Virus record (IMG/VR): IMGVR_UViG_3300016484_001516 | Coordinates: 1 to 55,019 of that record | DNA length: 55,019 nt | From: a virus | Lineage: Duplodnaviria > Caudoviricetes | Reading direction: 5' to 3' (one strand) | Part shown: positions 1-55,019 of the stretch, in pieces | Layout: each line of letters starts with the position of its first letter | Position numbering within the stretch: the stretch's first letter is position 1 | The notes under the pieces: model-generated | Database searches by the model: none | Seen by the model: only the letters and a program-made list of their open reading frames with translations | Told to the model about the DNA's origin: nothing | Translations under genes and position numbers: made by a program

Positions 1-40
1 CATCTCTTTTAATCTTTCCTTTTCTGTCATTTACGGGTAA

Positions 41-146
41 CAAAACCAAATGTGAATTGATTAAGATAGAAAAAACTATTTAAGTATTTTATTATCAGTA
101 AGTTACAAGCAATATAAAAAATAAATGCTTGAAACGAAATGTGAAT
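41..146 (+). repeat. Left-end putative transposase-binding sites (2 copies)
   Basis: CAAAACCAAATGTGAA at 41-56 and GAAACGAAATGTGAAT at 131-146, inverted relative to the right-end copies. Confidence 0.75.
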
Positions 147-278
147 GTAAGTTCTATTCGATTAGGGAATTAGGTATTATTGCCGCACAAATTGCATTAA
201 GTTAGTCTATTTGATACCTATTTGGGCGGCAAAATAAGGATTAAAGTGGCTTTAAATCGGGTTTAAATGCAAAAAAAT

Positions 279-311
279 AATGGGGTAAGCGTTAAATGTG
301 CTTACCCCATT
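279..311 (-). terminator. Intrinsic terminator of the leftward amidoligase operon
   Basis: AATGGGGTAAGC/GCTTACCCCATT 12-bp stem with adjacent A-tract on + strand. Confidence 0.65.
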
Positions 312-316
312 TCATT

Positions 317-446
317 TAGGTGTGTTAATAGGTGTGGAATTAGGTGTGGGTTTGGCTTGGAGGAATGTCCGCATTTTCGCCAAAATTGGGTGTGCTTTTT
401 TCCTGCGGATAAATATAAATATCGGGAAAATTAGGTGTGCTTTTTT
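317..446. repeat. TAGGTGTG direct repeats near the left end
   Basis: Copies at 317, 329, 341 (12-bp period), 387 (TGGGTGTG) and 432; the last two lie in a ~20-bp AAAATTRGGTGTGCTTTTTT duplication. Confidence 0.8.
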
Positions 447-687
447 CTGAGTCTAAAACAGGAATTAAATATCCAACTTTAACTAAATCTTGCACAAAAT
501 TCTCCTCACTATCTTGCCTGATAATTATCCCTTCTCCATAAATTACCTTAGCCCGCTCCGAACACTCCTCCATGTATTGCTGAATGGAATCAGATGGATT
601 AAATGCTCCGTTGCGCATGGAAGCAACTACCTGCGGGTAGTCACTTCCTATTATAATGGTGTTTTGATTTTCAATTTTAAATTTCAT
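340..687 (-). CDS. Hypothetical protein co-transcribed with the amidoligase
   Basis: ATG at 687 (MKFKIENQ), 7 nt downstream of the amidoligase stop; the C-terminus runs into the TAGGTGTG repeats (EKSTPNF x2). Confidence 0.7.
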   Translation of the reverse strand: MKFKIENQNTIIIGSDYPQVVASMRNGAFNPSDSIQQYMEECSERAKVIYGEGIIIRQDSEENFVQDLVKVGYLIPVLDSEKSTPNFPDIYIYPQEKSTPNFGENADIPPSQTHT

Positions 688-694
688 ATTATGC

Positions 695-1642
695 TTATGC
701 TGATAAATCGTTGATGCGTCCTTGTAAATAAGTTGATAATTCTGCGGGAATAAATTTGGATAAAGATTCAAAATCCTGTCCGCTAACTACATTCCTTTCC
801 GAATACGCGATTAAATGGTGTAGGAATAAAACCCAATTAGAAATCTTGTGGTATTCTACCGTTCCCGAATGTTGGCGGAATTCAATCGTGCCATGTCTCA
901 AAAATGCTTGGTAATTAATCTTGTAATACCTGTCGCTGCGTGTAATCAATCTGTCTACCTCCGCCACCGAGTTACAATTATCAATATTACTAACCAGTGT
1001 TCTTACTGCACCATTTTTCAAGCTCTTACAGTAGTAATTGTTGCTTGCGCGTCTACTAATCGGCATAAAGGAATCAATCACATCTTCTAATAGGATATAA
1101 TTCTTGTAGATATTCTTCCAATTATCAAGTGTAAATGTGCTTGCATCAATGTGGACATGAAATCCGCAGGATTTATTGACCTTTGCGCCCACCCTGCTTA
1201 ATGCGCTGCACACTTTTTCTACCTGTGCTAATCCCTCTAACCCTTGTAACGGTGGGCTTACAATCTCTATTCCTAAGCTACCCTGAATAGAGGAATCGCT
1301 TACAAGTTTCCAGTGCGGGCGAGTTGCATGGTTGTAATTTTCGTCATGTATCTCTATTCCTTCTGCCCTTATTGCGTTCAATAACTTCCTTTTTTCTACT
1401 CCGAACATCTCAATTTCAATACCGAATTTTCTATTGAATGGTTGAAATTGCATTGCGGAAGCAGTCCTATTATTGCGGGGAGGGTTGTTATTCCTATAAT
1501 GGATTACCACATATACGTAGCCTTCTCCCGAACCGACCATCTCCGCAATCTCCTTAATTGTATATCCAAGCGCGTGTAATTGATGTATTTTCGCTGCCTT
1601 TGTGGTTCTTTGCCCCAATATTTCTTGTGCTTGTGTATTCAT
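695..1642 (-). CDS. Amidoligase (COOH-NH2 ligase, Amidoligase_2-like) with N-terminal HTH
   Basis: Motifs FGIEIEM, WKLVSDSSI, EIVSPPL, NKSCGFHVH, RYYKIN, GTIEFRQHSGT; N-terminal GYTIKEIAEMVG HTH; ATG at 1642. Confidence 0.88.
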   Translation of the reverse strand: MNTQAQEILGQRTTKAAKIHQLHALGYTIKEIAEMVGSGEGYVYVVIHYRNNNPPRNNRTASAMQFQPFNRKFGIEIEMFGVEKRKLLNAIRAEGIEIHDENYNHATRPHWKLVSDSSIQGSLGIEIVSPPLQGLEGLAQVEKVCSALSRVGAKVNKSCGFHVHIDASTFTLDNWKNIYKNYILLEDVIDSFMPISRRASNNYYCKSLKNGAVRTLVSNIDNCNSVAEVDRLITRSDRYYKINYQAFLRHGTIEFRQHSGTVEYHKISNWVLFLHHLIAYSERNVVSGQDFESLSKFIPAELSTYLQGRINDLSA

Positions 1643-1677
1643 TATCAATGACTTATATAATTTATATATGTCAGTCA

Positions 1678-1703
1678 AACGAAACAGGGGGCAAAGGTTA
1701 CGA
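1678..1703 (-). promoter_or_regulatory. ECF-like promoter motif copy 1 (drives amidoligase)
   Basis: Minus strand TCGTAACCTTTGCCCCCTGTTTCGTT, ~35 nt upstream of the ATG. Confidence 0.7.
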
Positions 1704-1763
1704 AATAGGGCAACAATCTTTACCGAAAATGAAAGATTGTTGCCCTACATTATAATGTATGCA

Positions 1764-2282
1764 TTATTTTTTTATAAGCTGTTTCATAAACTCAATCTGC
1801 GCACGTAGGTCTTCGATGTGTGCCTGTTGTATTTTCAATATCTCAGGCAAGTTATTATTCCCATAAATATCTCTTCCGTTGAAAATGAAATTTTGTGCGT
1901 TGATTTCAAAACTATTGTCGCTGATTACATTTTCTATTTGCCTATTGTAATCGTTTACAGCCTTCTGATAACAGGCTAAATACTCCTCAGCTTCTTCCTC
2001 CGTCATGTTGAAAAAGTAATTGCCATCTACCTTGAATGTATTCGCCATTATTCCGAGCGTTTCTGAAGTTACCCTCGTCTTATTTTTTTCTATATCCGCA
2101 AGCGACTGCGCAGATTTGAATCCTAATATGTGTGCTAGGTTCTTATTATCCCGCACATCTATTCTCTTCATTATAATTTCCGATATGTCTGTGAATCTCT
2201 TATTGGTGCGTTCCTTAATAGAATCGTAGCGGTTTTGCTCCTCCATAATATTTTTACTTTTAAAAATTTTCTTATTTTTCAT
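1764..2282 (-). CDS. Phage repressor-like HTH protein
   Basis: NKNLAHILGFKSAQSLADIEKNKTRVT Cro/CI-type HTH, C-terminal coiled coil, divergent from the transposase operon; start 2282 or 2246. Confidence 0.75.
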   Translation of the reverse strand: MKNKKIFKSKNIMEEQNRYDSIKERTNKRFTDISEIIMKRIDVRDNKNLAHILGFKSAQSLADIEKNKTRVTSETLGIMANTFKVDGNYFFNMTEEEAEEYLACYQKAVNDYNRQIENVISDNSFEINAQNFIFNGRDIYGNNNLPEILKIQQAHIEDLRAQIEFMKQLIKK

Positions 2283-2292
2283 AAAAATAATC

Positions 2293-2366
2293 AACTGATT
2301 TTCAGTTAATTACAAATTAATCAAAGTTTTTAACTTGATTTTCAAGAAAAAAACTTGATTTTTAAG
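2293..2366. promoter_or_regulatory. Three palindromic operators in the lysis/lysogeny switch
   Basis: AACTGA-TTT-TCAGTT (2293-2307), CTTGA-TTT-TCAAG (2334-2346), CTTGA-TTT-TTAAG (2354-2366). Confidence 0.7.
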
Positions 2367-2377
2367 AAAAAACCTTT

Positions 2378-2385
2378 TATATTTG
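2378..2385 (+). promoter_or_regulatory. Bacteroidota -7 promoter element (early promoter)
   Basis: TATATTTG matches TAnnTTTG, 28 nt upstream of the Ner-like ATG. Confidence 0.65.
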
Positions 2386-2413
2386 CATTATAGTTTTCAA
2401 AAAGGTAAACAAA

Positions 2414-2632
2414 ATGCAACTACAAAGAGGCGATATAATGTGGGTATGCAAGCACTTTTCAGTAAGTAGGCAATATGTCAGATTACTGATTGAAGGGCAT
2501 CGCAAGCCAACGCGGGGCAAAGGACCCGCAATAATTGAATCGCTTACGAAACTCGGAGAAAGTCGAAATGAAATTATCAGAGTTTCGAAAGCAAATATAA
2601 GAAAAAGCACAAAACGAAATGTGAATCCATGA
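2414..2632 (+). CDS. Ner/Cro-like small HTH regulator
   Basis: 72 aa, HTH-like VCKHFSVSRQYVRLLIEG; position between repressor and transposase. Confidence 0.65.
   Translation: MQLQRGDIMWVCKHFSVSRQYVRLLIEGHRKPTRGKGPAIIESLTKLGESRNEIIRVSKANIRKSTKRNVNP
2602..2626 (+). promoter_or_regulatory. Internal copy of the terminal (transposase-binding) motif at the transposase start
   Basis: AAAAAGCACAAAACGAAATGTGAAT ends 2 nt before the transposase ATG. Confidence 0.7.
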
Positions 2633-4668
2633 AAATAATTAATTCCAAACCATACCTTGAATTTCAAGACCTCGTGGAAAAGGGCATTTCGGAAAACACA
2701 ATCAAGAATGCCATTTACAAGGGGACTTGGGAATCCGTAAAAGATGAGAAGGATAAACGCAAAATTCTAATCCCCTTCGATTCTATTCCTGCGGCAACTC
2801 AAAAAAAATTAGGGGGAATGGAAGGAGTTATTGCGGAAAAGAAGATAGCAGAGATAGTTAAACGATTGGCAACTAAGGAAGAGGATATTGAATTTTTCAA
2901 GAAGTCATTGGAAAATAGAGTGATAGCGGAGGTGGATATATATGATATTGCTACAAGCTACGCCTATTCGAAAAGCCTTATTGAACTCTACGAGGAATGC
3001 AAGAAAAATCACGATTATTCGCTTCTCATGGCTTCCTCCCGCGCTGAAGCACTTGTAATGATACTGAAGGTAGCTGAGAAAAAAGGCTATTGCGGACTAC
3101 AAATAACGCAGAGAGCATTGGACAATAAGATATCCGTAATACGAAAAAAGGGCTATGAAACGCTCATTTCTCACAAATTCGGTAACCAAAACACGAGAAA
3201 AGTTGATGATAAGCTTCTCGCCATACTTGGGGAATTATACTCGAATAGCAAGTTTAATGGTGCGAAATTATGTAGGGAACTCAATCGAAGATTATCAGAG
3301 CATGGAATGGATAGTGTTTCGGTAGCTACAGTGAGGCTATACTTGAAGGACAATGATTTTCAGATGACTTACTTGGCAGACAGGGATGGGAAAAGAGCTT
3401 GGCAGAATAAGTATGAGCCTAATATTTCAAGAAAACCACCTTCAAGAGCTGGAATGTTGTGGAATATAGATGGTACGCCAATCGAAATCTACATGAAATA
3501 TCAGAGGACAGACAAAAACGGCAATAAGGTGTGGACAGCAAAAAGATTGTATGCGGTATTTGTGACTGATGCTTATTCTTGGAAAATTGTCGGGGCGGGA
3601 ATCGTGAATGGGAATGAGAACCGAGAACTTATTATGGCTGCCATGAAAGATGCTATCTATAAGGAGGGGTACAAGCCGCATCAACTTCTGTACGACAATA
3701 CACGAGCAATAGGGGAAGAAATGGAAAATTGGATGCGCGAAATTGCCACACACGCCTTCCCTGCTGCGGCAGGAAATGCAAAAACGAAAGTAATTGAGCC
3801 TACTTTTAAGCATTTTTTCGAATCACAGGCTAAGGAATGGATTAACTTTTCAGGATTAGGAATCAAGTCTAAGCAATCAAGCTCTCATATCAACGAGGAA
3901 TTTGTGCGGAAAAACCTAATGAAATTCCCTGAAGAAGACGAGGCTATTAAGCAGATTCGGACAATGATTGAATCTTGGAACAACGACCCTCTCTCGGCAG
4001 GTCCACCGAAAAACAGAAATAAGGGCGGAGTTAGCCTTTCTGCGGAAAAAGCACACGAAAAAGGATTGCGCATGAGTCCCGCAGAAGCACACAAAAATAG
4101 CTTAGATGTCCACAGAGACGCACTTGAAGTATTCTCAATGGAAAGAAAAGTAGATTTATTTTGGGTGTGGAGGCTTAATGGAGACAAAAGACAGACTTAT
4201 ACGCCCACAAATGACGGAATATCAGTCACTTTCCCGAATGGAGAAAAAAGGAAATTCGAGATATACAGAGATGATATGAGCATGATGGAACAGTATATTT
4301 CTACAATTGGTAAGTCAGTTCACATCAAGTACGACCCCACAGATTATTCTATGATTGCGGTGTACTTAGGCGACAGATACCTTACGCTCGCAATGGAAAA
4401 AGAAGATATTCCGATGGCGTTAGGCGACATGAAAGAGGGAGATGGCGAAAAACGCCAAGCAAAACAAGAGAAAAAGAAAGCCTTAGTGAAAAAATCTAAG
4501 GAAAAACGCGAAGAAGCAAAAGACCTTGTAGCGGATATTATACGCCCCGAGGATGTTCTGAAAGGCGGTTTTGGCGCGACTACTTCTACTCACCACAAGG
4601 ACAGATTGAATGAGGCTGAGGACGAAATTAAGGCAGAAATATTTGATTTAAGCACAATATATAATTGA
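2629..4668 (+). CDS. Mu-like DDE transposase (MuA-like)
   Basis: Integrase core WNIDGT, VTDAYSWKIVG, LLYDN, KTKVIEPTF; C-terminal KYDPTDYSMIAVY Mu-type domain. Confidence 0.92.
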   Translation: MKIINSKPYLEFQDLVEKGISENTIKNAIYKGTWESVKDEKDKRKILIPFDSIPAATQKKLGGMEGVIAEKKIAEIVKRLATKEEDIEFFKKSLENRVIAEVDIYDIATSYAYSKSLIELYEECKKNHDYSLLMASSRAEALVMILKVAEKKGYCGLQITQRALDNKISVIRKKGYETLISHKFGNQNTRKVDDKLLAILGELYSNSKFNGAKLCRELNRRLSEHGMDSVSVATVRLYLKDNDFQMTYLADRDGKRAWQNKYEPNISRKPPSRAGMLWNIDGTPIEIYMKYQRTDKNGNKVWTAKRLYAVFVTDAYSWKIVGAGIVNGNENRELIMAAMKDAIYKEGYKPHQLLYDNTRAIGEEMENWMREIATHAFPAAAGNAKTKVIEPTFKHFFESQAKEWINFSGLGIKSKQSSSHINEEFVRKNLMKFPEEDEAIKQIRTMIESWNNDPLSAGPPKNRNKGGVSLSAEKAHEKGLRMSPAEAHKNSLDVHRDALEVFSMERKVDLFWVWRLNGDKRQTYTPTNDGISVTFPNGEKRKFEIYRDDMSMMEQYISTIGKSVHIKYDPTDYSMIAVYLGDRYLTLAMEKEDIPMALGDMKEGDGEKRQAKQEKKKALVKKSKEKREEAKDLVADIIRPEDVLKGGFGATTSTHHKDRLNEAEDEIKAEIFDLSTIYN

Positions 4669-4675
4669 GAATATT

Positions 4676-5713
4676 ATGGAAATCATGCAAATCAGGGAGA
4701 GAGTATATGATGCGGTGAATAGCCTAATCAATACCAAAAAATACTCCCCACAGCAATTAGCTACACACCTGAGCATTAGTACAGCTAATATCAGTCTGTT
4801 GAAAAACAGAAAAGCCGACAAAATGGCGGATAAAACATTCATTCTGCTATATAATAACCCAGTTTTGGGGATTGTTAGGCAACAAATTATAGAAACGCCT
4901 AACTTCAATCAAATCGTGAAGATTGCGAAGCATTGTATTGAAGAAGGAAGTAAGAAGTTAGTCTATGGGCGCACAGGTTTCGGGAAAACAACAGTATTGA
5001 AGCACATTATGAGTTCGGGCGTATTAGGAGGGAACTGCTTTTACCTCCTCTGCAACAAAATGATGAGTAGAAAACGCTTCGTAATTGCCCTTGCGGACTC
5101 AATGGGCATAAAAACCCAAAGAAAAGTAACTTCTACGAATAAGTGGAAAGACCGTTCAGAAGCGGATATTTTTGAAGAAATTATCGAAAAATTGATGAAC
5201 AGCGACAATGCCCTGCTAATGTTTGATGATGCGGGTAAGTTGAAAAACGCTTGTCATGAGGCAATTCAGATAATTGAAGACCGCACCAAGGGAATGGTTG
5301 GCGTACTTCTCACCTACACTGACCAGTATTTCTACGAAAAATTGCAGCGAATGAATAGCGGAGAAATCAGAAGTTGGATAGGATTTCCTGAGTATTTCTC
5401 CCGCTTCACCTTCATTCAGAAGCTGTATGGACCCTCCGAAAAAGATGTAGAGCTACTGTGCGAGAAGGAAGGAATAGGACAGCACTTCGAAAAGGTAATG
5501 AATACAATCAAGGTTACATTCGGAGATAAGGATTCCAAGCAAAAGCCAAAAGAATCTGATGCCGCTTATAATTCGCGTATTGCGCAATGCAAGTGGAGCG
5601 GTAATCCTGCGGAAAACGAAGTTGATTATAGGCAAATTACTGCTATAATCAGCAACATTATAAAAATTATTAATCAAGATTCACAAACTAAACAAACGCA
5701 AAACAATGGCTAA
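4676..5713 (+). CDS. MuB-like AAA+ transposition ATPase
   Basis: N-terminal HTH, Walker A GRTGFGKT, Walker B LLMFDD, FSRF arginine finger; follows the transposase. Confidence 0.88.
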   Translation: MEIMQIRERVYDAVNSLINTKKYSPQQLATHLSISTANISLLKNRKADKMADKTFILLYNNPVLGIVRQQIIETPNFNQIVKIAKHCIEEGSKKLVYGRTGFGKTTVLKHIMSSGVLGGNCFYLLCNKMMSRKRFVIALADSMGIKTQRKVTSTNKWKDRSEADIFEEIIEKLMNSDNALLMFDDAGKLKNACHEAIQIIEDRTKGMVGVLLTYTDQYFYEKLQRMNSGEIRSWIGFPEYFSRFTFIQKLYGPSEKDVELLCEKEGIGQHFEKVMNTIKVTFGDKDSKQKPKESDAAYNSRIAQCKWSGNPAENEVDYRQITAIISNIIKIINQDSQTKQTQNNG

Positions 5714-5888
5714 AACACTCATTAATGTCCACATTGTGGAGGAGCAAAATGATACCGAAGTGAATATCATTGTAGGTAGAAACAAGGGAGTATTAGTATT
5801 CCCATTCCCAAAACCTTCTGAGAAAGAGCAAGAAGAGGAAGAGGAAAAAGACGCACCAGAGCCAAACGGTTCAGGAAAACAAGGCTAA
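5706..5888 (+). CDS. Small acidic hypothetical protein
   Basis: 60 aa, overlaps the MuB stop. Confidence 0.55.
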   Translation: MAKTLINVHIVEEQNDTEVNIIVGRNKGVLVFPFPKPSEKEQEEEEEKDAPEPNGSGKQG

Positions 5889-5970
5889 GAACCTTCGACC
5901 TGTGTAGCGCACGATGGGCTAAACGCTCATGGGACTCGCAGCCCCAACAGGTCGCAAAATTGTGAAAATT

Positions 5971-6381
5971 ATGGCAACGGAAAACGCAACAGACAAGCAA
6001 AAACGCTATGTAGGCGCACTCATCGCCAAGCATGATGCAAAAGAAGCGATAGTATTAGCCCATACAAGAGGCAGAACATCCTCTATTAGCGAACTGACGA
6101 AGGCGGAAGCCTCCGCCATAATCAAACAATTCACAAAGAAAAGCGAAGTTTCCAACGAGGAAGCGAAGCGAAAAAAGGTAATCCATTACGCTCATCTTTT
6201 GGGGTGGGAAAAAGAGGGTAAGGTAGATATGGAAAGACTTAACAATTTTTTGGTTAGTAGTAGCGGCTTTGGCTTGCAAATCAACCAATTAAGTGCAAAC
6301 CAACTGAATAAAGTCATATCTCAATTACAAGCAATCCACAAAAAGAATGAGCAACGCAAAGAAGGAAATAACGGCAAATAG
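5971..6381 (+). CDS. GemA/gp16 (DUF1018)-like protein
   Basis: TRGRTSSISELTKAEA...KRKKVI...LGW...LNNFL...LNKVISQLQAI pattern in the Mu early region. Confidence 0.65.
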   Translation: MATENATDKQKRYVGALIAKHDAKEAIVLAHTRGRTSSISELTKAEASAIIKQFTKKSEVSNEEAKRKKVIHYAHLLGWEKEGKVDMERLNNFLVSSSGFGLQINQLSANQLNKVISQLQAIHKKNEQRKEGNNGK

Positions 6382-6556
6382 ACACAAGAAAGTCTATGAG
6401 AAGTATATCCAACTGTCCTCCGAAAGTGTTCGTAGGGGAAACAAGATATACAAAATTCCCGAAGACGAGATATTAGCCATGTTGGGAGAAGAGTTCTACT
6501 ATACTCCCGAAACAGTAAAATCAATCATATATAAGCAGAAAAAAAATGTTCGGTAA
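6347..6556 (+). CDS. Mor/C-like small transcription activator (HTH)
   Basis: C-terminal ILAMLGEEFYYTPETVKSIIY; follows the GemA-like gene as in Mu. Confidence 0.5.
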   Translation: MSNAKKEITANRHKKVYEKYIQLSSESVRRGNKIYKIPEDEILAMLGEEFYYTPETVKSIIYKQKKNVR

Positions 6557-7073
6557 CAACTATACTCCCTCAAAAGCTACAGCAAAAGTTATTAGCGTAG
6601 ATAAGTCTAAAATGACTTGCACTTGCAAGCCTACCGAAGGCGCGACCATGCAAGGTATATTATTGACTGCTCGCCAACATGATGCGGATTTTGTGGGCAG
6701 CGTAAATATTCCGAAAGTAGGTAGTATGGTTGTGATTGATGAAGTTCCGCATGGCTTCGCAGTCGTGGAAACTGAAGAACTCAGCGAAATATTGATTGTT
6801 GGCAAGGGCTTCAAATGGGAATTTCGCATTGATACGGGTGAGGTGGTAATGAATGATGGCAACAATGGCGGCATTATAATCACGCCAAAACTTGTCAGCC
6901 AACTGAACAAAATCAACCTGTTCATTGACATTTTCAAATCTGTATTGGCTACGCCAATTACTGAAGCGGGTAATGGCGCACCGAGTTCATTCCAAGCTGC
7001 TTTGAATGCGGCATACACAAGTTTTCAAAACCCTGACTATCAGGGCATAAGCAATGATAAATTCAAACATTAA
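6546..7073 (+). CDS. Baseplate spike (gpV/Mu gp45)-like protein
   Basis: OB-fold-like AKVISVDKSKMTCTCKP...IPKVGSMVV, then VVMNDGNNGGII...LVSQLNKI and terminal NDKFKH; the tail module lacks this gene at its usual place. Confidence 0.65.
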   Translation: MFGNNYTPSKATAKVISVDKSKMTCTCKPTEGATMQGILLTARQHDADFVGSVNIPKVGSMVVIDEVPHGFAVVETEELSEILIVGKGFKWEFRIDTGEVVMNDGNNGGIIITPKLVSQLNKINLFIDIFKSVLATPITEAGNGAPSSFQAALNAAYTSFQNPDYQGISNDKFKH

Positions 7074-7081
7074 GTAAAAGC

Positions 7082-7375
7082 ATGGAAGGATTACGCAAAC
7101 TAAGAAATTTTTTTCAAGACAATTGTATTTCACAGGAAGAAATGCTTGTACTGTCCATTATTAATGAAAATCCAGCCATTAGAATGGCGGATATAAAAGA
7201 GAAAGTGGATAGAGTGCCGAGTTCAATAACGGTTATCGCGGATAAGTTGGAGAAACTGAAATTGCTAAAACGCCAACATTGCAACCAAGACCGCAGGTCT
7301 GTCCGCGTAAAAATTACGAAAGAGGGAATTGAATTATTGGATAAATTCAAAAATGAGTTTCCGAATTTGGGCTAA
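7082..7375 (+). CDS. MarR-family winged-HTH regulator
   Basis: SSITVIADKLEKLKLLKR...DRRSVRVKITKEG signature. Confidence 0.85.
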   Translation: MEGLRKLRNFFQDNCISQEEMLVLSIINENPAIRMADIKEKVDRVPSSITVIADKLEKLKLLKRQHCNQDRRSVRVKITKEGIELLDKFKNEFPNLG

Positions 7376-7383
7376 GCCCTGCA

Positions 7384-7481
7384 ATCGCATTAGCTCAATG
7401 GTAGAGCGGCTAAACGTGAAATTATTAAACCAATTTCTATTTTTCGGAAGCAGGTAGGGGGTTCGAATCCCCCATGCGATT
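7384..7481 (+). ncRNA. tRNA-like RNA with expanded, non-canonical anticodon arm
   Basis: Acceptor ATCGCAT/ATGCGAT, D-arm GCTC-AATGGTA-GAGC, T-arm GGGGG-TTCGAAT-CCCCC; anticodon arm 43 nt instead of 17. Confidence 0.75.
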
Positions 7482-7505
7482 CTTCCATTATCAAATAACA
7501 AATTT

Positions 7506-7862
7506 ATGGGGCAAAGTGAAAAAACATCATTAGAGATATTCCTAGAGCAACGGGCGACAGGAGTAAATCAAAGTTGGCTTCCCAAAGCGACATTTTCAGC
7601 AATGCAAAATCTTGGACTAGCAGCGCAAAACATATCTAATAAGATTGTGGCTGCCGCTGAAGTAATCACAGAAAACTTTCCCATTGACGCTTTTGCTGAG
7701 TCGGAAAGAGTTCTTGAAATAGACAATGAAATGCAGGAAGTAGAAATAGCTCTGCGGAGCGGCACACACTTCCAACCCGCACACATCTCGGCACTTCGCC
7801 AAAAGCTGCGGGACTTGGAAAGTGAAAAAGAAGAATTAATTCATTTATTATCAAACACTTAA
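7506..7862 (+). CDS. Hypothetical protein (C-terminal coiled coil)
   Basis: 118-aa ORF in operon, ends LSNT. Confidence 0.7.
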   Translation: MGQSEKTSLEIFLEQRATGVNQSWLPKATFSAMQNLGLAAQNISNKIVAAAEVITENFPIDAFAESERVLEIDNEMQEVEIALRSGTHFQPAHISALRQKLRDLESEKEELIHLLSNT

Positions 7863-7866
7863 ATTT

Positions 7867-8307
7867 ATGGGAACTAAAAGAGATATGAACGGAACTGCGT
7901 ACAATCTAATCAATGAGATGGCTGTGTACGCTGCTGATTTAATTTTACAGGGAAAAGTAGCGGAAAATAATGTATTTCTAATCACATCCTCTAATGAGGA
8001 AAAATTAGAAAACCCACAATTCGAATTATTGGAAGACAAAGACATTACTAACGTTAAGGATAATGAGCTGTCGAAAGCTTTTTCGGCAAACAAAAAAAAT
8101 ACATCTTCCAACATTATATACTTACATGAATGGGATGGTTTTATGGAGATGGCGAAAATTAGCCTTAAAAAGAGAAAGTTGCTTTCGCTTACGATTTATT
8201 CCACAGACGATAATAAACGTCCAGTTTGCATAGGTGTTCATGGCGATAATGCAGAAATAATATTCGATTCACATAAGGGAGTAATAGCATCATTATCAAA
8301 CACTTAA
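7867..8307 (+). CDS. Hypothetical protein
   Basis: 146-aa ORF in operon, ends LSNT. Confidence 0.7.
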   Translation: MGTKRDMNGTAYNLINEMAVYAADLILQGKVAENNVFLITSSNEEKLENPQFELLEDKDITNVKDNELSKAFSANKKNTSSNIIYLHEWDGFMEMAKISLKKRKLLSLTIYSTDDNKRPVCIGVHGDNAEIIFDSHKGVIASLSNT

Positions 8308-8310
8308 ATT

Positions 8311-8490
8311 ATGGCAACCTACGAAGGGCAAATATTAGAAAATGTTTCCCACTACCAAAAAGTAAAAAAACTTTTGGAAGGGCGAAAAGATAGAGAGGCT
8401 ATCGAAATGATAATACACTGCAACACTACAATCGCAGAATATAATCAGTTCGAGGGAGAAGATTGGGAAGAAGATTCGGAGGAAGAATAG
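8311..8490 (+). CDS. Small acidic hypothetical protein (59 aa, not in ORF track)
   Basis: MATYEGQILEN...WEEDSEEE; starts at the third junction motif. Confidence 0.6.
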   Translation: MATYEGQILENVSHYQKVKKLLEGRKDREAIEMIIHCNTTIAEYNQFEGEDWEEDSEEE

Positions 8491-8577
8491 GAAGAAACCG
8501 AATCCATACCCAAATTCACCAAGTTCAGCATATTATCTCTTATTCAAGAAGAGGAACTTGATTGAGCAACCAACTAT

Positions 8578-8673
8578 ATGAACACAATTATCATTCACTT
8601 AGGGGGCGGAGAGGAAGAACAAGGTCAGAGTAGTTCCGACACAACTCCCAATCCGAACCCCACAAAACCTTAG
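8578..8673 (+). CDS. Possible 31-aa peptide
   Basis: MNTIIIHLGGGEEEQGQSSSDTTPNPNPTKP; stop 3 nt before the gam ATG. Confidence 0.35.
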   Translation: MNTIIIHLGGGEEEQGQSSSDTTPNPNPTKP

Positions 8674-8676
8674 ATT

Positions 8677-9198
8677 ATGGCAAAAAAAAGAGCAACAGTT
8701 TCCTTCGAGGAACAAGAAAAAGCCGCCCAAGCTGCCATGCAGCAATTTGATGAGGCTGTTTCAAAAAAGGCAAAGTTAGTTGGGCAGATGGACGAGGAAT
8801 TGAACGCTGTCCGAGAAAAGTATGCAAGTGAAGTCAATGATTGCGACAACATTATTGCGGAAAAGGAGAAAGAGCTGAAAGAGTTTGCGAAGAAAAACCC
8901 GCAGTTATTTGAAGGAAGAAAGACTTTCGCGCTCGTGCATGGTACAGTTGGATTTAGAACGGGAACACCAAAAGTGAAATTCCTTTCGGGTTGGAATGAA
9001 GAAAGCATCTTAGATGCAATCCAAAAAACGCCTCTTGCATCTTATGTCGTTACGATGGAAAAGATTGATAAAGAAGGTATTATCCGAGATAGAGATAATT
9101 TGAAGGTGGAAGATTTGGCGAGGGTAGGAATGTCGGTGGTGCAAGATGAAAAAATACACGTCATTCCTGCTTCGGCAGCAGAAAACACGAAAAATTGA
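8677..9198 (+). CDS. gam: Mu Gam-like host-nuclease inhibitor (DNA end protection)
   Basis: Long N-terminal helix then RKTFALVHGTVGFRTGTPKV...EKIDKEGI...VGMSVVQDE. Confidence 0.88.
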   Translation: MAKKRATVSFEEQEKAAQAAMQQFDEAVSKKAKLVGQMDEELNAVREKYASEVNDCDNIIAEKEKELKEFAKKNPQLFEGRKTFALVHGTVGFRTGTPKVKFLSGWNEESILDAIQKTPLASYVVTMEKIDKEGIIRDRDNLKVEDLARVGMSVVQDEKIHVIPASAAENTKN

Positions 9199-9290
9199 GG
9201 TAAAATTGTTCAAGTGTGTAAACGGGGAGCATTGATGAGAGATTAATGCTCCCAATTGAAAAAAGAATCACCCAAAAAAATTAAAAAAAG

Positions 9291-9455
9291 ATGAGTAAAG
9301 TAAAAAAATGCCCAAACTGCCAAAAGGAATGGACAGAGGAAGAAATCAAATATCAAGAATGTAACGATTGTTGGTATCCCAATTTCGAACCTGATGAATC
9401 CGAAACGGACTACTACCCAATGGATGGCGGGTGGTTGGATATAGAGGAAGATTGA
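9291..9455 (+). CDS. Small zinc-ribbon protein (54 aa, not in ORF track)
   Basis: CPNC...CNDC pairs, acidic tail. Confidence 0.6.
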   Translation: MSKVKKCPNCQKEWTEEEIKYQECNDCWYPNFEPDESETDYYPMDGGWLDIEED

Positions 9456-9529
9456 GTTATTGAAATGGGATTCTATTGGCACTCAATAGAATCCCAAAAT
9501 AAAAAGAATCACTAATAAATAATTTAAAA

Positions 9530-9658
9530 ATGCAAATTAAAATCATTCCAAACGGCAATAATTGGGAAGCTTGGGTTGATGGAGAACTGGTAGTCTCTCA
9601 CCCAAAGAAAGAAGGGGTCATAATATTTCTAAAGACTAGATACGACTATGATGCTTAA
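9530..9658 (+). CDS. Small hypothetical protein (42 aa)
   Basis: MQIKIIPNGNNWEAWVDGE...; AT-rich leader, overlaps the next start. Confidence 0.45.
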   Translation: MQIKIIPNGNNWEAWVDGELVVSHPKKEGVIIFLKTRYDYDA

Positions 9659-10169
9659 AGTATTCAAACACAATATAATAAGTAAAAAGTATTTGGTTTT
9701 TCTTGAGAATGGAAATGAGAGGATGTGCCTCCATGTGGAGGGAAAAGAATCTCATTTTCTATCCCTCGACAAGAAAAGCTATGAGCGAAATCTTGAGGCA
9801 ATATCTGCAAGGAATGATGTAAGTGAGAGTAATTATGAGGAAATGATACGCGGTTGCGATTGGGCGGTAAAACATATTGTATTGGCTTTTTTCTTGAAAA
9901 TATCAATTGCCCGTAGCTATCTGCCAACTGTAAAACCAAGTATCACCACAGGAGATAGAGTGTGCTACTATTATAGCATTTCCGCTATCAGAGAAAAAGT
10001 GCAATTCCTATATGAAAGTCGGTTCATGGGAGAAATATTCTCCACATACGATGAAGCACTCGAAGAAGCCCTAATATGGGCATTAGACCAGTATTACATC
10101 AGACAAAAATTCCAAGCAACTAGGGACAATGAGCAGCATACAAAAGATACAAGCGCAGCCAATAGCTAA
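9648..10169 (+). CDS. Hypothetical phage protein
   Basis: Operonic ORF; FSTYDEALEEAL motif common in phage hypotheticals. Confidence 0.65.
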   Translation: MMLKVFKHNIISKKYLVFLENGNERMCLHVEGKESHFLSLDKKSYERNLEAISARNDVSESNYEEMIRGCDWAVKHIVLAFFLKISIARSYLPTVKPSITTGDRVCYYYSISAIREKVQFLYESRFMGEIFSTYDEALEEALIWALDQYYIRQKFQATRDNEQHTKDTSAANS

Positions 10170-10869
10170 ACTAACGGAAGAAGAGCGCACATTATTCGTA
10201 GAATCAGTCGTGAATTACAAGATTTTGGCGGGGTTGGAATTCGATGAAAACGACAAAAAGCAAGCAATTCGGATTAGTGCGCAGGTAAACATGATGATTA
10301 AGCACTTCGCTCACTTCTCTGTACAGGATATTGAAACTGCATTCGAATACGCTTACATAGGCAAGCTCGACCATTTCGGAGTGAAAGATGAAATGCTGAT
10401 AAGCAATCCATTACGCATCTTGAATGCTTACCGCCAATATGTCGTTGATACGCGCAGCGATATTAAGCCTGTCGAGCCAATGCCTCAAGAAATAACTAAA
10501 GAGGCAAACAAAAAGGCGGCAAGCGAAACCATTGCCGAATTTTGGCAATTGGTGCAAAAAAACTCCAAAATAGATATATTCGGCAGCGGCTCGTTCAAGT
10601 TCGCGCTCATGTGGGATATTCTACTTGCGGAAGGTCGCGTGAAAAATGAAGGATTCGAAGAGTTGGAAAAAGAAACTTACCTTCAAGTGATTGAAAAGAT
10701 ACGCAATGTCGCTTACAACATCAGTGGAGCAAAGCGGCAAGAAATATACAATGAATGGAATAAGGGAAATATTCATCCCGCTTTGGAGCATGAAGCTAGA
10801 ACCCCCATAAAAGCAAAAAAATTGCAATACTACATAAATGAGCAACACAGAATCTTAAATGCAAAGTAA
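10129..10869 (+). CDS. Hypothetical phage protein
   Basis: 246-aa ORF in operon. Confidence 0.7.
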   Translation: MSSIQKIQAQPIAKLTEEERTLFVESVVNYKILAGLEFDENDKKQAIRISAQVNMMIKHFAHFSVQDIETAFEYAYIGKLDHFGVKDEMLISNPLRILNAYRQYVVDTRSDIKPVEPMPQEITKEANKKAASETIAEFWQLVQKNSKIDIFGSGSFKFALMWDILLAEGRVKNEGFEELEKETYLQVIEKIRNVAYNISGAKRQEIYNEWNKGNIHPALEHEARTPIKAKKLQYYINEQHRILNAK

Positions 10870-11492
10870 TGAAATACAATCTATTACATAAAGTTTGGCT
10901 GATATGTCAATGCCCGATTGTTTTCTTCTGCCAGTGGGAAGGTAAAATTCTTCTCAAGTTGGAAAAAAGAAATAAGCCTTTATCCCCAAATTTCAAGGTT
11001 ATTAGGTACGAAAAAATAACCTCATCTGATTCGTATGCAGATGTGAGTTGGCAAGGAAAAAAAGAGAAAAGGAACTTAGAAGTAGTGGTATGCGAGGTAT
11101 ATGAGTCTCAATTGGATTTCATTCCGCAGCCAAATTATTTCCCTGAGAAATATCAGGCAGGGAACTTATCCCGAATTCACGAAAAAGAAATAAACCAACA
11201 AAATATGCTTCTTCTGCACACACAAAAGCATTTTGCGATTAATGTGGAGAGAGGCGGAGAAAAAGCGCGGGAAAAGTACCTTACAGAAAAATTAATGTCA
11301 AAGCCGCTATTGTACGAAGATTTGGTACGAATGAAGGACGAAATAGATAAAATGCCCATCCCTTCTATTCGTTTTCCCACAAAAGATGAAGTAATGCTTA
11401 ACTACGGAGAACTTATGGAAGACCATGATGCTTTCATTTCACGATTTTTCCCGCACATCTATGAACACAATACAAAACCTGATAATCAATAG
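10869..11492 (+). CDS. Hypothetical phage protein
   Basis: 207-aa ORF, TAATG coupling. Confidence 0.7.
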   Translation: MKYNLLHKVWLICQCPIVFFCQWEGKILLKLEKRNKPLSPNFKVIRYEKITSSDSYADVSWQGKKEKRNLEVVVCEVYESQLDFIPQPNYFPEKYQAGNLSRIHEKEINQQNMLLLHTQKHFAINVERGGEKAREKYLTEKLMSKPLLYEDLVRMKDEIDKMPIPSIRFPTKDEVMLNYGELMEDHDAFISRFFPHIYEHNTKPDNQ

Positions 11493-11880
11493 CGTGTGTC
11501 GCGCCCATCAGTTGCCGAGAGAGCTGGTATTGGGCGACAGCCGACATGGTACGGTGGTCGAAGCAAGGAAACAGTGCGCAGTTCTGCTGCGCGACTTCTG
11601 CCAATTAGAACTGAAAAAAATTGCGGAAATAATGGGGCGCAGATGCCATACAACGGTATTGAACCACATTTATGGACATAAGAAGTTGTTCCGAAACGAC
11701 CAAAATTATGCAAGAAAATACAGATTATCAGTAGAGTACATCAATGCCAATACGATTGATATGAGAGAAAATATGTTTCAAGTGTTGAAATATTGTTATG
11801 ATGCGGGCAAGGAAGGTAGGAATTGGGAGGAAATACTTACTGTTATTTCTTCCATGAGTCAAGAATTAAAACAGAATTAA
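11461..11880 (+). CDS. DnaA C-terminal (Bac_DnaA_C)-like HTH protein
   Basis: IINSVC...VLGDSR...VEARK...LKKIAEIMGRRCHTTVLNH. Confidence 0.8.
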   Translation: MNTIQNLIINSVCRAHQLPRELVLGDSRHGTVVEARKQCAVLLRDFCQLELKKIAEIMGRRCHTTVLNHIYGHKKLFRNDQNYARKYRLSVEYINANTIDMRENMFQVLKYCYDAGKEGRNWEEILTVISSMSQELKQN

Positions 11881-11893
11881 AAGCGAATTAAAA

Positions 11894-12550
11894 ATGGAGA
11901 ATAAAGGGCAAAAACACTTTTGGACAGAGGAGGAAAAAGCATATTTGATTGAAAAGTATGCGGACACTCCAACGAAAAAAATAGCGGAGCATCTTGGAAT
12001 AAGTATCAGCAAAATATATTGGTACGCCAACAATATTGGACTGAAAAAGTCCAAAGAATGCATCGCGCAAACCTCGAAAGAAAACATATCTGAATCTTTT
12101 ATGTACAGCGGCAAAGGTCGCATCCCCCACAATAAGGGCGTTCCCATGAGTGAGGAAGCCTACGAAAAATGTAAACACACATTTTTCAAAAAGGGGCAAA
12201 AGCCGCATAATACGAAAGAGGCGGATGGAGAGATAGTTGTGAGGAGGAATAATGGTTGGAAGACGCTGTGGATTAGAGTGGAGTTAGGGAAATGGGAACA
12301 ACTTCATAGGTGGGTATGGAAACAGGCAAACGGGGAAATACCCAAAGGAAGCGTAATCGCTTTCATTGATGGAGACTCGATGAACTGCGACTTAAGAAAC
12401 TTAAAAATGATTTCCCGTGCGGATAATATGAGAAGGAATTCGATTAATTATCTGCCGCAAGAAATAAAAGATATACTGCACGTAAAAGCAGCGTTCCAAA
12501 GAAAACTAAACACGATAATAAAAAGGTATTATGGCAAAACCAAAAATTGA
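11894..12550 (+). CDS. HNH_3-type endonuclease with N-terminal WTEEE repeat domain
   Basis: FWTEEEKAYL, FKKGQKPHN, LHRWVWKQANGEIPKG...FIDGDSMNCDLRNL..ISRADNMRRN. Confidence 0.8.
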   Translation: MENKGQKHFWTEEEKAYLIEKYADTPTKKIAEHLGISISKIYWYANNIGLKKSKECIAQTSKENISESFMYSGKGRIPHNKGVPMSEEAYEKCKHTFFKKGQKPHNTKEADGEIVVRRNNGWKTLWIRVELGKWEQLHRWVWKQANGEIPKGSVIAFIDGDSMNCDLRNLKMISRADNMRRNSINYLPQEIKDILHVKAAFQRKLNTIIKRYYGKTKN

Positions 12551-12827
12551 TGCAGAACAACTACGTCTTCACCTATTCGCAGCACTTGAGCGAATTAACC
12601 ACGACAATGACGGAAAAAATCCCTTGTCAAATGAGGAATTCGAACTTGAAATCGAAAAGGCTAAGACAGTTTCCATGCTTGCAGACAGCATTATAGGCAT
12701 TGAAAAAGTGCGCCTGCAGCAGGAAGCATTGGCACTTAAAAGAGCGCAAATGATTAGTCAGGGGAAAATTTCTGAACAGGAGAAAAAAGTACTGACAGGG
12801 TCGGCTTTTTTCCAACTCGAAAATTAG
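12531..12827 (+). CDS. Conserved phage protein (usual partner of the preceding HNH gene)
   Basis: LRLHLFAALERI...EIEKAKTVSMLADSII pattern. Confidence 0.65.
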   Translation: MAKPKIDAEQLRLHLFAALERINHDNDGKNPLSNEEFELEIEKAKTVSMLADSIIGIEKVRLQQEALALKRAQMISQGKISEQEKKVLTGSAFFQLEN

Positions 12828-12837
12828 GATTTACACT

Positions 12838-12870
12838 GCTAATAGCCCCCGTAAATCGGAGGCTATTAGC
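12838..12870 (+). terminator. Hairpin/attenuator in the early operon
   Basis: GCTAATAGCC...GGCTATTAGC stem; no U-tract on +. Confidence 0.4.
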
Positions 12871-12888
12871 CCCAAAAACAAAAAAAAG

Positions 12889-13206
12889 ATGACAAAATAT
12901 ATAAATGTAATCACAGGCGAAAAGTTTTGCGCGGATACTTACAAATTTTCGGAAAATAATGTGGTACGGATATGCGCAATAGAAACATATATTCCAAGAA
13001 CTTGGACCGTTCTTATTGCCAACGAGCGAGATATAGATGAAAAATATCCCATCAGCAATAAAAAAAATGGTCAGTTAATCGAGATTCAGATTAACGGACA
13101 AAAAAAATATTGGAATATTGATAACCAAACACTTAGCAGCGTTCCACCGCTTACTGATAATGAAATAATAGCATTAAGGAAACTTCGCAATCGAAAAAAA
13201 CCATGA
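12889..13206 (+). CDS. Hypothetical protein
   Basis: 105-aa ORF. Confidence 0.6.
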   Translation: MTKYINVITGEKFCADTYKFSENNVVRICAIETYIPRTWTVLIANERDIDEKYPISNKKNGQLIEIQINGQKKYWNIDNQTLSSVPPLTDNEIIALRKLRNRKKP

Positions 13207-13532
13207 CAACTGAAGAAAAAATTATTCGAAAATCTATCGCGGCAATTGATAAGCGTTTGGCTTATATTGAATACCTATTGAATTTCAATTACATAGCCGA
13301 ACTGAGAGCCTTACGCAATCCGTTCCTTGCCTTGTCCCCTGCGGAGGCAGCCCTAAAAGTAAAGGAACACATCAAAGCAGAGAGAAAACTAGAGAAAACA
13401 TGGGAAAAATCCATGAAATCAGTCGAATTAATTGAAGAAAAGGTAAAACTCGAATTAGAACTTGCCAACCTCAATAACAGGCTATATTGGATTGAAAGAA
13501 CAAAAATTAGAAATCATGCCAATAAACTATAA
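13203..13532 (+). CDS. Hypothetical coiled-coil protein
   Basis: 109-aa ORF, ATGA overlap. Confidence 0.6.
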   Translation: MTTEEKIIRKSIAAIDKRLAYIEYLLNFNYIAELRALRNPFLALSPAEAALKVKEHIKAERKLEKTWEKSMKSVELIEEKVKLELELANLNNRLYWIERTKIRNHANKL

Positions 13533-13968
13533 AGAATATCCGAAGGATTGGAAACTGATAGTTGCCCGAATTAAACAGCGAGCGAATAACTGCTGCGAAT
13601 CCTGCGGGCTTCCCAATTACATAATCGGTTACAGGCAGGATAATGGGAAATTCGTTTCACTTGAACACCTTCGCCCGTACCAAAAGAGAAAATACATAGT
13701 GTGGGAGAATGGAGAGAGCCGAGTAGTGCATCTATGGGGTAAGTTGCCCAACGGAAAAAAGCTAATTCAAATAAGATTGACCATTGCACACCTCGACCAT
13801 GACCACCGAAATCACCAAGTGACTGACGACAGGCTGAAAGCATTATGCCAAGATTGCCACCTAAGATACGACTTAGCTCGCCACATCAGAAAGAGAAAAT
13901 ACGGTATGGGCGTGTATGAGCAGCCCACATTATTCGAAAAAGAAGAATTTCAACAAACTATTAAATAA
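13516..13968 (+). CDS. HNH endonuclease-like zinc-finger protein
   Basis: MPINYKEYPKDW, CCESCG, LTIAHLDHDHRN, LKALCQDCHLRYD. Confidence 0.82.
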   Translation: MPINYKEYPKDWKLIVARIKQRANNCCESCGLPNYIIGYRQDNGKFVSLEHLRPYQKRKYIVWENGESRVVHLWGKLPNGKKLIQIRLTIAHLDHDHRNHQVTDDRLKALCQDCHLRYDLARHIRKRKYGMGVYEQPTLFEKEEFQQTIK

Positions 13969-13976
13969 AAAAGGAC

Positions 13977-15008
13977 ATGGCATTAGATTTCACAAACACA
14001 ACAATCCGCATCGCTTCGGTGCATCAGATTGGCAACAAGTCGCGGGGAGAGGAGATTGTATTTTCCAAAGCTCCCCTCAACATTGAGGGCGACCACATTC
14101 ACGCACTATTAATGATGTACTTCCTTTCCCCTTTTCGCGGAGAAGATTTGTACAATTTTTCGCGGGAAGATGGTGGTAATGCGATTTTTGCTCATAGCGA
14201 GAGCATTTTTAGAGATGTGGAACAGCAAAATTTTCATTCAGTTTCGATTAGCATTGCAAACCTTCTGTATGAAGCAGCTGCGAACAAGCCCAAAAGCAAA
14301 TCAGGCGAGTTGTATGTCGTTTATTTTGAAGGCGTTATACTTGACGATGAGGAAGTTAGCGCAGTAGGTATTTTCAAATCTGATGCTTGGGACACTTATT
14401 TGAAGGTGGAGGTTGATGGACAAATTAACCAAGCCAACTTTCATATTAATCACGACAAAGGCTTAAATATCAACAATTTGGATAGGGGCTGCCTTGTACT
14501 TAATACGGAAAGAGATAATGGTTTTGTGGTAGCGTGTTTTGATAATTCCTCCTCTACTCTTTGGAAAGAAGATTTTCTCCAACTAAAAGAACGTGCGGAC
14601 AGCTATTCATTCACAAAGAATTATCTTGAATTATCTAGCGGCTTTATGGTTGCGGAAGACCCAATTGAGCAAATCAACAATACCCAACGGCTAATTGACT
14701 ATTTCAAATCGAATAAAAACTTTGATGCGCAGGTATTCGGGGAGGAAGTGATTATTGATGATGATAAAATGAAGTTTTTAGATGGGAAAAAACAACTTGT
14801 TGAGGAGGAAAAGGGAATCCAAATCCCACCATCTTTTGAGATTAATCCCAAGGCGGTGAAGAAATTCAAGTTGCAACCGCAAAAAACGATTCAACTTGAC
14901 AATAAAGTGACCATAACCGTTACAAATCCAAACGTTATCATTAAACGCGGCTTTGATGAGGTTGCGGGACAAAAGTTCTATCAAATTTATTATGATAACG
15001 AAAAGTAA
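13977..15008 (+). CDS. Nucleoid-associated protein, YejK/NA37 family (Bacteroidota type)
   Basis: VHQIGNKSRGE, YFLSPF, KSGELYVVYF, AVGIFKS, GLNINNLDRGCLVLN, WKEDFL, IQLDN...GFDE...FYQIYYDNE. Confidence 0.8.
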   Translation: MALDFTNTTIRIASVHQIGNKSRGEEIVFSKAPLNIEGDHIHALLMMYFLSPFRGEDLYNFSREDGGNAIFAHSESIFRDVEQQNFHSVSISIANLLYEAAANKPKSKSGELYVVYFEGVILDDEEVSAVGIFKSDAWDTYLKVEVDGQINQANFHINHDKGLNINNLDRGCLVLNTERDNGFVVACFDNSSSTLWKEDFLQLKERADSYSFTKNYLELSSGFMVAEDPIEQINNTQRLIDYFKSNKNFDAQVFGEEVIIDDDKMKFLDGKKQLVEEEKGIQIPPSFEINPKAVKKFKLQPQKTIQLDNKVTITVTNPNVIIKRGFDEVAGQKFYQIYYDNEK

Positions 15009-15685
15009 TGGCATTTAGAATCAGACAAAATAGGGAAGATTTCGATATTGAGTACACCAGCTACAGAGCTGCCATTCATATCAGGAAAGAAAATGGGCAT
15101 CATACGTTTTTGAACGCATTCGAGAACCAGTATTATTATGCTCCATTAGCACTCGAAATCATTTGCGATTATGCCTCTTCTTTTGAGTTTCTCCTGCTGA
15201 TGGCGAAAAAGAAGGGCGTAAATACAGATAATTTCTACTTCTATGTATTGAAAGGGAGGGATATTGTGAGCGACACTGACCTCAGTATCAATTTCCCACT
15301 TGAAGAAGGCGAATACATAGAAGATGAATGGTCTGAATATAAAATGTTACCTGGTCATTATGCTTGGTATAAAATAGGAAAAAGAGGGCATTTATTCTAC
15401 GACAAAACCTTGTATTTCTTTCCAAAAGAGGAAAATGGTTACTGGACAGGAATAAATCATGTACAAAGTACGACCTCCGCCACCTTCCAAGCAGCCATTG
15501 CGATTGTGAAAAGATGTGAGAACGATACCCAACAAATCACTTGGGAACTATTCCTCCGCCTGTGCGGAGCTTGCAAAGAATGGCTCAACCGCCATCCGAT
15601 GTCTTATACCAATCAATGCGGTACAAGGATTTCAAATGTAAATGCCATTAACAAGTTTGTGGAGAAGTGGCAGCAAACGCACTAA
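15008..15685 (+). CDS. Hypothetical protein
   Basis: 225-aa ORF, TAATG coupling. Confidence 0.7.
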   Translation: MAFRIRQNREDFDIEYTSYRAAIHIRKENGHHTFLNAFENQYYYAPLALEIICDYASSFEFLLLMAKKKGVNTDNFYFYVLKGRDIVSDTDLSINFPLEEGEYIEDEWSEYKMLPGHYAWYKIGKRGHLFYDKTLYFFPKEENGYWTGINHVQSTTSATFQAAIAIVKRCENDTQQITWELFLRLCGACKEWLNRHPMSYTNQCGTRISNVNAINKFVEKWQQTH

Positions 15686-15690
15686 ACAAA

Positions 15691-15730
15691 AAACGGCTTG
15701 TAAATGCTTGCTTGCGTTTGCAAGCCGTTT
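15691..15730 (+). terminator. Intrinsic terminator/attenuator
   Basis: AAACGGCTTG(T)AAA...TTTGCAAGCCGTTT stem. Confidence 0.55.
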
Positions 15731-15834
15731 CCCTTCAAAAAAATACGCAAAACATTAAAAAAATATTCCACAAAAATTCTAAAAAATATTCCTAAAACAT
15801 AAAGAATGGATAATCAATAACAATAGAGAAGGTT

Positions 15835-16137
15835 ATGGCATTTGTAAACAAACATGAAGGCAAATTTTGGGCGGAGATGCGGGAAACTTTTTTCCAAAAA
15901 TTAGAAAGAGGCAATCCCCATCTCACGCGCACAGAAATCGAAGATTATATGCAAAAGCAAACTGACGCATGGGGAGCTATTGGGTATGACCTTCGCCCAA
16001 CTGAAGATGGCGGATTGAAGATTATTGACTGGACAGATACGCTAGGTGCGAAGCCTGAAACGAAGAAAGAGGAGGCGAAAAAGCCTGTTCTTTCCAAAAT
16101 CAAAAATTCAAGTCAAAACCAAATATCACTATTCTGA
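15835..16137 (+). CDS. Hypothetical protein with C-terminal beta-clamp-like motif
   Basis: Ends QISLF (QLxLF-like). Confidence 0.65.
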   Translation: MAFVNKHEGKFWAEMRETFFQKLERGNPHLTRTEIEDYMQKQTDAWGAIGYDLRPTEDGGLKIIDWTDTLGAKPETKKEEAKKPVLSKIKNSSQNQISLF

Positions 16138-16460
16138 TGAGCAATATTATAGAAATTAACGGCAAAGTTTTCCGAACGGAAAAAATCTCCTACGTAGGGG
16201 AAATCATGTACGAGACAAAAGATGATTGGCGACCAAACAATTATGCCACAAAGCTTTCGGCTACAATCCGAGTGATTTGTGATGGGCAGGATGTCAATAT
16301 CGGTTTTTTGGAAATTGTTATTTTGAAGGGTAATACTCCCCAACATTGTGATGTTTCTTTTGACGATTTCAAGAAGAAACTTAATTCCGAAAAGCAAAAG
16401 TTCGAATCTTTCTGTGAGGACGAAAGAGAAAAAATAATAATTGCTATGATGCACAATTAA
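16137..16460 (+). CDS. Hypothetical protein
   Basis: 107-aa ORF, TGATG coupling. Confidence 0.65.
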   Translation: MSNIIEINGKVFRTEKISYVGEIMYETKDDWRPNNYATKLSATIRVICDGQDVNIGFLEIVILKGNTPQHCDVSFDDFKKKLNSEKQKFESFCEDEREKIIIAMMHN

Positions 16461-16469
16461 TCAATTAAT

Positions 16470-16823
16470 ATGCAAACAATTGAAAAGCAGTTAGAATCAC
16501 TTGCGGCAAAGGCAGGACAAATGCTTATCAAAATTATTGAAAGTAATTCTGATGATGCGCGTAAAGCAGCCCTTGATTTTTCCATCTCAATCAGGGGCGG
16601 AGAGCTGCGAAAATCCATAGAAGAAGTCGCTGACAACTTCAGGTGGAAAAAACCACAAAAAGATGGGTTGCCTCCCATCGGAACGGTATGCGCAATAAGA
16701 AAGCATGGCGAAACTATGATTGGACGTTTGGTTGATACGGAGGAATGGGATGATTGGGAAGTGAATGGCGAGTATGAGGATTGTGTGGAAGAATACTTTG
16801 TACTCCCGCAGAAAAATGATTAA
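16470..16823 (+). CDS. Hypothetical phage protein (DUF551-like C-terminus)
   Basis: RWKKPQKDGLPPIG...WEV...VEEYFVLP. Confidence 0.55.
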   Translation: MQTIEKQLESLAAKAGQMLIKIIESNSDDARKAALDFSISIRGGELRKSIEEVADNFRWKKPQKDGLPPIGTVCAIRKHGETMIGRLVDTEEWDDWEVNGEYEDCVEEYFVLPQKND

Positions 16824-16844
16824 AACTTTAATAATCAAATATTT

Positions 16845-17558
16845 ATGGAAAGACCTATTTTATTCACGCGGGAAATGGTGGAGGCTATTCTTCTTGAGCG
16901 GAAAAGCAAAACAAGGAGAATAGCGAAAAACCTGCAAAAATGCCCCTACAAAGTTGGGGATGCACTTTGGGTGAAGGAAACATACTTTCTGTTGGATAAG
17001 GTGCATTATCCTGACCTCCCGCACAAGGTATTATCTAACGGAAAAGTATGCTACTACAATGCAAGCTTTGACCGTTCACGAGGGGCAATTATCAAGAAAC
17101 CTTCGTTATTCATGGCTAAGGAGATGTCCCGCATCAGATTGGAGATTACAGGTGTGAGAGCTGAAAGGTTGCAAGATATTTCGGAACAAGACGCAATTGC
17201 AGAGGGAATAATAGCTTATACCGAAATATCTGCGGGAGGAGTAAGAGATTGTTTCAAGGACTATGATAAGGCAGGAAGAACTGTTGAATCTGCCATAGAA
17301 AGTTATAAAACGCTTTGGGAGAGCATCAATGGGAAAGGTTCTTGGGAAGAAAACCCTTTTGTTTGGGTAATTGAGTTTCAAGAGAAAAAATGTGAGTGTC
17401 TAGAGTTATCCAAACCCGACCATTCCAAAACTGCAAAAGATTTGGAATACATTCAAAAAGATTTGGAATATTTTGAGCCTTTTGGTGTTATGAAAATTGG
17501 AAATGAGATTACGCTTACTGCGAAATGCCGTAAATGCGGTGCTATATACACATTCTAA
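16845..17558 (+). CDS. ASCH/PUA-like phage protein
   Basis: MERPILFTREMVEAIL..KSKTRR, CPYKVGDALWVKET, PSLFM...RIRLEITGVRAERLQDISEQDAIAEG, WEENPFVWVIEF. Confidence 0.8.
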   Translation: MERPILFTREMVEAILLERKSKTRRIAKNLQKCPYKVGDALWVKETYFLLDKVHYPDLPHKVLSNGKVCYYNASFDRSRGAIIKKPSLFMAKEMSRIRLEITGVRAERLQDISEQDAIAEGIIAYTEISAGGVRDCFKDYDKAGRTVESAIESYKTLWESINGKGSWEENPFVWVIEFQEKKCECLELSKPDHSKTAKDLEYIQKDLEYFEPFGVMKIGNEITLTAKCRKCGAIYTF

Positions 17559-17570
17559 AACTTAATCAAA

Positions 17571-18116
17571 ATGGAAATTGTAAAAAAAGCATGGAAAGTG
17601 TGGGTGGACAATGACGAGTTCAATGGCTACCCATACTACGGAAACATAGAAGAACTGCCCACAGTCCATGCAGACTCGGCAGGATTGGCAAAGAAGAAAT
17701 GTGAGTTTAGCTATGATCATTTCACCGAAATACGGAGCAAACGCCATAAAGATGACGATATTGTAATGTTTGAAGGACACGAAATGAGATATTCAAGTGC
17801 AAATCAGATAATTGCGGACAGAAAGAAAAGGGCGGAGAGAATGGAAAAGATACTGCAATTTCCCGAAGATGCACTTTTCTATGTGCAATGTTCGCATGAA
17901 CGTTATATAGGCAACTCAGTAAATTTATGGGCTATTAACGGGAAAGGATATACTATAAATCCTGACAAAGCCCAAAAATACACGCGGCAGGAGATTATGA
18001 CTGATTTCATTGAAAAGGATAGTGATTGTACTTTTTGGGAAGCAAGCCATTTTGAGAGCAAAATCTCTAAACACGTGGATGCGCAGTATTTGGATTTTGC
18101 GTTTGCAGTAAGATAA
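17571..18116 (+). CDS. Conserved hypothetical phage protein
   Basis: FYVQ...YIGNSVNLWAINGKGYT..PDKAQKYT. Confidence 0.7.
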   Translation: MEIVKKAWKVWVDNDEFNGYPYYGNIEELPTVHADSAGLAKKKCEFSYDHFTEIRSKRHKDDDIVMFEGHEMRYSSANQIIADRKKRAERMEKILQFPEDALFYVQCSHERYIGNSVNLWAINGKGYTINPDKAQKYTRQEIMTDFIEKDSDCTFWEASHFESKISKHVDAQYLDFAFAVR

Positions 18117-18152
18117 AAAAAGAGGGCGCAAGATATGCTTGCCCCTCTTTTT
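18116..18152. terminator. Bidirectional intrinsic terminator ending the early operon
   Basis: AAAAAAGAGGG-CGCAAG...CTTG-CCCCTCTTTTT. Confidence 0.75.
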
Positions 18153-18161
18153 GTTTGGAAA

Positions 18162-18437
18162 TCAAAGTTGCTCTTTCCTAAATTTAATGATTTCAGTTAT
18201 CAAATTGGCAACTTTTAGCATAATATCCACAACTATCAAAGCATTTAGATGCACTGTTGCGTGCTGAATAGTTATTGCTATGGATATGATTCTCAATCCT
18301 ACACCTACAAGTTTCAAGGCATTTGACTTACTTTTAATTTGCCAAATTTTGATTATCGTTTCTGCGATAATTACCGAAATGCGTAGGTTGCTTTCCAATC
18401 CTATTGGATTTTTGAAAAATTTTATGATTTTTTTCAT
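18162..18437 (-). CDS. Small hydrophobic hypothetical protein (moron)
   Basis: 91 aa, Ile-rich with repeated LR/KI..I..II segments; minus-strand TACATTTG promoter element at 18725-18732. Confidence 0.45.
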   Translation of the reverse strand: MKKIIKFFKNPIGLESNLRISVIIAETIIKIWQIKSKSNALKLVGVGLRIISIAITIQHATVHLNALIVVDIMLKVANLITEIIKFRKEQL

Positions 18438-18438
18438 A

Positions 18439-18485
18439 AAAAATATAATAAATTTAAAAATATAATAAATTTAAAAATACAATAA
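18439..18485. repeat. 17-bp tandem repeat (~2.7 copies)
   Basis: AAAAATATAATAAATTT x2 plus a partial copy, in the leader of 18162-18437. Confidence 0.6.
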
Positions 18486-19076
18486 TATCTACCCCGACTA
18501 TTTTACAATAGTCGACCACCTCAATATAATTGAGTTATTGTTATTACCTTTTTAGGAGGATTCTCCGTTTCCATTTCATGTTAGTGAGCAGGCAGCTAAA
18601 AGATTTTTGATGCATCTTTCATTATCTGACTCCTATTTTTTGTGTGGTGGAGCGCGTTCTGTTTTTATGTTTGTCATGATAAAATATTGATAGATGATAT
18701 ATTTTTTTAATTAAAAATCTTGCACAAATGTACTAATAGACCTTGTAGATTGTATTTTTTGCCATTTTTTGCTCAATTTTTAAATATTACGCTCGTTGGT
18801 CGAAAAAGATATTTTACATATTTTCGTTTTCTTTGAAGTAGATTTACCACAAATATATATTGATATATTCTAGCTTTTACAAATCACATAATTTTTTAAT
18901 TAATTGATAATCATGTAATTATATATTATTTTTTTGCTATTGGTAAGAAAACCCCAAAAAAAATATCAAAAAATATTTAGCCGCATTTTTCAAAGATAAA
19001 AATTCACGTATTTTTGCTCGGAACGAGATTGGCGAATTTTTATGAATTTATTTATGCGTATGCGTCAATGTTCAAT

Positions 19077-19254
19077 TAGGCAACCTGTTTGAAAAATGGT
19101 GGAAATACTTGCTGGAAGTCGTAATCCTTGCCTTGTGTGGTCGTTACATTACATGTATTAAATAATAGGCAACTTGTTTGAAAAATAGCGAAAATACTTG
19201 CAAGAAATCGTAACCCTTAGCCTCTGTGGTCGTTACATTGCATATATTAAATAA
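19077..19254 (+). promoter_or_regulatory. 89-bp tandem duplication carrying ECF-like promoter copies 2 and 3
   Basis: TCGTAATCC...TCGTTAC at 19119-19147 and TCGTAACCC...TCGTTAC at 19208-19236. Confidence 0.75.
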
Positions 19255-19271
19255 TTAACAATCAATAAATT

Positions 19272-19604
19272 ATGCAAAATATACCGAATACATACTGGGT
19301 TAGACACTTCTTAATTTGTAACAATATCGCCAAAAATGTATGCAAAGGGTTCGGATTGGATATAGCGAATTTTGCAAGCGTAATAGAAAAAGAGCAAAAT
19401 GGCATGGAGGGAAATTTTCAAATGACACGCTTCTTTTGGGCTGCGGACATGACAATAAGCGAAGCAACACAAAGCGAAATCGGAATGGTATTTGAAGCCT
19501 TAGAGGAGGAAGATGAAATTGAAATCCAAACCCTAGCGCGATTAACGGAGCAGGAAATTGCGCAACTATATAGTGAGTATGTTATAGGGCGTGTGGTTAT
19601 ATAA
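19272..19604 (+). CDS. Small acidic hypothetical protein
   Basis: 110 aa, Glu-rich C-terminal half; own promoter and terminator. Confidence 0.7.
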   Translation: MQNIPNTYWVRHFLICNNIAKNVCKGFGLDIANFASVIEKEQNGMEGNFQMTRFFWAADMTISEATQSEIGMVFEALEEEDEIEIQTLARLTEQEIAQLYSEYVIGRVVI

Positions 19605-19647
19605 AAAAAACTTCGCAGTCGCATTTAAGCGACTGCGAAGTTTTTTT
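19604..19647. terminator. Bidirectional intrinsic terminator
   Basis: AAAAAAACTTCGCAGTCGC...GCGACTGCGAAGTTTTTTT. Confidence 0.85.
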
Positions 19648-19648
19648 G

Positions 19649-20317
19649 TTAAACGAATAAATTTACCTTATATCTAGTATTGAACTTATCTTTTATTACT
19701 TGGGATAATTTTAGTTCTCCCAATTCCGACATTTTCACTTTTATCAATCCTCCCTTTACCTCATTTACTGTTTTTCTGCCAACCTTTTTTGGCACATTAG
19801 CAACTGCATAAAAACAAAACTCCCCCGTTTCGATTAAATAATATAATTCTCTAAAATAATCGGGCATCCAATCCTCATACCTTTTGCGGTTGGCAACAAC
19901 TTTGTTTTCCCGATTTTCTATCCTTACCGCATAGCCGCAGGAAAAACCATCTTTACTATAAAAGCCCTCTTTAAATGACTGTATCTTTTTAATATCCCGT
20001 TTCGCCGTCCCTACATTTATCTCTTTAAGTATTCCCTTTACCTTGGTCGCTATTTTTATTTCGGAACAAAGAAAATATTTATTTGTTCTCATAATAGTAA
20101 TGTCGGGTTTTACCGTTACGGGTAAAAACTGTAAATTGTGACTAAGATATATTTGTAAATTTGCGTATCCATCAATAGTAGGGCGCAGGTGATGGTAAAA
20201 AGAAGCACGACAGTCTTCTTCTATTTCTATTCTATCAAGTTTGTAATCTTCTATTGTGTGCCTAAAAGCATCAATAAAAGCAACTTCTAATGTTTTTAGA
20301 TGTAGTGTTGTTTTCAT
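19649..20317 (-). CDS. Predicted PD-(D/E)XK nuclease
   Basis: EEDCRASFYHHL helix, KPDITI, SEIK, RDIKKI. Confidence 0.6.
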   Translation of the reverse strand: MKTTLHLKTLEVAFIDAFRHTIEDYKLDRIEIEEDCRASFYHHLRPTIDGYANLQIYLSHNLQFLPVTVKPDITIMRTNKYFLCSEIKIATKVKGILKEINVGTAKRDIKKIQSFKEGFYSKDGFSCGYAVRIENRENKVVANRKRYEDWMPDYFRELYYLIETGEFCFYAVANVPKKVGRKTVNEVKGGLIKVKMSELGELKLSQVIKDKFNTRYKVNLFV

Positions 20318-20504
20318 TTATGTTTGTTAATTAATCATAGGGAAATTTGTACGACCACACTTAATAAATGTTTTAGCATTTATAAAAATTATTATAAATG
20401 AATTATTAATAATTCAGAAAATAAAAAATAATGTACTAATAATCAAACTAATACGGATTAAATTTTATTTTTAATCCAACAAATGAATAACAACATACAT
20501 ATAT

Positions 20505-20540
20505 AAAAGAGGGGAGCTGCTATTGCAACTCCCCTTTTTT
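20505..20540 (-). terminator. Intrinsic terminator after the Shedu operon
   Basis: AAAAGAGGGGAG-CTGC...GCAA-CTCCCCTTTTTT. Confidence 0.65.
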
Positions 20541-20757
20541 ATATGTGGTTATTTTCACTTAAAACTTTTTGCAGTTTCTGATAGACCTCCGCCCAAGTTT
20601 TCCCGTAAGTTCCATAACTAGCTGCTTTACTATCGCTCCTATAACAAATGCCCTTTTGTTCGTCTGTCTCAACCACAATTTCAAGATAGGCTTCCTCTTG
20701 TCTTGAATACGGTTTTAGCATATTAGGCACAGACTTTAAAAATTCGCTTTTAGTCAT
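20539..20757 (-). CDS. Small hypothetical protein downstream of Shedu
   Basis: 72 aa, 12 nt after the sduA stop. Confidence 0.65.
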   Translation of the reverse strand: MTKSEFLKSVPNMLKPYSRQEEAYLEIVVETDEQKGICYRSDSKAASYGTYGKTWAEVYQKLQKVLSENNHI

Positions 20758-20769
20758 TTGGTAAAATAT

Positions 20770-22044
20770 TTATTGTTTCAAAATAGATTGTAGGCTCTCT
20801 ATCTTTTGCTGCAATTCATCAAATGTAAGTATTTCCACATCCTTACTATTGCTTCTGTATAACTCAAAAGAGTGCTGTTGGTTTTTATCCAAACCTTTCA
20901 ATGAACCGACCAAAACAACACATTTAGAGTTGAAGGATTCAAAACCTCCGCGCTTTCCTTCGCTTTTAACCTTTAAACTATAAAATTCTTTTTGAAAATT
21001 ATCCCTCTGATTTAAGACTTGAACTACGCAACCCGTCAATTCTTTACTAGCACAAAATACATCTTCTCCCCTATAAGCATTCTTTTCAATCAATTTTGTT
21101 TTATGCGTTTTTATTTCTAAAAATGAAATGTTATTGCTTAGTTTATTCTTAATGAGAAAATCATTAAACTTACCATTTTGATTATCAATGCATTTGCCAC
21201 CTACATAGGCTTCTCTTTTGAATAAAATTATCGGTTGTGCAAATATTGAAGAGAAAATCCAACTATTTTCGTTCAAAAATTCCTGCCATTGTTTTTCCAC
21301 GCTTTCGGTTTCGTTTTTCAATGCCATAAGAGATTTGTATTTTATCAATGTTTCTTGAATATATTTTGTATCAATTATCTCTTTTGTTTTTGCAAGAGCC
21401 TCTATATTTAAAAAATCCGAGCCAAGCGATAATTTTTCAAATAAACTTTTAATGGCATTTTTATCATCTTCGGAAAATTCATCTATACTATTCCCCCAAG
21501 ATGCCAATGAAACAGCCAATGTATTTGGGGTATAAATGCCTGTTTCTTTCGCAACGATAGTTGGAAATAATGAATGGAGAAGAGTTTTTGTAGTGAAAGC
21601 AATATCCGCTTTTTGCTTCTTATATACTGCACTAAATGTGTCATTTAGTAATTTTAATGCTTCTTCATTCAAATACAATACTTTATTTGCTAAATCCAAC
21701 TCGGTTTTACCCTTTCTCTCAATAAATACTTCTTCAATGTCAAAATTTTCGTTAACATAGTAACTAAATGGGTTCAACGTTTTTGTGAAGCCCCAACCAT
21801 AAGAAACAGATTTTATTACGCCAACAGGGAGGTTTTTGTTATCCTTATATCCTTTATAAACAAATTTTCTGATGGTTCTATACTTCTCGCCACCTTCATA
21901 TCCACGCGGATAATGAACAATTATACCTGTTTTTTTATGTACCTCATGGGATATTTGTTTTATGCCAGCGGCACTATCATAGTAGTAACAAACCTTTTTT
22001 CCCAATCCATCGGCTTCAATTTTTTCTCCTTTAAATTCTTCCAT
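20770..22044 (-). CDS. sduA: Shedu anti-phage nuclease (DUF4263)
   Basis: EKQWQEFLNENSWIF, REAYVGG, DFLIK, FLEIKTH, YR, ELTGCVVQVLNQR, ILTFDEL. Confidence 0.88.
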   Translation of the reverse strand: MEEFKGEKIEADGLGKKVCYYYDSAAGIKQISHEVHKKTGIIVHYPRGYEGGEKYRTIRKFVYKGYKDNKNLPVGVIKSVSYGWGFTKTLNPFSYYVNENFDIEEVFIERKGKTELDLANKVLYLNEEALKLLNDTFSAVYKKQKADIAFTTKTLLHSLFPTIVAKETGIYTPNTLAVSLASWGNSIDEFSEDDKNAIKSLFEKLSLGSDFLNIEALAKTKEIIDTKYIQETLIKYKSLMALKNETESVEKQWQEFLNENSWIFSSIFAQPIILFKREAYVGGKCIDNQNGKFNDFLIKNKLSNNISFLEIKTHKTKLIEKNAYRGEDVFCASKELTGCVVQVLNQRDNFQKEFYSLKVKSEGKRGGFESFNSKCVVLVGSLKGLDKNQQHSFELYRSNSKDVEILTFDELQQKIESLQSILKQ

Positions 22045-22469
22045 AAAATTAAATATTGTAACTTAATTCCAAGTTATTAATGACAACAAAGGTGGTCGAG
22101 GTCAACAGAGTCGTTATAGTATGCTCTTTTGACAAGAACAAAAATAAATTATTATTTAACAATATACAAATATTTATAATATATTAATTATTTTTAATAT
22201 CAAAAAATAAGAATAATGTACTAATAATCAAACTAATACGAATTAAATAAATTTCTCATTTATGCTTCATAAATAAAAGGTCATTAAATTTTTTTTATTT
22301 TTTTGTAAAATCAAAAGAAAGCATATTATATTTGTGGCGGAAGCCCCGTTACTATTTTTATCAATGGTAATAAACAACATTAAGCAATTTTTTGAAATAC
22401 ATTTAAAAATTGTTTAGGGGTTTGTTTTTATTTAAAATAATACAATATATTTGTAAATCCTTATCCATT

Positions 22470-22976
22470 ATGACAGAGAACGATATTAAAGAAGACATTT
22501 CGAGAGGTTATATCGGGCTTATAGCCAGCCGAGCAGGTTTTTATCCTGTGGAAAGTAAGAGAGATAATGGTATTGATGTTCGTTACACTAAGACTTTGCC
22601 CAGAACAGGTAGAGGTCATGTTGAACAAACTCTTTATATTTGTTTACAACTAAAAGCAACTACCGAAAAAAGAGTTTCCATTACGGATAAAGAGATAAAA
22701 TACTCGTTAGAGGCAAAAACATACAACGATTTAGTAACCACAGCAGGAGGATATCAACCAATAATTTTGATATTGTTTGTTCTTCCCGAAAATAAAGATG
22801 AGTGGGTGATAGTAAAGAATAACGAAATGGTGGTGCGGAAATGCGCTTATTGGTTTAAAATAGATGAAAACGAAGAAATCACAGATAATGATTCTGCTAA
22901 AACTATCGCTATACCCAAAATAAACTTAGTTGATTTAAATTTTTTCCCTAAAATCTATAATGCACTTCAAAACTAA
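22470..22976 (+). CDS. DUF4365-family PD-(D/E)XK nuclease
   Basis: RDNGIDV, LQLKATT, YSLEAKTYNDL, PIILILFVLP, RKCAYW; TATATTTG elements at 22327 and ~22446. Confidence 0.78.
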   Translation: MTENDIKEDISRGYIGLIASRAGFYPVESKRDNGIDVRYTKTLPRTGRGHVEQTLYICLQLKATTEKRVSITDKEIKYSLEAKTYNDLVTTAGGYQPIILILFVLPENKDEWVIVKNNEMVVRKCAYWFKIDENEEITDNDSAKTIAIPKINLVDLNFFPKIYNALQN

Positions 22977-24034
22977 TGAGCCTAAAAGTAAAAAATATAA
23001 GGTCTTTTCTTGAGCATCGTGGTTGGAAGCTTGTTAGAAATGGAAGTAGTATTGTTGAATACAAGCCTCCAAAAGGATTGGGCATTTCAGAAGGCTATCT
23101 TTTTCAAGTGCCTGTAAACGAGCATAAAAAAGGCTTCGATGATTTTGTTAAACGACTGATAAACATTCTTGTAAATATCTATGAAGATGAATTTACAGAA
23201 GATGATTTGATGATAATATTTTCATCTGATAATTCTATACTTAGTTTTAGAATTTCGGATAATGATACTCAACATGGTAGCATAAAATTGTCAAGGGTGC
23301 GAACAAACATTGATGGTATTTATAAGGTTTTGCAGCAAATTGTGACTTTTATCAGCACAGGAAAACCAATATTTGGTAGCGCAAAGAAAGAAGTAGGTTC
23401 TTATTTGGATAGTTGCCGTTATCTACAAACACAAAAAGGAAGTTTTATAACTAAATTTGAGCTACCTCTAATACCTGTAAATATTTTAGAGCCATCTATT
23501 GTAGCGGATAAGCTTTTTTACATTTTGGACTTTATAGTGGAAGAAGCAATCAATAAAGATATATTAGAAATTGATAATAATTATATCGAAGAACATAAAG
23601 ATTGTATAAATGTAGAACTTTTTATCGCAATCCATAATGTCTTTAAAATGGTAAAGTTTTCCAATGCTAGTTTGGCACTCTTAAATCAAACGCAAACAAA
23701 AAAGTTTGATATGCAACAGATTAATAAGAAAATTAATCATTTTGGAGAATTTACCAAAAGAGTGAAAGACCTTTTGTTGGAAGATGTTCCTTTGGAGGCA
23801 ATCGGGTTTGTTTATAACTTACATTCCAATGACCCCAAAGCATCGGGAGAAGTTAGTATTCAGGCTGAAATAGCAAATGAAAAGCATATTATAAAGGTGT
23901 TTTTGAAAGATGAGAATTATGGATTGGCGATAGAAGCGCACAAACTCGGTAGAAATGTTCGCATAAAAGGTATCGCAAAGCAAGCAAAAGAAAATTATTA
24001 TATCAAAGAAGCGGAGGAGTTCGAATATGCCTAA
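22976..24034 (+). CDS. Uncharacterised DUF4365 partner with probable C-terminal OB-fold
   Basis: Translationally coupled; FLEHRGWK N-terminus, QTQKGSFI, YGLAIEAHKLGRNVRIKG C-terminus. Confidence 0.7.
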   Translation: MSLKVKNIRSFLEHRGWKLVRNGSSIVEYKPPKGLGISEGYLFQVPVNEHKKGFDDFVKRLINILVNIYEDEFTEDDLMIIFSSDNSILSFRISDNDTQHGSIKLSRVRTNIDGIYKVLQQIVTFISTGKPIFGSAKKEVGSYLDSCRYLQTQKGSFITKFELPLIPVNILEPSIVADKLFYILDFIVEEAINKDILEIDNNYIEEHKDCINVELFIAIHNVFKMVKFSNASLALLNQTQTKKFDMQQINKKINHFGEFTKRVKDLLLEDVPLEAIGFVYNLHSNDPKASGEVSIQAEIANEKHIIKVFLKDENYGLAIEAHKLGRNVRIKGIAKQAKENYYIKEAEEFEYA

Positions 24035-24104
24035 AACGGTTCTATCTTGCATTAAAAGGTCAGTTGTTGATATAAAGATATCAAGTTCTTTATGTTTCTA
24101 TTGA

Positions 24105-24139
24105 AAAACACAGCCAATCACAATGATTGGTTGTGTTTT
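24105..24139. terminator. Bidirectional terminator between convergent nuclease genes
   Basis: AAAACACAGCCAATCA/TGATTGGTTGTGTTTT. Confidence 0.75.
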
Positions 24140-24251
24140 ATTTTTACGCCAACTCAATCTCATACCCATCCACCACATATCTGCAAACGAATTACTTATA
24201 AATTCCCGTTCTTCCCCTATTATCAAAAAATCGTTTTCGTGTAGTGTGGGC

Positions 24252-25349
24252 TTATTGTATTTTTATTAAGTTTATAATGTCGTCAGAAATTTTAATTTCC
24301 GTACCATCATACTTTTTTAATACTCTTCTTTCCATATCTATCTCTATTTGCGGAATTTGATTTAATTCATTATTTTCATTAATATGAAAAAAATTATAAT
24401 AGTTGGTGTTAGTGGCTTTTACAATTCTGTAAATATTCTCCTTTTTAATAAGGCTAAAATCTGCAATTACAGCATTTTGTGGGAGACTTGTGGCTTCCAA
24501 TGGTTTGTAATATCGCGATTCAATCATGGGTCTCTCAAAAGATTGAAAACGAAGAGATAATAAAATTGAAATTTCCGTTAGTTTGAAGAATTCCCTCAAT
24601 TCGTTATCTATAACTAAGTATATATCTTGAAATTTGTTTATTGTAATTGGTATGTTATCCTCTAATCGCGTTTTTGCTACTTTATCAATGCCTCTAATCA
24701 TCATAGCAAGTTCCACTAGAGATGCTTCTTTCTTGTCAGCCTCCTGTAGAATAAATTCTTCTAAATTGCATAAAAGATGAAAGTTATCTTCTTGACGTGT
24801 GAAAAGTGCTAGAACTTTAATGTTATTGCTATTGCTATTGCTACAGTTGTATTCCTTACCATTGCTCTCCATTTTTATTTTATCTATCTCTATTTGTATT
24901 TCCAAATGGAGTTCTTGAACAAAACTAAAATCTAACCAATCTCCAATATTATCCATCTCTGGGACTTCGTATAGTCCAATTTTGTAATGGTTTGCTACTT
25001 TGATTGCTCCTTTCTGAAAGCCTTTTTTGCCTACTACAATTACTTGCTTTACTTCTGGAATATTATTATATTTAGTGACATATCCTTCCATTCTATCAAT
25101 GCTAACTTTTGAGCTTCTATAATCTTTGCATTCTATCGCAATAAAATAAGATTCTTTATTTGCATCTCCATCAGGCTTATTAACCTGAATTAAAATATCT
25201 ATTTGCCTGTTGTTCCCTAGTTTATCCACTAAGTAGGCATCTTTTCCATAAATTATTTTCATATTAGGGAAACGTTGCAATGTTAATTCGATACTATGTA
25301 TCAAAACTTCAAAACCTTTACCACTGTGATTATTTTTTAATTTTGCCAT
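24252..25349 (-). CDS. Mrr_cat-like restriction endonuclease with unknown C-terminal domain
   Basis: GKGFEVLI, RQIDILI, IAIECKDY..KVSIDRMEG, VGKKGFQKGAIKVA..YKIGL. Confidence 0.82.
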   Translation of the reverse strand: MAKLKNNHSGKGFEVLIHSIELTLQRFPNMKIIYGKDAYLVDKLGNNRQIDILIQVNKPDGDANKESYFIAIECKDYRSSKVSIDRMEGYVTKYNNIPEVKQVIVVGKKGFQKGAIKVANHYKIGLYEVPEMDNIGDWLDFSFVQELHLEIQIEIDKIKMESNGKEYNCSNSNSNNIKVLALFTRQEDNFHLLCNLEEFILQEADKKEASLVELAMMIRGIDKVAKTRLEDNIPITINKFQDIYLVIDNELREFFKLTEISILLSLRFQSFERPMIESRYYKPLEATSLPQNAVIADFSLIKKENIYRIVKATNTNYYNFFHINENNELNQIPQIEIDMERRVLKKYDGTEIKISDDIINLIKIQ

Positions 25350-25602
25350 AAAAGTATTTCTAAATTTAATTGATAATATTAGTTGAATCGAATGTAAACC
25401 ATTAAACGTAAAACTAAAATAAAAGGTCTACATATATTTACTATTTTTATATTTTATAAAATTAAAAAGTCGAAGAGTGCGACTGCATAACGCGAACTTC
25501 TACCTCTTGTCCCTCCCCTAATACTTGTTCTAATAATGGGTTGATTGAAGTTAGATTTTTTTTGTACTACTTTTTTCATTGTATTTAGTTGATAATGAAC
25601 TG

Positions 25603-25863
25603 TTAGTTAATATTTTCAATTTCATAGCCCTCCGCCATAATCTCCGCAAACGCATTGCGCATAAATTCGCGTTCTTCCTCCTCTGTACTATTTGCCCAAT
25701 CCACAATAAGCGTTTTTTCCTGCCTATTAATATCTACTAAGTAATAGTCGCTCTCTTCAAGCGCGAGCTGGGCGACCGCAAGCTGATATTCTAAGAAGAA
25801 TCTCAACACTTCTAAAAAATCTGAAATCGCGCTAAATGTAATAATAAATCTTCCCTTGTCCAT
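25603..25863 (-). CDS. Small acidic hypothetical protein
   Basis: 86 aa from MDKGRF, Glu/Asp-rich; follows ECF-like promoter copy 4. Confidence 0.7.
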   Translation of the reverse strand: MDKGRFIITFSAISDFLEVLRFFLEYQLAVAQLALEESDYYLVDINRQEKTLIVDWANSTEEEEREFMRNAFAEIMAEGYEIENIN

Positions 25864-25902
25864 AAAAATTATACTTAAATGCTTGTTAATCAATTAAGTA
25901 AT

Positions 25903-26008
25903 GTAACGACACTTCCCGCCAATGGTTACGAATAATTGAGAGAAAAAAGAATTATTTATTTCGCAAAATAAATGCAAAAAGTCGTAACCTTTGCCCCCAC
26001 ATTCGTAA
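25903..26008. promoter_or_regulatory. Divergent pair of ECF-like promoters (copies 4 and 5)
   Basis: Minus TCGTAACCATTGG...TCGTTAC at 25903-25931; plus TCGTAACCTTTGC...TCGTAA at 25982-26008. Confidence 0.75.
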
Positions 26009-26044
26009 TGTCCATTAATTATTAACTACTTAACAATCAATAAG

Positions 26045-26398
26045 ATGGACACTAATAACAAACAACTAAAAAAGCTAAACGCATTACTTGAGCGCGTACA
26101 AGACGAGGCAGTTAAGCCGTTAGAACGCCTTACTCAAAATTTCTTAGGCAGATTTGAGTATGATTCTGAAATACTTTGGAAGGCGCAAAGAAAGGCTAAT
26201 ATGATTCGCCTAGCGAAATTCTCAAAATCAAAAGAAGAAATGCTTAAATATAAGGCTGACCTTGCGGAGAGATTACTTACAAGCAAAATCGCACAATCTT
26301 CTACCTCCGCAACTTCTAATCTAGCTTATACTTGGGACTTGGAATGCTGCCAATGGATGCACAGCGAACTTTCAAAAATTATTGAAAATTGGGAATAA
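26045..26398 (+). CDS. Hypothetical protein
   Basis: 117 aa, follows promoter copy 5; hairpin at 26406-26435. Confidence 0.7.
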   Translation: MDTNNKQLKKLNALLERVQDEAVKPLERLTQNFLGRFEYDSEILWKAQRKANMIRLAKFSKSKEEMLKYKADLAERLLTSKIAQSSTSATSNLAYTWDLECCQWMHSELSKIIENWE

Positions 26399-26456
26399 GA
26401 TTCCTGCGGGAGGCTCACAAATGTGGGCTTCCTGCCAAAAAGTAAATTAACTGATT

Positions 26457-26636
26457 ATGAGCAATTTATCATCTATCTACAAAAAAGCGCGAAAATTAGG
26501 CTTTCACAATTCTTACATGAAAGCGAGAGGCGACAAGGCAGCCAAAAGAAGCCGCAATAAGGGTATCCCCAAAACGAAGGCAAAACGCTACTTAGACAAA
26601 TTAATTCGAAAAGATTTTTTTGATTATGGCATTTGA
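26457..26636 (+). CDS. Small highly basic protein (59 aa, not in ORF track)
   Basis: MSNLSSIYKKARKLGFHNSYMKARGDKAAKRSRNKG...; AT-rich leader. Confidence 0.55.
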   Translation: MSNLSSIYKKARKLGFHNSYMKARGDKAAKRSRNKGIPKTKAKRYLDKLIRKDFFDYGI

Positions 26637-26784
26637 TAAAAATCCTAAAAATGGAATGGGCAGACCGCGTAGCAACTGGGAGGAGCGCAATTACTTACAG
26701 CCCAAATGCAAAAAACGCCGCCGCAAAATTGGCAAACAGCTTGTGCGCATCGCGCTTGATGAGCGTGAGAAAGACGAAAAATAG
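26626..26784 (+). CDS. Small basic protein (52 aa, not in ORF track)
   Basis: MAFDKNPKNGMGRPRSNW...KCKKRRRKIGK...; overlaps the previous stop and ends at a terminator (26781-26807). Confidence 0.55.
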   Translation: MAFDKNPKNGMGRPRSNWEERNYLQPKCKKRRRKIGKQLVRIALDEREKDEK

Positions 26785-26839
26785 CAGCCTAAAAAGCTGC
26801 TATTTTTCTTTCAAAATAAGTGAAAGAAGTTGCGAAAAG

Positions 26840-26868
26840 TCGTAACCATTGCAGTGTATGGTCGTTAC
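26840..26868 (+). promoter_or_regulatory. ECF-like promoter copy 6
   Basis: TCGTAACCATTGCAGTGTATGGTCGTTAC; lies in a ~70-bp near-identical duplication with copy 8. Confidence 0.78.
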
Positions 26869-26910
26869 ATTACATAGTTAAATTATTCAAAACCAATTAA
26901 TTATACTAAA

Positions 26911-27270
26911 ATGAGCAGCAAATTAAAAACCAAAACACACGTATGGAGCGCGATAAGCCCAATCACAAATGAACTTCACATCGGACACAAACAGCCAACA
27001 TTAGAACAGGCATTTTGGAACGGATTCGAATACTGCGGAGAATTCAGAAATTATACATTAAGCATGAGAGAGTGCAAACCTTGTGTGGGCTTTAACAACC
27101 CAAACGCATTCAAGTTCAGAATTCAATGGACAGACGCTGACGACCATCTTCTTGAGAAATATGTGGAAACGGAGGAGGAAGCGAATGAGATTATGGAAGC
27201 AATTACAACCTCAGATTGTTGGAATGAGATGAAGGAGATGTTAGAACTTTTAGAGTTTAGAACTTGGTAA
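26911..27270 (+). CDS. Hypothetical protein, acidic C-terminus
   Basis: 119 aa; hairpin/U-tract at 27279-27312. Confidence 0.7.
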   Translation: MSSKLKTKTHVWSAISPITNELHIGHKQPTLEQAFWNGFEYCGEFRNYTLSMRECKPCVGFNNPNAFKFRIQWTDADDHLLEKYVETEEEANEIMEAITTSDCWNEMKEMLELLEFRTW

Positions 27271-27340
27271 CGTGGGGAAGAAAGGTAGCCGATAGGTTGC
27301 CATTCTTTCTTTCAAGAAAAGGGAAATTATTCGCATTAAA

Positions 27341-27367
27341 TCGTAACCATTGCCAAAATGGGTCGTT
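27341..27367 (+). promoter_or_regulatory. ECF-like promoter copy 7
   Basis: TCGTAACCATTGCCAAAATGGGTCGTT. Confidence 0.75.
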
Positions 27368-27404
27368 CAATCCTATATATTAATTATTTAACAATCAATC
27401 AATT

Positions 27405-27581
27405 ATGAAATTTATTGCATTCAATTTAGCCGATGATAATAACCAATTAATCGAAATAAACGCAAGTAAAATCGTAGCACTTATATTTGAGGGCGAAAGT
27501 ACCATCATAGAAACGGAAGGAAAATCATATTGCGTGGAGGGCGATATTGATGAGGTAAAACAAAAAATTAACAAGCAATAA
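27405..27581 (+). CDS. Small FlbD-like protein (58 aa, not in ORF track)
   Basis: MKFIAF...IEINASKIVAL...TIIETEGKSYCVEGDIDEVKQKI resembles the FlbD-family pattern. Confidence 0.55.
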   Translation: MKFIAFNLADDNNQLIEINASKIVALIFEGESTIIETEGKSYCVEGDIDEVKQKINKQ

Positions 27582-27582
27582 T

Positions 27583-27714
27583 ATGAGCGTAAAAAAATCA
27601 AAACGCAAAAAATTAATACCTCGCGCATGGCGCAACAAACGTGCAAAGGAGGCGCGAAAATTGTTGAAAAACAGCCGCAGAAAAGTTAGCGCGAGCGCGA
27701 TTTATTATTTTTAA
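27583..27714 (+). CDS. Small highly basic peptide (43 aa)
   Basis: MSVKKSKRKKLIPRAWRNKRAKEARKLLKNSRRKVSASAIYYF; ends at a terminator (27712-27740). Confidence 0.5.
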   Translation: MSVKKSKRKKLIPRAWRNKRAKEARKLLKNSRRKVSASAIYYF

Positions 27715-27772
27715 GCCACATTTTTGTGGCTTATTTTTTTCTTTCAAAATAAGTGAAAGAAGTTGCGAAAAG

Positions 27773-27801
27773 TCGTAACCATTGCGGTGTGTGGTCGTTA
27801 C
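27773..27801 (+). promoter_or_regulatory. ECF-like promoter copy 8
   Basis: TCGTAACCATTGCGGTGTGTGGTCGTTAC. Confidence 0.78.
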
Positions 27802-27834
27802 ATGACTATATAAACCATTAATAAACAACGTATT

Positions 27835-28173
27835 ATGAGCAACAGACTAGACAGGGACAAGGTATTCTACATTATCCGCAACGTGTTTGATGATGAGAGA
27901 ATGTCAGATGAGAAGTTCAAAAAAGTATTGGAAGGAGTCGGATTGTACAGCCCCAAATATTACAAACTTCTAAAAGAGTACAGGGTGGTAAATAAAACAG
28001 GCTTCTTAAAATCCAATTACGCTCCCTTCGCGCACCGCAATGCGGGAGATAGAAAAGCCAACATGAAAGGTGAAAAAGCCTACTATCGCGCTAAAAAGAA
28101 TGGCGAAAAGCAAAAGGCTGCGAAGCAAATCCAAGAAGACATTGAACTTTACTATGAAATGAAAGCGGTTTAA
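27835..28173 (+). CDS. Basic hypothetical protein
   Basis: 112 aa following promoter copy 8. Confidence 0.7.
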   Translation: MSNRLDRDKVFYIIRNVFDDERMSDEKFKKVLEGVGLYSPKYYKLLKEYRVVNKTGFLKSNYAPFAHRNAGDRKANMKGEKAYYRAKKNGEKQKAAKQIQEDIELYYEMKAV

Positions 28174-28281
28174 ACGGTGTTTAAGCCGCTTTTAATTTCG
28201 AATATAAATCATGTTTCCACAACAAGTGTATAACTTATTTGTTTTTTTGATAATAAACATAGTATTTTTGCAAAATAAATT

Positions 28282-28352
28282 TGCGCGGTGGAGAAGTGGT
28301 ATCTCGTGAGGCTCATAACCTTAAAACGTTGGTTCGAATCCAACCTGCGCGA
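28282..28352 (+). tRNA. tRNA-Met (CAT), initiator-like; CCA not encoded
   Basis: TGCGCGG/CTGCGCG acceptor with T1:G72, GAGA/TCTC D-stem, TGAGG-CTCATAA-CCTTA, GTTGG-TTCGAAT-CCAAC; TATTTTTG -7 element at 28263. Confidence 0.88.
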
Positions 28353-28370
28353 CAAGCAACCATAATTTTA

Positions 28371-28575
28371 GGGGCGGATGATTGAAAGACTGATGCGCAG
28401 CAGCACTTAGTGAATCCGCCCCGCTACGAAATAGCACTTTGGGCAGTTGAAGGTAAGCAGAGGAAGATACAGCATCGCTGTGGTAGGGAATCCCATTAAG
28501 TATTCCTGTTGCCTGTGTCCTACGATGAAGCTATAATAGACTGCCATACACAACCAAGCCCCCGCAAGGGGGCAT
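28371..28575 (+). ncRNA. Structured ORF-free RNA downstream of the tRNA
   Basis: GGGGCGGAT/ATCCGCCCC, GGCAGT/ACTGCC, AGGAA/TTCCT, TACAGC/GCTGTG, GCCCCC-GCAA-GGGGGC. Confidence 0.55.
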
Positions 28576-28623
28576 TTTAAACAGCAGGGTTTGCATCTTT
28601 CATATCTTTTTCTTTATTCTCGG

Positions 28624-28653
28624 ATAGGATTTCTTCGGAAATCCTATTTTTTT
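28624..28653 (+). terminator. Intrinsic terminator (UUCG loop)
   Basis: ATAGGATTTC-TTCG-GAAATCCTAT-TTTTTT. Confidence 0.85.
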
Positions 28654-28699
28654 GCTAAAAAATTTGGAATATACTATTTTTTTTAGTAAGTTTGTATTC

Positions 28700-28797
28700 T
28701 CATAAGTGATAGAACGCGCCCGATGGGAAAAGAAGGCAGCAGTGATGCAGCTTAGGGTAGCAATATCAGGTGGAAGCTCCTTCGGGAGTTTCCATTT
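28700..28797 (+). ncRNA. Candidate ~95-nt sRNA with own promoter and terminator
   Basis: TTTG (~28663) + TAAGTTTG (28687-28694) promoter; GCA-GTGA-TGC and GGTA-GCAA-TATC tetraloop hairpins; GGAAGCTCC-TTCG-GGAGTTTCC-ATTTT end. Confidence 0.55.
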
Positions 28798-28804
28798 TAA
28801 AAAT

Positions 28805-28844
28805 AAAAAAAACGGCTAAAAACATTGTTTTTAGCCGTTTTTTT
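28805..28844. terminator. Bidirectional terminator between convergent RNAs
   Basis: AAAAAAACGGCTAAAAACA/TGTTTTTAGCCGTTTTTTT. Confidence 0.85.
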
Positions 28845-28849
28845 GTTTT

Positions 28850-29066
28850 GTGCGCACCATCCTGCAAGTACGCCCAAATGAACTGTGACACGAATAGTTC
28901 GCTTGGGTAATGCTTATTGCCGCTAGTTGTGGATTTGACTGGATTTTTTTACGAGCTTCTTTGCTCAACCCTAATTTCGTGATACGCACCAGCGATAATA
29001 CCACTATTTCGGATTCAGAGTACACCACGCAATAAGTACCTCCGCAGGATAAGCACTCATTTTTAC
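28850..29066 (-). ncRNA. Candidate ~215-nt highly structured ncRNA with pseudoknot
   Basis: Minus-strand TATATTTG promoter (29073-29080), five nested helices, G-U pairs only on the minus strand, terminator at 28805-28844. Confidence 0.65.
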
Positions 29067-29175
29067 TCACCGCAAATATACGTAATATATTTGCATAAAA
29101 GCAAAATATTTTTTCAAAAAACACTTAAAATACTAATATTATTTTTATAAGTAATTGATTATAAATTATTTAGAA

Positions 29176-29212
29176 AAAAAGCACAAAACGAAATATGAAT
29201 TTTATATCTTTG
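29176..29212 (+). promoter_or_regulatory. Internal terminal-motif copy overlapping a Bacteroidota promoter
   Basis: AAAAAGCACAAAACGAAATATGAAT (24/25 identical to 2602-2626), followed by TATCTTTG at 29205-29212. Confidence 0.65.
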
Positions 29213-29249
29213 CGAAATATTTCCCATTATTAACTCAATATCACTTATT

Positions 29250-29945
29250 ATGTACGGATTTTTCGCCCTAAGTTTTGTTGTCAGCACTTGCATGGCAATA
29301 TTCGGATTAATTGCACCACAAAAAGTAATGTTTTGGAGTAATAACCCCACACGTGCTAAAGCCTTTTTAGCATATTTATTTTGTGGTTTTTTTGCGCTTG
29401 CCGTTGCACCAGACCCCCCAAAAACGAAAAACACAAAAAGTAATGACAGTATTTCCACTGATTCAGATTCTCAAAAAGGTTCTTTCTCTCGCTCACTTGA
29501 CAAAAAGAAAGATACTACTCAGGAGATAGTTGAGGAGCAAAAACAGCTGATTAAGGTAGATTCTACGCCTTACATCTACAAAAAAGCGGTGGAAATGAAT
29601 AAAAAAGGCAAATACCAAGAAGCAGTTGAATTAGCTACGCAACTAATGCAAAGTGGCAATTTTTCGGATTCAGTTCGTTTGTGCCGAGCTAAATCCTTTG
29701 CAGCAATGGGTAAGAAAGCAGATGCGGTAGCGGAAATACAATCCATTCCTAATTATAACGATATTCCCGAAGCCAAGAAAATATACAATAAGGTCAATCC
29801 ATTGCGCAAAAAACTCGTAGGTTACCATACAAAATGCTGTGATGGCAGCATCAGTTATTCAACAGGAAGAGGAACTTGCTCTCATCACAAGGGAGTTTGC
29901 GGCACAGAAGCGGAGTATAATGAAACTAGAGAATTTGGAAATTAA
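29250..29945 (+). CDS. Membrane-anchored protein with TPR-like segment and C-terminal DUF3761-like Cys/His motif
   Basis: Two N-terminal TM helices; KGKYQEAVEL...RAKSFAAMGKKADAV; CCDGSISYSTGRGTCSHHKGVC. Confidence 0.75.
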   Translation: MYGFFALSFVVSTCMAIFGLIAPQKVMFWSNNPTRAKAFLAYLFCGFFALAVAPDPPKTKNTKSNDSISTDSDSQKGSFSRSLDKKKDTTQEIVEEQKQLIKVDSTPYIYKKAVEMNKKGKYQEAVELATQLMQSGNFSDSVRLCRAKSFAAMGKKADAVAEIQSIPNYNDIPEAKKIYNKVNPLRKKLVGYHTKCCDGSISYSTGRGTCSHHKGVCGTEAEYNETREFGN

Positions 29946-30053
29946 ATTCTTTTAAAATATTAATTAATTGTTTATCAATTAATTACATTCAAGTTAAAAT
30001 ATTTTTTATGTATTTTGTTTGCTTTTTGGTAAACTGTTTATTTACTTTGCAGC

Positions 30054-30252
30054 GTCCAAAACCAAAAGAATACATAAAAAGCATTTCGAGAACCATAAGG
30101 GAAAGTTCCCTTTGTCCATAAATTTATAATGGGCGCGAAGTGTCTGACTCAAGGGTAACTCCCTTGGTGCTTTCTTTTGGGGCATTGGACGGTCAGACGC
30201 TTCGCGTCCTTTTTCTATTTTTTTTAAGTTTAAGTCCAAAAACCAAAAGAAA
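30054..30252 (+). ncRNA. C4/CI-like antisense RNA switch
   Basis: GTCCAAAA(A)CCAAAAGAA at 30054-30070 and 30234-30252; complementary TTCTTTTGG and TTGGAC inside an 18-bp stem (30131-30148/30192-30209). Confidence 0.7.
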
Positions 30253-30708
30253 ATGAGTAATTTAAGTCCGCAGGCTTTTAGCCTGCAAAAACAAGATGGG
30301 GGCAATCCGCCCAAACAAAGCCTTATCAAGATAGAACTTGAAACTATTAAGGCTTTTCCCGCAAAGAATGTAGATATTGCCTTCCTTAATCGCGCTGTTC
30401 GCTTCTTCGCAATCTGCGCCATGAAGGAAAAATTGAAGGTGGGTGTGTATGAAATTAAGCCTAATGGCGGGAAGCTGAAGCACACAAGAGCCTCTCAAAT
30501 TGAGGAAGCTGCGATTCTTGATGGCGATTACCAATCCGCAGAAGAAAAAGCTATTTTCTTCTTGATTGAAACAACGCAAAACGGAAATACTTCGTATCTG
30601 ATTGAAACAGAAACATATAGTACAGTTGCTACGCTAAATCGCACTAAGAATGAGATTCATATTCAGCCCTATATTGTAGAGCAGAAAGGAGGAGAAAGCA
30701 ATGGATAA
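30253..30708 (+). CDS. Hypothetical protein, first gene under the antisense switch
   Basis: 151 aa; ATG abuts the second target repeat. Confidence 0.7.
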   Translation: MSNLSPQAFSLQKQDGGNPPKQSLIKIELETIKAFPAKNVDIAFLNRAVRFFAICAMKEKLKVGVYEIKPNGGKLKHTRASQIEEAAILDGDYQSAEEKAIFFLIETTQNGNTSYLIETETYSTVATLNRTKNEIHIQPYIVEQKGGESNG

Positions 30709-31084
30709 TGGACTCACATACATCACAAATAAGATGGCAGGAGAAATCCATAATGCGATTTCTAAGTTGCAATTATCTCAAGACGTGGAAGCCATTGAGT
30801 TTCTTCAGCAATTCTCCCTTGAACAACTTATATACGCTAGGGATTTAGCTCGTGTACTTTTCCAAGAAAAAATAGAAAAAATATGTGCGGTGGAGGAATA
30901 TATGCCCGATGAAGCGGTAGCAGCCACCTTCTTGTATGTAGCAAAAGGCGGTTACAAGCAGTTATCTGATGATGCAGAAGAGAAGGGAAAATTTGTCATG
31001 ACCTGCTGTCATAGTTCTAAGAATTTCGTCTTGTTTCTTGCGCCTCAAACTCCTCCTTCTCCAACAATGGCAACAGCGAAATGA
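30701..31084 (+). CDS. Hypothetical protein
   Basis: 127 aa, overlapping operon. Confidence 0.65.
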   Translation: MDNGLTYITNKMAGEIHNAISKLQLSQDVEAIEFLQQFSLEQLIYARDLARVLFQEKIEKICAVEEYMPDEAVAATFLYVAKGGYKQLSDDAEEKGKFVMTCCHSSKNFVLFLAPQTPPSPTMATAK

Positions 31085-31350
31085 GAGCTAGGGCAATTCA
31101 AAAATCAGATAGCGTTGCAACTGCACAGCCAAACGAGCAACAAAAGAAAGCAGAGTGCGCAGCATTATTAGTGAAACTCTGTAACTTTTGGGTAGCAACA
31201 GCAGTTATTTATTTGCGGGATAAGAATTGGGCAGCGTTAGAAAGAGCGCAACTCGCTTATAATCAAGCCCAAAGCGAATTATATCAGATTGCAGAAGAAG
31301 TACAATATAAGACTTTTTTACAGGCGCTATATGAATACAAGGAAATATAA
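31081..31350 (+). CDS. Hypothetical protein
   Basis: 89 aa, ATGA overlap. Confidence 0.6.
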   Translation: MRARAIQKSDSVATAQPNEQQKKAECAALLVKLCNFWVATAVIYLRDKNWAALERAQLAYNQAQSELYQIAEEVQYKTFLQALYEYKEI

Positions 31351-31849
31351 TTATTGGCAGAAATATAAGGAACTTGAAAAAAAGGCTTACGAAAATATGC
31401 GCAATTTTCATATAGTCTTTTCAAGTGAATTTGTGTCTATTAAGCTTGGATTGCACAGAAATATGAGGGAACTCGTAGATGAAATTGAGCTATATCATAC
31501 CATTTGGGCATATTACAACAGAACTAAGAATTTAGATGTGTACGAGGAAATAAAGTCCGAACTACTGGAGTTCGAAGATATGCGGCAATGTCTTATCAAT
31601 ATAGAAAAATCTGTAGAGGAAGCTGCCGATAACATGGTTTTCGAAGATGGAAGGAAAAAAGACAATTTCATTGAAATGGTTTTAACTCAAAGTTGGCTTA
31701 ATATACCGCCTCAAGAAAAAAATTATATCAAGGAGCGTATAAGCCAAGAAATTTTCAATGTTATTGGCATCGTCCCGTTGCAGCGATTGGTTATTCGGCA
31801 CTTCTTTCGTGAATACCAAGGCATGATTTTAAGAGCAGATTTCGAATAA
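31331..31849 (+). CDS. Hypothetical protein
   Basis: ATG at 31331; ends before a terminator. Confidence 0.65.
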   Translation: MNTRKYNYWQKYKELEKKAYENMRNFHIVFSSEFVSIKLGLHRNMRELVDEIELYHTIWAYYNRTKNLDVYEEIKSELLEFEDMRQCLINIEKSVEEAADNMVFEDGRKKDNFIEMVLTQSWLNIPPQEKNYIKERISQEIFNVIGIVPLQRLVIRHFFREYQGMILRADFE

Positions 31850-31852
31850 TAA

Positions 31853-31883
31853 GAAAAGGAAGCCTTTGCGGGCTTCCTTTTTT
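31853..31883. terminator. Bidirectional terminator between the accessory and late operons
   Basis: GAAAAGGAAGCC/GGCTTCCTTTTTTC. Confidence 0.8.
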
Positions 31884-31900
31884 CATTGATAATTAACTAA

Positions 31901-32311
31901 CTAATTAGCACAGGGTACGCTGTAAGTCTTAATATACCCATTTCTAACAAGCTTCTGTTTCTTCACTTTTTTTACATATCCGCCATACTCTACGTATTGG
32001 GCGGGCGCAAGCTCCACCACATACTTCACATTTTCATAAAGTGCGGGTATCGTCTTGGTACATTTCGTGAAGATACCATTTTCATCGCAGGTGAGCATCT
32101 CCTCAAAAGTCGCATCACGCACACATACTTGATGAATGACAGTATCAAGCACCGCAGCTTGCACCATTACTTTTACGGGAGGAATGACAATTACAATATC
32201 CTCCTCCTCATAAGTTGCAGGAATGTTCTCTTGCCTAACGCAGTCACTTTGTGCGTGTGTGGAGGCAAAAAAAGCAAAAACAAAAGAACAAAATAATAAT
32301 AAACGCTTCAT
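31901..32311 (-). CDS. Secreted Cys-containing protein with PA-x-Y repeats
   Basis: Sec signal MKRLLLFCSFVFAFFASTHA-Q; IPATYE, IPALYE, APAQYV. Confidence 0.65.
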   Translation of the reverse strand: MKRLLLFCSFVFAFFASTHAQSDCVRQENIPATYEEEDIVIVIPPVKVMVQAAVLDTVIHQVCVRDATFEEMLTCDENGIFTKCTKTIPALYENVKYVVELAPAQYVEYGGYVKKVKKQKLVRNGYIKTYSVPCAN

Positions 32312-32335
32312 AATAAATGAATTATAAATAAAAAA

Positions 32336-32914
32336 CTAATTTCCATCAGCAAGCGGCATTCCCTCCTCCACAGAATCTATTTCATCTTCAAAATCTACCT
32401 GTGCAGGGAATAAATCCTCAATATTTTGGATTGTGCGAGAAATATCCACAACCTTAATTCTGTACATCATTGTAAATAAGCGCAAATCTTCTAAGGGATA
32501 AGTTTCGCTTTGTGACTCAGTTCGGCACATTTTCCCGAACTGATAGTATTGACTGTCCGCAGGTCTAAATCCTTGTAACCAATGATGTACATGACCCGCC
32601 AAGTCGTAGAAGTCAAGTGCTTTTTGTGCCTTAAATCGGTCGTTATCAGGTTGATTACGCTTATTTATGTATGTATTAGCAGTTTGTTTGCTTAATACAT
32701 GGATTTTCACTTGCACATCGGCTACCTGAGTATTTTGCGTACCATCCTGCCAACTGATAGGCATTATTTGCACAAATGCGCACGGAAATGCTACTGCTAC
32801 ATTCTTCTCAAAGTAAGTTGGACCCATGTACTCATCAACGTGCTTAATGCCATTGTCTTCACCACCTATAATGATGAGTCTATTGGATATTTGTTGGATT
32901 AGAGTTGCTATCAT
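32336..32914 (-). CDS. Tail terminator/neck (Mu gp37-like)
   Basis: IKHVDEY, FPCAFVQI..ISW, VHHWLQGF, MCRTES; position after the gpG-like gene. Confidence 0.6.
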   Translation of the reverse strand: MIATLIQQISNRLIIIGGEDNGIKHVDEYMGPTYFEKNVAVAFPCAFVQIMPISWQDGTQNTQVADVQVKIHVLSKQTANTYINKRNQPDNDRFKAQKALDFYDLAGHVHHWLQGFRPADSQYYQFGKMCRTESQSETYPLEDLRLFTMMYRIKVVDISRTIQNIEDLFPAQVDFEDEIDSVEEGMPLADGN

Positions 32915-33462
32915 GTTTTTTTCACAGAGTCTATAATTTTTCGGAATTCAACATCCATTTTTGCCTTAATCTGATTATTCAATATTTGAGAATCGCCCAT
33001 GAATTGACGTTGTTCAATATTGATAGTCAGTTGTTTAGCTTTGGACATAGCATAATATTTATGCCCTTCTGCCCAACTATTTGCGTTATTTTTGGAAGCG
33101 AAAAGTTTTTCTGAAAGATGCCCAAAATAGGCTCTTTGCTTGGGCGTAGGTGTTTGAACGATTGTTCCGCCTTCGTTGTGAATCTTGGCGTAAGGAACTT
33201 CAGTTGCTACACGCGCAAATCCTGTACTATTTGTTACCCGCCTGATAGACCTCCGCAACCTTCCCGATTTTACAAGCAGATTTCTCTTGCTGCTACTTTT
33301 TTCAAGAAAATTGGGTTTTCTCTTAGCCCATGCTTTTCCCTCCCATGCCTCCCTGTCGAAAGAAGCTACGAAATGGTTCACCGCCTCATTCGCAGCCGTA
33401 ATCGGAAAGTTGCGAATGAGTTTGCTTAGTTGTTTTGCAGCTTCTTTGAAATTTGGAGTCAT
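32911..33462 (-). CDS. Phage virion morphogenesis protein (Mu gpG/tail S family)
   Basis: LLVKSGRLRRSI, VPYAKIHNEGG, QRQFMGDS. Confidence 0.85.
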   Translation of the reverse strand: MTPNFKEAAKQLSKLIRNFPITAANEAVNHFVASFDREAWEGKAWAKRKPNFLEKSSSKRNLLVKSGRLRRSIRRVTNSTGFARVATEVPYAKIHNEGGTIVQTPTPKQRAYFGHLSEKLFASKNNANSWAEGHKYYAMSKAKQLTINIEQRQFMGDSQILNNQIKAKMDVEFRKIIDSVKKT

Positions 33463-33464
33463 AA

Positions 33465-33836
33465 TCAATAAGATAAGATACTGAAACTGATACAAATACA
33501 ATATTTCGGCATATTCACGCTTGCAACTACCTTATACTCAATTGTTGTGCAGTCGCCATCAACCGTTGTGAGTGAATATAACTCTGTATTTGGGTAAGTT
33601 TGGAGAAGATACTCCTTGAGTAAGTCAATTGCCCAAGCCTTACCATGCTTTTTAAGCTGCTCCCTGTGCGTTTTTGAAATCGCATTTAAAACTTCTTTAA
33701 ACGATTCTTTTTTCCAACCCTTTTGCGTAAGAACCAAGCCGAAACCATGTTCCTCATTTGTTACAGTTGGCGTTTCTTCTTTCGCGCTATAAATGATAAT
33801 TCCCGCGCACAAAATTGCTAAAAACTTGTTTTTCAT
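33465..33836 (-). CDS. Hypothetical exported/membrane protein
   Basis: N-terminal signal/TM, coupled to the portal gene. Confidence 0.55.
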   Translation of the reverse strand: MKNKFLAILCAGIIIYSAKEETPTVTNEEHGFGLVLTQKGWKKESFKEVLNAISKTHREQLKKHGKAWAIDLLKEYLLQTYPNTELYSLTTVDGDCTTIEYKVVASVNMPKYCICISFSILSY

Positions 33837-36421
33837 TATCTTGACATTAAAATTCCCACTCTATAATTGTCAATATCTTTTTCAGATACCTCTTTCATAA
33901 TCAATATTTTACCTTCAGAAACGGTCACAATTATGGGCGTTTCCTTGAAGTATTTCACGTAAGTTGTTTCCAACTTACTGCCATTTTTCACGCGATATAC
34001 CTCGCTCGCATTTGCCAACACTTTCTCAAGATTATGCGCATATTTCCACGCATTTTCTAAGGTTTTTTCAGCCTTTTTCTTCTCAAGAAAAACCTCCGTA
34101 TTATCGCCATTTGGAAGCGGAAGATTGGTCTGAAAGACAATATCGCCATTTTCATTCGCTGCCAATGATTCAATCCAAGTCTTGTAATCCACCTTACTTT
34201 GTGCGTCTGTTGCTTTTTTGGGCATTTTCGATTGCTGCTCATAGATTTTTGTACCTGTTTTCATTCCATAGTTTTTCACCGCAGAAAGTTCAGATACTTT
34301 TCTTGTCGGAAGCGACTCATTATAAGGATGCTTATCATTGAAAATGATTTTCTCCTTGCCCACATTGCCTTTCATGTAAGATGGCGTTTTGTCCGCCATT
34401 AGTGCCTGCGCGTCAGCCGAACTAATCCTATTATCCGTATTGGTGTTATCCACTTGAATCACATAGCAACGGCATTTGAATCCATTGAGCGGATAATAAT
34501 AGTCCCAAAAAGGGTCTTCAATAGGAAAAATGGCATTATGAAGGCGAGCGTGTTCTTCCCGCGTCCTGTCGTCCTGGACTGCTTTGTATTGCAAGTTTGG
34601 GAGAATATCCTTTTCAGCATTAATCTGCACCCACTTAGATGCCATTTGTGAGCTTCCGATTGCAGTATCATATTCCGCCTTCAAATAATTGACATTATAC
34701 CTGTAGCCAACAGCCGTTGCATCAGTCTTGAAGTCTTGGAATGTCCTTACATTCCCATCCGCATCAGTAAGCAAATCACGCAACTCCACCAACTCATCAT
34801 AAGTTTTGGCTGCGGAGAAAGCGAAAAGATTAGTTTGTAGGTGTTGAATCATTAATGCATCAGGCGTATTGTAATCAATATTGACCTTATAGCCTTCGGC
34901 AATACTGCCTTGCAATGCTTCCGACAATTTCAGATAGAAAGCCGTATGTAACTCATTTTCAGTAATATTGCCATTATATAAGTCGGTGAGCATTTGCTCA
35001 AATTCGCTATCTAACGTGGCATAATCAATGTTCGCAACCACAACTCTCCCCATAGAGGTTTTGTAAGCGTTCTCGCCTGTTGCTGGCTGCGGGAACGCTT
35101 CCTGAAAATTTTTCACTTTCAGGTTGGGGTTTGGCGGAGGAGGTGCTGCTTCTTCCACAATTGGGATACCGAATTTTTCTGTAATGAACTCCGCAGGAAC
35201 TTTGTAGTTGCTACTGATTACTCCTTGCACGATTGTCCACAGTTCTACAAGAGTTACCTTATCTTCGGGGTCGAACTGAAAAGCGCAGTCTTGCAGAGGA
35301 TAGCCCCAACTTACCATTAATGGCAATAATTGTGTATTGACAATGTCCTGCAAGAATTGCCTGTCGCTCTCCATTATATCGTCTGCAATTTCAAGATGCG
35401 TTTTGGATTGGGCGAATGTACCACCTGAACCATTGGCGGAGGTACTATTAATGAGTGTCCCGCCAAGAATGAGCTTATTAATCTGACCATCTTTTCGAGC
35501 AAGAAAACGCTCATACACATTGAAGGCATCTCCGCTACCTGCGCTAAGTAATTGAAAATCAGTTTGTGTTGGTAATCGCATCCACATCGCATCCGCCATG
35601 CTGTCGAGCATATAATCTATTTCGGATAATACTTTTGGATTGTTGGAAGCTGTTTTCGCCACGCGAATGGGCATTCCAAACATTTCAGCGTACTTCATCC
35701 AAAAACTTTCCATGAACTTCACGAAAATAGCCTCCTTCGATACATTTTCGAGTATTCCTAGCTCTGTGGCTTTGCCTACCTCAATAATGGTACGCTGATA
35801 TTCCTCCGCATCATAGCTAATACCTGCGGAATCCGAATCGGAAATTTTCCTCAGCACTACGCGCACGTTGGGAACGACATTTTTTCTGTCCACAACATCT
35901 GCTCCTACAATCTGTCCATCAACAATATTCAATTCAATAAGCGTGTAGCCCCAAAATAGACTTTCAAGTGCTTTTTTCAGAAATTCGTTTCTGAACCAAG
36001 GCGCGTTCAGAATTTTCGTTTTTTCCTTATCTTCCTTCCCATTCTTATCCACTACACGAAACTTAGACTTAGTTGCACGATTAAGGCGTAACTCCACTGC
36101 GGCTAATACGTCAAGATTACCAAGTGTATTTTCATAGACTTCAATGAGTGAATATCTGCGCTGGTCTTTGGGTTGTTTCGCCCAGGACACAGCTGCTTTC
36201 CACTTGTTTATATCGGGAATCGTATAAGAGTACGCTTCCCTAATAATATTAGCTAATAGAGACCCTCCACTATTACCCGCACTCCCCGACTTTGCCACAG
36301 CGTTACGTACATTATAATGATGTTTGCTGCGCTCATCTACTAAGTTTTCCCCACTATTATCTATATTAGAAAATAGTGTGTTTTTTTCGTCTGTATTGAT
36401 TGCAGGTTTTTTCTTTCTCAT
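33836..36421 (-). CDS. Portal (DUF935/Mu gp29) fused to MuF (gp30) head morphogenesis domain plus C-terminal extension
   Basis: ESLFWGYTLIEL, WMKYAEMFGMPIRVAKT, INKLILGGTL, QSKTH; then LQYKAVQDDRTREEH, DPFWDYYYPLNGFKCRC. Confidence 0.88.
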   Translation of the reverse strand: MRKKKPAINTDEKNTLFSNIDNSGENLVDERSKHHYNVRNAVAKSGSAGNSGGSLLANIIREAYSYTIPDINKWKAAVSWAKQPKDQRRYSLIEVYENTLGNLDVLAAVELRLNRATKSKFRVVDKNGKEDKEKTKILNAPWFRNEFLKKALESLFWGYTLIELNIVDGQIVGADVVDRKNVVPNVRVVLRKISDSDSAGISYDAEEYQRTIIEVGKATELGILENVSKEAIFVKFMESFWMKYAEMFGMPIRVAKTASNNPKVLSEIDYMLDSMADAMWMRLPTQTDFQLLSAGSGDAFNVYERFLARKDGQINKLILGGTLINSTSANGSGGTFAQSKTHLEIADDIMESDRQFLQDIVNTQLLPLMVSWGYPLQDCAFQFDPEDKVTLVELWTIVQGVISSNYKVPAEFITEKFGIPIVEEAAPPPPNPNLKVKNFQEAFPQPATGENAYKTSMGRVVVANIDYATLDSEFEQMLTDLYNGNITENELHTAFYLKLSEALQGSIAEGYKVNIDYNTPDALMIQHLQTNLFAFSAAKTYDELVELRDLLTDADGNVRTFQDFKTDATAVGYRYNVNYLKAEYDTAIGSSQMASKWVQINAEKDILPNLQYKAVQDDRTREEHARLHNAIFPIEDPFWDYYYPLNGFKCRCYVIQVDNTNTDNRISSADAQALMADKTPSYMKGNVGKEKIIFNDKHPYNESLPTRKVSELSAVKNYGMKTGTKIYEQQSKMPKKATDAQSKVDYKTWIESLAANENGDIVFQTNLPLPNGDNTEVFLEKKKAEKTLENAWKYAHNLEKVLANASEVYRVKNGSKLETTYVKYFKETPIIVTVSEGKILIMKEVSEKDIDNYRVGILMSR

Positions 36422-36484
36422 AATACGGTTTAAGCCTTATAATTGAATTTAAACGAATTTAAACGGGTATTTTTCGTATTTTAA

Positions 36485-36904
36485 TCACACATCAAAATCT
36501 CGCTTAGTGCTTTTTTTGTATCCCACCATTTCGGGCGGTGCTTGATTCGAAATTTCCCGCAGAGGAAGGTCAGGAATAACCTGTCCACTCGCTGCCATTT
36601 TTAGCCATTTTAATGCGGCTTCCCAAGAAGCTTTGCGAGCTTCGGGAACTGTATTTGGTGCGGAGGCTACCCACAAATTATATATCACACAATCCACGAA
36701 ATATTTCACAAGAAGGCTATCCCTGCGATTGCCGTTCTGCGCGAAAATTGTTGTAACATCAAATCTCTCCCGCAAGTAAGATTCGAACTCTACTTGTGTT
36801 GCCTCCACATAAGGATTAATATTCGTATAATCATTATTGACTAGGACATCAAGTTGGTCTTCGGGAATGAATGGCTTTAGGTCTGTTGCTGTTATGAATG
36901 CCAT
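36485..36904 (-). CDS. Head-tail adaptor, Mu gp36 (DUF1320)
   Basis: MAFITATDL, SYLRERFDV..IF, DCVIYNL, WEAALKWLK...PDLP. Confidence 0.82.
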   Translation of the reverse strand: MAFITATDLKPFIPEDQLDVLVNNDYTNINPYVEATQVEFESYLRERFDVTTIFAQNGNRRDSLLVKYFVDCVIYNLWVASAPNTVPEARKASWEAALKWLKMAASGQVIPDLPLREISNQAPPEMVGYKKSTKRDFDV

Positions 36905-36905
36905 A

Positions 36906-37283
36906 CTAAAAAAAGCAATAATAGTAAATACAAATAATTGCAACATTATGAAGTAGTTGGTCTATCCCGAAAATATACCAATGGTATTTATTCATGGGGT
37001 TTTGTAAACTTGGAAACCAAGCGTTCATTTTCCCTTTCCATACATCAATACAAAAATGGGTAAGCAGTTGGAAGAGGAATATTTTCCACAAAAAGGAAAA
37101 ATTAAGACAAAAAAATAAAGAAGCCACTCCCATCAGAACTGCGTGTACAGTTGCATGAGCTAAAATTGGTATTAGGGGAAATCCTAATTTTTTCGCATTG
37201 AGCATCCAAGATGTTGATAGATGCGTGTAATCGGCAGCCCAATGGCATAGCATTAATACAATTACGAAGAAGATACCATTCAT
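36906..37283 (-). CDS. DUF3307-like membrane protein
   Basis: HWAADY, HATVH, THFCIDVWK, GIDQLLH. Confidence 0.8.
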   Translation of the reverse strand: MNGIFFVIVLMLCHWAADYTHLSTSWMLNAKKLGFPLIPILAHATVHAVLMGVASLFFCLNFSFLWKIFLFQLLTHFCIDVWKGKMNAWFPSLQNPMNKYHWYIFGIDQLLHNVAIICIYYYCFF

Positions 37284-37309
37284 AAATATTAGAAATTATA
37301 AATTCATTA

Positions 37310-37708
37310 TTAAAGTAACTCCGCTGCTTCGCCTTTTAATACCAAAACTGTGAAAACACCAAATTCCTCATGTCTGCCATTCGGAAATTGTGAGTCCACA
37401 AAAACAGGTTTCACCGCGATTTGCATTTGTCCTGTTGGGAATTCTTTTGTCGTTTGTGCGTCAAGAAGTAGGTTCACCGTTGCATTGTCATTCGCATCAA
37501 TTTCCAAAGGCAGAGAACCTGCTACCTGATTGAGTGAAAAACGAGCAACTTCGTTCCCGCTGATTTTTGCAATAGCGAAAATGTCCACAACAATATTTGA
37601 CTGTGCTGGTCCAACGGGAACAGCAGTTACATTGCCATTTATTAATCTTTGAAGTTGGAGAGTGATTTTTTTATCTTCTCCCTGTTTGAAGTTTTGTAAG
37701 TCCGCCAT
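37310..37708 (-). CDS. Hypothetical beta-rich late protein
   Basis: 132 aa in the late operon. Confidence 0.6.
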   Translation of the reverse strand: MADLQNFKQGEDKKITLQLQRLINGNVTAVPVGPAQSNIVVDIFAIAKISGNEVARFSLNQVAGSLPLEIDANDNATVNLLLDAQTTKEFPTGQMQIAVKPVFVDSQFPNGRHEEFGVFTVLVLKGEAAELL

Positions 37709-37709
37709 A

Positions 37710-38006
37710 CTATTTCCATTGAGGTTTTAGAATATTAATATTTTCAATTTGCGTTACATTGAGCGTATCATAATGACACTGCCCCCTCGCATTTTCTCTG
37801 ATAAACACAGTTACAGAGTCGGTCAGGAACTCGCAACTGTTATAGTAGTTTTTGCCCCCTTTACGGAGGGTAACTTCGTAGTCGTAGCTTGCAACATTTG
37901 CGGAGGCGGTGAGCGAGCGTTCACTCTTATTAGTCTTTTGACCGTAGAAAATAAGCGCGATGAACATTAGTGTCCACAATAGTGATAATTTCGATTTCAT
38001 TATCAT
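37710..38006 (-). CDS. N-terminal TM protein (possible lysis accessory)
   Basis: Hydrophobic N-terminus, 98 aa. Confidence 0.5.
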   Translation of the reverse strand: MIMKSKLSLLWTLMFIALIFYGQKTNKSERSLTASANVASYDYEVTLRKGGKNYYNSCEFLTDSVTVFIRENARGQCHYDTLNVTQIENINILKPQWK

Positions 38007-38278
38007 CTCTTTTTTGATTTTGATGGGAAAGATTTTGACGTATATCTCAACTCCTCATTGCATTTCAACAGTTGCAGTTGGAGCATCATAATTCTTGTAT
38101 TAAGCGTGTCAATCTTGGTATTAGACCTCTCATATTTTTCATTAAGCGTGACATTCTCCTTATATATATAGTATCCGAACCCAATAATTGCGATTAAGAA
38201 TAATACTGCTCCTACCCCATAATTTTTGCGCACGTCCTTTGAAATCTCTTTTACTTCGTTTGTGATTGTATTTCCCAT
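38003..38278 (-). CDS. Single-TM coiled-coil protein (holin/spanin candidate)
   Basis: YGVGAVLFLIAIIGFGYYIY TM followed by coiled coil. Confidence 0.5.
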   Translation of the reverse strand: MGNTITNEVKEISKDVRKNYGVGAVLFLIAIIGFGYYIYKENVTLNEKYERSNTKIDTLNTRIMMLQLQLLKCNEELRYTSKSFPSKSKKR

Positions 38279-38301
38279 TACAATTCAGTTTAGTTAGTGA
38301 T

Positions 38302-39828
38302 TTAGTGGTTAAGTTTAGACCTGCGTTTGACCACTTTTATGTTGTTTTTCTCCTTTGACTTTTTCGAGTATGCGATTTTATCAAGTTTTACCTTTGCGCC
38401 ATGAAGTGCATCGGGAAAGTCGTCATTCGCGCTACTGCCTTCTTCAAATGCCAATAGCTGATTTTTTGCCGTTTCCCAATCGGGTTGTTCTTTTAGTCTA
38501 TTGGAGAAGAATATTTTTCCCCTTAAGAAAAGAGGTTGCAAACTCTTAATACGGGCAGTCTTATCGCCCTTCCTATCTGTATCAGGGATAATGTCGAGCC
38601 ATACGCCTCGTTCTTCCCCCTCAAGGTCATAGTCTTCCACCAACTCATCTTGATTGAAACTACCCTCAATCCAATGCACAGGGTAGCAATCGTTGGCAGT
38701 GAACTCGAAAGCCGTATCATAATGCCAACTCGTCATTATGGGCATCTCTGCCCTTCGACAGAATACGCGCAGCAAGTCATATTCTGAACCCGTTTTTCCC
38801 AAAGCCGCAATCGCCTTCGTATCTGAAGTTTTCTTAGACTTCCAAGTGGGGTCTACATAGAAAACAACTCCATCATATTCGTGTAATGGCAATTCATCAC
38901 GAAAAACAATCTGTTCCGCCTTGAAGAATGTCCCCTCCTCAAGAGGTTCATTCATGTACTCACGCTGAAAAGCAAAAAAGCCAATTCGCTTTTTCTTTTT
39001 CGCAATCCATTCCTTTGTAATGAAATTCGCTGCGGGATTGCCTTGCTTATCCATTATGTCCACACGAATAATCTCAATATCCTTATTATGCTCCTTGAGC
39101 ATAGCTCCGATGGATATTTTCGAGAAGAAATTATTGTCGAACACGAAACGGCTGCTACCTTCGCCACCTGTTTCAATTGTACCCATCAAATCCTCCATGA
39201 GCCAATCATACATTTCCTTGCAACGGGAAGGATTTTTAGATAAGGCTTTGCTGTCAAGGTCGGTTGCGAGAATGTAATCAGGGCGAACCATGTTCTTATT
39301 AAGACCGCGAGGGCTTTGCCCCATACCCATTCCTACGAATGATACTCCATTCATAGTCGTGAACTCCAAGTCTTCCCAACTGCCGAGTTGTTTCTGCGCA
39401 CCGAAATCCGCAATGAAACGAGCGTTAGAACTAAGATTTGCGTGAATATTTCCAAGTAGTCTTTTCGCTTGCTTTTCATTGATACCAATAAGCACCATGA
39501 ATTTCATTTCGCCACGTGCCATCATCATAAGCGGGAGAATACACGAAAGCCAAGTTGTTTTCCTTGCACCGCGAAACATCATCCACCAACCGAAAAAGTC
39601 TTTATTTTTCAGTAGTTTTTTTGCCGCCTTGATAATATACTCAGGCGTTTCTTTCAAGTAAGGAAAATAATACTCTTGAAATTTCTTAGGGTCATTCAAG
39701 AGCTTTTCAATCCTCTTTTTCCTTTCAGCTTCAGATTCTTGAGGTAGCGAGCTTGTTTCTTTTTTTATCCGTTCTGTGTAGAGTGCTACCTGCTTTTTTA
39801 TTTGAATGTCGGTCATTTGCTTAATCAT
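38302..39828 (-). CDS. terL: Terminase large subunit
   Basis: FRGARKTT, GQSPRG, RPDYILATDLD, FQREYMNEP, YVDPTW, NDDFPDAL. Confidence 0.9.
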   Translation of the reverse strand: MIKQMTDIQIKKQVALYTERIKKETSSLPQESEAERKKRIEKLLNDPKKFQEYYFPYLKETPEYIIKAAKKLLKNKDFFGWWMMFRGARKTTWLSCILPLMMMARGEMKFMVLIGINEKQAKRLLGNIHANLSSNARFIADFGAQKQLGSWEDLEFTTMNGVSFVGMGMGQSPRGLNKNMVRPDYILATDLDSKALSKNPSRCKEMYDWLMEDLMGTIETGGEGSSRFVFDNNFFSKISIGAMLKEHNKDIEIIRVDIMDKQGNPAANFITKEWIAKKKKRIGFFAFQREYMNEPLEEGTFFKAEQIVFRDELPLHEYDGVVFYVDPTWKSKKTSDTKAIAALGKTGSEYDLLRVFCRRAEMPIMTSWHYDTAFEFTANDCYPVHWIEGSFNQDELVEDYDLEGEERGVWLDIIPDTDRKGDKTARIKSLQPLFLRGKIFFSNRLKEQPDWETAKNQLLAFEEGSSANDDFPDALHGAKVKLDKIAYSKKSKEKNNIKVVKRRSKLNH

Positions 39829-40280
39829 ACCGCATCATACTCGCTTATTTGTTTTTCCATGTATGCCTGAAAGTGAGTTGCGATTTTCCCAAGCGTATCT
39901 CCATCAATATCCTCCGAAACGAACCTCATGTAATCCAAGAAGCCTGTAATCGCTTGGAACATTTGCGAAGGTACAAGCCTCAACTTGTGCTGCGCAGCGA
40001 TAAGTTTCGCAATGGTATCTGCCTCTTTAGAGGTGATGGGGAGTTCTCTCTCATCTATTGCCGCGAATAGCTTGTTGAGATACATATTGAGTTTTTGAGC
40101 TGTTTTTTCGGGTGAACTTTTTACTGTTTCTTTTTTCTCCGCCCAATTGTCCTGTGCAGCCCACAAGTTCACTGTTTTTATGGATACGCCAAGCGTAGTC
40201 GCTATGTCTTTTTGGGTTTTGCCCTCATAGAGATAGGTCAGCTCTGCTAATTTTCTTATTGCTACTTTTGAATTTGCCAT
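39825..40280 (-). CDS. Terminase small subunit-like HTH (DUF1804 type)
   Basis: TQKDIATTLGVSIKTVNLWAAQDNW, EADTIAKL; upstream of terL. Confidence 0.78.
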   Translation of the reverse strand: MANSKVAIRKLAELTYLYEGKTQKDIATTLGVSIKTVNLWAAQDNWAEKKETVKSSPEKTAQKLNMYLNKLFAAIDERELPITSKEADTIAKLIAAQHKLRLVPSQMFQAITGFLDYMRFVSEDIDGDTLGKIATHFQAYMEKQISEYDAV

Positions 40281-40510
40281 TTTTTTTAGGTGTGATTTTC
40301 GTTGCAAAGTAAAAGATTATTGAGGGGGTAAGAAAAAAATAGGTTACAATTACACTAAAAATATTAGGAAATAGCAATAATTTTTTGTATATAAATTACA
40401 AAAAAAAGGTTAATTACAACCTATTATTTTGCCCTGCCTAAAAAACCTCTCATTTTTGTAATCGAATCAAATGGGGAGGCGAGCTTGGAGAAAGTCCAGC
40501 CCTCCCAACA

Positions 40511-41839
40511 ATGTTAAAAATAATAGCATTTAAAATGAGTCAAAATCCGACAAAATCTCCGCTGCAAATGTTCACGAAAGTGGGCAATAATGCCGCTACT
40601 GTAGGGGTGATTAGAATATATAGTACAATTTGGGGGGATAGTTGGTGGTTCAGAGATACTGCCCAAAATATTAGAAATTTGGCTGCTCAATGTTCCGAAC
40701 TTGAAATTCGCATTCATACCTACGGAGGCGATGTGTTCAATGCCATTGGTATTCATAATCTAATCAAGAGTTTAGGCATTCCTGTGACAGCTTATATTGA
40801 TGGAGTTTGCGCGAGCGCGGGAACTATCATTGCTTGCGCTGCGGATAAGGTATATATGTACACGCTTGGTTTCTACATGATTCACCTGCCGACCATTTCT
40901 ATGGAGGACGTGGAGGTGAAGAAGGCGGAATCTGTAATTGCGATGGTTAAGGAGTTCACTACCTTAGCTGTTCAGATGTACATGAAAAAAACGGGATTGC
41001 CCGAAAAGGAAATCCAAGACATGATGGATGCGGAAACATGGCTAAGTTCTGCTAGTGCGCTACAAAAAAAATTCATTGATGGTATTGAGGCGGCTTCGCC
41101 TATGCAAGCAGACCCAACAGCCCTTACCACAGCAATGAGTAGCAACGATAAATTTTCAATATTCAATTCTTACAAACCAATGGTAGATAACCCACAAAAT
41201 AATGTCGGTGGCAGCGGAGCTAATCCGCAAACGCCTCCACAAAATAACGTGAATGGTGCTGGAGCTAATCCGCAGACCCCTCCGCCAGCTGTGCCTATTG
41301 TAGATAATGCGGCTGCAACTGCTACCGCTAACTTCTTCAATATGCAAGCGGCTGAAACGAGAGAACTTATTATGAAAAATGCTCCTCATGTGGAAAAATT
41401 AGTGATGCTAATTGAAAAGTATGGGGCAGGAGAAGTAGCTGTAATCTCTAATGAAATTAGCAGAGTACAGTTAGAAAATGCGGCGCACTTGAAAACGATT
41501 GAAAACAAGGAAAGAGAAATCGCAGCCTTGAAACAATCTATTCGTATTGCGACTGTTACGAATGCGCAGAAGGAAGGAAAAATCACCGCACAAGAAGCAG
41601 AGTTATTCATGAGCGCGACTTATACAGATGAGCAAGTGAATGGCATTATCTCTATGAGAAAGCCGATTCGAAAATTATCTGATGCGATTGATGCGGGCGC
41701 GAATATGAGCCATTATGGTAAGACTTATTTGGAATTATCGAAGGAAAATCCTGATTATCTTGAAAACCTGCGCATCAATAATAATGCTGAATACCAACGT
41801 CTATATGACGATGAGTTGGGCAGACAAAAGAGAAAATAA
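40511..41839 (+). CDS. ClpP-type head maturation protease/scaffold
   Basis: IHTYGGDVF, IDGVCASAGTII, YMIHLP, MDAETWLSS..A..KKFID; 45-bp tandem repeat at 41192-41281. Confidence 0.88.
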   Translation: MLKIIAFKMSQNPTKSPLQMFTKVGNNAATVGVIRIYSTIWGDSWWFRDTAQNIRNLAAQCSELEIRIHTYGGDVFNAIGIHNLIKSLGIPVTAYIDGVCASAGTIIACAADKVYMYTLGFYMIHLPTISMEDVEVKKAESVIAMVKEFTTLAVQMYMKKTGLPEKEIQDMMDAETWLSSASALQKKFIDGIEAASPMQADPTALTTAMSSNDKFSIFNSYKPMVDNPQNNVGGSGANPQTPPQNNVNGAGANPQTPPPAVPIVDNAAATATANFFNMQAAETRELIMKNAPHVEKLVMLIEKYGAGEVAVISNEISRVQLENAAHLKTIENKEREIAALKQSIRIATVTNAQKEGKITAQEAELFMSATYTDEQVNGIISMRKPIRKLSDAIDAGANMSHYGKTYLELSKENPDYLENLRINNNAEYQRLYDDELGRQKRK

Positions 41840-41900
41840 GAAAAAAGATAAGGAAGGCAAACCTAATTATTCTAATCTTTAATTTTCTTATTCTTATTAT

Positions 41901-42827
41901 ATGTCAGCATTAAATCCCAACAGTACAACTCTGAATGAGCTTGTATATGGCAAGGTGTTTACGGAGGTCTTGGAAACGAAAACAGACTTCTTGAATGATA
42001 TTCCCGACTTGAGTTCTAAGGTTATCACTGCGGACTTAGTGGACCCAATGATTGTGCTTGCTAACGTAACTTCAATGCCCGAAACATTAGTAGATTACGT
42101 AGGAGCGATTCCTGACCAGGATTTGGAATTTGATGGTACTACAGTAAAGTTGAAGCGATTGGACACACAAAATACCCCAATCACAGATAAAGAAGCAGCT
42201 ACTACGAGCATGGACGTGGCGAAGAGGGTTCTTACTAATCACGCTATTTCTATTAGCGAGAAGCATAAGGCACTTTCTGTTTTCAATCTTGCGCCTTTGG
42301 CTGATAGTGCTAATACCCCAGTTTTGCCTACAACAGGAACAACTACAAATACTCGTGGATATAAGAAATTCACAGAATCCGATTTACAGGCTATGTATGC
42401 CAAGCTTATGGACACGAATACTCCCGAAGATGGGTTAGTTGCTGTTTTAGCTACGCACCACATCAATGAACTTTGCGAAAGCTCGCAAGGAGTTGGTGGA
42501 TTTAATGCAATTTGGAATGCTCGCAAGCCTGGGCAACCTGTTTACTACTCAGGTTTCACAATTTGGGGCTTTCCTACACAAAATGTAATGCACTACAAGT
42601 ATGATGGAACGAAAAACGCTTTCGGTTCGACTATGGGCAATCAAGACCGCAGAGCTTCTATCTTCTTCAACAAGTACGAGTGCGCGAAATTCTCTGTTCC
42701 TGAAGTAATTTATCTCGCGCCAAGCAAAATGGACCCTACAGGTCGCGCATCTAAAATTGGGGTAAGAAAGTACGCACTTACCTTGCCAATTAACGGAAGA
42801 TGTATCGGCGCAATCTATGAAGGTTAA
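41901..42827 (+). CDS. Major capsid protein
   Basis: 308 aa after the protease; FLNDIPDLS, LAPLADSANTPVLPTTG, VLATHHINEL. Confidence 0.75.
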   Translation: MSALNPNSTTLNELVYGKVFTEVLETKTDFLNDIPDLSSKVITADLVDPMIVLANVTSMPETLVDYVGAIPDQDLEFDGTTVKLKRLDTQNTPITDKEAATTSMDVAKRVLTNHAISISEKHKALSVFNLAPLADSANTPVLPTTGTTTNTRGYKKFTESDLQAMYAKLMDTNTPEDGLVAVLATHHINELCESSQGVGGFNAIWNARKPGQPVYYSGFTIWGFPTQNVMHYKYDGTKNAFGSTMGNQDRRASIFFNKYECAKFSVPEVIYLAPSKMDPTGRASKIGVRKYALTLPINGRCIGAIYEG

Positions 42828-42946
42828 TCTCTAATCTCATATATTTTTCGGCTTTGTCTTTAGGTTTTATCTGCTTGCTTTTGCGAGCATTAGCAAGCAG
42901 ATAGCCTTAATTTTTTTCCAAAATTCACGCAAAACTTATTTTTACA

Positions 42947-43534
42947 ATGAAACAATTTATTTTATTTTTTTCGCTTTTGCTGCCGCTCTGTTTTGCGGTA
43001 GCGAAACCGACAGTTGAACCTCCGAAGGAGAAAACGGTTATTGAAACCACAATTGAAAAAATTTCGCAGCACAAGGCTGTTATTGTTGGAACGTTGGCGG
43101 CTGTGAGCCTCATCTCCTTTGGTACTGTGAAAGTAGGAGCTTTTACGCTCCATACGGAGCAGGAAATGGAAGCAAAAGTCAAGGCTTATTTTGAAAAAAA
43201 TCCTGTTAGTGAAATCTGGACCACAAATGAAGGTACAATGCATATATCGCCTTCTAATGCCAATATGCGCAAACAGGATTTAGACCGACATTTTAAGCAG
43301 TTGAAAAGCGACAAGGTCATAGATGTGAAAAAATGGGAACGAGCCAAGTTGTTCTCTCCGATAGAAACTGCTTCCGAAGAAAATACGCCTCCAGTTAATG
43401 ATACGGGTACGGGTGGTAAGAAAGAAGATATTCCAACGGTAGGGAAAAAAGGCAAAAAAGGAGCAGAAACTGCTAACCTAAGCACAGAACCCAAAACACC
43501 TGATACGAACACAGGCGAACAAGCCGATACATAA
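42947..43534 (+). CDS. Hypothetical late protein with low-complexity tail
   Basis: 195 aa between capsid and sheath; start uncertain. Confidence 0.55.
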   Translation: MKQFILFFSLLLPLCFAVAKPTVEPPKEKTVIETTIEKISQHKAVIVGTLAAVSLISFGTVKVGAFTLHTEQEMEAKVKAYFEKNPVSEIWTTNEGTMHISPSNANMRKQDLDRHFKQLKSDKVIDVKKWERAKLFSPIETASEENTPPVNDTGTGGKKEDIPTVGKKGKKGAETANLSTEPKTPDTNTGEQADT

Positions 43535-43642
43535 TAAGAGCGCAAATTTGCGATTAATTTCAGATTTGCGTTTGTCCTTTTCTCTTTTTCAGTTCTTTTA
43601 AGTCGGGCTGCTCATAAGGGCAGTCCGAACAATGAAAAAAAC

Positions 43643-44917
43643 ATGGCAAACAAATTTTCAGATAGAACCCGTATTGTAGAAGGAAATGGGAATATTCTCG
43701 GAACGCCTTCAAATGCCGTTGCAGCACTTGTTGGTCATTTCCCTGCTATTGCAACATCTTCTACGGCTGCGGGACTTGACAATGATACCCCCGTAAAACT
43801 TAGAAGTCTTCGTGAAGCTGAACTATTAGGTTTTTCCAAAGACTTGGATAAAACGGAGGGCGCACTTTTCCACTACCATATTAAGCAGTTTTTTGAGCAA
43901 CATGAGAATGGTACGTTGTGGATTTCGACAGCTAATCCTGTATTAAGTTGGGAAAAACTCGTGAAGAGTGGTAATATGGATTACTTGGAGAAATTGCTTA
44001 CGATTGCAGCACAGGATACTCCTGTTCGATATGTTGGAGTGATTTTTAATCCTGATAGTAACTACTCTCCCTCAACTCAAAACGAATTAGATAGTCAAGT
44101 ATGGATTGTTTTGGAGGAATTACACGCTACTGCTACTGCTTTTTATGAAAATCATATTCCGTTTGTTGCAGTTGTAGAGGGTAGAAGTTTCGGAAAAGTT
44201 TCGAATGCATTAGACCTCTCTACATTGGGCTACGACAGAATTGCTGTTTGCGTTGGTGCTGATTATACCCCTGATTTTCGTACATATTTGAACGGCATTA
44301 CGAATGACAATGTCTTGTATCATGCTGCTGTGGGAACTGCATTAGGCGTGTTGTCGAAAACGCCTGTAAATGTTTCTATGGGATATGTTAGTGCGTATGA
44401 CATTCAGAATACTATTGATGGAAGATTCTTAGCAGTTGGTTTGTCTAGCGGCTTGCCAATTAATGATGGTCTTACAGTGAATTATACAGATGAGGATTTA
44501 TGGCTTCTCGACCAAAAGAAGTATATCTTCATGTATAAGGATGTAGATTCGCCTGGCACTTATATTTCAGATTCTTGGAACTGCACAGACCCAAACAAAA
44601 CCGATTATTCGAATTTGGAACTGCGCAGAACAATGGACGAGGCTCTCATTAGAGGAAGAAAGGCAATTCGCCCCCTCCAAAATATGACAGTTCGCTACAA
44701 TGCCGATGGAACGTTGGAAGATGGAACTTTGGCTTTTGTGAAGGGAGTAGTTGAAAAACCACTTGCCGACATGGTTAAGGAAAAACTCATCTCATTTTTT
44801 GACGTGAAAATTCCTCCCAACCAAAATGTGAAAAGAGATGGGCTAACAATTCAAAGAGCTATTCGCCCTGATGAAACAGCCCGCACAATTACAGACACCG
44901 CTAATTACAGAATCTAA
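43643..44917 (+). CDS. Tail sheath-like protein (DUF2586 type)
   Basis: HYHIKQFF, VVEGR, AAVGTALG, LDQKKYIF, DYSNLELRRTMD. Confidence 0.8.
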   Translation: MANKFSDRTRIVEGNGNILGTPSNAVAALVGHFPAIATSSTAAGLDNDTPVKLRSLREAELLGFSKDLDKTEGALFHYHIKQFFEQHENGTLWISTANPVLSWEKLVKSGNMDYLEKLLTIAAQDTPVRYVGVIFNPDSNYSPSTQNELDSQVWIVLEELHATATAFYENHIPFVAVVEGRSFGKVSNALDLSTLGYDRIAVCVGADYTPDFRTYLNGITNDNVLYHAAVGTALGVLSKTPVNVSMGYVSAYDIQNTIDGRFLAVGLSSGLPINDGLTVNYTDEDLWLLDQKKYIFMYKDVDSPGTYISDSWNCTDPNKTDYSNLELRRTMDEALIRGRKAIRPLQNMTVRYNADGTLEDGTLAFVKGVVEKPLADMVKEKLISFFDVKIPPNQNVKRDGLTIQRAIRPDETARTITDTANYRI

Positions 44918-45369
44918 TGCCTACTAATCAACAATACGTGAACGCCTTTGGCGAGGAGTATGGTTTTGCGCAAGTGAAAGCATATCTATTTGGAGGTTTG
45001 CAGGAGCTTGTAGGTTTCTCAAGCCTGAAATATAGTCACAAGCAAGATATTTCTGCAATCCCAGGTGCGGGAAACAAGAATGTGGCTTGGATGGTAGGCG
45101 GAGAGACCTTTGATGCGAGCGCGAAATTTTCGTTCAAAGAACTCCATGCCGCGCTGATAGCGCAAGGCGTAAACTACGCAAAACTTAGCAACATTCCCGC
45201 TTTTGATATTGTGGTTATTTTAGGAGATGGAATCGAATTGCCTAAGATTAAGCACACTTTGAAAAGCTGCAAATTCATGGAAACGAAATTTGAGTGGACG
45301 GCAGGAATGACTGATAATTCTCAAGAAATTGGGCTATTCATTATGGATATCCTAATCGAAGAAATTTAA
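44917..45369 (+). CDS. Tail tube protein
   Basis: EYGFAQV, LKYS, IPAFDIVV, HTLKSCKF; follows the sheath. Confidence 0.78.
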   Translation: MPTNQQYVNAFGEEYGFAQVKAYLFGGLQELVGFSSLKYSHKQDISAIPGAGNKNVAWMVGGETFDASAKFSFKELHAALIAQGVNYAKLSNIPAFDIVVILGDGIELPKIKHTLKSCKFMETKFEWTAGMTDNSQEIGLFIMDILIEEI

Positions 45370-45404
45370 ATAACGGTAAAAGGATTTTTAAAGCATTTTT
45401 AAAA

Positions 45405-45827
45405 ATGAAAGGCGAAAAGGACGAACAAGCAAAATCAGATAAAGTAACGGAAGAAACTACGAATGTAGAAGAAACCGAAACTCCTGCCAAAGGTACAGCC
45501 ACAGCTGAAGAAATCGAAGCGTGGAAGAAAAAGCACAAAGCTATTTTTTGTATCGAGATAGAAGAGTTTACGCCCGATATGAGTGCAACAGGCAATACCA
45601 TTATTGGCTATTTTCGCTATCCAACACGACTAGATGACGAGGCAACAGCAAACGTTGCTAGAAACAATATAGTAGCAGCAGGAATCGCAAACTACAAACG
45701 TTGTTTCTTAGGTGGCGACCCTCGTTTTGTGGATACTGAAAATAGTTATGCAAATGTTGTATCAACTGCCATGCAGCATTTTTCTACGACCGTACAACCA
45801 AAGAGGGCTATCATAAAAAACTTATAG
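45405..45827 (+). CDS. Tail assembly chaperone (G)
   Basis: EEIEAWKKKH, GYFRYP, CFLGGD; ends in slippery A-AAA-AAC. Confidence 0.8.
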   Translation: MKGEKDEQAKSDKVTEETTNVEETETPAKGTATAEEIEAWKKKHKAIFCIEIEEFTPDMSATGNTIIGYFRYPTRLDDEATANVARNNIVAAGIANYKRCFLGGDPRFVDTENSYANVVSTAMQHFSTTVQPKRAIIKNL

Positions 45828-46015
45828 CGGAGGCTACAATTCCAACTCCGAAAAAAGATGGGGATAGGTTTGAGCTAGACCTCTGCCACATTTCTGCTAT
45901 TATTCATTCCGTTTTCAGAATAGACCCCGACACACTTAGTGACGAAGAATATGCTAAGTTGTGGGCTAGAGCTGATTTTTATTTGAACTTCACACGCCAA
46001 TATCCGCAACTTTGA
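45815..46015 (+). CDS. -1 frameshift extension of the tail chaperone (GT)
   Basis: A AAA AAC at 45815-45821; the -1 frame is open to TGA 46013-46015 and encodes ...FRIDPDTLSDEEYAKLW... Confidence 0.75.
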   Translation, partial: KKLIAEATIPTPKKDGDRFELDLCHISAIIHSVFRIDPDTLSDEEYAKLWARADFYLNFTRQYPQL

Positions 46016-48414
46016 GTACCTACGTTTTAGACTGGATTTTGAAACTACAAGATGGCATCAGCTCTCCTTTGGGAGCTGCTGCTGCCAACGTAAAAAAATT
46101 CGTCAGTGGACTTGGAGGTGCGGGTGATGGAGTGGATAAGTTTGGGGATAGGTTATTCAAGATTAACCAAGCGGCTCAAGCAATTGGGGGAATGCAAAGT
46201 GCGCTCGAAGGCTTCACCGCACAAGGTTCAGCCTTTGAGCAGCAGGTTGCAAATCTTGACGCGCTTACTGACATTCCGAAGTCTAAGATTGACGAACTTG
46301 CGCAATCTGCAAAAAGTCTGAATAAAGAATTTGGAGGAGGTGCGGCAAATAATGTGGAGGCATACAAGAATATTTTGGGCAGGTTGGGTCCTGGTATTGC
46401 GGATAGTCCCGAAGCATTGAATAGCATGGGAAGAAGCGTTTTGACTTTGGCGAAAGCGTCAGGGCTTGACGCAGTTCTGTCAGTTGATGCACTTACTACC
46501 TCCATGCTGCAATTCAATGATGACTTGAGTAATCCCAAAACTGCTGCCGAAATTATGGCGAGTAAGATGAATGTTTTGGCTGCTGCTGCGAAAGTTGGTG
46601 CAGCTGAAGTTCCGCAACTTACGCAAGCCATTAATGTAGCGGGAACTGCTGCTTATAATTCGAATGTTTCTTTTGAAGAAACTACGGCATCTATTGAGGC
46701 ACTTGCGCAAGGTGGGAAGTATGGAGCTGAAGCAGGAACTGCTTTGAGAAATGTTCTTGGAAAGTTAGAAGAAGGCAGATTCCTTCCGAAAACAACCAAA
46801 GAGGAACTCATGGCTGCGGGAGTGAACATGAATGTACTTTCTGACAAGTCTCTTTCTCTTACAGATAGATTACGCGAATTGCAGAAAATACAAGGCGATA
46901 GTGCTTTGGTAACACAAATGTTCGGAACAGAAAATGCAGCCGCAGCGAATGTGCTTCTCCGCAATCTTGATTTCATTGACAGCACAAAAACTTCCATTAC
47001 AGGAACTTCTGTAGCAACGGAACAGGCAGCCATTAACATGGATACATTTAATGGGAAAATGGAACGCATGGCTGCGCGTATGGAAAACTTTTCAATTAGC
47101 GCGTTTAATGCCACCAAGGAAGTTTTACCATTTGCACATGGAATCACGCAAACTGCGCTAAACCTCACGCAAATGCTTCCCGCGATAGAAGCCGCAAGAA
47201 CAGCTTACACTTCGCTTTCTTCGGGAGGTGCTTTTACTTCCTTGTCTAAGATGTTCAGTAGCGTTACAGCATCTGCGAGTACCATGGGCGCAAGTATGTG
47301 GGCAGCGATTGCACCTGTTGCTGTGCCTGTTGGAATTGTAGTTGCAGCTGTCGCAGCCTTGGGCGCGGGAATGTACTACCTTTACAATAGGAGTGAATCT
47401 TTCAGAACGGCAATAGACAACATCGTAAGTAGTGCCTCCGCCATGCTTAGTAGCGTAGTGAACTTTGTGAAGCCCATTCTCATTGATACGGTGAATCTCG
47501 TAATTGACTATTATGAATATCTGTTTGCATTTGTCTCCACAAAAGTAAGTGGTTTTATCAATAGCCCATTTATGAAGGATTTGGTTTCTTTTTGGGTTTA
47601 TGTGGGTGAAGGTATTATGAATGTGGGCAGGAATATTGGCGCGTTTCTAACAGGCGTTTGGAATTTCTTCTCGCAAGGCGTTCCGAAAATTGCAAGAACA
47701 GTAGAAAGTGGAATGTCTTCGGTCTATAATTCTATCGCCTCATGGTTGCACAGAGCAGGAACATTTATTTGGGATAGTTTCATTCAGCCTGTTGTCGGTT
47801 TCTACGTGTATTTGTGGGAAAGAGCTGATGCTGTTTTTGGCGGGATATTATCCTCCATTATGAATGCTTTCTCCTCCGCAGCAAGTTGGATTTATGCCAA
47901 TTTTATCAGTCCTGTAGTACAGGTATTCAGCGTGATAGGAAAAACAATTGACGACATCTTTGGCGGAATTTTTTCTGCCATTTATTCCAAGATTGCAGGA
48001 TTCTTCAATTGGGTAATAGAAAAGTACAATCAGGTCGCAAGCTATTTTGGATTAGATGCTAAGGTTGGGGATTGGAATAAGATTGACATTAAGGACATGG
48101 GGAACAATCCAAGTTCTGCTGCTGCCAATTCTTCCGCTTCTGTTTCGGCAATTGCCGCAATTGCAGCTCCAAAAACGCCTGTCGCAACTGTCAGCCCAAT
48201 GGCAGGAGGTTCGGGAAAAGGTTCTGTTTCTGCTGCCTCCGCCAGCGATGGGAAGGGAACGAGCAAAACAGGAACTGTCATCAATATCAACAATCCAAGT
48301 TTTGCGCAAGGTGCGATTTTCCAAAATACAGGCATGGGCATGAAAGAACTTGAAAGGCTTTTCAATGAATTTTTAGTTTCCTCATCAAACAATGCTAGAT
48401 TATCAAACGACTAA
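46012..48414 (+). CDS. Tape measure protein (TP901 family core)
   Basis: 800 aa, Ala/Gly-rich, GAEAGTALRNVL, QMFGTEN, aromatic repeats; TTG start. Confidence 0.92.
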   Translation: MSTYVLDWILKLQDGISSPLGAAAANVKKFVSGLGGAGDGVDKFGDRLFKINQAAQAIGGMQSALEGFTAQGSAFEQQVANLDALTDIPKSKIDELAQSAKSLNKEFGGGAANNVEAYKNILGRLGPGIADSPEALNSMGRSVLTLAKASGLDAVLSVDALTTSMLQFNDDLSNPKTAAEIMASKMNVLAAAAKVGAAEVPQLTQAINVAGTAAYNSNVSFEETTASIEALAQGGKYGAEAGTALRNVLGKLEEGRFLPKTTKEELMAAGVNMNVLSDKSLSLTDRLRELQKIQGDSALVTQMFGTENAAAANVLLRNLDFIDSTKTSITGTSVATEQAAINMDTFNGKMERMAARMENFSISAFNATKEVLPFAHGITQTALNLTQMLPAIEAARTAYTSLSSGGAFTSLSKMFSSVTASASTMGASMWAAIAPVAVPVGIVVAAVAALGAGMYYLYNRSESFRTAIDNIVSSASAMLSSVVNFVKPILIDTVNLVIDYYEYLFAFVSTKVSGFINSPFMKDLVSFWVYVGEGIMNVGRNIGAFLTGVWNFFSQGVPKIARTVESGMSSVYNSIASWLHRAGTFIWDSFIQPVVGFYVYLWERADAVFGGILSSIMNAFSSAASWIYANFISPVVQVFSVIGKTIDDIFGGIFSAIYSKIAGFFNWVIEKYNQVASYFGLDAKVGDWNKIDIKDMGNNPSSAAANSSASVSAIAAIAAPKTPVATVSPMAGGSGKGSVSAASASDGKGTSKTGTVININNPSFAQGAIFQNTGMGMKELERLFNEFLVSSSNNARLSND

Positions 48415-48416
48415 TT

Positions 48417-49106
48417 ATGCCAACTAATCTTGCACAAATATTTCATTCGCTGTACAACTACACGCCTGTTTATCTCGCTGAGATTATGCAGCCAAATAAG
48501 CAAGCGAATTTGACATGGGACATTGAAACGGAAAATAACAACCATTCCCCTCTTTACGAACCCATAATGCCTGTTTCTCCTGACGATAGAGGCATTACCA
48601 TTCAGGGAGGTATCGAAAAGTGGGAACTTGTAAAACTACCCGAAGGCAAATACCGATTGGCAGATAAGGATTTTGAATTTCCCGAATTCATTTTTCCATC
48701 AACTACTATTGTTTCTCCAAAATTTTCCAACAAGGTTAATATGACTGATATTAATGGAAAAGGTGGCTATAATATTGAGGTTGTCAATTTTGGAGCTGCG
48801 AATGTTTCTTTGAAGGGAATTATTTGGAAAGGTTGTTTTCAGAATAAGGTTGATGAGAGTGGCTATCCTTATGATGAGTTGGCATTATTTCAGAATGCGG
48901 TTTGCGTTCCTTATCCTAGAGAAATAGTGAATGAAAAACTTACCACACTCGGCATATATAGAATCCAAGTGCTTGACTGGGAGTTTCCGCCACTTGATGG
49001 ATTTCCTTTTGTACAGCCTTTCAGTTTGAATGCAGTCGCCTACAATCCTTTGGAGATACTCTCCGAAAACGGGCAGATTAGATTTGTTCAATCAAGATTT
49101 TTATAA
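48417..49106 (+). CDS. Tail tube initiator/DUF6046-like protein
   Basis: Position after TMP; VNMTDINGKGG..IE, VSLKGII, YPYDE, LGIYRI, QPFSL. Confidence 0.65.
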   Translation: MPTNLAQIFHSLYNYTPVYLAEIMQPNKQANLTWDIETENNNHSPLYEPIMPVSPDDRGITIQGGIEKWELVKLPEGKYRLADKDFEFPEFIFPSTTIVSPKFSNKVNMTDINGKGGYNIEVVNFGAANVSLKGIIWKGCFQNKVDESGYPYDELALFQNAVCVPYPREIVNEKLTTLGIYRIQVLDWEFPPLDGFPFVQPFSLNAVAYNPLEILSENGQIRFVQSRFL

Positions 49107-49112
49107 GGAATT

Positions 49113-49832
49113 ATGGCAACAGAATATTTAGATGTATTGGTGGAAGAAAACCAAAACTTGCGAGATGTATGTTTGCAGGTTTATGGCAGCCTAGATTATC
49201 TTCTGAAGTTTGCGCGTGAAAATGGTTTGGGAGATGGCGTGAATGAAAATATTCGTCCTGGACAAAAACTCGTGTATGAAAAACTTTCTCCGCTGAAGGA
49301 TTTCGATGCAGCTTCCGTTCAGCAGATATATAAGGATAGGGATATAAGAGTAGTTACGGGTGAAGTTAATACACGACCAGTGACTGATGGGTGCAATATT
49401 CCCGAAGGTTACGCGCTTCTTTCGCTTCGATTTATAGGGCTTCCAAAACGTGTATTTTATTTATTTCTCACTGCAACTGAATGCCCCCGTATTGAATATG
49501 CTTCGACCTTCGCATTTTATGGCGTTTTCCTTTCTAATCTTTGCCAAGCAGCCTATTTCTTTGCGCAATGGATTAATTCCTATTATGGCAATTTAGGGTT
49601 TTATGCGCAGAATGAAAATGAAGTAGTGAATATATACATTCCAAAATCTTACGCGGATTGCGGTACTCCATTTTTTATGTGCCTTTATTGGGCGGAGGAA
49701 AGGGAGATAGACCCGAATAATGATTTCTCAGGAATTCTTGAATTCGCCAACCCTTTTGAGGCAGGAGGATATACGCGATGTTGCTCTACGCTCACTAATA
49801 TTGATGAAACTTACAACCAATCAACAAAATGA
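49113..49832 (+). CDS. LysM/tail-X-like baseplate protein with C-terminal extension
   Basis: VEENQNLRDVCLQVYGSLD..FARENGL...IRPGQKL. Confidence 0.65.
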   Translation: MATEYLDVLVEENQNLRDVCLQVYGSLDYLLKFARENGLGDGVNENIRPGQKLVYEKLSPLKDFDAASVQQIYKDRDIRVVTGEVNTRPVTDGCNIPEGYALLSLRFIGLPKRVFYLFLTATECPRIEYASTFAFYGVFLSNLCQAAYFFAQWINSYYGNLGFYAQNENEVVNIYIPKSYADCGTPFFMCLYWAEEREIDPNNDFSGILEFANPFEAGGYTRCCSTLTNIDETYNQSTK

Positions 49833-50800
49833 TACTTGACTCGAAAATATCCATTGAAGGTTGCCAACCTTTGTATTTCACAGCAGGTGTGAAAATCAAT
49901 AGGTCATGGCAAACTTTAACAGATACTGCCACAATTGAGTTGCCGCGAAACATTCAAAATTTCTCAGGTGTGGCATTGAAGGATATTTACCGAACAGGTA
50001 AAAAAGTAAAAATTGAGTTGGGGTATAATGGTTCTTATAATGAGGAGTACACAGGTTACATTCGGAAGGTGGCGACTGATATTCCTGTACAGATATATCT
50101 TGACGATGAAATGTATTGGCTGAAGCAAGTGAATTATAGTTGCCATGAAACGAATGGGAATTTGCGGGAGATTATTAATTCCATGATTGCAGCTGTTAAT
50201 GCGAAATTTCCAACTTTACATTTGACTGCGGATATTAGACTTGAAGCGGATTTGGGAACATTGAGATACACGAATAATACGGTTGCGGAAATTTTGAAGG
50301 ATATTCGGGAAAAGAACATGGTCTATTCTTATTTTCGAAATGGCGTATTGATTGTGGGAATGCCTTATCTTTCTTCCATGACGGGCGCAACTCCGCGAAA
50401 AATAGATATTAGAAATTTGCCTTCTCCAAATTTGGAGTATGTGGAGGCGGAGGCGCAAAAACTGAAAGTGAAAATTGTTTCTACGCTTGCAACAGGAAAA
50501 ACGCTTACTCATTCGGAAGGCGAAGATGGCGGAGAAGTAATCGAAATAAAACTGAAGAATGTGAGCGATTTGGCAACCATTCAAAATATTGCCAAATCAG
50601 AATTTGAGAAAAAAAATAAGGCAGGATATACGGGTAGCATTACGGTTTTTGGCAATGATTTTTACCTGCCCTTGGAAGCAATCGAAATCGTAGATTCTTG
50701 GTATCCCGAAAGGCAAGGAATTTACAAAATAGACTCAACAGAAGTGGAGTTTAAAGACACCTTTAAAAGAATTTTAAAACTTGGTAAAAAAGTAAGCTGA
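49829..50800 (+). CDS. Baseplate hub (gpD/Mu gp44-like)
   Basis: SWQTLTDTATIELPR, VKIELGY, GYI, DEMYWLK, YSYFRNG, GYTGSITVFG, GIYKIDS. Confidence 0.82.
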   Translation: MILDSKISIEGCQPLYFTAGVKINRSWQTLTDTATIELPRNIQNFSGVALKDIYRTGKKVKIELGYNGSYNEEYTGYIRKVATDIPVQIYLDDEMYWLKQVNYSCHETNGNLREIINSMIAAVNAKFPTLHLTADIRLEADLGTLRYTNNTVAEILKDIREKNMVYSYFRNGVLIVGMPYLSSMTGATPRKIDIRNLPSPNLEYVEAEAQKLKVKIVSTLATGKTLTHSEGEDGGEVIEIKLKNVSDLATIQNIAKSEFEKKNKAGYTGSITVFGNDFYLPLEAIEIVDSWYPERQGIYKIDSTEVEFKDTFKRILKLGKKVS

Positions 50801-51132
50801 TGTTAGCAGAGGATATTCAATTAGATAAAGATGGCGATTTGGCTGTAACTCCCGATGGCGACTTGGGAGTTGAGTATTCCGATTGGCAGCATGAGCGAGA
50901 CATAAAAATCGGATATCCTGGACATTATGCAAACTTCCCATTTTGTGGATTTGCCATGCGCGAAATGCAAAACATGACCTTGACACGAGAAGAATTAGCG
51001 TTCAGAAGACAAAAGCTAAAATTCCATCTTGAACTTGATGGATTCATTGTTGAAAAATGCGACATCACAAAAGAAGTAAATCAAAATGGAAGGGGAGGAA
51101 TAAGATTCTCAACGAAAATTTATAGACCTTAA
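50800..51132 (+). CDS. Baseplate wedge/sheath initiator (gp25/gp46-like)
   Basis: DIQLDKDGDL...GDL...SDWQH...PG...PFCG...LELDG. Confidence 0.65.
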   Translation: MLAEDIQLDKDGDLAVTPDGDLGVEYSDWQHERDIKIGYPGHYANFPFCGFAMREMQNMTLTREELAFRRQKLKFHLELDGFIVEKCDITKEVNQNGRGGIRFSTKIYRP

Positions 51133-51135
51133 AAA

Positions 51136-51960
51136 ATGGCGGAAACAATAGCACAAATCCAAGCAAAAATAGAAACTGCCAAAAATGCGCAGCCTTCTCT
51201 TAGCGAGTATAATTCGCCTTCCCAAACCTCAAGGTGGAGGTCGTGGATGTACGTATTTGCTTCCATTATAAAAATGGTAGAAGATATGTGGGATGAGTTT
51301 CGTGCAGATGTGGAAGCTTTGATTGAGCAACAGGAATACGGCAGTCTGCCTTGGTATTGTTTCACTGCAAAAAAATTTCAATACAATTCTTCGGTAACTT
51401 ATGAGCTATATTTTGATGATAGTAATAAGCCCAAATATACAAGCATCAACGAAGCTGACCAAATAATTAAGTATGCAGCAGCGGCAGAAGGTGCAATGAA
51501 CCGCATTCTTTTGAAAGTGGCAAAAGATTCGGGCGGAAATCCAACGGCTCTTGACTCGTCAGAACTCACTTCTTTTGAAGCGTACATTCAGCGGGTAAAG
51601 TTTGCGGGCATCCGCATTAAATGTATTTCTGCTGATGCAGATAAAATGAAAGTTTTGGCAGAGATATTTTATTCCCCAATTGCAAATCCTGTACTCATAC
51701 AGCAGCAAGTGGAATCCGCCATTAATAATTATTTTATTTCACTTCCATTCAATGGGGTGATTCATATAGAAAAACTGCGAGATGCGATTCAGATGGTTGT
51801 GGGAGTAGTTGATGTGAAAATTAATTCTGTAGAGGCAGAGGATGCTCAAGGCAACATTGTAACAGTGAATAGGTACTATGTTACCCATTCGGGACACGCT
51901 CGCATTAATTCTATTTTCCCATTAAGCGGAACACTAACGCTCACTCCATCAAATGTATAA
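51136..51960 (+). CDS. Baseplate J-like wedge protein
   Basis: SQTSRWR, GSLPWY, IIKYAA, LKVAK, VKFAG, LPFNG, DAIQMVVGV. Confidence 0.75.
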   Translation: MAETIAQIQAKIETAKNAQPSLSEYNSPSQTSRWRSWMYVFASIIKMVEDMWDEFRADVEALIEQQEYGSLPWYCFTAKKFQYNSSVTYELYFDDSNKPKYTSINEADQIIKYAAAAEGAMNRILLKVAKDSGGNPTALDSSELTSFEAYIQRVKFAGIRIKCISADADKMKVLAEIFYSPIANPVLIQQQVESAINNYFISLPFNGVIHIEKLRDAIQMVVGVVDVKINSVEAEDAQGNIVTVNRYYVTHSGHARINSIFPLSGTLTLTPSNV

Positions 51961-51963
51961 GGT

Positions 51964-52569
51964 ATGCATTATATTGATGTTTTAACACAGATAATAAGAA
52001 TACTTCCTCCGCCTAGGCGTTTGCAGAAAAACATTGCACTCCTGTATTCCTACTTGCGCCCTTTGGATATTCTGCATAATGCGCAAAGCCTTACGCCTAA
52101 GTGGAAATATCCTAATTGTGGAAATGGAGTTGTATCTTTTTTGGCGTACAGGCTGTATATTTTTTTGACTGTAAGTTGGAATGGACAGACGATTGTTTTG
52201 GAGAGGCTACTCAACCTTTGGTACTTTGGGTATTTCAATCCTAGCGAAGCTGTAGGGAATGTGGGCTATTACATTTACATTCAAGATAAGACAGGTGGCG
52301 TAGATGTGAAGGCTATTTATCAGCAGTCGGAAGGCATTACTTTGCCCTTATATCAGAAGAGCGAATATACAGCCTCTCCTGCGCCTCCACCAAATGCCAA
52401 TAATGGAAACGCTGGTCCACAGTATCTGTATCAGGAGGAGGAATTTTACAACTCGGATAGATTCATTGTTAATGTGCCATCTTGGTTTTCATTCACACAA
52501 TCCGAAATGGAAGGATTGATTGATAAATACAAAGTTGCAGGAGTTCAATACGAAATAAAATATTACTAA
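51964..52569 (+). CDS. Baseplate I/gp48-like protein
   Basis: LPPPRR, NGQTIVLERLLN, FIVNVP, IDKYKVAG. Confidence 0.7.
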   Translation: MHYIDVLTQIIRILPPPRRLQKNIALLYSYLRPLDILHNAQSLTPKWKYPNCGNGVVSFLAYRLYIFLTVSWNGQTIVLERLLNLWYFGYFNPSEAVGNVGYYIYIQDKTGGVDVKAIYQQSEGITLPLYQKSEYTASPAPPPNANNGNAGPQYLYQEEEFYNSDRFIVNVPSWFSFTQSEMEGLIDKYKVAGVQYEIKYY

Positions 52570-52571
52570 AA

Positions 52572-53546
52572 ATGAATAAAATTGATTGGTCAAAGCAAGG
52601 AGGTTATCCCCTCATTCAGAATACAATGAATTTTCATCAATCTGATTATATTAGGTTGATGTATGGCTTTGCTCGCGCAATGCAACTTAGTAATATCTCC
52701 TCTGTTTGCATTCTAAGCGGATGTACAATCTCTTATCCTGCGGTTGGTTTTGTCGCAATAAGCGAAGGTTTAATTTCTTGGACAGATGGAGAACCCTTGT
52801 ATGTGCAAGCAACTCCCTCCCCCTTACCCGCGAATGTTCCGTTGTATTTTGAGCGCGTTGTAATTTCAGACCCCATTCTTGACCCAACTCAGATGGAAGA
52901 TGGAATGAACTCCTATAATCTCCATCAAAATAGGTATGCAAGAATTACAACTACTGCTGGAGCTAATACAGCCCCTTTAGAATCACAATTATCATTTTCT
53001 GCAATGGTAAGAAATGAGAGTATGCCCTTGGCAAGTATCATTAATTTTGCGGGTAATACGCCTCCCGCGAATTGGCTAAAATGTGAAGGTCAGACGCTCA
53101 ATTATCTTATCAATACGGAATATACCGCCTTATATAATATCATCGGTACTACCTACGGTGCGGGCAGTACAGGCGAATTTAAGTTGCCTGACTTGCGCGA
53201 CAGATTTGCTAGAGGTGCGAATAGCAATTTGGGGACAACAGGAGGTAATTCACAAGTATCCCTTAATGTAGGTAATTTGCCCGCACATAATCACTCTATT
53301 AGTGATAGCGGAGAACACTATCACAGCAACAATGATATGGGACAAAATAATGACATTGCAAACGGTAACGCTTCTGGGCATAATACGGGGAATACTTCTA
53401 TTGATTTTGGATTTGTTCCGTTAGCCCCTACAGGTTTAGCGGGAAATCATAATCATGGCGGTTTTACAGGTTCTACGGGTAATAATGACCCTGTTAATAT
53501 TATCAATCCTTATCTAGCATTAAGTTATATCATTAGAGTTTTATAG
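52572..53546 (+). CDS. Tail fibre with phage tail collar domain
   Basis: GGYPL N-terminus; PLASIINFAG..PPANWLKCEGQ...LYNIIGTTYG...FKLPDLR; LPAHNH; PYLALSYIIR. Confidence 0.88.
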   Translation: MNKIDWSKQGGYPLIQNTMNFHQSDYIRLMYGFARAMQLSNISSVCILSGCTISYPAVGFVAISEGLISWTDGEPLYVQATPSPLPANVPLYFERVVISDPILDPTQMEDGMNSYNLHQNRYARITTTAGANTAPLESQLSFSAMVRNESMPLASIINFAGNTPPANWLKCEGQTLNYLINTEYTALYNIIGTTYGAGSTGEFKLPDLRDRFARGANSNLGTTGGNSQVSLNVGNLPAHNHSISDSGEHYHSNNDMGQNNDIANGNASGHNTGNTSIDFGFVPLAPTGLAGNHNHGGFTGSTGNNDPVNIINPYLALSYIIRVL

Positions 53547-53583
53547 TTTCTTATAATTAATTTCCCATCTTAATTTATCACTT

Positions 53584-53841
53584 ATGAAAGTTTCAGAAGC
53601 ATTGATTCCGCAATCTTCAACTTTGATTACGCTTCAAAGTCAGTTGAATGGAATCCAAAAACAACTTAATGCATTATGCCTTCGCTCTGCGGAGCAAGAA
53701 AATCTAACGGCAGTCAAATTACAGGAATTAGGCAAGCGCGTTAGTGAAATTCAAGTTGCGTTGTCCCCAAATGCGGGTTCAGCCGATTTCAGTCAAGTTA
53801 CAGAAGACTCTGCCCGCGAATGGGCTAGTGCTACGGCATAA
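53584..53841 (+). CDS. Hypothetical coiled-coil protein
   Basis: 85 aa upstream of the methyltransferase. Confidence 0.5.
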   Translation: MKVSEALIPQSSTLITLQSQLNGIQKQLNALCLRSAEQENLTAVKLQELGKRVSEIQVALSPNAGSADFSQVTEDSAREWASATA

Positions 53842-53901
53842 TGTTTAATTGTGAATGGTCTTACTCCCATCAAGACCATTCGCACCTTATTTCTATCACT
53901 T

Positions 53902-54729
53902 ATGAAAAAATTGAAAACTCCCATTACGTATTATGGGGGCAAACAGAATTTGGTATCTGTCATTTTGCCCCTCATCCCATCCCACAATTTGTACTGTGAA
54001 CCGTTTATTGGCGGTGCAGCTATTTTCTTCGCCAAGCCGAAATCTAATGTTGAGGTCATTAATGACATCAATATGTTCGCTACTGACTTCTATCAAGAAT
54101 GTCAGCTTAATTTTGATGCGCTTCAGAAACTTGTACAATCCACTCCACATTCGAGGGCTATCCACCGCCAAGCATGGGTAATTTACAACAATCCTGAAAT
54201 GTTCAGCAAGTTGCGCAGGGCTTGGTCTTTTTGGGTTCTCACTACGATTGGATTCTCAGGAATGATTTCCAATTCATTCGGCTACGGTGTAAAGCAAAAT
54301 AAATCTGAACTCCGCACAAAGAATAAGAGAGAGTCTTTCCTGCCTGAATTGAAGGAGCGTTTAGACTTGACGCAAATTGAATGTACAGACGCGATTAAGG
54401 TTATCAAGTCAAGAGATAGAGAAGATACATTTTTCTATCTTGACCCTCCTTACCCCAATGCTGACCAGGCTCACTATTCGGGTTACACGATGGCTAATTT
54501 TATGGAATTACTTGAGGTGCTAAAAAACATTAAAGGTAAATTTCTTTTGAGCAGTTACCCGTATCCCGAACTAGAGAAGTATGTCCGCGAGCATAATTGG
54601 CAGTCCATCAAGATTGAGCAACGGCTTACTGTATCTGCTAAGTCGGGTACGGGCAGGAAGAAAATGGAAGTTCTTACCGCCAACTACGACATTTATTCCC
54701 TTTTGCCTGATAAGTATCGACCCACCTAA
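53902..54729 (+). CDS. D12-class N6-adenine DNA methyltransferase (Dam-like)
   Basis: PITYYGGKQ, YCEPFIGG, EVINDI, FYLDPPY; occupies the Mu mom position. Confidence 0.92.
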   Translation: MKKLKTPITYYGGKQNLVSVILPLIPSHNLYCEPFIGGAAIFFAKPKSNVEVINDINMFATDFYQECQLNFDALQKLVQSTPHSRAIHRQAWVIYNNPEMFSKLRRAWSFWVLTTIGFSGMISNSFGYGVKQNKSELRTKNKRESFLPELKERLDLTQIECTDAIKVIKSRDREDTFFYLDPPYPNADQAHYSGYTMANFMELLEVLKNIKGKFLLSSYPYPELEKYVREHNWQSIKIEQRLTVSAKSGTGRKKMEVLTANYDIYSLLPDKYRPT

Positions 54730-54757
54730 TGCCATGTTTGTGCTTTATTTCCCATCG

Positions 54758-54784
54758 AAAAAGCCCCCTGTGAAGGGGGCTTTT
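54758..54784 (+). terminator. Intrinsic terminator
   Basis: AAAAAGCCCCC...GGGGGCTTTT. Confidence 0.8.
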
Positions 54785-54810
54785 AATTTATTTTTAAAAC
54801 GCAATTAATG

Positions 54811-54936
54811 TTCACATTTCGTTTTGTGTTTTGCGCCACGCTTATTCACATTTCGTTTTGTGTTTTTGCGTATATTTGCGCAATTAATATTCACATTTCG
54901 TTTTGTGTTCGTTCACATTTCGTTTTGCCGATTATA
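54811..54936 (-). repeat. Right-end putative transposase-binding sites (4 copies) and terminus
   Basis: TTCACATTTCGTTTTG at 54811, 54845, 54890, 54912, then CCGATTATA. Confidence 0.85.
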
Positions 54937-54937
54937 A

Positions 54938-55019
54938 ATTGCGGTTTTTGATGCAGGTTTTGATGGTGCAGATACAATTGATGTATTTGATACCCTTTGG
55001 GCGCAAAAACGCATTATTG
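54938..55019 (+). pseudogene. Host S8 (subtilisin-like) peptidase fragment, 5'-truncated at the phage end
   Basis: IAVFDAGFDGADTIDVFDTLWAQKRII (catalytic-Asp motif), preceded in frame by TAA with no start. Confidence 0.6.

Follow-up and report, generated by a model that had tools for sequence, protein, structure and literature searches.

In the window, the 55,019-nt stretch of phage DNA analysed here, the early operon carries a tRNA body whose acceptor, D and T arms are intact and whose anticodon arm has no anticodon. We consider it slightly more probable than not that RNase P and RNase Z excise this body, which does not decode, and that it would thereby punctuate the early mRNA.

A tRNA body without an anticodon in the early operon

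The phage is transposable (Mu-like) and its host is a freshwater Bacteroidota. MuA, MuB and Gam were identified, and the element lies in the early operon after MuB, with all neighbouring genes on the (+) strand. The features of the locus are as follows.

7082–7375 (+), MarR-family winged-helix gene (Pfam MarR, 2e-13), ending 8 nt before the element
7369–7379 (+), GC hairpin of 4 bp with a 3-nt loop, 4 nt upstream of the element and containing the MarR-like gene’s stop codon
7384–7390 (+), acceptor stem, 5′ strand (tRNA positions 1–7), 7/7 pairs with 7474–7480
7393–7407 (+), D arm, stem 7393–7396/7404–7407 (4/4 pairs), 7-nt loop with A14, G18, G19 and A21
7409–7451 (+), non-decoding arm, closing stem 7409–7411/7449–7451 (GCT/AGC) round a 37-nt AU-rich insert at 7412–7448
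7452–7456 (+), variable region, 5 nt, from the cmscan alignment
7457–7473 (+), T arm, stem 7457–7461/7469–7473 (5/5 pairs), TTCGAAT loop
7474–7481 (+), acceptor 3′ strand (7474–7480) and discriminator U7481, with no CCA following
7482–7505 (+), spacer, 24 nt, up to the start codon (ATG) of ORF118, bearing a junction motif that recurs at the two gene starts after it
7506–7862 (+), ORF118, 118 aa, of no family, directly downstream of the element

The Infernal check proposed for this locus, run as Rfam cmscan, matched 7384–7481 (+) end to end to the tRNA family RF00005 (model positions 1–71) at 48.1 bits, above the gathering score of 29 (E 2.8e-7, counted for the whole window). The original prediction of a tRNA shape with perfect 7-bp acceptor, 4-bp D and 5-bp T stems was borne out, as every acceptor pair is Watson-Crick and all three stems are fully paired both in the cmscan alignment and in our own parse. 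U8, A14, G18G19 and A21 are in place and the T loop reads TTCGAAT. The element also has the features of an RNase P and RNase Z substrate, namely a 12-bp acceptor/T stack, a D/T-loop elbow and a discriminator without an encoded CCA.

The absence of CCA, which had also been remarked on, is real but not diagnostic, as CCA-less tRNA genes are normal in this lineage. The phage’s own tRNA-Met (28282–28353) likewise lacks CCA, and CCA letters occur near the 3′ end in at most 2 of the 28 tRNA genes of a Bacteroidota metagenome-assembled genome (MAG) holding a related MuA gene. Trimming of the 3′ end followed by CCA addition is the usual host route for such genes and, since they are the rule here, would be the normal route in this host. 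The exon best matches tRNA-Thr(UGU) of MAG G001, an incomplete stand-in for the host genome (score 22, against 14 for the next); this is a weak match, to a genome other than the host’s. The element is a tRNA-derived gene and, as judged by this comparison, its body is probably nearest to a tRNA of Thr type from a Bacteroidota genome. YrlA/Y RNA and tmRNA gave no Rfam match in the window, and ARAGORN called no tmRNA there.

When 7360–7383 was folded alone, the GC hairpin that precedes the element reached −5.8 kcal/mol, and it might serve as a 3′-terminal structure on the upstream mRNA if cleavage occurs. ORF118 had no Pfam, PHROG or PADLOC match; it has one homologue (P0006, 64% identity) and its Atlas model is poor. 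MuA has a homologue (P0002) at 76% identity. We found no sigma-70-like promoter or terminator adjoining the element on the (+) strand. A Bacteroidota-type promoter pattern matched nine times in the window, with no match between 2.4 and 18 kb; one of the nine directly precedes the phage’s ordinary tRNA-Met.

The arm does not decode, directly or after excision

In the cmscan alignment, 37 nt (7412–7448) replace the model’s central 11 anticodon-arm positions. Together with an enumeration of excisions, this upheld the description of a 43-nt arm, GCT...AGC round 37 nt, that has no anticodon. Default ARAGORN made no call at 7384–7481. Among all single excisions of the arm, the best reached 5.5 of 7.5 points with standard spacing and 6.5 with relaxed spacing, and on the same scale real insert-bearing metagenome tRNAs reach 7.5. 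The pattern of a decoding tRNA (5-bp stem, 7-nt loop, U33 and a purine at 37) was found neither directly nor after one excision. A weakly structured, AU-rich segment of 37 nt thus takes the place of the anticodon stem-loop, and codons cannot be read.

With its intron option, ARAGORN returned a tRNA(CUA) interrupted at 31/32 by a 20-nt intron. This call is non-standard, as it needs a U-C mismatch in the stem, U37, a variable region of 10 nt and two bases ahead of the stem. A suppressor tRNA of a recoded phage also finds no support, as the genome is 87% coding under code 11, TAG ends 9 of 77 ORFs and there is no sign of recoding. A bulge-helix-bulge intron of the archaeal/eukaryal type, with two 3-nt bulges flanking a 4-bp helix where exon and intron meet, was set aside because the predicted fold, a 3×2 internal loop, a 2-bp helix and a 1×1 mismatch, does not hold that motif and because no excision yields a standard arm. 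Splicing endonuclease (PF01974) was found in neither of the two records searched, the window and G001, while four archaeal controls matched. For a group I intron, the 37-nt insert compares with a ribozyme core of at least 200 nt, and Rfam gave no match besides tRNA at gathering thresholds; raising E up to 1 added a single weak, unrelated match in the window. Among the 50 phage ORFs scanned with Pfam, none was an RNA ligase, endonuclease or nucleotidyltransferase.

In viral and metagenome contigs, anticodon arms of tRNA genes often carry small inserts, and in many cases taking the insert out gives back a standard arm. A covariance model, R1, of one metagenomic insert family (12 members, with an A-rich lead, a 7-bp hairpin and a CAGCAA box) recovers 14 matches in 13 of the 100 loci searched; against the window, in an unfiltered search allowing E up to 10, it gave 21 matches, none at 7384–7481. 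Nor was any of 89 distinct metagenome insert sequences like the insert of the window (the highest alignment score was 36, whereas the insert aligned to itself scores 104). A report on Lak megaphages of Prevotella describes short ‘enigmatic’ introns in the tRNA anticodon region, for which no bacterial removal route is known (PMC6784885). As far as that description goes, the Lak introns resemble the window element in being short anticodon-region inserts in phages of a Bacteroidota host, but the Lak tRNA genes are reported to yield an anticodon after removal, whereas the window element does not.

Folded alone, the 43-nt arm reaches −3.2 kcal/mol (z −0.12), a value equalled or bettered by 82 of 200 shuffles. 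The inner GAAATT/AATTTC hairpin that had been proposed exists as complementary letters (7418–7423/7432–7437), but the minimum-energy fold leaves the complement unused. The palindrome GAAATT-N8-AATTTC occurs exactly only once in the window, and its near-matches, 19 against 14.6 expected, are at chance. A likeness between the loop and the junction motif had also been pointed out; the motif does stand before the three genes that follow, but the likeness, 9 of 10 letters, is at chance level, with 5.7% of 7,700 genome windows matching the motif as well as the loop does. As an antisense sequence, the 16-nt loop has 3 matches in the window at up to three mismatches (2.27 expected), none on the opposite strand.

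The element is retained in close relatives

Contigs of four other runs, from three further studies, carry the element without an indel at about 95% identity. Among the differences listed (40 of 90), the element has one substitution, 7402 T>C in the D loop, although the remaining 50 of 90 may include element sites; three of the four relatives have C at 7402. The 24-nt spacer (7482–7505) has two substitutions and a 3-nt insertion among the listed differences. Over the listed sites, substitutions fall on 1 of 98 element positions against 26 of 582 in the flanks, which is not significant (one-sided Fisher p 0.08), and relatives about 95% identical are too close to show selection. The contig from run X6 shares only the block 7024–7874, comprising the MarR-like gene, the element and ORF118, with differing flanks on both sides.

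Protein-guided scans of viral contigs with MarR, MuA (as a single sequence and as a four-sequence alignment) and ORF118 found nothing, and the same scans of genome contigs found one Bacteroidota MAG contig, which ends just past MuA. Two DNA patterns of the element had no match in viral contigs, and the match of a third proved to be an ordinary tRNA-Ser of a jumbo phage. The pattern used on metagenomes required T at 7402, so that the three relatives with C could not have been found by it; it returned other insert-bearing tRNAs. By blastn, 6500–9500 had no match among GenBank phages, and the element had none among 50,697 phage records.

Anticodon-less tRNA bodies recur in distant Bacteroidota transposable phages

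In three of five distant Bacteroidota Mu-like phage records searched, the tRNA model matched in the early operon on the MuA strand. BLAST placed a hankyphage-type element in 17 records and a Porphyromonas-type element in 10, together 27 of the 35 GenBank records with a MuA match. Examples are PV107405.1 1767–1848, in a hankyphage-type Bacteroides phage, and PP754930.1 3208–3278, in a P. gingivalis transposable phage, both upstream of the transposase. These look-alikes have an intact tRNA body and a non-decoding arm of 15, 27 or 64 nt. In all seven elements parsed, including that of the window, the acceptor has 6–7 of 7 pairs, the D stem 4/4 and the T stem 5/5, with a stretch between D and T stems of 21, 33 or 49 nt in place of the usual 23; two long-arm Porphyromonas elements fell outside this parse and were read by eye and then folded. 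An ATG lies 14–28 nt downstream of the other six parsed elements and 24 nt downstream of that in the window, and where the upstream gene of the distant look-alikes is on the same strand, it ends about 10 nt before them.

The two hankyphage types share one arm architecture, with compensatory changes in the proximal stem. In Porphyromonas phages the body is kept, whereas the arm takes one of two forms, a hairpin of 15 nt or a module of 64 nt with two hairpins. Arms of the hankyphage and long Porphyromonas forms are well folded (z −2.3 to −3.5), unlike the arm in the window. At this locus, 23 of the 27 records are annotated without an RNA feature, and four GenBank records name the hankyphage element tRNA-Arg. 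We did not find the hankyphage element in the Bacteroidota genomes searched from a sample of 401, nor a published description of these look-alikes in the sources consulted, which include excerpts of PMC10367356 and PMC12135933.

Like the hankyphage and Porphyromonas look-alikes, the window element lies in a Mu-like early operon on the MuA strand, with intact arms, no decoding part and no CCA, and its next ORF starts within about 30 nt downstream; the hankyphage look-alike, as in the window, also has a small winged-helix regulator gene adjacent. In contrast, the look-alikes stand before MuA and the window element after MuB, and they have no sequence similarity to it beyond generic tRNA features. 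By sequence comparison, which does not support common descent, the look-alikes thus appear to be a class of design. With no shared sequence and different operon positions, they may be independent acquisitions, in which case the analogy may not carry over to the window. Their recurrence in hankyphage and Porphyromonas phages suggests that the elements may mark cut sites for host tRNA-trimming enzymes.

Proposed processing of the early message

In the mechanism that we propose, the element would be transcribed within the long early operon of the Mu-like phage. Host RNase P would cleave the 5′ end of the element, and RNase Z or some activity equivalent to it the 3′ end, after which CCA would be added. 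The early message would thereby be split between the MarR-like gene and the small genes that follow, leaving the next ORF with a 24-nt leader and releasing a tRNA-shaped RNA of about 98 nt, presumably to the benefit of the phage. Both cuts are to be expected because the element has kept the acceptor/T-arm stack, the D/T-loop elbow and the CCA-less discriminator. The original prediction of an RNase P/Z processing signal is indirectly backed by the position in a (+) strand string of genes with no promoter consensus of the element’s own, by the parts that the enzymes read, by the recurrent layout and, in the hankyphage-type and Porphyromonas phages, by arms swapped for unrelated modules on a body that was kept. 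The bases at −1 and +1 of the element are both A, which counts against RNase P cleavage, as the bacterial enzyme prefers U(−1)/G(+1), and an arm no better folded than its shuffles would also fit decay.

Several known systems resemble parts of this proposal. The mascRNA of MALAT1 and the corresponding element of MEN-beta are non-decoding, tRNA-shaped 3′-end elements that are cut by RNase P and RNase Z and receive CCA. As proposed for the window element, they are tRNA folds in a longer transcript with a degenerate anticodon arm, but they belong to mammalian nuclear lncRNAs and are not homologous to it, and cleavage has been demonstrated for them whereas we infer it here. The vtRNAs (TMERs) of murine gammaherpesvirus 68 are viral tRNA look-alikes that the host processes, that are not aminoacylated and that define the ends of adjoining RNAs. 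They share with the window element that a virus encodes them and differ in coming from an animal virus, in being Pol III units with downstream miRNAs and in retaining an anticodon-like arm. In mitochondrial ‘tRNA punctuation’ and tRNA-mRNA cotranscripts, tRNA folds are the RNase P/Z cut sites that separate coding parts; those are working or degenerate mitochondrial tRNAs, whereas the window holds a fold without any decoding part, in a phage. The immunity RNAs of phages P1/P7 (C4) and P4 (CI) are cut by RNase P from a longer early transcript and so resemble the proposal as small RNAs of temperate phages, but they are not full cloverleaves and are antisense to phage targets, and no such target was found for the loop in the window.

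We also put forward, tentatively and as a rather unlikely reading, that Bacteroidota transposable phages share an undescribed device in which an anticodon-stripped tRNA body would recruit the host enzymes that process tRNA ends, so that the early transcript is cleaved at a set distance ahead of a gene. The arm of the device, being exchangeable, would be a cargo RNA stabilised by the scaffold, and the cargo of the window’s member would be unstructured and AU-rich.

Alternative explanations

The element could be a relic, an old phage tRNA gene whose arm was destroyed by insertion or replacement and which, without a selected role, awaits decay. The missing anticodon, the arm’s shuffle-like fold and the phage’s separate ordinary tRNA-Met with its own promoter all agree with this, as do known relatives that are only about 5% diverged and in which the lower substitution rate of the element is not significant. 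We nevertheless hold it unlikely, because none of the 16 stem pairs or of the bases for tertiary contacts has been lost, the element sits in a compact gene string with spacers of 8 and 24 nt, it is kept in mosaic relatives with differing flanking genes, and two other lineages of transposable phages keep the same anticodon-less design in 27 records, where the arm shows compensatory changes. A relic could still undergo RNase P/Z cutting as a side effect. We give similarly little credence to a scaffold or sponge, in which the tRNA body would stabilise and present the 37-nt AU-rich loop as a regulatory RNA or protein-binding site and processing would be its route of production. Engineered tRNA scaffolds do stabilise and present cargo, and this account would explain an arm that is largely unpaired and hence exposed, that varies between lineages while the body is kept, as expected of a cargo arm, and that travels as a block with the MarR-like gene and ORF118. 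However, the window holds no site complementary to the 16-nt loop, the loop resembles the junction motif no more closely than chance would give, and ORF118 belongs to no recognisable RNA-binding family. As a sub-case of the scaffold, the element could act as a decoy for defence proteins that bind tRNA; the decoy for anticodon nucleases that had been suggested originally gains no support, since these enzymes need an anticodon loop, which the element does not have.

An interrupted but functional tRNA, with a Lak-type ‘enigmatic’ insert that some route removes to give a decoding tRNA such as CUA, appears very improbable. The tRNA(CUA) from ARAGORN’s intron option speaks for it, as do the frequency of anticodon-arm inserts in viral and metagenome contigs, an RtcB ligase gene in the stand-in host genome and the introns that Devoto et al. 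(2019, PMC6784885) report in tRNA genes of phages whose host is a Bacteroidota. That ARAGORN solution is non-standard, however (U-C mismatch, U37, 10-nt variable region), and no excision reaches the standard pattern; the R1 model does not match the element, a splicing-endonuclease gene was found neither in the window nor in the stand-in host genome, and there is no group I match and no sign of recoding. We see hardly any prospect that the insert is a site acting at the level of DNA inside an old tRNA gene, either an operator for the MarR-like protein or a weak promoter (a TA..TTT box) for the downstream genes. Its perfect 6+6 palindrome with an 8-nt spacer does adjoin a winged-helix regulator gene, and an 8-mer in the insert agrees with the Bacteroides −7 consensus at 7 of 8 letters. 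Set against this, the palindrome has only chance-level near-matches and no second exact copy, the full Bacteroidota-type promoter pattern is absent there, and a DNA site would leave the intact tRNA body and the parallel elements in other phages unexplained.

Implications for transposable phages of Bacteroidota

For annotation, programs that seek an anticodon miss such loci or call them tRNA-Arg or an intron-bearing suppressor tRNA. The hankyphage is inducible in a laboratory strain of Bacteroides, and strand-specific RNA-seq of its induction in B. thetaiotaomicron jmh43 is public (ArrayExpress E-MTAB-14274, named in PMC12135933). If the shared-device reading is true, these elements would be a natural counterpart of the engineered tRNA-scaffold method, in a group that includes the globally common hankyphage and phages of P. 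gingivalis. If the element is cut as proposed under the punctuation reading, temperate phages that infect a phylum prominent in the gut, the mouth and fresh water would use host tRNA processing on their early transposase and regulator messages, a layer of control that, to our knowledge, has no precedent in phage Mu.

A tRNA body enclosing a replaced anticodon arm

We found that the Rfam tRNA model matches window positions 7384-7481 (+) over its full length (48.1 bits against a gathering score of 29; E 2.8e-7 for the window), and an ordinary tRNA-Met gave the only other Rfam match in the 55 kb. In the cmscan alignment and our parse, the stems of this element are Watson-Crick throughout (acceptor 7 bp, D 4 bp, T 5 bp) and the D-loop and T-loop contain all the usual bases, while the anticodon arm has 37 nt against the model's 11 central positions, with a 3 bp GCU/AGC closing stem. 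The full element folds into a cloverleaf-like structure of -26.2 kcal/mol (z -2.0), equaled by 7 of 200 shuffles. The original prediction was therefore right in its coordinates and main claims. It also pointed out that no CCA is encoded at the element's end, which is true but carries no weight because the phage's own tRNA-Met likewise lacks CCA and a related Bacteroidota genome is nearly devoid of it (the letters end at most 2 of 28 tRNA genes). The element is real, unusual and tRNA-derived.

The best description of the arm is an AU-rich loop of 37 nt, mostly open. Its isolated fold reaches -3.2 kcal/mol (z -0.12; 82 of 200 shuffles as good), and the inner GAAATT/AATTTC hairpin proposed earlier, though its halves are complementary, is absent from the minimum-energy fold. 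ARAGORN with default settings did not call the element. We scored every single excision in the arm for five pairs, U33, a purine at 37 and a pyrimidine at 32 (maximum 7.5); the best product scored 5.5/7.5 with standard spacing and 6.5/7.5 under relaxed spacing (1-3 bases ahead of the stem, variable region 4-13 nt). On the same scale, many insert-bearing metagenome tRNAs reached 7.5. With introns allowed, ARAGORN proposed a 20-nt intron and a tRNA(CUA) whose stem has a U-C mismatch and 2 bases ahead of it, with U37 and a variable region of 10 nt. No stop-codon recoding was seen in the phage; under the standard code 87% of the window is coding, the longest ORF gains nothing from stop read-through, and TAG is the stop in 9 of the window's 77 ORFs.

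The element lies in the early region of a Mu-like phage

The IMG/VR record has an estimated completeness of 66%. Besides tail genes, the window encodes:

2629-4668 (+), MuA-type transposase (PHROG 310, 2.3e-50; rve and Mu-transposase C domains)
4676-5713 (+), MuB-like ATPase
7082-7375 (+), MarR-family gene, ending 8 nt before the element
7506-7862 (+), 118-aa ORF (ORF118), starting 24 nt after the element
8677-9198 (+), Mu Gam
33836-36421 (-), Mu portal fused to Mu F

The element thus sits within the early gene string on the + strand, where no promoter-like or terminator-like site belonging to it was found, and its position suggests that it would be carried on an early polycistronic RNA. A Bacteroidota-type promoter pattern has 9 matches in the window against 4.5 expected, none of them between 2.4 and 18 kb. 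No RNA-processing enzyme genes were found among the 50 ORFs scanned.

A full promoter pattern ends 12 nt upstream of the ordinary tRNA-Met (28282-28353, 59.3 bits; 28238-28353 with the pattern), and 5 of the 9 matches fall at 18.6-22.5 kb. A low-GC island spans 18000-26000 (30-32% against about 39%); within it lie SduA (20770-22044, -; PADLOC 1e-72), which is a Shedu gene, and the complete gene pair of PDC-M02, a candidate defence system (22410-22976 and 22976-24034), and the phage therefore bears a defence island. Accessory genes include one close to the left end for an amidoligase_2 family protein (695-1678, -; 7.4e-50) and others for an HNH_3 endonuclease (11894-12550) and, in the early region, a homologue of the 37-kDa nucleoid-associated protein (13977-15008).

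Three consecutive small genes, starting at 7506, 7867 and 8311, have in common a near-identical 20-25-nt leader, ATTATCAAA...AAATT(T)ATGG:

7484-7510, leader copy
7839-7871, leader copy
8292-8317, leader copy

The likeness points to duplicated gene heads or to a translation-start signal common to the three. The arm loop had been said to resemble this junction motif loosely, a resemblance that we found to be at chance level.

The element is also covered, at ~95% identity and with no indels, by contigs of four further runs, which belong to three additional studies and of which three are labelled freshwater metagenome. Among the differences listed, the element shows a single substitution, T>C at D-loop position 7402, and the 24-nt spacer 3' of the element has 2 substitutions and a 3-nt insertion. 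Changed sites among those listed number 1/98 in the element versus 26/582 in the flanks, which is not significant (one-sided p 0.08) and provisional, with 50 of 90 differences outside that set. A 5.4-kb contig from run X6 has only 7024-7874 in common with the window (MarR gene, element and ORF118) and is unrelated on both sides, and run X7 breaks at the same right-hand point; these breakpoints indicate that the three move together. The block looks like a mosaic module. Remoter relatives are known as proteins only (MuA 76%, ORF118 64%). At 22-27% identity, the phage proteins closest to MuA all belong to Bacteroidota transposable phages (35 records: Bacteroides 19, Porphyromonas 10, unnamed gut phages 3, Winogradskyella 2, Elizabethkingia 1), and the sole genome match of MuA is a Bacteroidota MAG at 37%.

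Similar elements in other Bacteroidota transposable phages

A tRNA-model search of five distant Bacteroidota Mu-like phage genomes gave one match each in three, in the early region and on the transposase strand. In two of these, cmscan left out the anticodon arm entirely (15 and 27 nt instead of 17) and ARAGORN made no call; the third is a doubtful tRNA-Arg by ARAGORN, scoring 46.7 bits in one tRNA-model search and absent from the cmscan listing. By BLAST, the element of the hankyphage-type phages of Bacteroides is in 17 records, 4 with one sequence type and 13 with another, the two types being 85% alike; 13 records leave it unannotated and 4 annotate a tRNA-Arg. The three Bacteroides records that lack it stop within ~600 nt of the MuA match and so have no room for it. 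All 10 Porphyromonas records contain the Porphyromonas-type element (7 full-length, 3 by the 3' half only), none with an RNA annotation of it.

All seven elements parsed retain 6-7 of 7 acceptor pairs, 4/4 D-stem and 5/5 T-stem pairs, and have no encoded CCA, a C after the discriminator and an ATG 14-28 nt downstream. The hankyphage arm consists of a proximal stem of 3-4 bp, preserved via changes on both strands, an AAA bulge and a distal helix of 4-5 bp whose cap is GCAA in one of the two types and a loop of 6 nt in the other; the two folds have -13.3 kcal/mol (z -3.5) and -6.9 kcal/mol (z -2.3). In the hankyphage a small ORF lies 10 nt before the element, an ArsR-family regulator gene 27 nt after it, and another small ORF and then MuA follow. 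In Porphyromonas phages a constant body, at a constant spot 14-16 nt upstream of MuA, has one of two arms, a 64-nt module of two hairpins (-20.6 and -18.7 kcal/mol, z -2.7) or a 15-nt mini-hairpin with differences confined to its loop. In one such phage the element lies 11 nt past the end of a methyltransferase gene, and in another a reverse-strand gene and MuA flank it. Judged from these sequences, the tRNA body is conserved across the phages, the arm is replaceable and a gene start follows close behind. The elements of the three lineages have no sequence in common beyond generic tRNA features, and the window element differs in following MuB, whereas the others precede MuA, and in its unstructured arm.

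In two GenBank records of Porphyromonas phages, the annotated 'transposase' CDS of BK068094.1 (3111-5237) and that of BK068089.1 begin within the tRNA look-alike; these starts were probably called too far upstream, because MuA begins 14-16 nt past the element in other records.

Passages containing 'tRNA' in the P. gingivalis phage study (Matrishin et al. 2023, PMC10367356) treat tRNA genes solely as insertion sites, and a search for the word brought up no occurrence in a hankyphage study that describes strand-specific RNA-seq of induced phage (PMC12135933). Work on Lak megaphages of Prevotella describes 'enigmatic' tRNA introns and states that phage tRNA introns were previously unreported (Devoto et al. 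2019, PMC6784885). Judged by titles and abstract openings, none of the papers listed on tRNA-like decoys, phage RNase P processing and BV01/hankyphage or P. gingivalis prophage tRNA describes such elements.

tRNA inserts and look-alikes in metagenome contigs

A tRNA-pattern scan of metagenome contigs (L numbers) revealed tRNA genes whose anticodon stem is interrupted on its 5' strand, between approximately positions 28 and 31, by a structured ~42-nt insert:

L064 3259-3319
L096 141-201
L039 55-112
L035 561-618
L055 844-902
L052 1295-1351
L008 3148-3204
L029 6644-6700
L030 1847-1900 and 1622-1679

The insert comprises an A-rich lead, a 7-bp hairpin (7/7 pairs, compensatory changes) and an AU-rich tail, with an invariant C.GC inside a CAGCAA box. 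Excising it yields a standard arm, with anticodons GGU, UGU, GUU, UAU, UCA and AUU. Our covariance model of this family, R1, matches 14 times, in 13 of the 100 loci searched; several members lie within tRNA arrays, and a 17-nt motif of the family is in 8 IMG/VR contigs, one labelled a giant-virus MAG.

Other contigs (L005, L014, L041, L053, L080 and others) carry UAU-anticodon tRNA genes with a 17-21-nt stem-loop variable arm and encoded CCA, an unusual pairing of class-II shape with an Ile-type anticodon. In L022, L024, L042, L048, L050 and L081, a tRNA 5' part runs directly into another tRNA gene, this one complete, and a single T arm and acceptor, those of the second gene, close both, giving tRNA-in-tRNA or overlapping genes. 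Look-alikes with long rod-like or multi-hairpin arms, each on two or three separate contigs (L020/L095, L071/L098, L065/L085/L094), give no standard anticodon arm by any single excision.

Possible roles of the element

What RNase P, RNase Z and the CCA-adding enzyme read on their substrates is the acceptor/T stack, the elbow and the discriminator; the anticodon arm is needed only for decoding and by most synthetases. The elements retain the former parts and dispense with the anticodon arm, so tRNA-style punctuation is the most economical mechanism. We slightly favor the view that the early message would be cut tRNA-style at the element and a small tRNA-shaped RNA set free from it. Among the roles originally proposed (RNase P/Z processing signal, anticodon-nuclease decoy, loop carrier), the processing signal is the best supported.

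That the element is a decaying relic is improbable, though the unstructured window arm, unlike those of the other phages, would fit decay. Equally improbable is that a tRNA scaffold carries the arm as its cargo or that the arm acts as a protein sponge; in the window we found no antisense target for the loop, whose likeness to the leader motif is at chance level. We consider an intron removed via some unspecified route quite unlikely: RtcB is present in a stand-in host genome, but the excision scans give no standard anticodon arm, no splicing endonuclease was found in the window or that genome, and R1 has no match at the element. A DNA-level operator or promoter, which would leave the tRNA body unexplained, seems the least likely of all. 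Recurrence in well-known Bacteroidota transposable phages adds weight to the finding and makes it testable there with existing material.

Follow-up and report, generated by a model that had tools for sequence, protein, structure and literature searches.

An intergenic stretch of a Mu-like phage genome carries a compact minus-strand element that, in our judgment, has about an even chance of being a moron-type accessory unit whose payload is a non-coding RNA of ~260 nt. A promoter match and an intrinsic terminator bound the element, its outer helices are stable, the open frame that overlaps it has non-coding character, and its body is present in some close relatives of the phage and absent from others. 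From these features we infer transcription, approximate RNA ends, and a possible function. All positions given below refer to the window, which is the whole stretch of DNA that was analyzed (55,019 nucleotides, 38.4% GC), and the main features are collected in Table 1.

Table 1. Positions of the candidate RNA element, its parts, and the phage features to which it is related in the text
Feature	Position	Strand	Remarks
Source record			IMG/VR virus record, whole, 55,019 bases; rated 66% complete
MuA-type transposase	2629-4668		phrog_310, E 2e-50
tRNA-Met	28282-28353		in the island
Bidirectional intrinsic terminator	28806-28844	both	18 pairs, 3-nt loop
97-codon open frame	28831-29124	minus	79 codons from GTG 29070; judged a chance frame
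Replaced segment	28845-29013	both	37 other letters in X3 and X5
Body of predicted transcript	28845-29068	minus	inferred start to terminator foot
Outer closing stem, 3' strand	28852-28871	minus	pairs with 29036-29056
3' hairpin	28873-28907	minus	6+5 bp, 11-nt loop; pair probability 0.94-1.0 over 11 pairs
Inner closing stem, 3' strand	28914-28932	minus	pairs within 29025-29035
18-codon micro-ORF, translation putative	29004-29060	minus	ATG 29060, TAG 29006-29004
Closing stem, 5' strand	29025-29056	minus	MFE 4+10+5+7+4 bp with bulges
Palindrome GCAAATATA-N5-TATATTTGC	29072-29094	both	
Promoter -7 box TATATTTG	29073-29080	minus	full match TTTG-N21-TATATTTG
Bacteroidota-type sigma-A promoter match	29073-29105	minus	-33 TTTG 29102-29105, 21-nt spacer
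Portal fused to Mu-F-type head protein	33836-36421	minus	
Large terminase	38302-39828	minus	

By its gene content, the window is a Mu-like transposable myophage. Along with the transposase, portal, and terminase, it encodes a head protease, a sheath-like protein, and a tape measure protein. Among cultured phages, the closest portal proteins belong to phages of Flavobacterium, Winogradskyella, and Elizabethkingia, with only 25-30% identity, and a portal alignment search also found two distant prophage relatives in Bacteroidales MAGs (27% identity). Runs that contain the phage sequence are freshwater metagenomes, and none of the 17 listed is recorded as RNA. Elsewhere in the phage are genes for a protein whose C-terminal domain matches Shedu SduA (PF14082, E 1.6e-25; 20770-22044, minus strand) and for a DUF4365 protein (E 1.1e-16; 22410-22976, plus strand), and these domain matches suggest that defence-type accessory genes are present within 19-26 kb. 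The very AT-rich stretch at 20377-20592 (24% GC), located between minus-strand genes 19649-20317 and 20770-22044, folds far beyond the expectation for its GC content on both strands (residuals of -33 and -25 kcal/mol). A 98-nt tRNA match in Rfam (7384-7481, plus strand, 48.1 bits), unreported by ARAGORN, may represent a tRNA that carries an insertion or has a long arm.

The minus-strand transcription unit extends over 28806-29105 and is composed of a promoter match, a 224-nt body, and a bidirectional terminator. An earlier note, made by a reader who saw only the letters of this DNA, had described the promoter box, the palindrome that contains it, and the terminator, and had proposed that the promoter and terminator closely bound a discrete minus-strand unit. 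Our analysis recovered each of these features as described, and the sequence is consistent with a discrete unit. When the motif TTTG-N17-23-TAnnTTTG was searched across the window, 9 matches were found versus 4.5 expected (2 of 100 shuffles reach 9); the motif is short, and about half of the window matches are expected by chance. A scan for sigma-70 promoters, which is not relevant to this type of host, yielded 11 matches versus 8.4 expected. The palindrome holds one TAnnTTTG box per strand in a back-to-back, divergent arrangement, and its plus-strand half resembles the tRNA promoter region at 28252-28275.

A study of Flavobacterium psychrophilum places the TAnnTTTG box at -12 to -5 (PMC9723704), and therefore the transcript is predicted to start near 29068. 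The resulting RNA would run from 29068 to ~28806, or ~260 nt. The terminator, a perfect bidirectional one, has T runs on both strands and is common to the candidate and a convergent small unit on the plus strand. GC content is 44% in the body (0.444; profile 40-47%) and 10-27% in the promoter-side spacer.

The candidate is located in a region of ~1 kb that lacks a convincing gene, between plus-strand ORFs 27835-28173 (the last on the early side) and 29250-29945. Three of the nine two-box promoter matches in the window occur within 900 nt here: one directly before tRNA-Met (28238-28270), one before the plus-strand unit, and one before the candidate. Several plus-strand terminator-like hairpins are also present. 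These observations agree with the earlier proposal that the candidate, the tRNA, and other RNAs constitute an island, as a cluster of small promoter-terminator units indeed adjoins the tRNA.

The convergent plus-strand unit (28663-28850) comprises a promoter match at 28663-28694, then ~100 nt, and then the shared terminator. Three short hairpins and a 13-bp GC-rich hairpin are predicted for its ~100 nt, and the region 28695-28850 has a fold z score of -5.97, with none of 200 shuffles as stable. Its substitutions are common to all four related sequencing runs described below. When inspected by eye, six of the eight substitutions in predicted helices keep the pair by a one-sided transition, and the two that break pairs sit at or before the predicted start. 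The plus-strand unit looks like a stronger RNA candidate than the minus-strand element. The most stable region near the candidate, at 30054-30250 on the plus strand, matches no Rfam family; among 1524 windows of 216 nt, the one that begins at 30097 (-81.9 kcal/mol) ranks third by how extreme its GC-adjusted value is. This region includes a long hairpin with a perfect stem (~30124-30207) followed by a T run, and is flanked by near-identical direct repeats of 17-18 nt at ~30054 and ~30233.

To describe the fold of the candidate, thermodynamic ensemble pair probabilities were computed for the 262-nt minus-strand transcript. All six pairings of the earlier note are present as complementary segments at the coordinates it gives, but one of them is absent from the ensemble. 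The arms 29044-29050/28859-28865 and 29029-29036/28913-28920 are perfect complements, with pair probabilities of 0.99-1.0 for the former helix and 0.8-0.93 for seven of the eight pairs of the latter. The GGUAC/GUACU helix is present in the MFE structure, and the hairpin arms 28873-28884/28896-28907 form 11 of 12 pairs, including one G-U, with one C.A mismatch. For these four helices, most pair probabilities exceed 0.9. Within the inner closing stem, 28914-28920 pairs with 29029-29035 and 28929-28932 pairs with 29025-29028. The helix missing from the ensemble is 28988-28994/28921-28927, for which the probability is 0.00 at all seven pairs and whose bases are paired elsewhere in the MFE structure.

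The proposed pseudoknot, in which loop nucleotides 28889-28894 are complementary to 28976-28981, is not beyond chance, since a perfect match of at least 6 nt between the 11-nt loop and the upstream body occurs in 908 of 5000 shuffles. With the pseudoknot at chance level and the 7-bp inner helix at zero probability, the description of this element as a pseudoknotted, multi-junction, ribozyme-like RNA is unsupported. The repeated AATCC does occur three times as reported, but this is ordinary, as some 5-mer occurs at least three times in 1472 of 2000 shuffles. G-U pairs had also been held to fix the strand (in 28988-28994/28921-28927, for example, a single minus-strand G-U corresponds to A-C on the plus strand). 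This is a weak argument, because the plus strand folds about as well: the values are -64.6 kcal/mol with a z score of -2.64 for the minus strand (2 of 200 shuffles as stable) and -60.9 kcal/mol with a z score of -3.59 for the plus strand (1 of 200). Therefore, structure alone does not fix the strand, which is better assigned by the promoter and the direction of the neighboring units. Relative to the genome background, the GC-adjusted stability of the fold is equalled or exceeded in 50 of 1524 windows of 216 nt. The predicted fold is real on paper but only moderately unusual.

We then compared positions 27500-30500 with Logan contigs from four freshwater runs (X2 to X5). Two kinds of relative are present, both with flanks that are ~93-94% identical to the window. 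The candidate is kept in the X2 and X4 relatives at about 94-95% identity: one X2 contig covers 28542-29743 with 73 differences and 4 gaps, and an X4 contig spans 28839-29022, gap-free and with 9 differences. Contigs from X3 and X5 instead join 28844 to 29014 through a 37-letter insert that has a short tandem repeat. The X5 form also lacks about 29032-29060, in that its match to the window breaks off at 29031 and is followed by a diverged version of the sequence from 29061 on, which still reads TAnnTTTG on the minus strand. Hence X5 retains a promoter box and the terminator around an insert of ~55 nt, compared with ~207 nt in the window. The motif AATYCACAAC, which the window and the X3/X5 insert have in common but in opposite orientations, was considered and set aside, as its 18 occurrences (10.7 expected) are scattered.

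The body is missing in two of the four relatives, which counts against a core, conserved system. Indels are concentrated in the region around it. A segment of 91 or 106 nt (28451-28541/56), including the hairpin at 28558-28573, is missing in all four runs; in X3 and X5, 876 other letters take the place of the body of a 231-aa membrane-like ORF (29354-30119); and the stretch 30156-30309 is replaced in X5. As a whole, 28.4-30.3 kb is a hot spot of mosaicism. Where the body is kept in X4, it differs at 9 of 184 nt (4.9%) versus 23 of 154 (14.9%) for the adjacent promoter and spacer (Fisher p 0.002). This rate is not different from those of the left flank (6.7%, p 0.55) and the downstream coding stretch (3.2%, p 0.27).

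Searches for known families and homologues of the candidate either gave nothing or led only to distant relatives that lack it. The comparison with Rfam 15 called for by the earlier note gave no known family at gathering score, and the only Rfam matches across the window are two tRNA hits. When matches with E up to 10 were admitted for 28350-29250, the best one on the candidate was Thr_leader, which scores 30.3 bits against a gathering score of 55 and sits mostly on the terminator. A blastn search with 28600-29250 against 50,697 phage records gave no match. Scans of IMG/VR with the ORF and with the neighboring 231-aa protein found 0 loci each, as did scans with three DNA patterns, including the 22-nt stem arm; a scan with the portal protein found one distant locus.

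The portal protein was also used to reach relatives in other collections. One relative with 81% identity is known for this protein (P0003), and a metagenome scan found eight loci at 29-50% identity that do not include the contig carrying P0003. Comparison of the island with nine loci (L003-L011) by nhmmer and blastn produced only chance matches of 13-26 nt, and tRNA and Rfam scans of the distant loci revealed no tRNA in nine of them. Likewise, no match to the candidate was found in two Bacteroidales MAGs with portal relatives, and 401 sampled Bacteroidota genomes returned four short hits of 20-38 nt, which are at chance level (per-genome E of 0.003-0.01). Complementarity between the candidate and phage transcripts is at chance level, amounting to 14 11-mers versus 7.1 +/- 3.9 in shuffled sequences, with 15 of 200 shuffles reaching 14.

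The explanation that competes best with an RNA gene is that the element has no function of its own. It might be a decaying remnant, or filler between the divergent promoter palindrome and the shared terminator, and any minus-strand transcript would then be incidental. Several of the results above speak for this reading, including the exchange of the body for unrelated letters, the indel hot spot around it, a fold stability that reaches only the third percentile of the genome, and the empty family, homologue, and target searches. Against it stand the promoter match with both boxes at canonical spacing, a GC content well above that of the flanking spacer, and the X4 body, which is better kept than the spacer beside it. 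A 97-codon stop-free frame and a 30-bp end-to-end stem are also not typical products of free decay, although each is individually weak as an argument. On balance, we regard a functionless origin as unlikely but deserving serious consideration.

A second alternative is that the element is a small orphan gene for a Cys-rich protein of 65-79 aa that begins at GTG 29070 or at a GTG pair near 29028. The overlapping open frame ends within the terminator stem and contains six Cys, including one CxxC, and its nearest neighbors by language model are Cys-cluster proteins (0.91-0.92). The predicted transcript start near 29068, in turn, cuts the GTG at 29070. To evaluate coding character, we trained a three-periodic Markov model on 45 long ORFs from the window. 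True coding chunks of matching length (n=133) score +12.8 bits on average (sd 6.8), whereas the 79-codon version of the frame scores -16.1 bits per 240 nt, a value as low as that of none of the 133 true chunks; 10% of wrong-frame chunks (n=665) score as high or higher. The full 97-codon frame has -7.4 bits per 100 nt, the same as the mean of 68 shadow ORFs (-7.3), and small ORFs on the operon strands are mostly positive (about +1 to +10 bits per 100 nt). Furthermore, stop-free frames of at least 97 codons arise in 273 of 2000 shuffles of the 896-nt intergenic stretch.

Protein searches lead in the same direction as the coding scores. Only noise-level matches were obtained from Pfam and PHROG, and a catalogue of 5.8 billion protein clusters contains none that shares words with the ORF, even though the portal protein and other proteins of the window are present there. 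A HMMER search of 1.84 billion representatives returned only two matches, both giant repeat proteins (P0007 and P0008). These were rejected as homologues because their scores are summed weak noise from 30 and 16 repeats, each contributing -4 to 11.6 bits. The Atlas recognition score of the ORF is 2236, below the value of 2300 that is reached by 91 in 100 known-family proteins. An AlphaFold2 model of the product made without an alignment was uninformative (mean pLDDT 46.5). The earlier note had held that translation of this ORF would argue against an RNA; judged by coding scores and protein searches, the ORF looks non-coding and is most likely a chance frame, and we consider it quite improbable that the element is instead an atypical, recently acquired small gene. 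The putative micro-ORF listed in Table 1 begins only 7-8 nt from the inferred transcript start.

The symmetry of the element could also be a feature of the DNA itself, such as an operator or a gyrase or architectural site. According to one report, Mu has a gyrase site at its genome center that is needed for replication (PMC6379681). The window has a MuA-type transposase, the island is located at 28.3-29.2 kb of the 55-kb record, and folding is no worse on the plus strand than on the minus strand, all of which would suit such a site. However, the incompleteness of the record means that the true center is not fixed, and the relatives that lack the body fit poorly with an essential site, making this reading very unlikely. 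Least probable of all is a miniature inverted-repeat mobile element, whose imperfect inverted arms (28852-28871 and 29036-29056) might explain both the stem and the presence/absence pattern. These arms sit close to the two ends of the segment that X3 and X5 lack. However, the element is single copy in the phage record, its 22-nt arm has no IMG/VR match, the 401 sampled Bacteroidota genomes gave only chance-level short hits in four, the arms end elsewhere than the X3/X5 deletion edges (28845; 29013 or 29031), and no target duplication is seen.

We return to the non-coding RNA unit as our preferred reading, and propose the following model. Host sigma-A polymerase would start near 29068 at TTTG-N21-TATATTTG and stop at the 28806-28844 terminator. 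The ends of the RNA would pair into a long, bulged closing stem of ~30 bp, inside which lie a stable 3' hairpin and an interior that is only weakly defined. Such an RNA may act in trans as a regulator or a decoy, through its unpaired interior, its loops, or the stem. The element is probably dispensable for the core cycle of the phage, because close relatives exist without it. The host phylum does not use Shine-Dalgarno sequences and is not known to use Hfq, and few small RNAs have been described from its phages. If the transcript is real, it would represent a further accessory phage unit with a payload of RNA rather than protein, and the occurrence of the same slot with different inserts in close relatives would offer a natural system for studying cassette function.

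A more ambitious interpretation is that the element founds a class of structured, phage-borne RNAs that has yet to be described, as a swappable cassette in the accessory island of Bacteroidota transposable phages that perhaps serves as a decoy or scaffold in conflicts of phage with host or phage with phage. If so, the shorter insert in the promoter-terminator slot of the relatives would be an alternative RNA cassette. The Shedu-type and DUF4365 genes of this phage lie a few kb from the candidate. We think a new class is improbable. The element had been ranked as a leading candidate for an undescribed system, and it should not be placed so high given that it is one orphan with modest structural support; it is plausibly an orphan gene for a small RNA, located in an accessory island that is hypervariable.

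Among known systems, several resemble the candidate in part. Like the strong gyrase site of Mu, it has a near-central intergenic position in a transposable phage, but the Mu site is a DNA site without a transcript, and the body of the candidate is missing in close relatives. 6S RNA is similar in size and also has ends paired into a long imperfect duplex. We rejected this assignment because no 6S model match is found at E up to 10 and the predicted interior branches instead of forming one open bubble. Retron msr-msd RNAs have paired ends around a structured part, with a reverse transcriptase downstream. The candidate shares the pairing of its 5' and 3' ends in a long stem around a structured interior, but it was rejected as a retron RNA because no reverse transcriptase follows. 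Downstream are the terminator and opposite-strand units, and no minus-strand ORF within the following 600 nt (28200-28830) is longer than 48 aa.

The c4 antisense RNA clan (Rfam CL00128) is an example of regulatory small RNAs encoded by phages, and like the candidate its members are phage-borne with an intrinsic terminator. Unlike the members of this clan, the candidate is ~260 nt rather than ~80, has no c4 match at E up to 10, and has no target complementarity found among phage transcripts. During the searches, a c4-2 RNA (51.9 bits) was found at 15275-15358 (minus strand) of a distant Mu-like prophage in a Bacteroidales MAG (L012), where it sits a few kb from the portal gene. Therefore, such phages do carry small RNA genes, although this one is unrelated in sequence to the candidate. 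An sRNA-Xcc1 match (59 bits) was also found in a metagenome contig (L005, 1317-1402, plus strand).

The closest parallel is the phage moron, an accessory unit that combines a promoter, a payload, and a terminator and that some close relatives have and others lack. Classic morons carry protein genes, whereas the payload of the candidate has no coding signature. In other respects the resemblance is close: the candidate is flanked by a promoter match and a terminator of its own, it is located between operons in a hypervariable stretch, and it is present in X2 and X4 while its body is absent in X3 and X5. Judged by this predicted anatomy, the candidate fits the operational definition of a moron.
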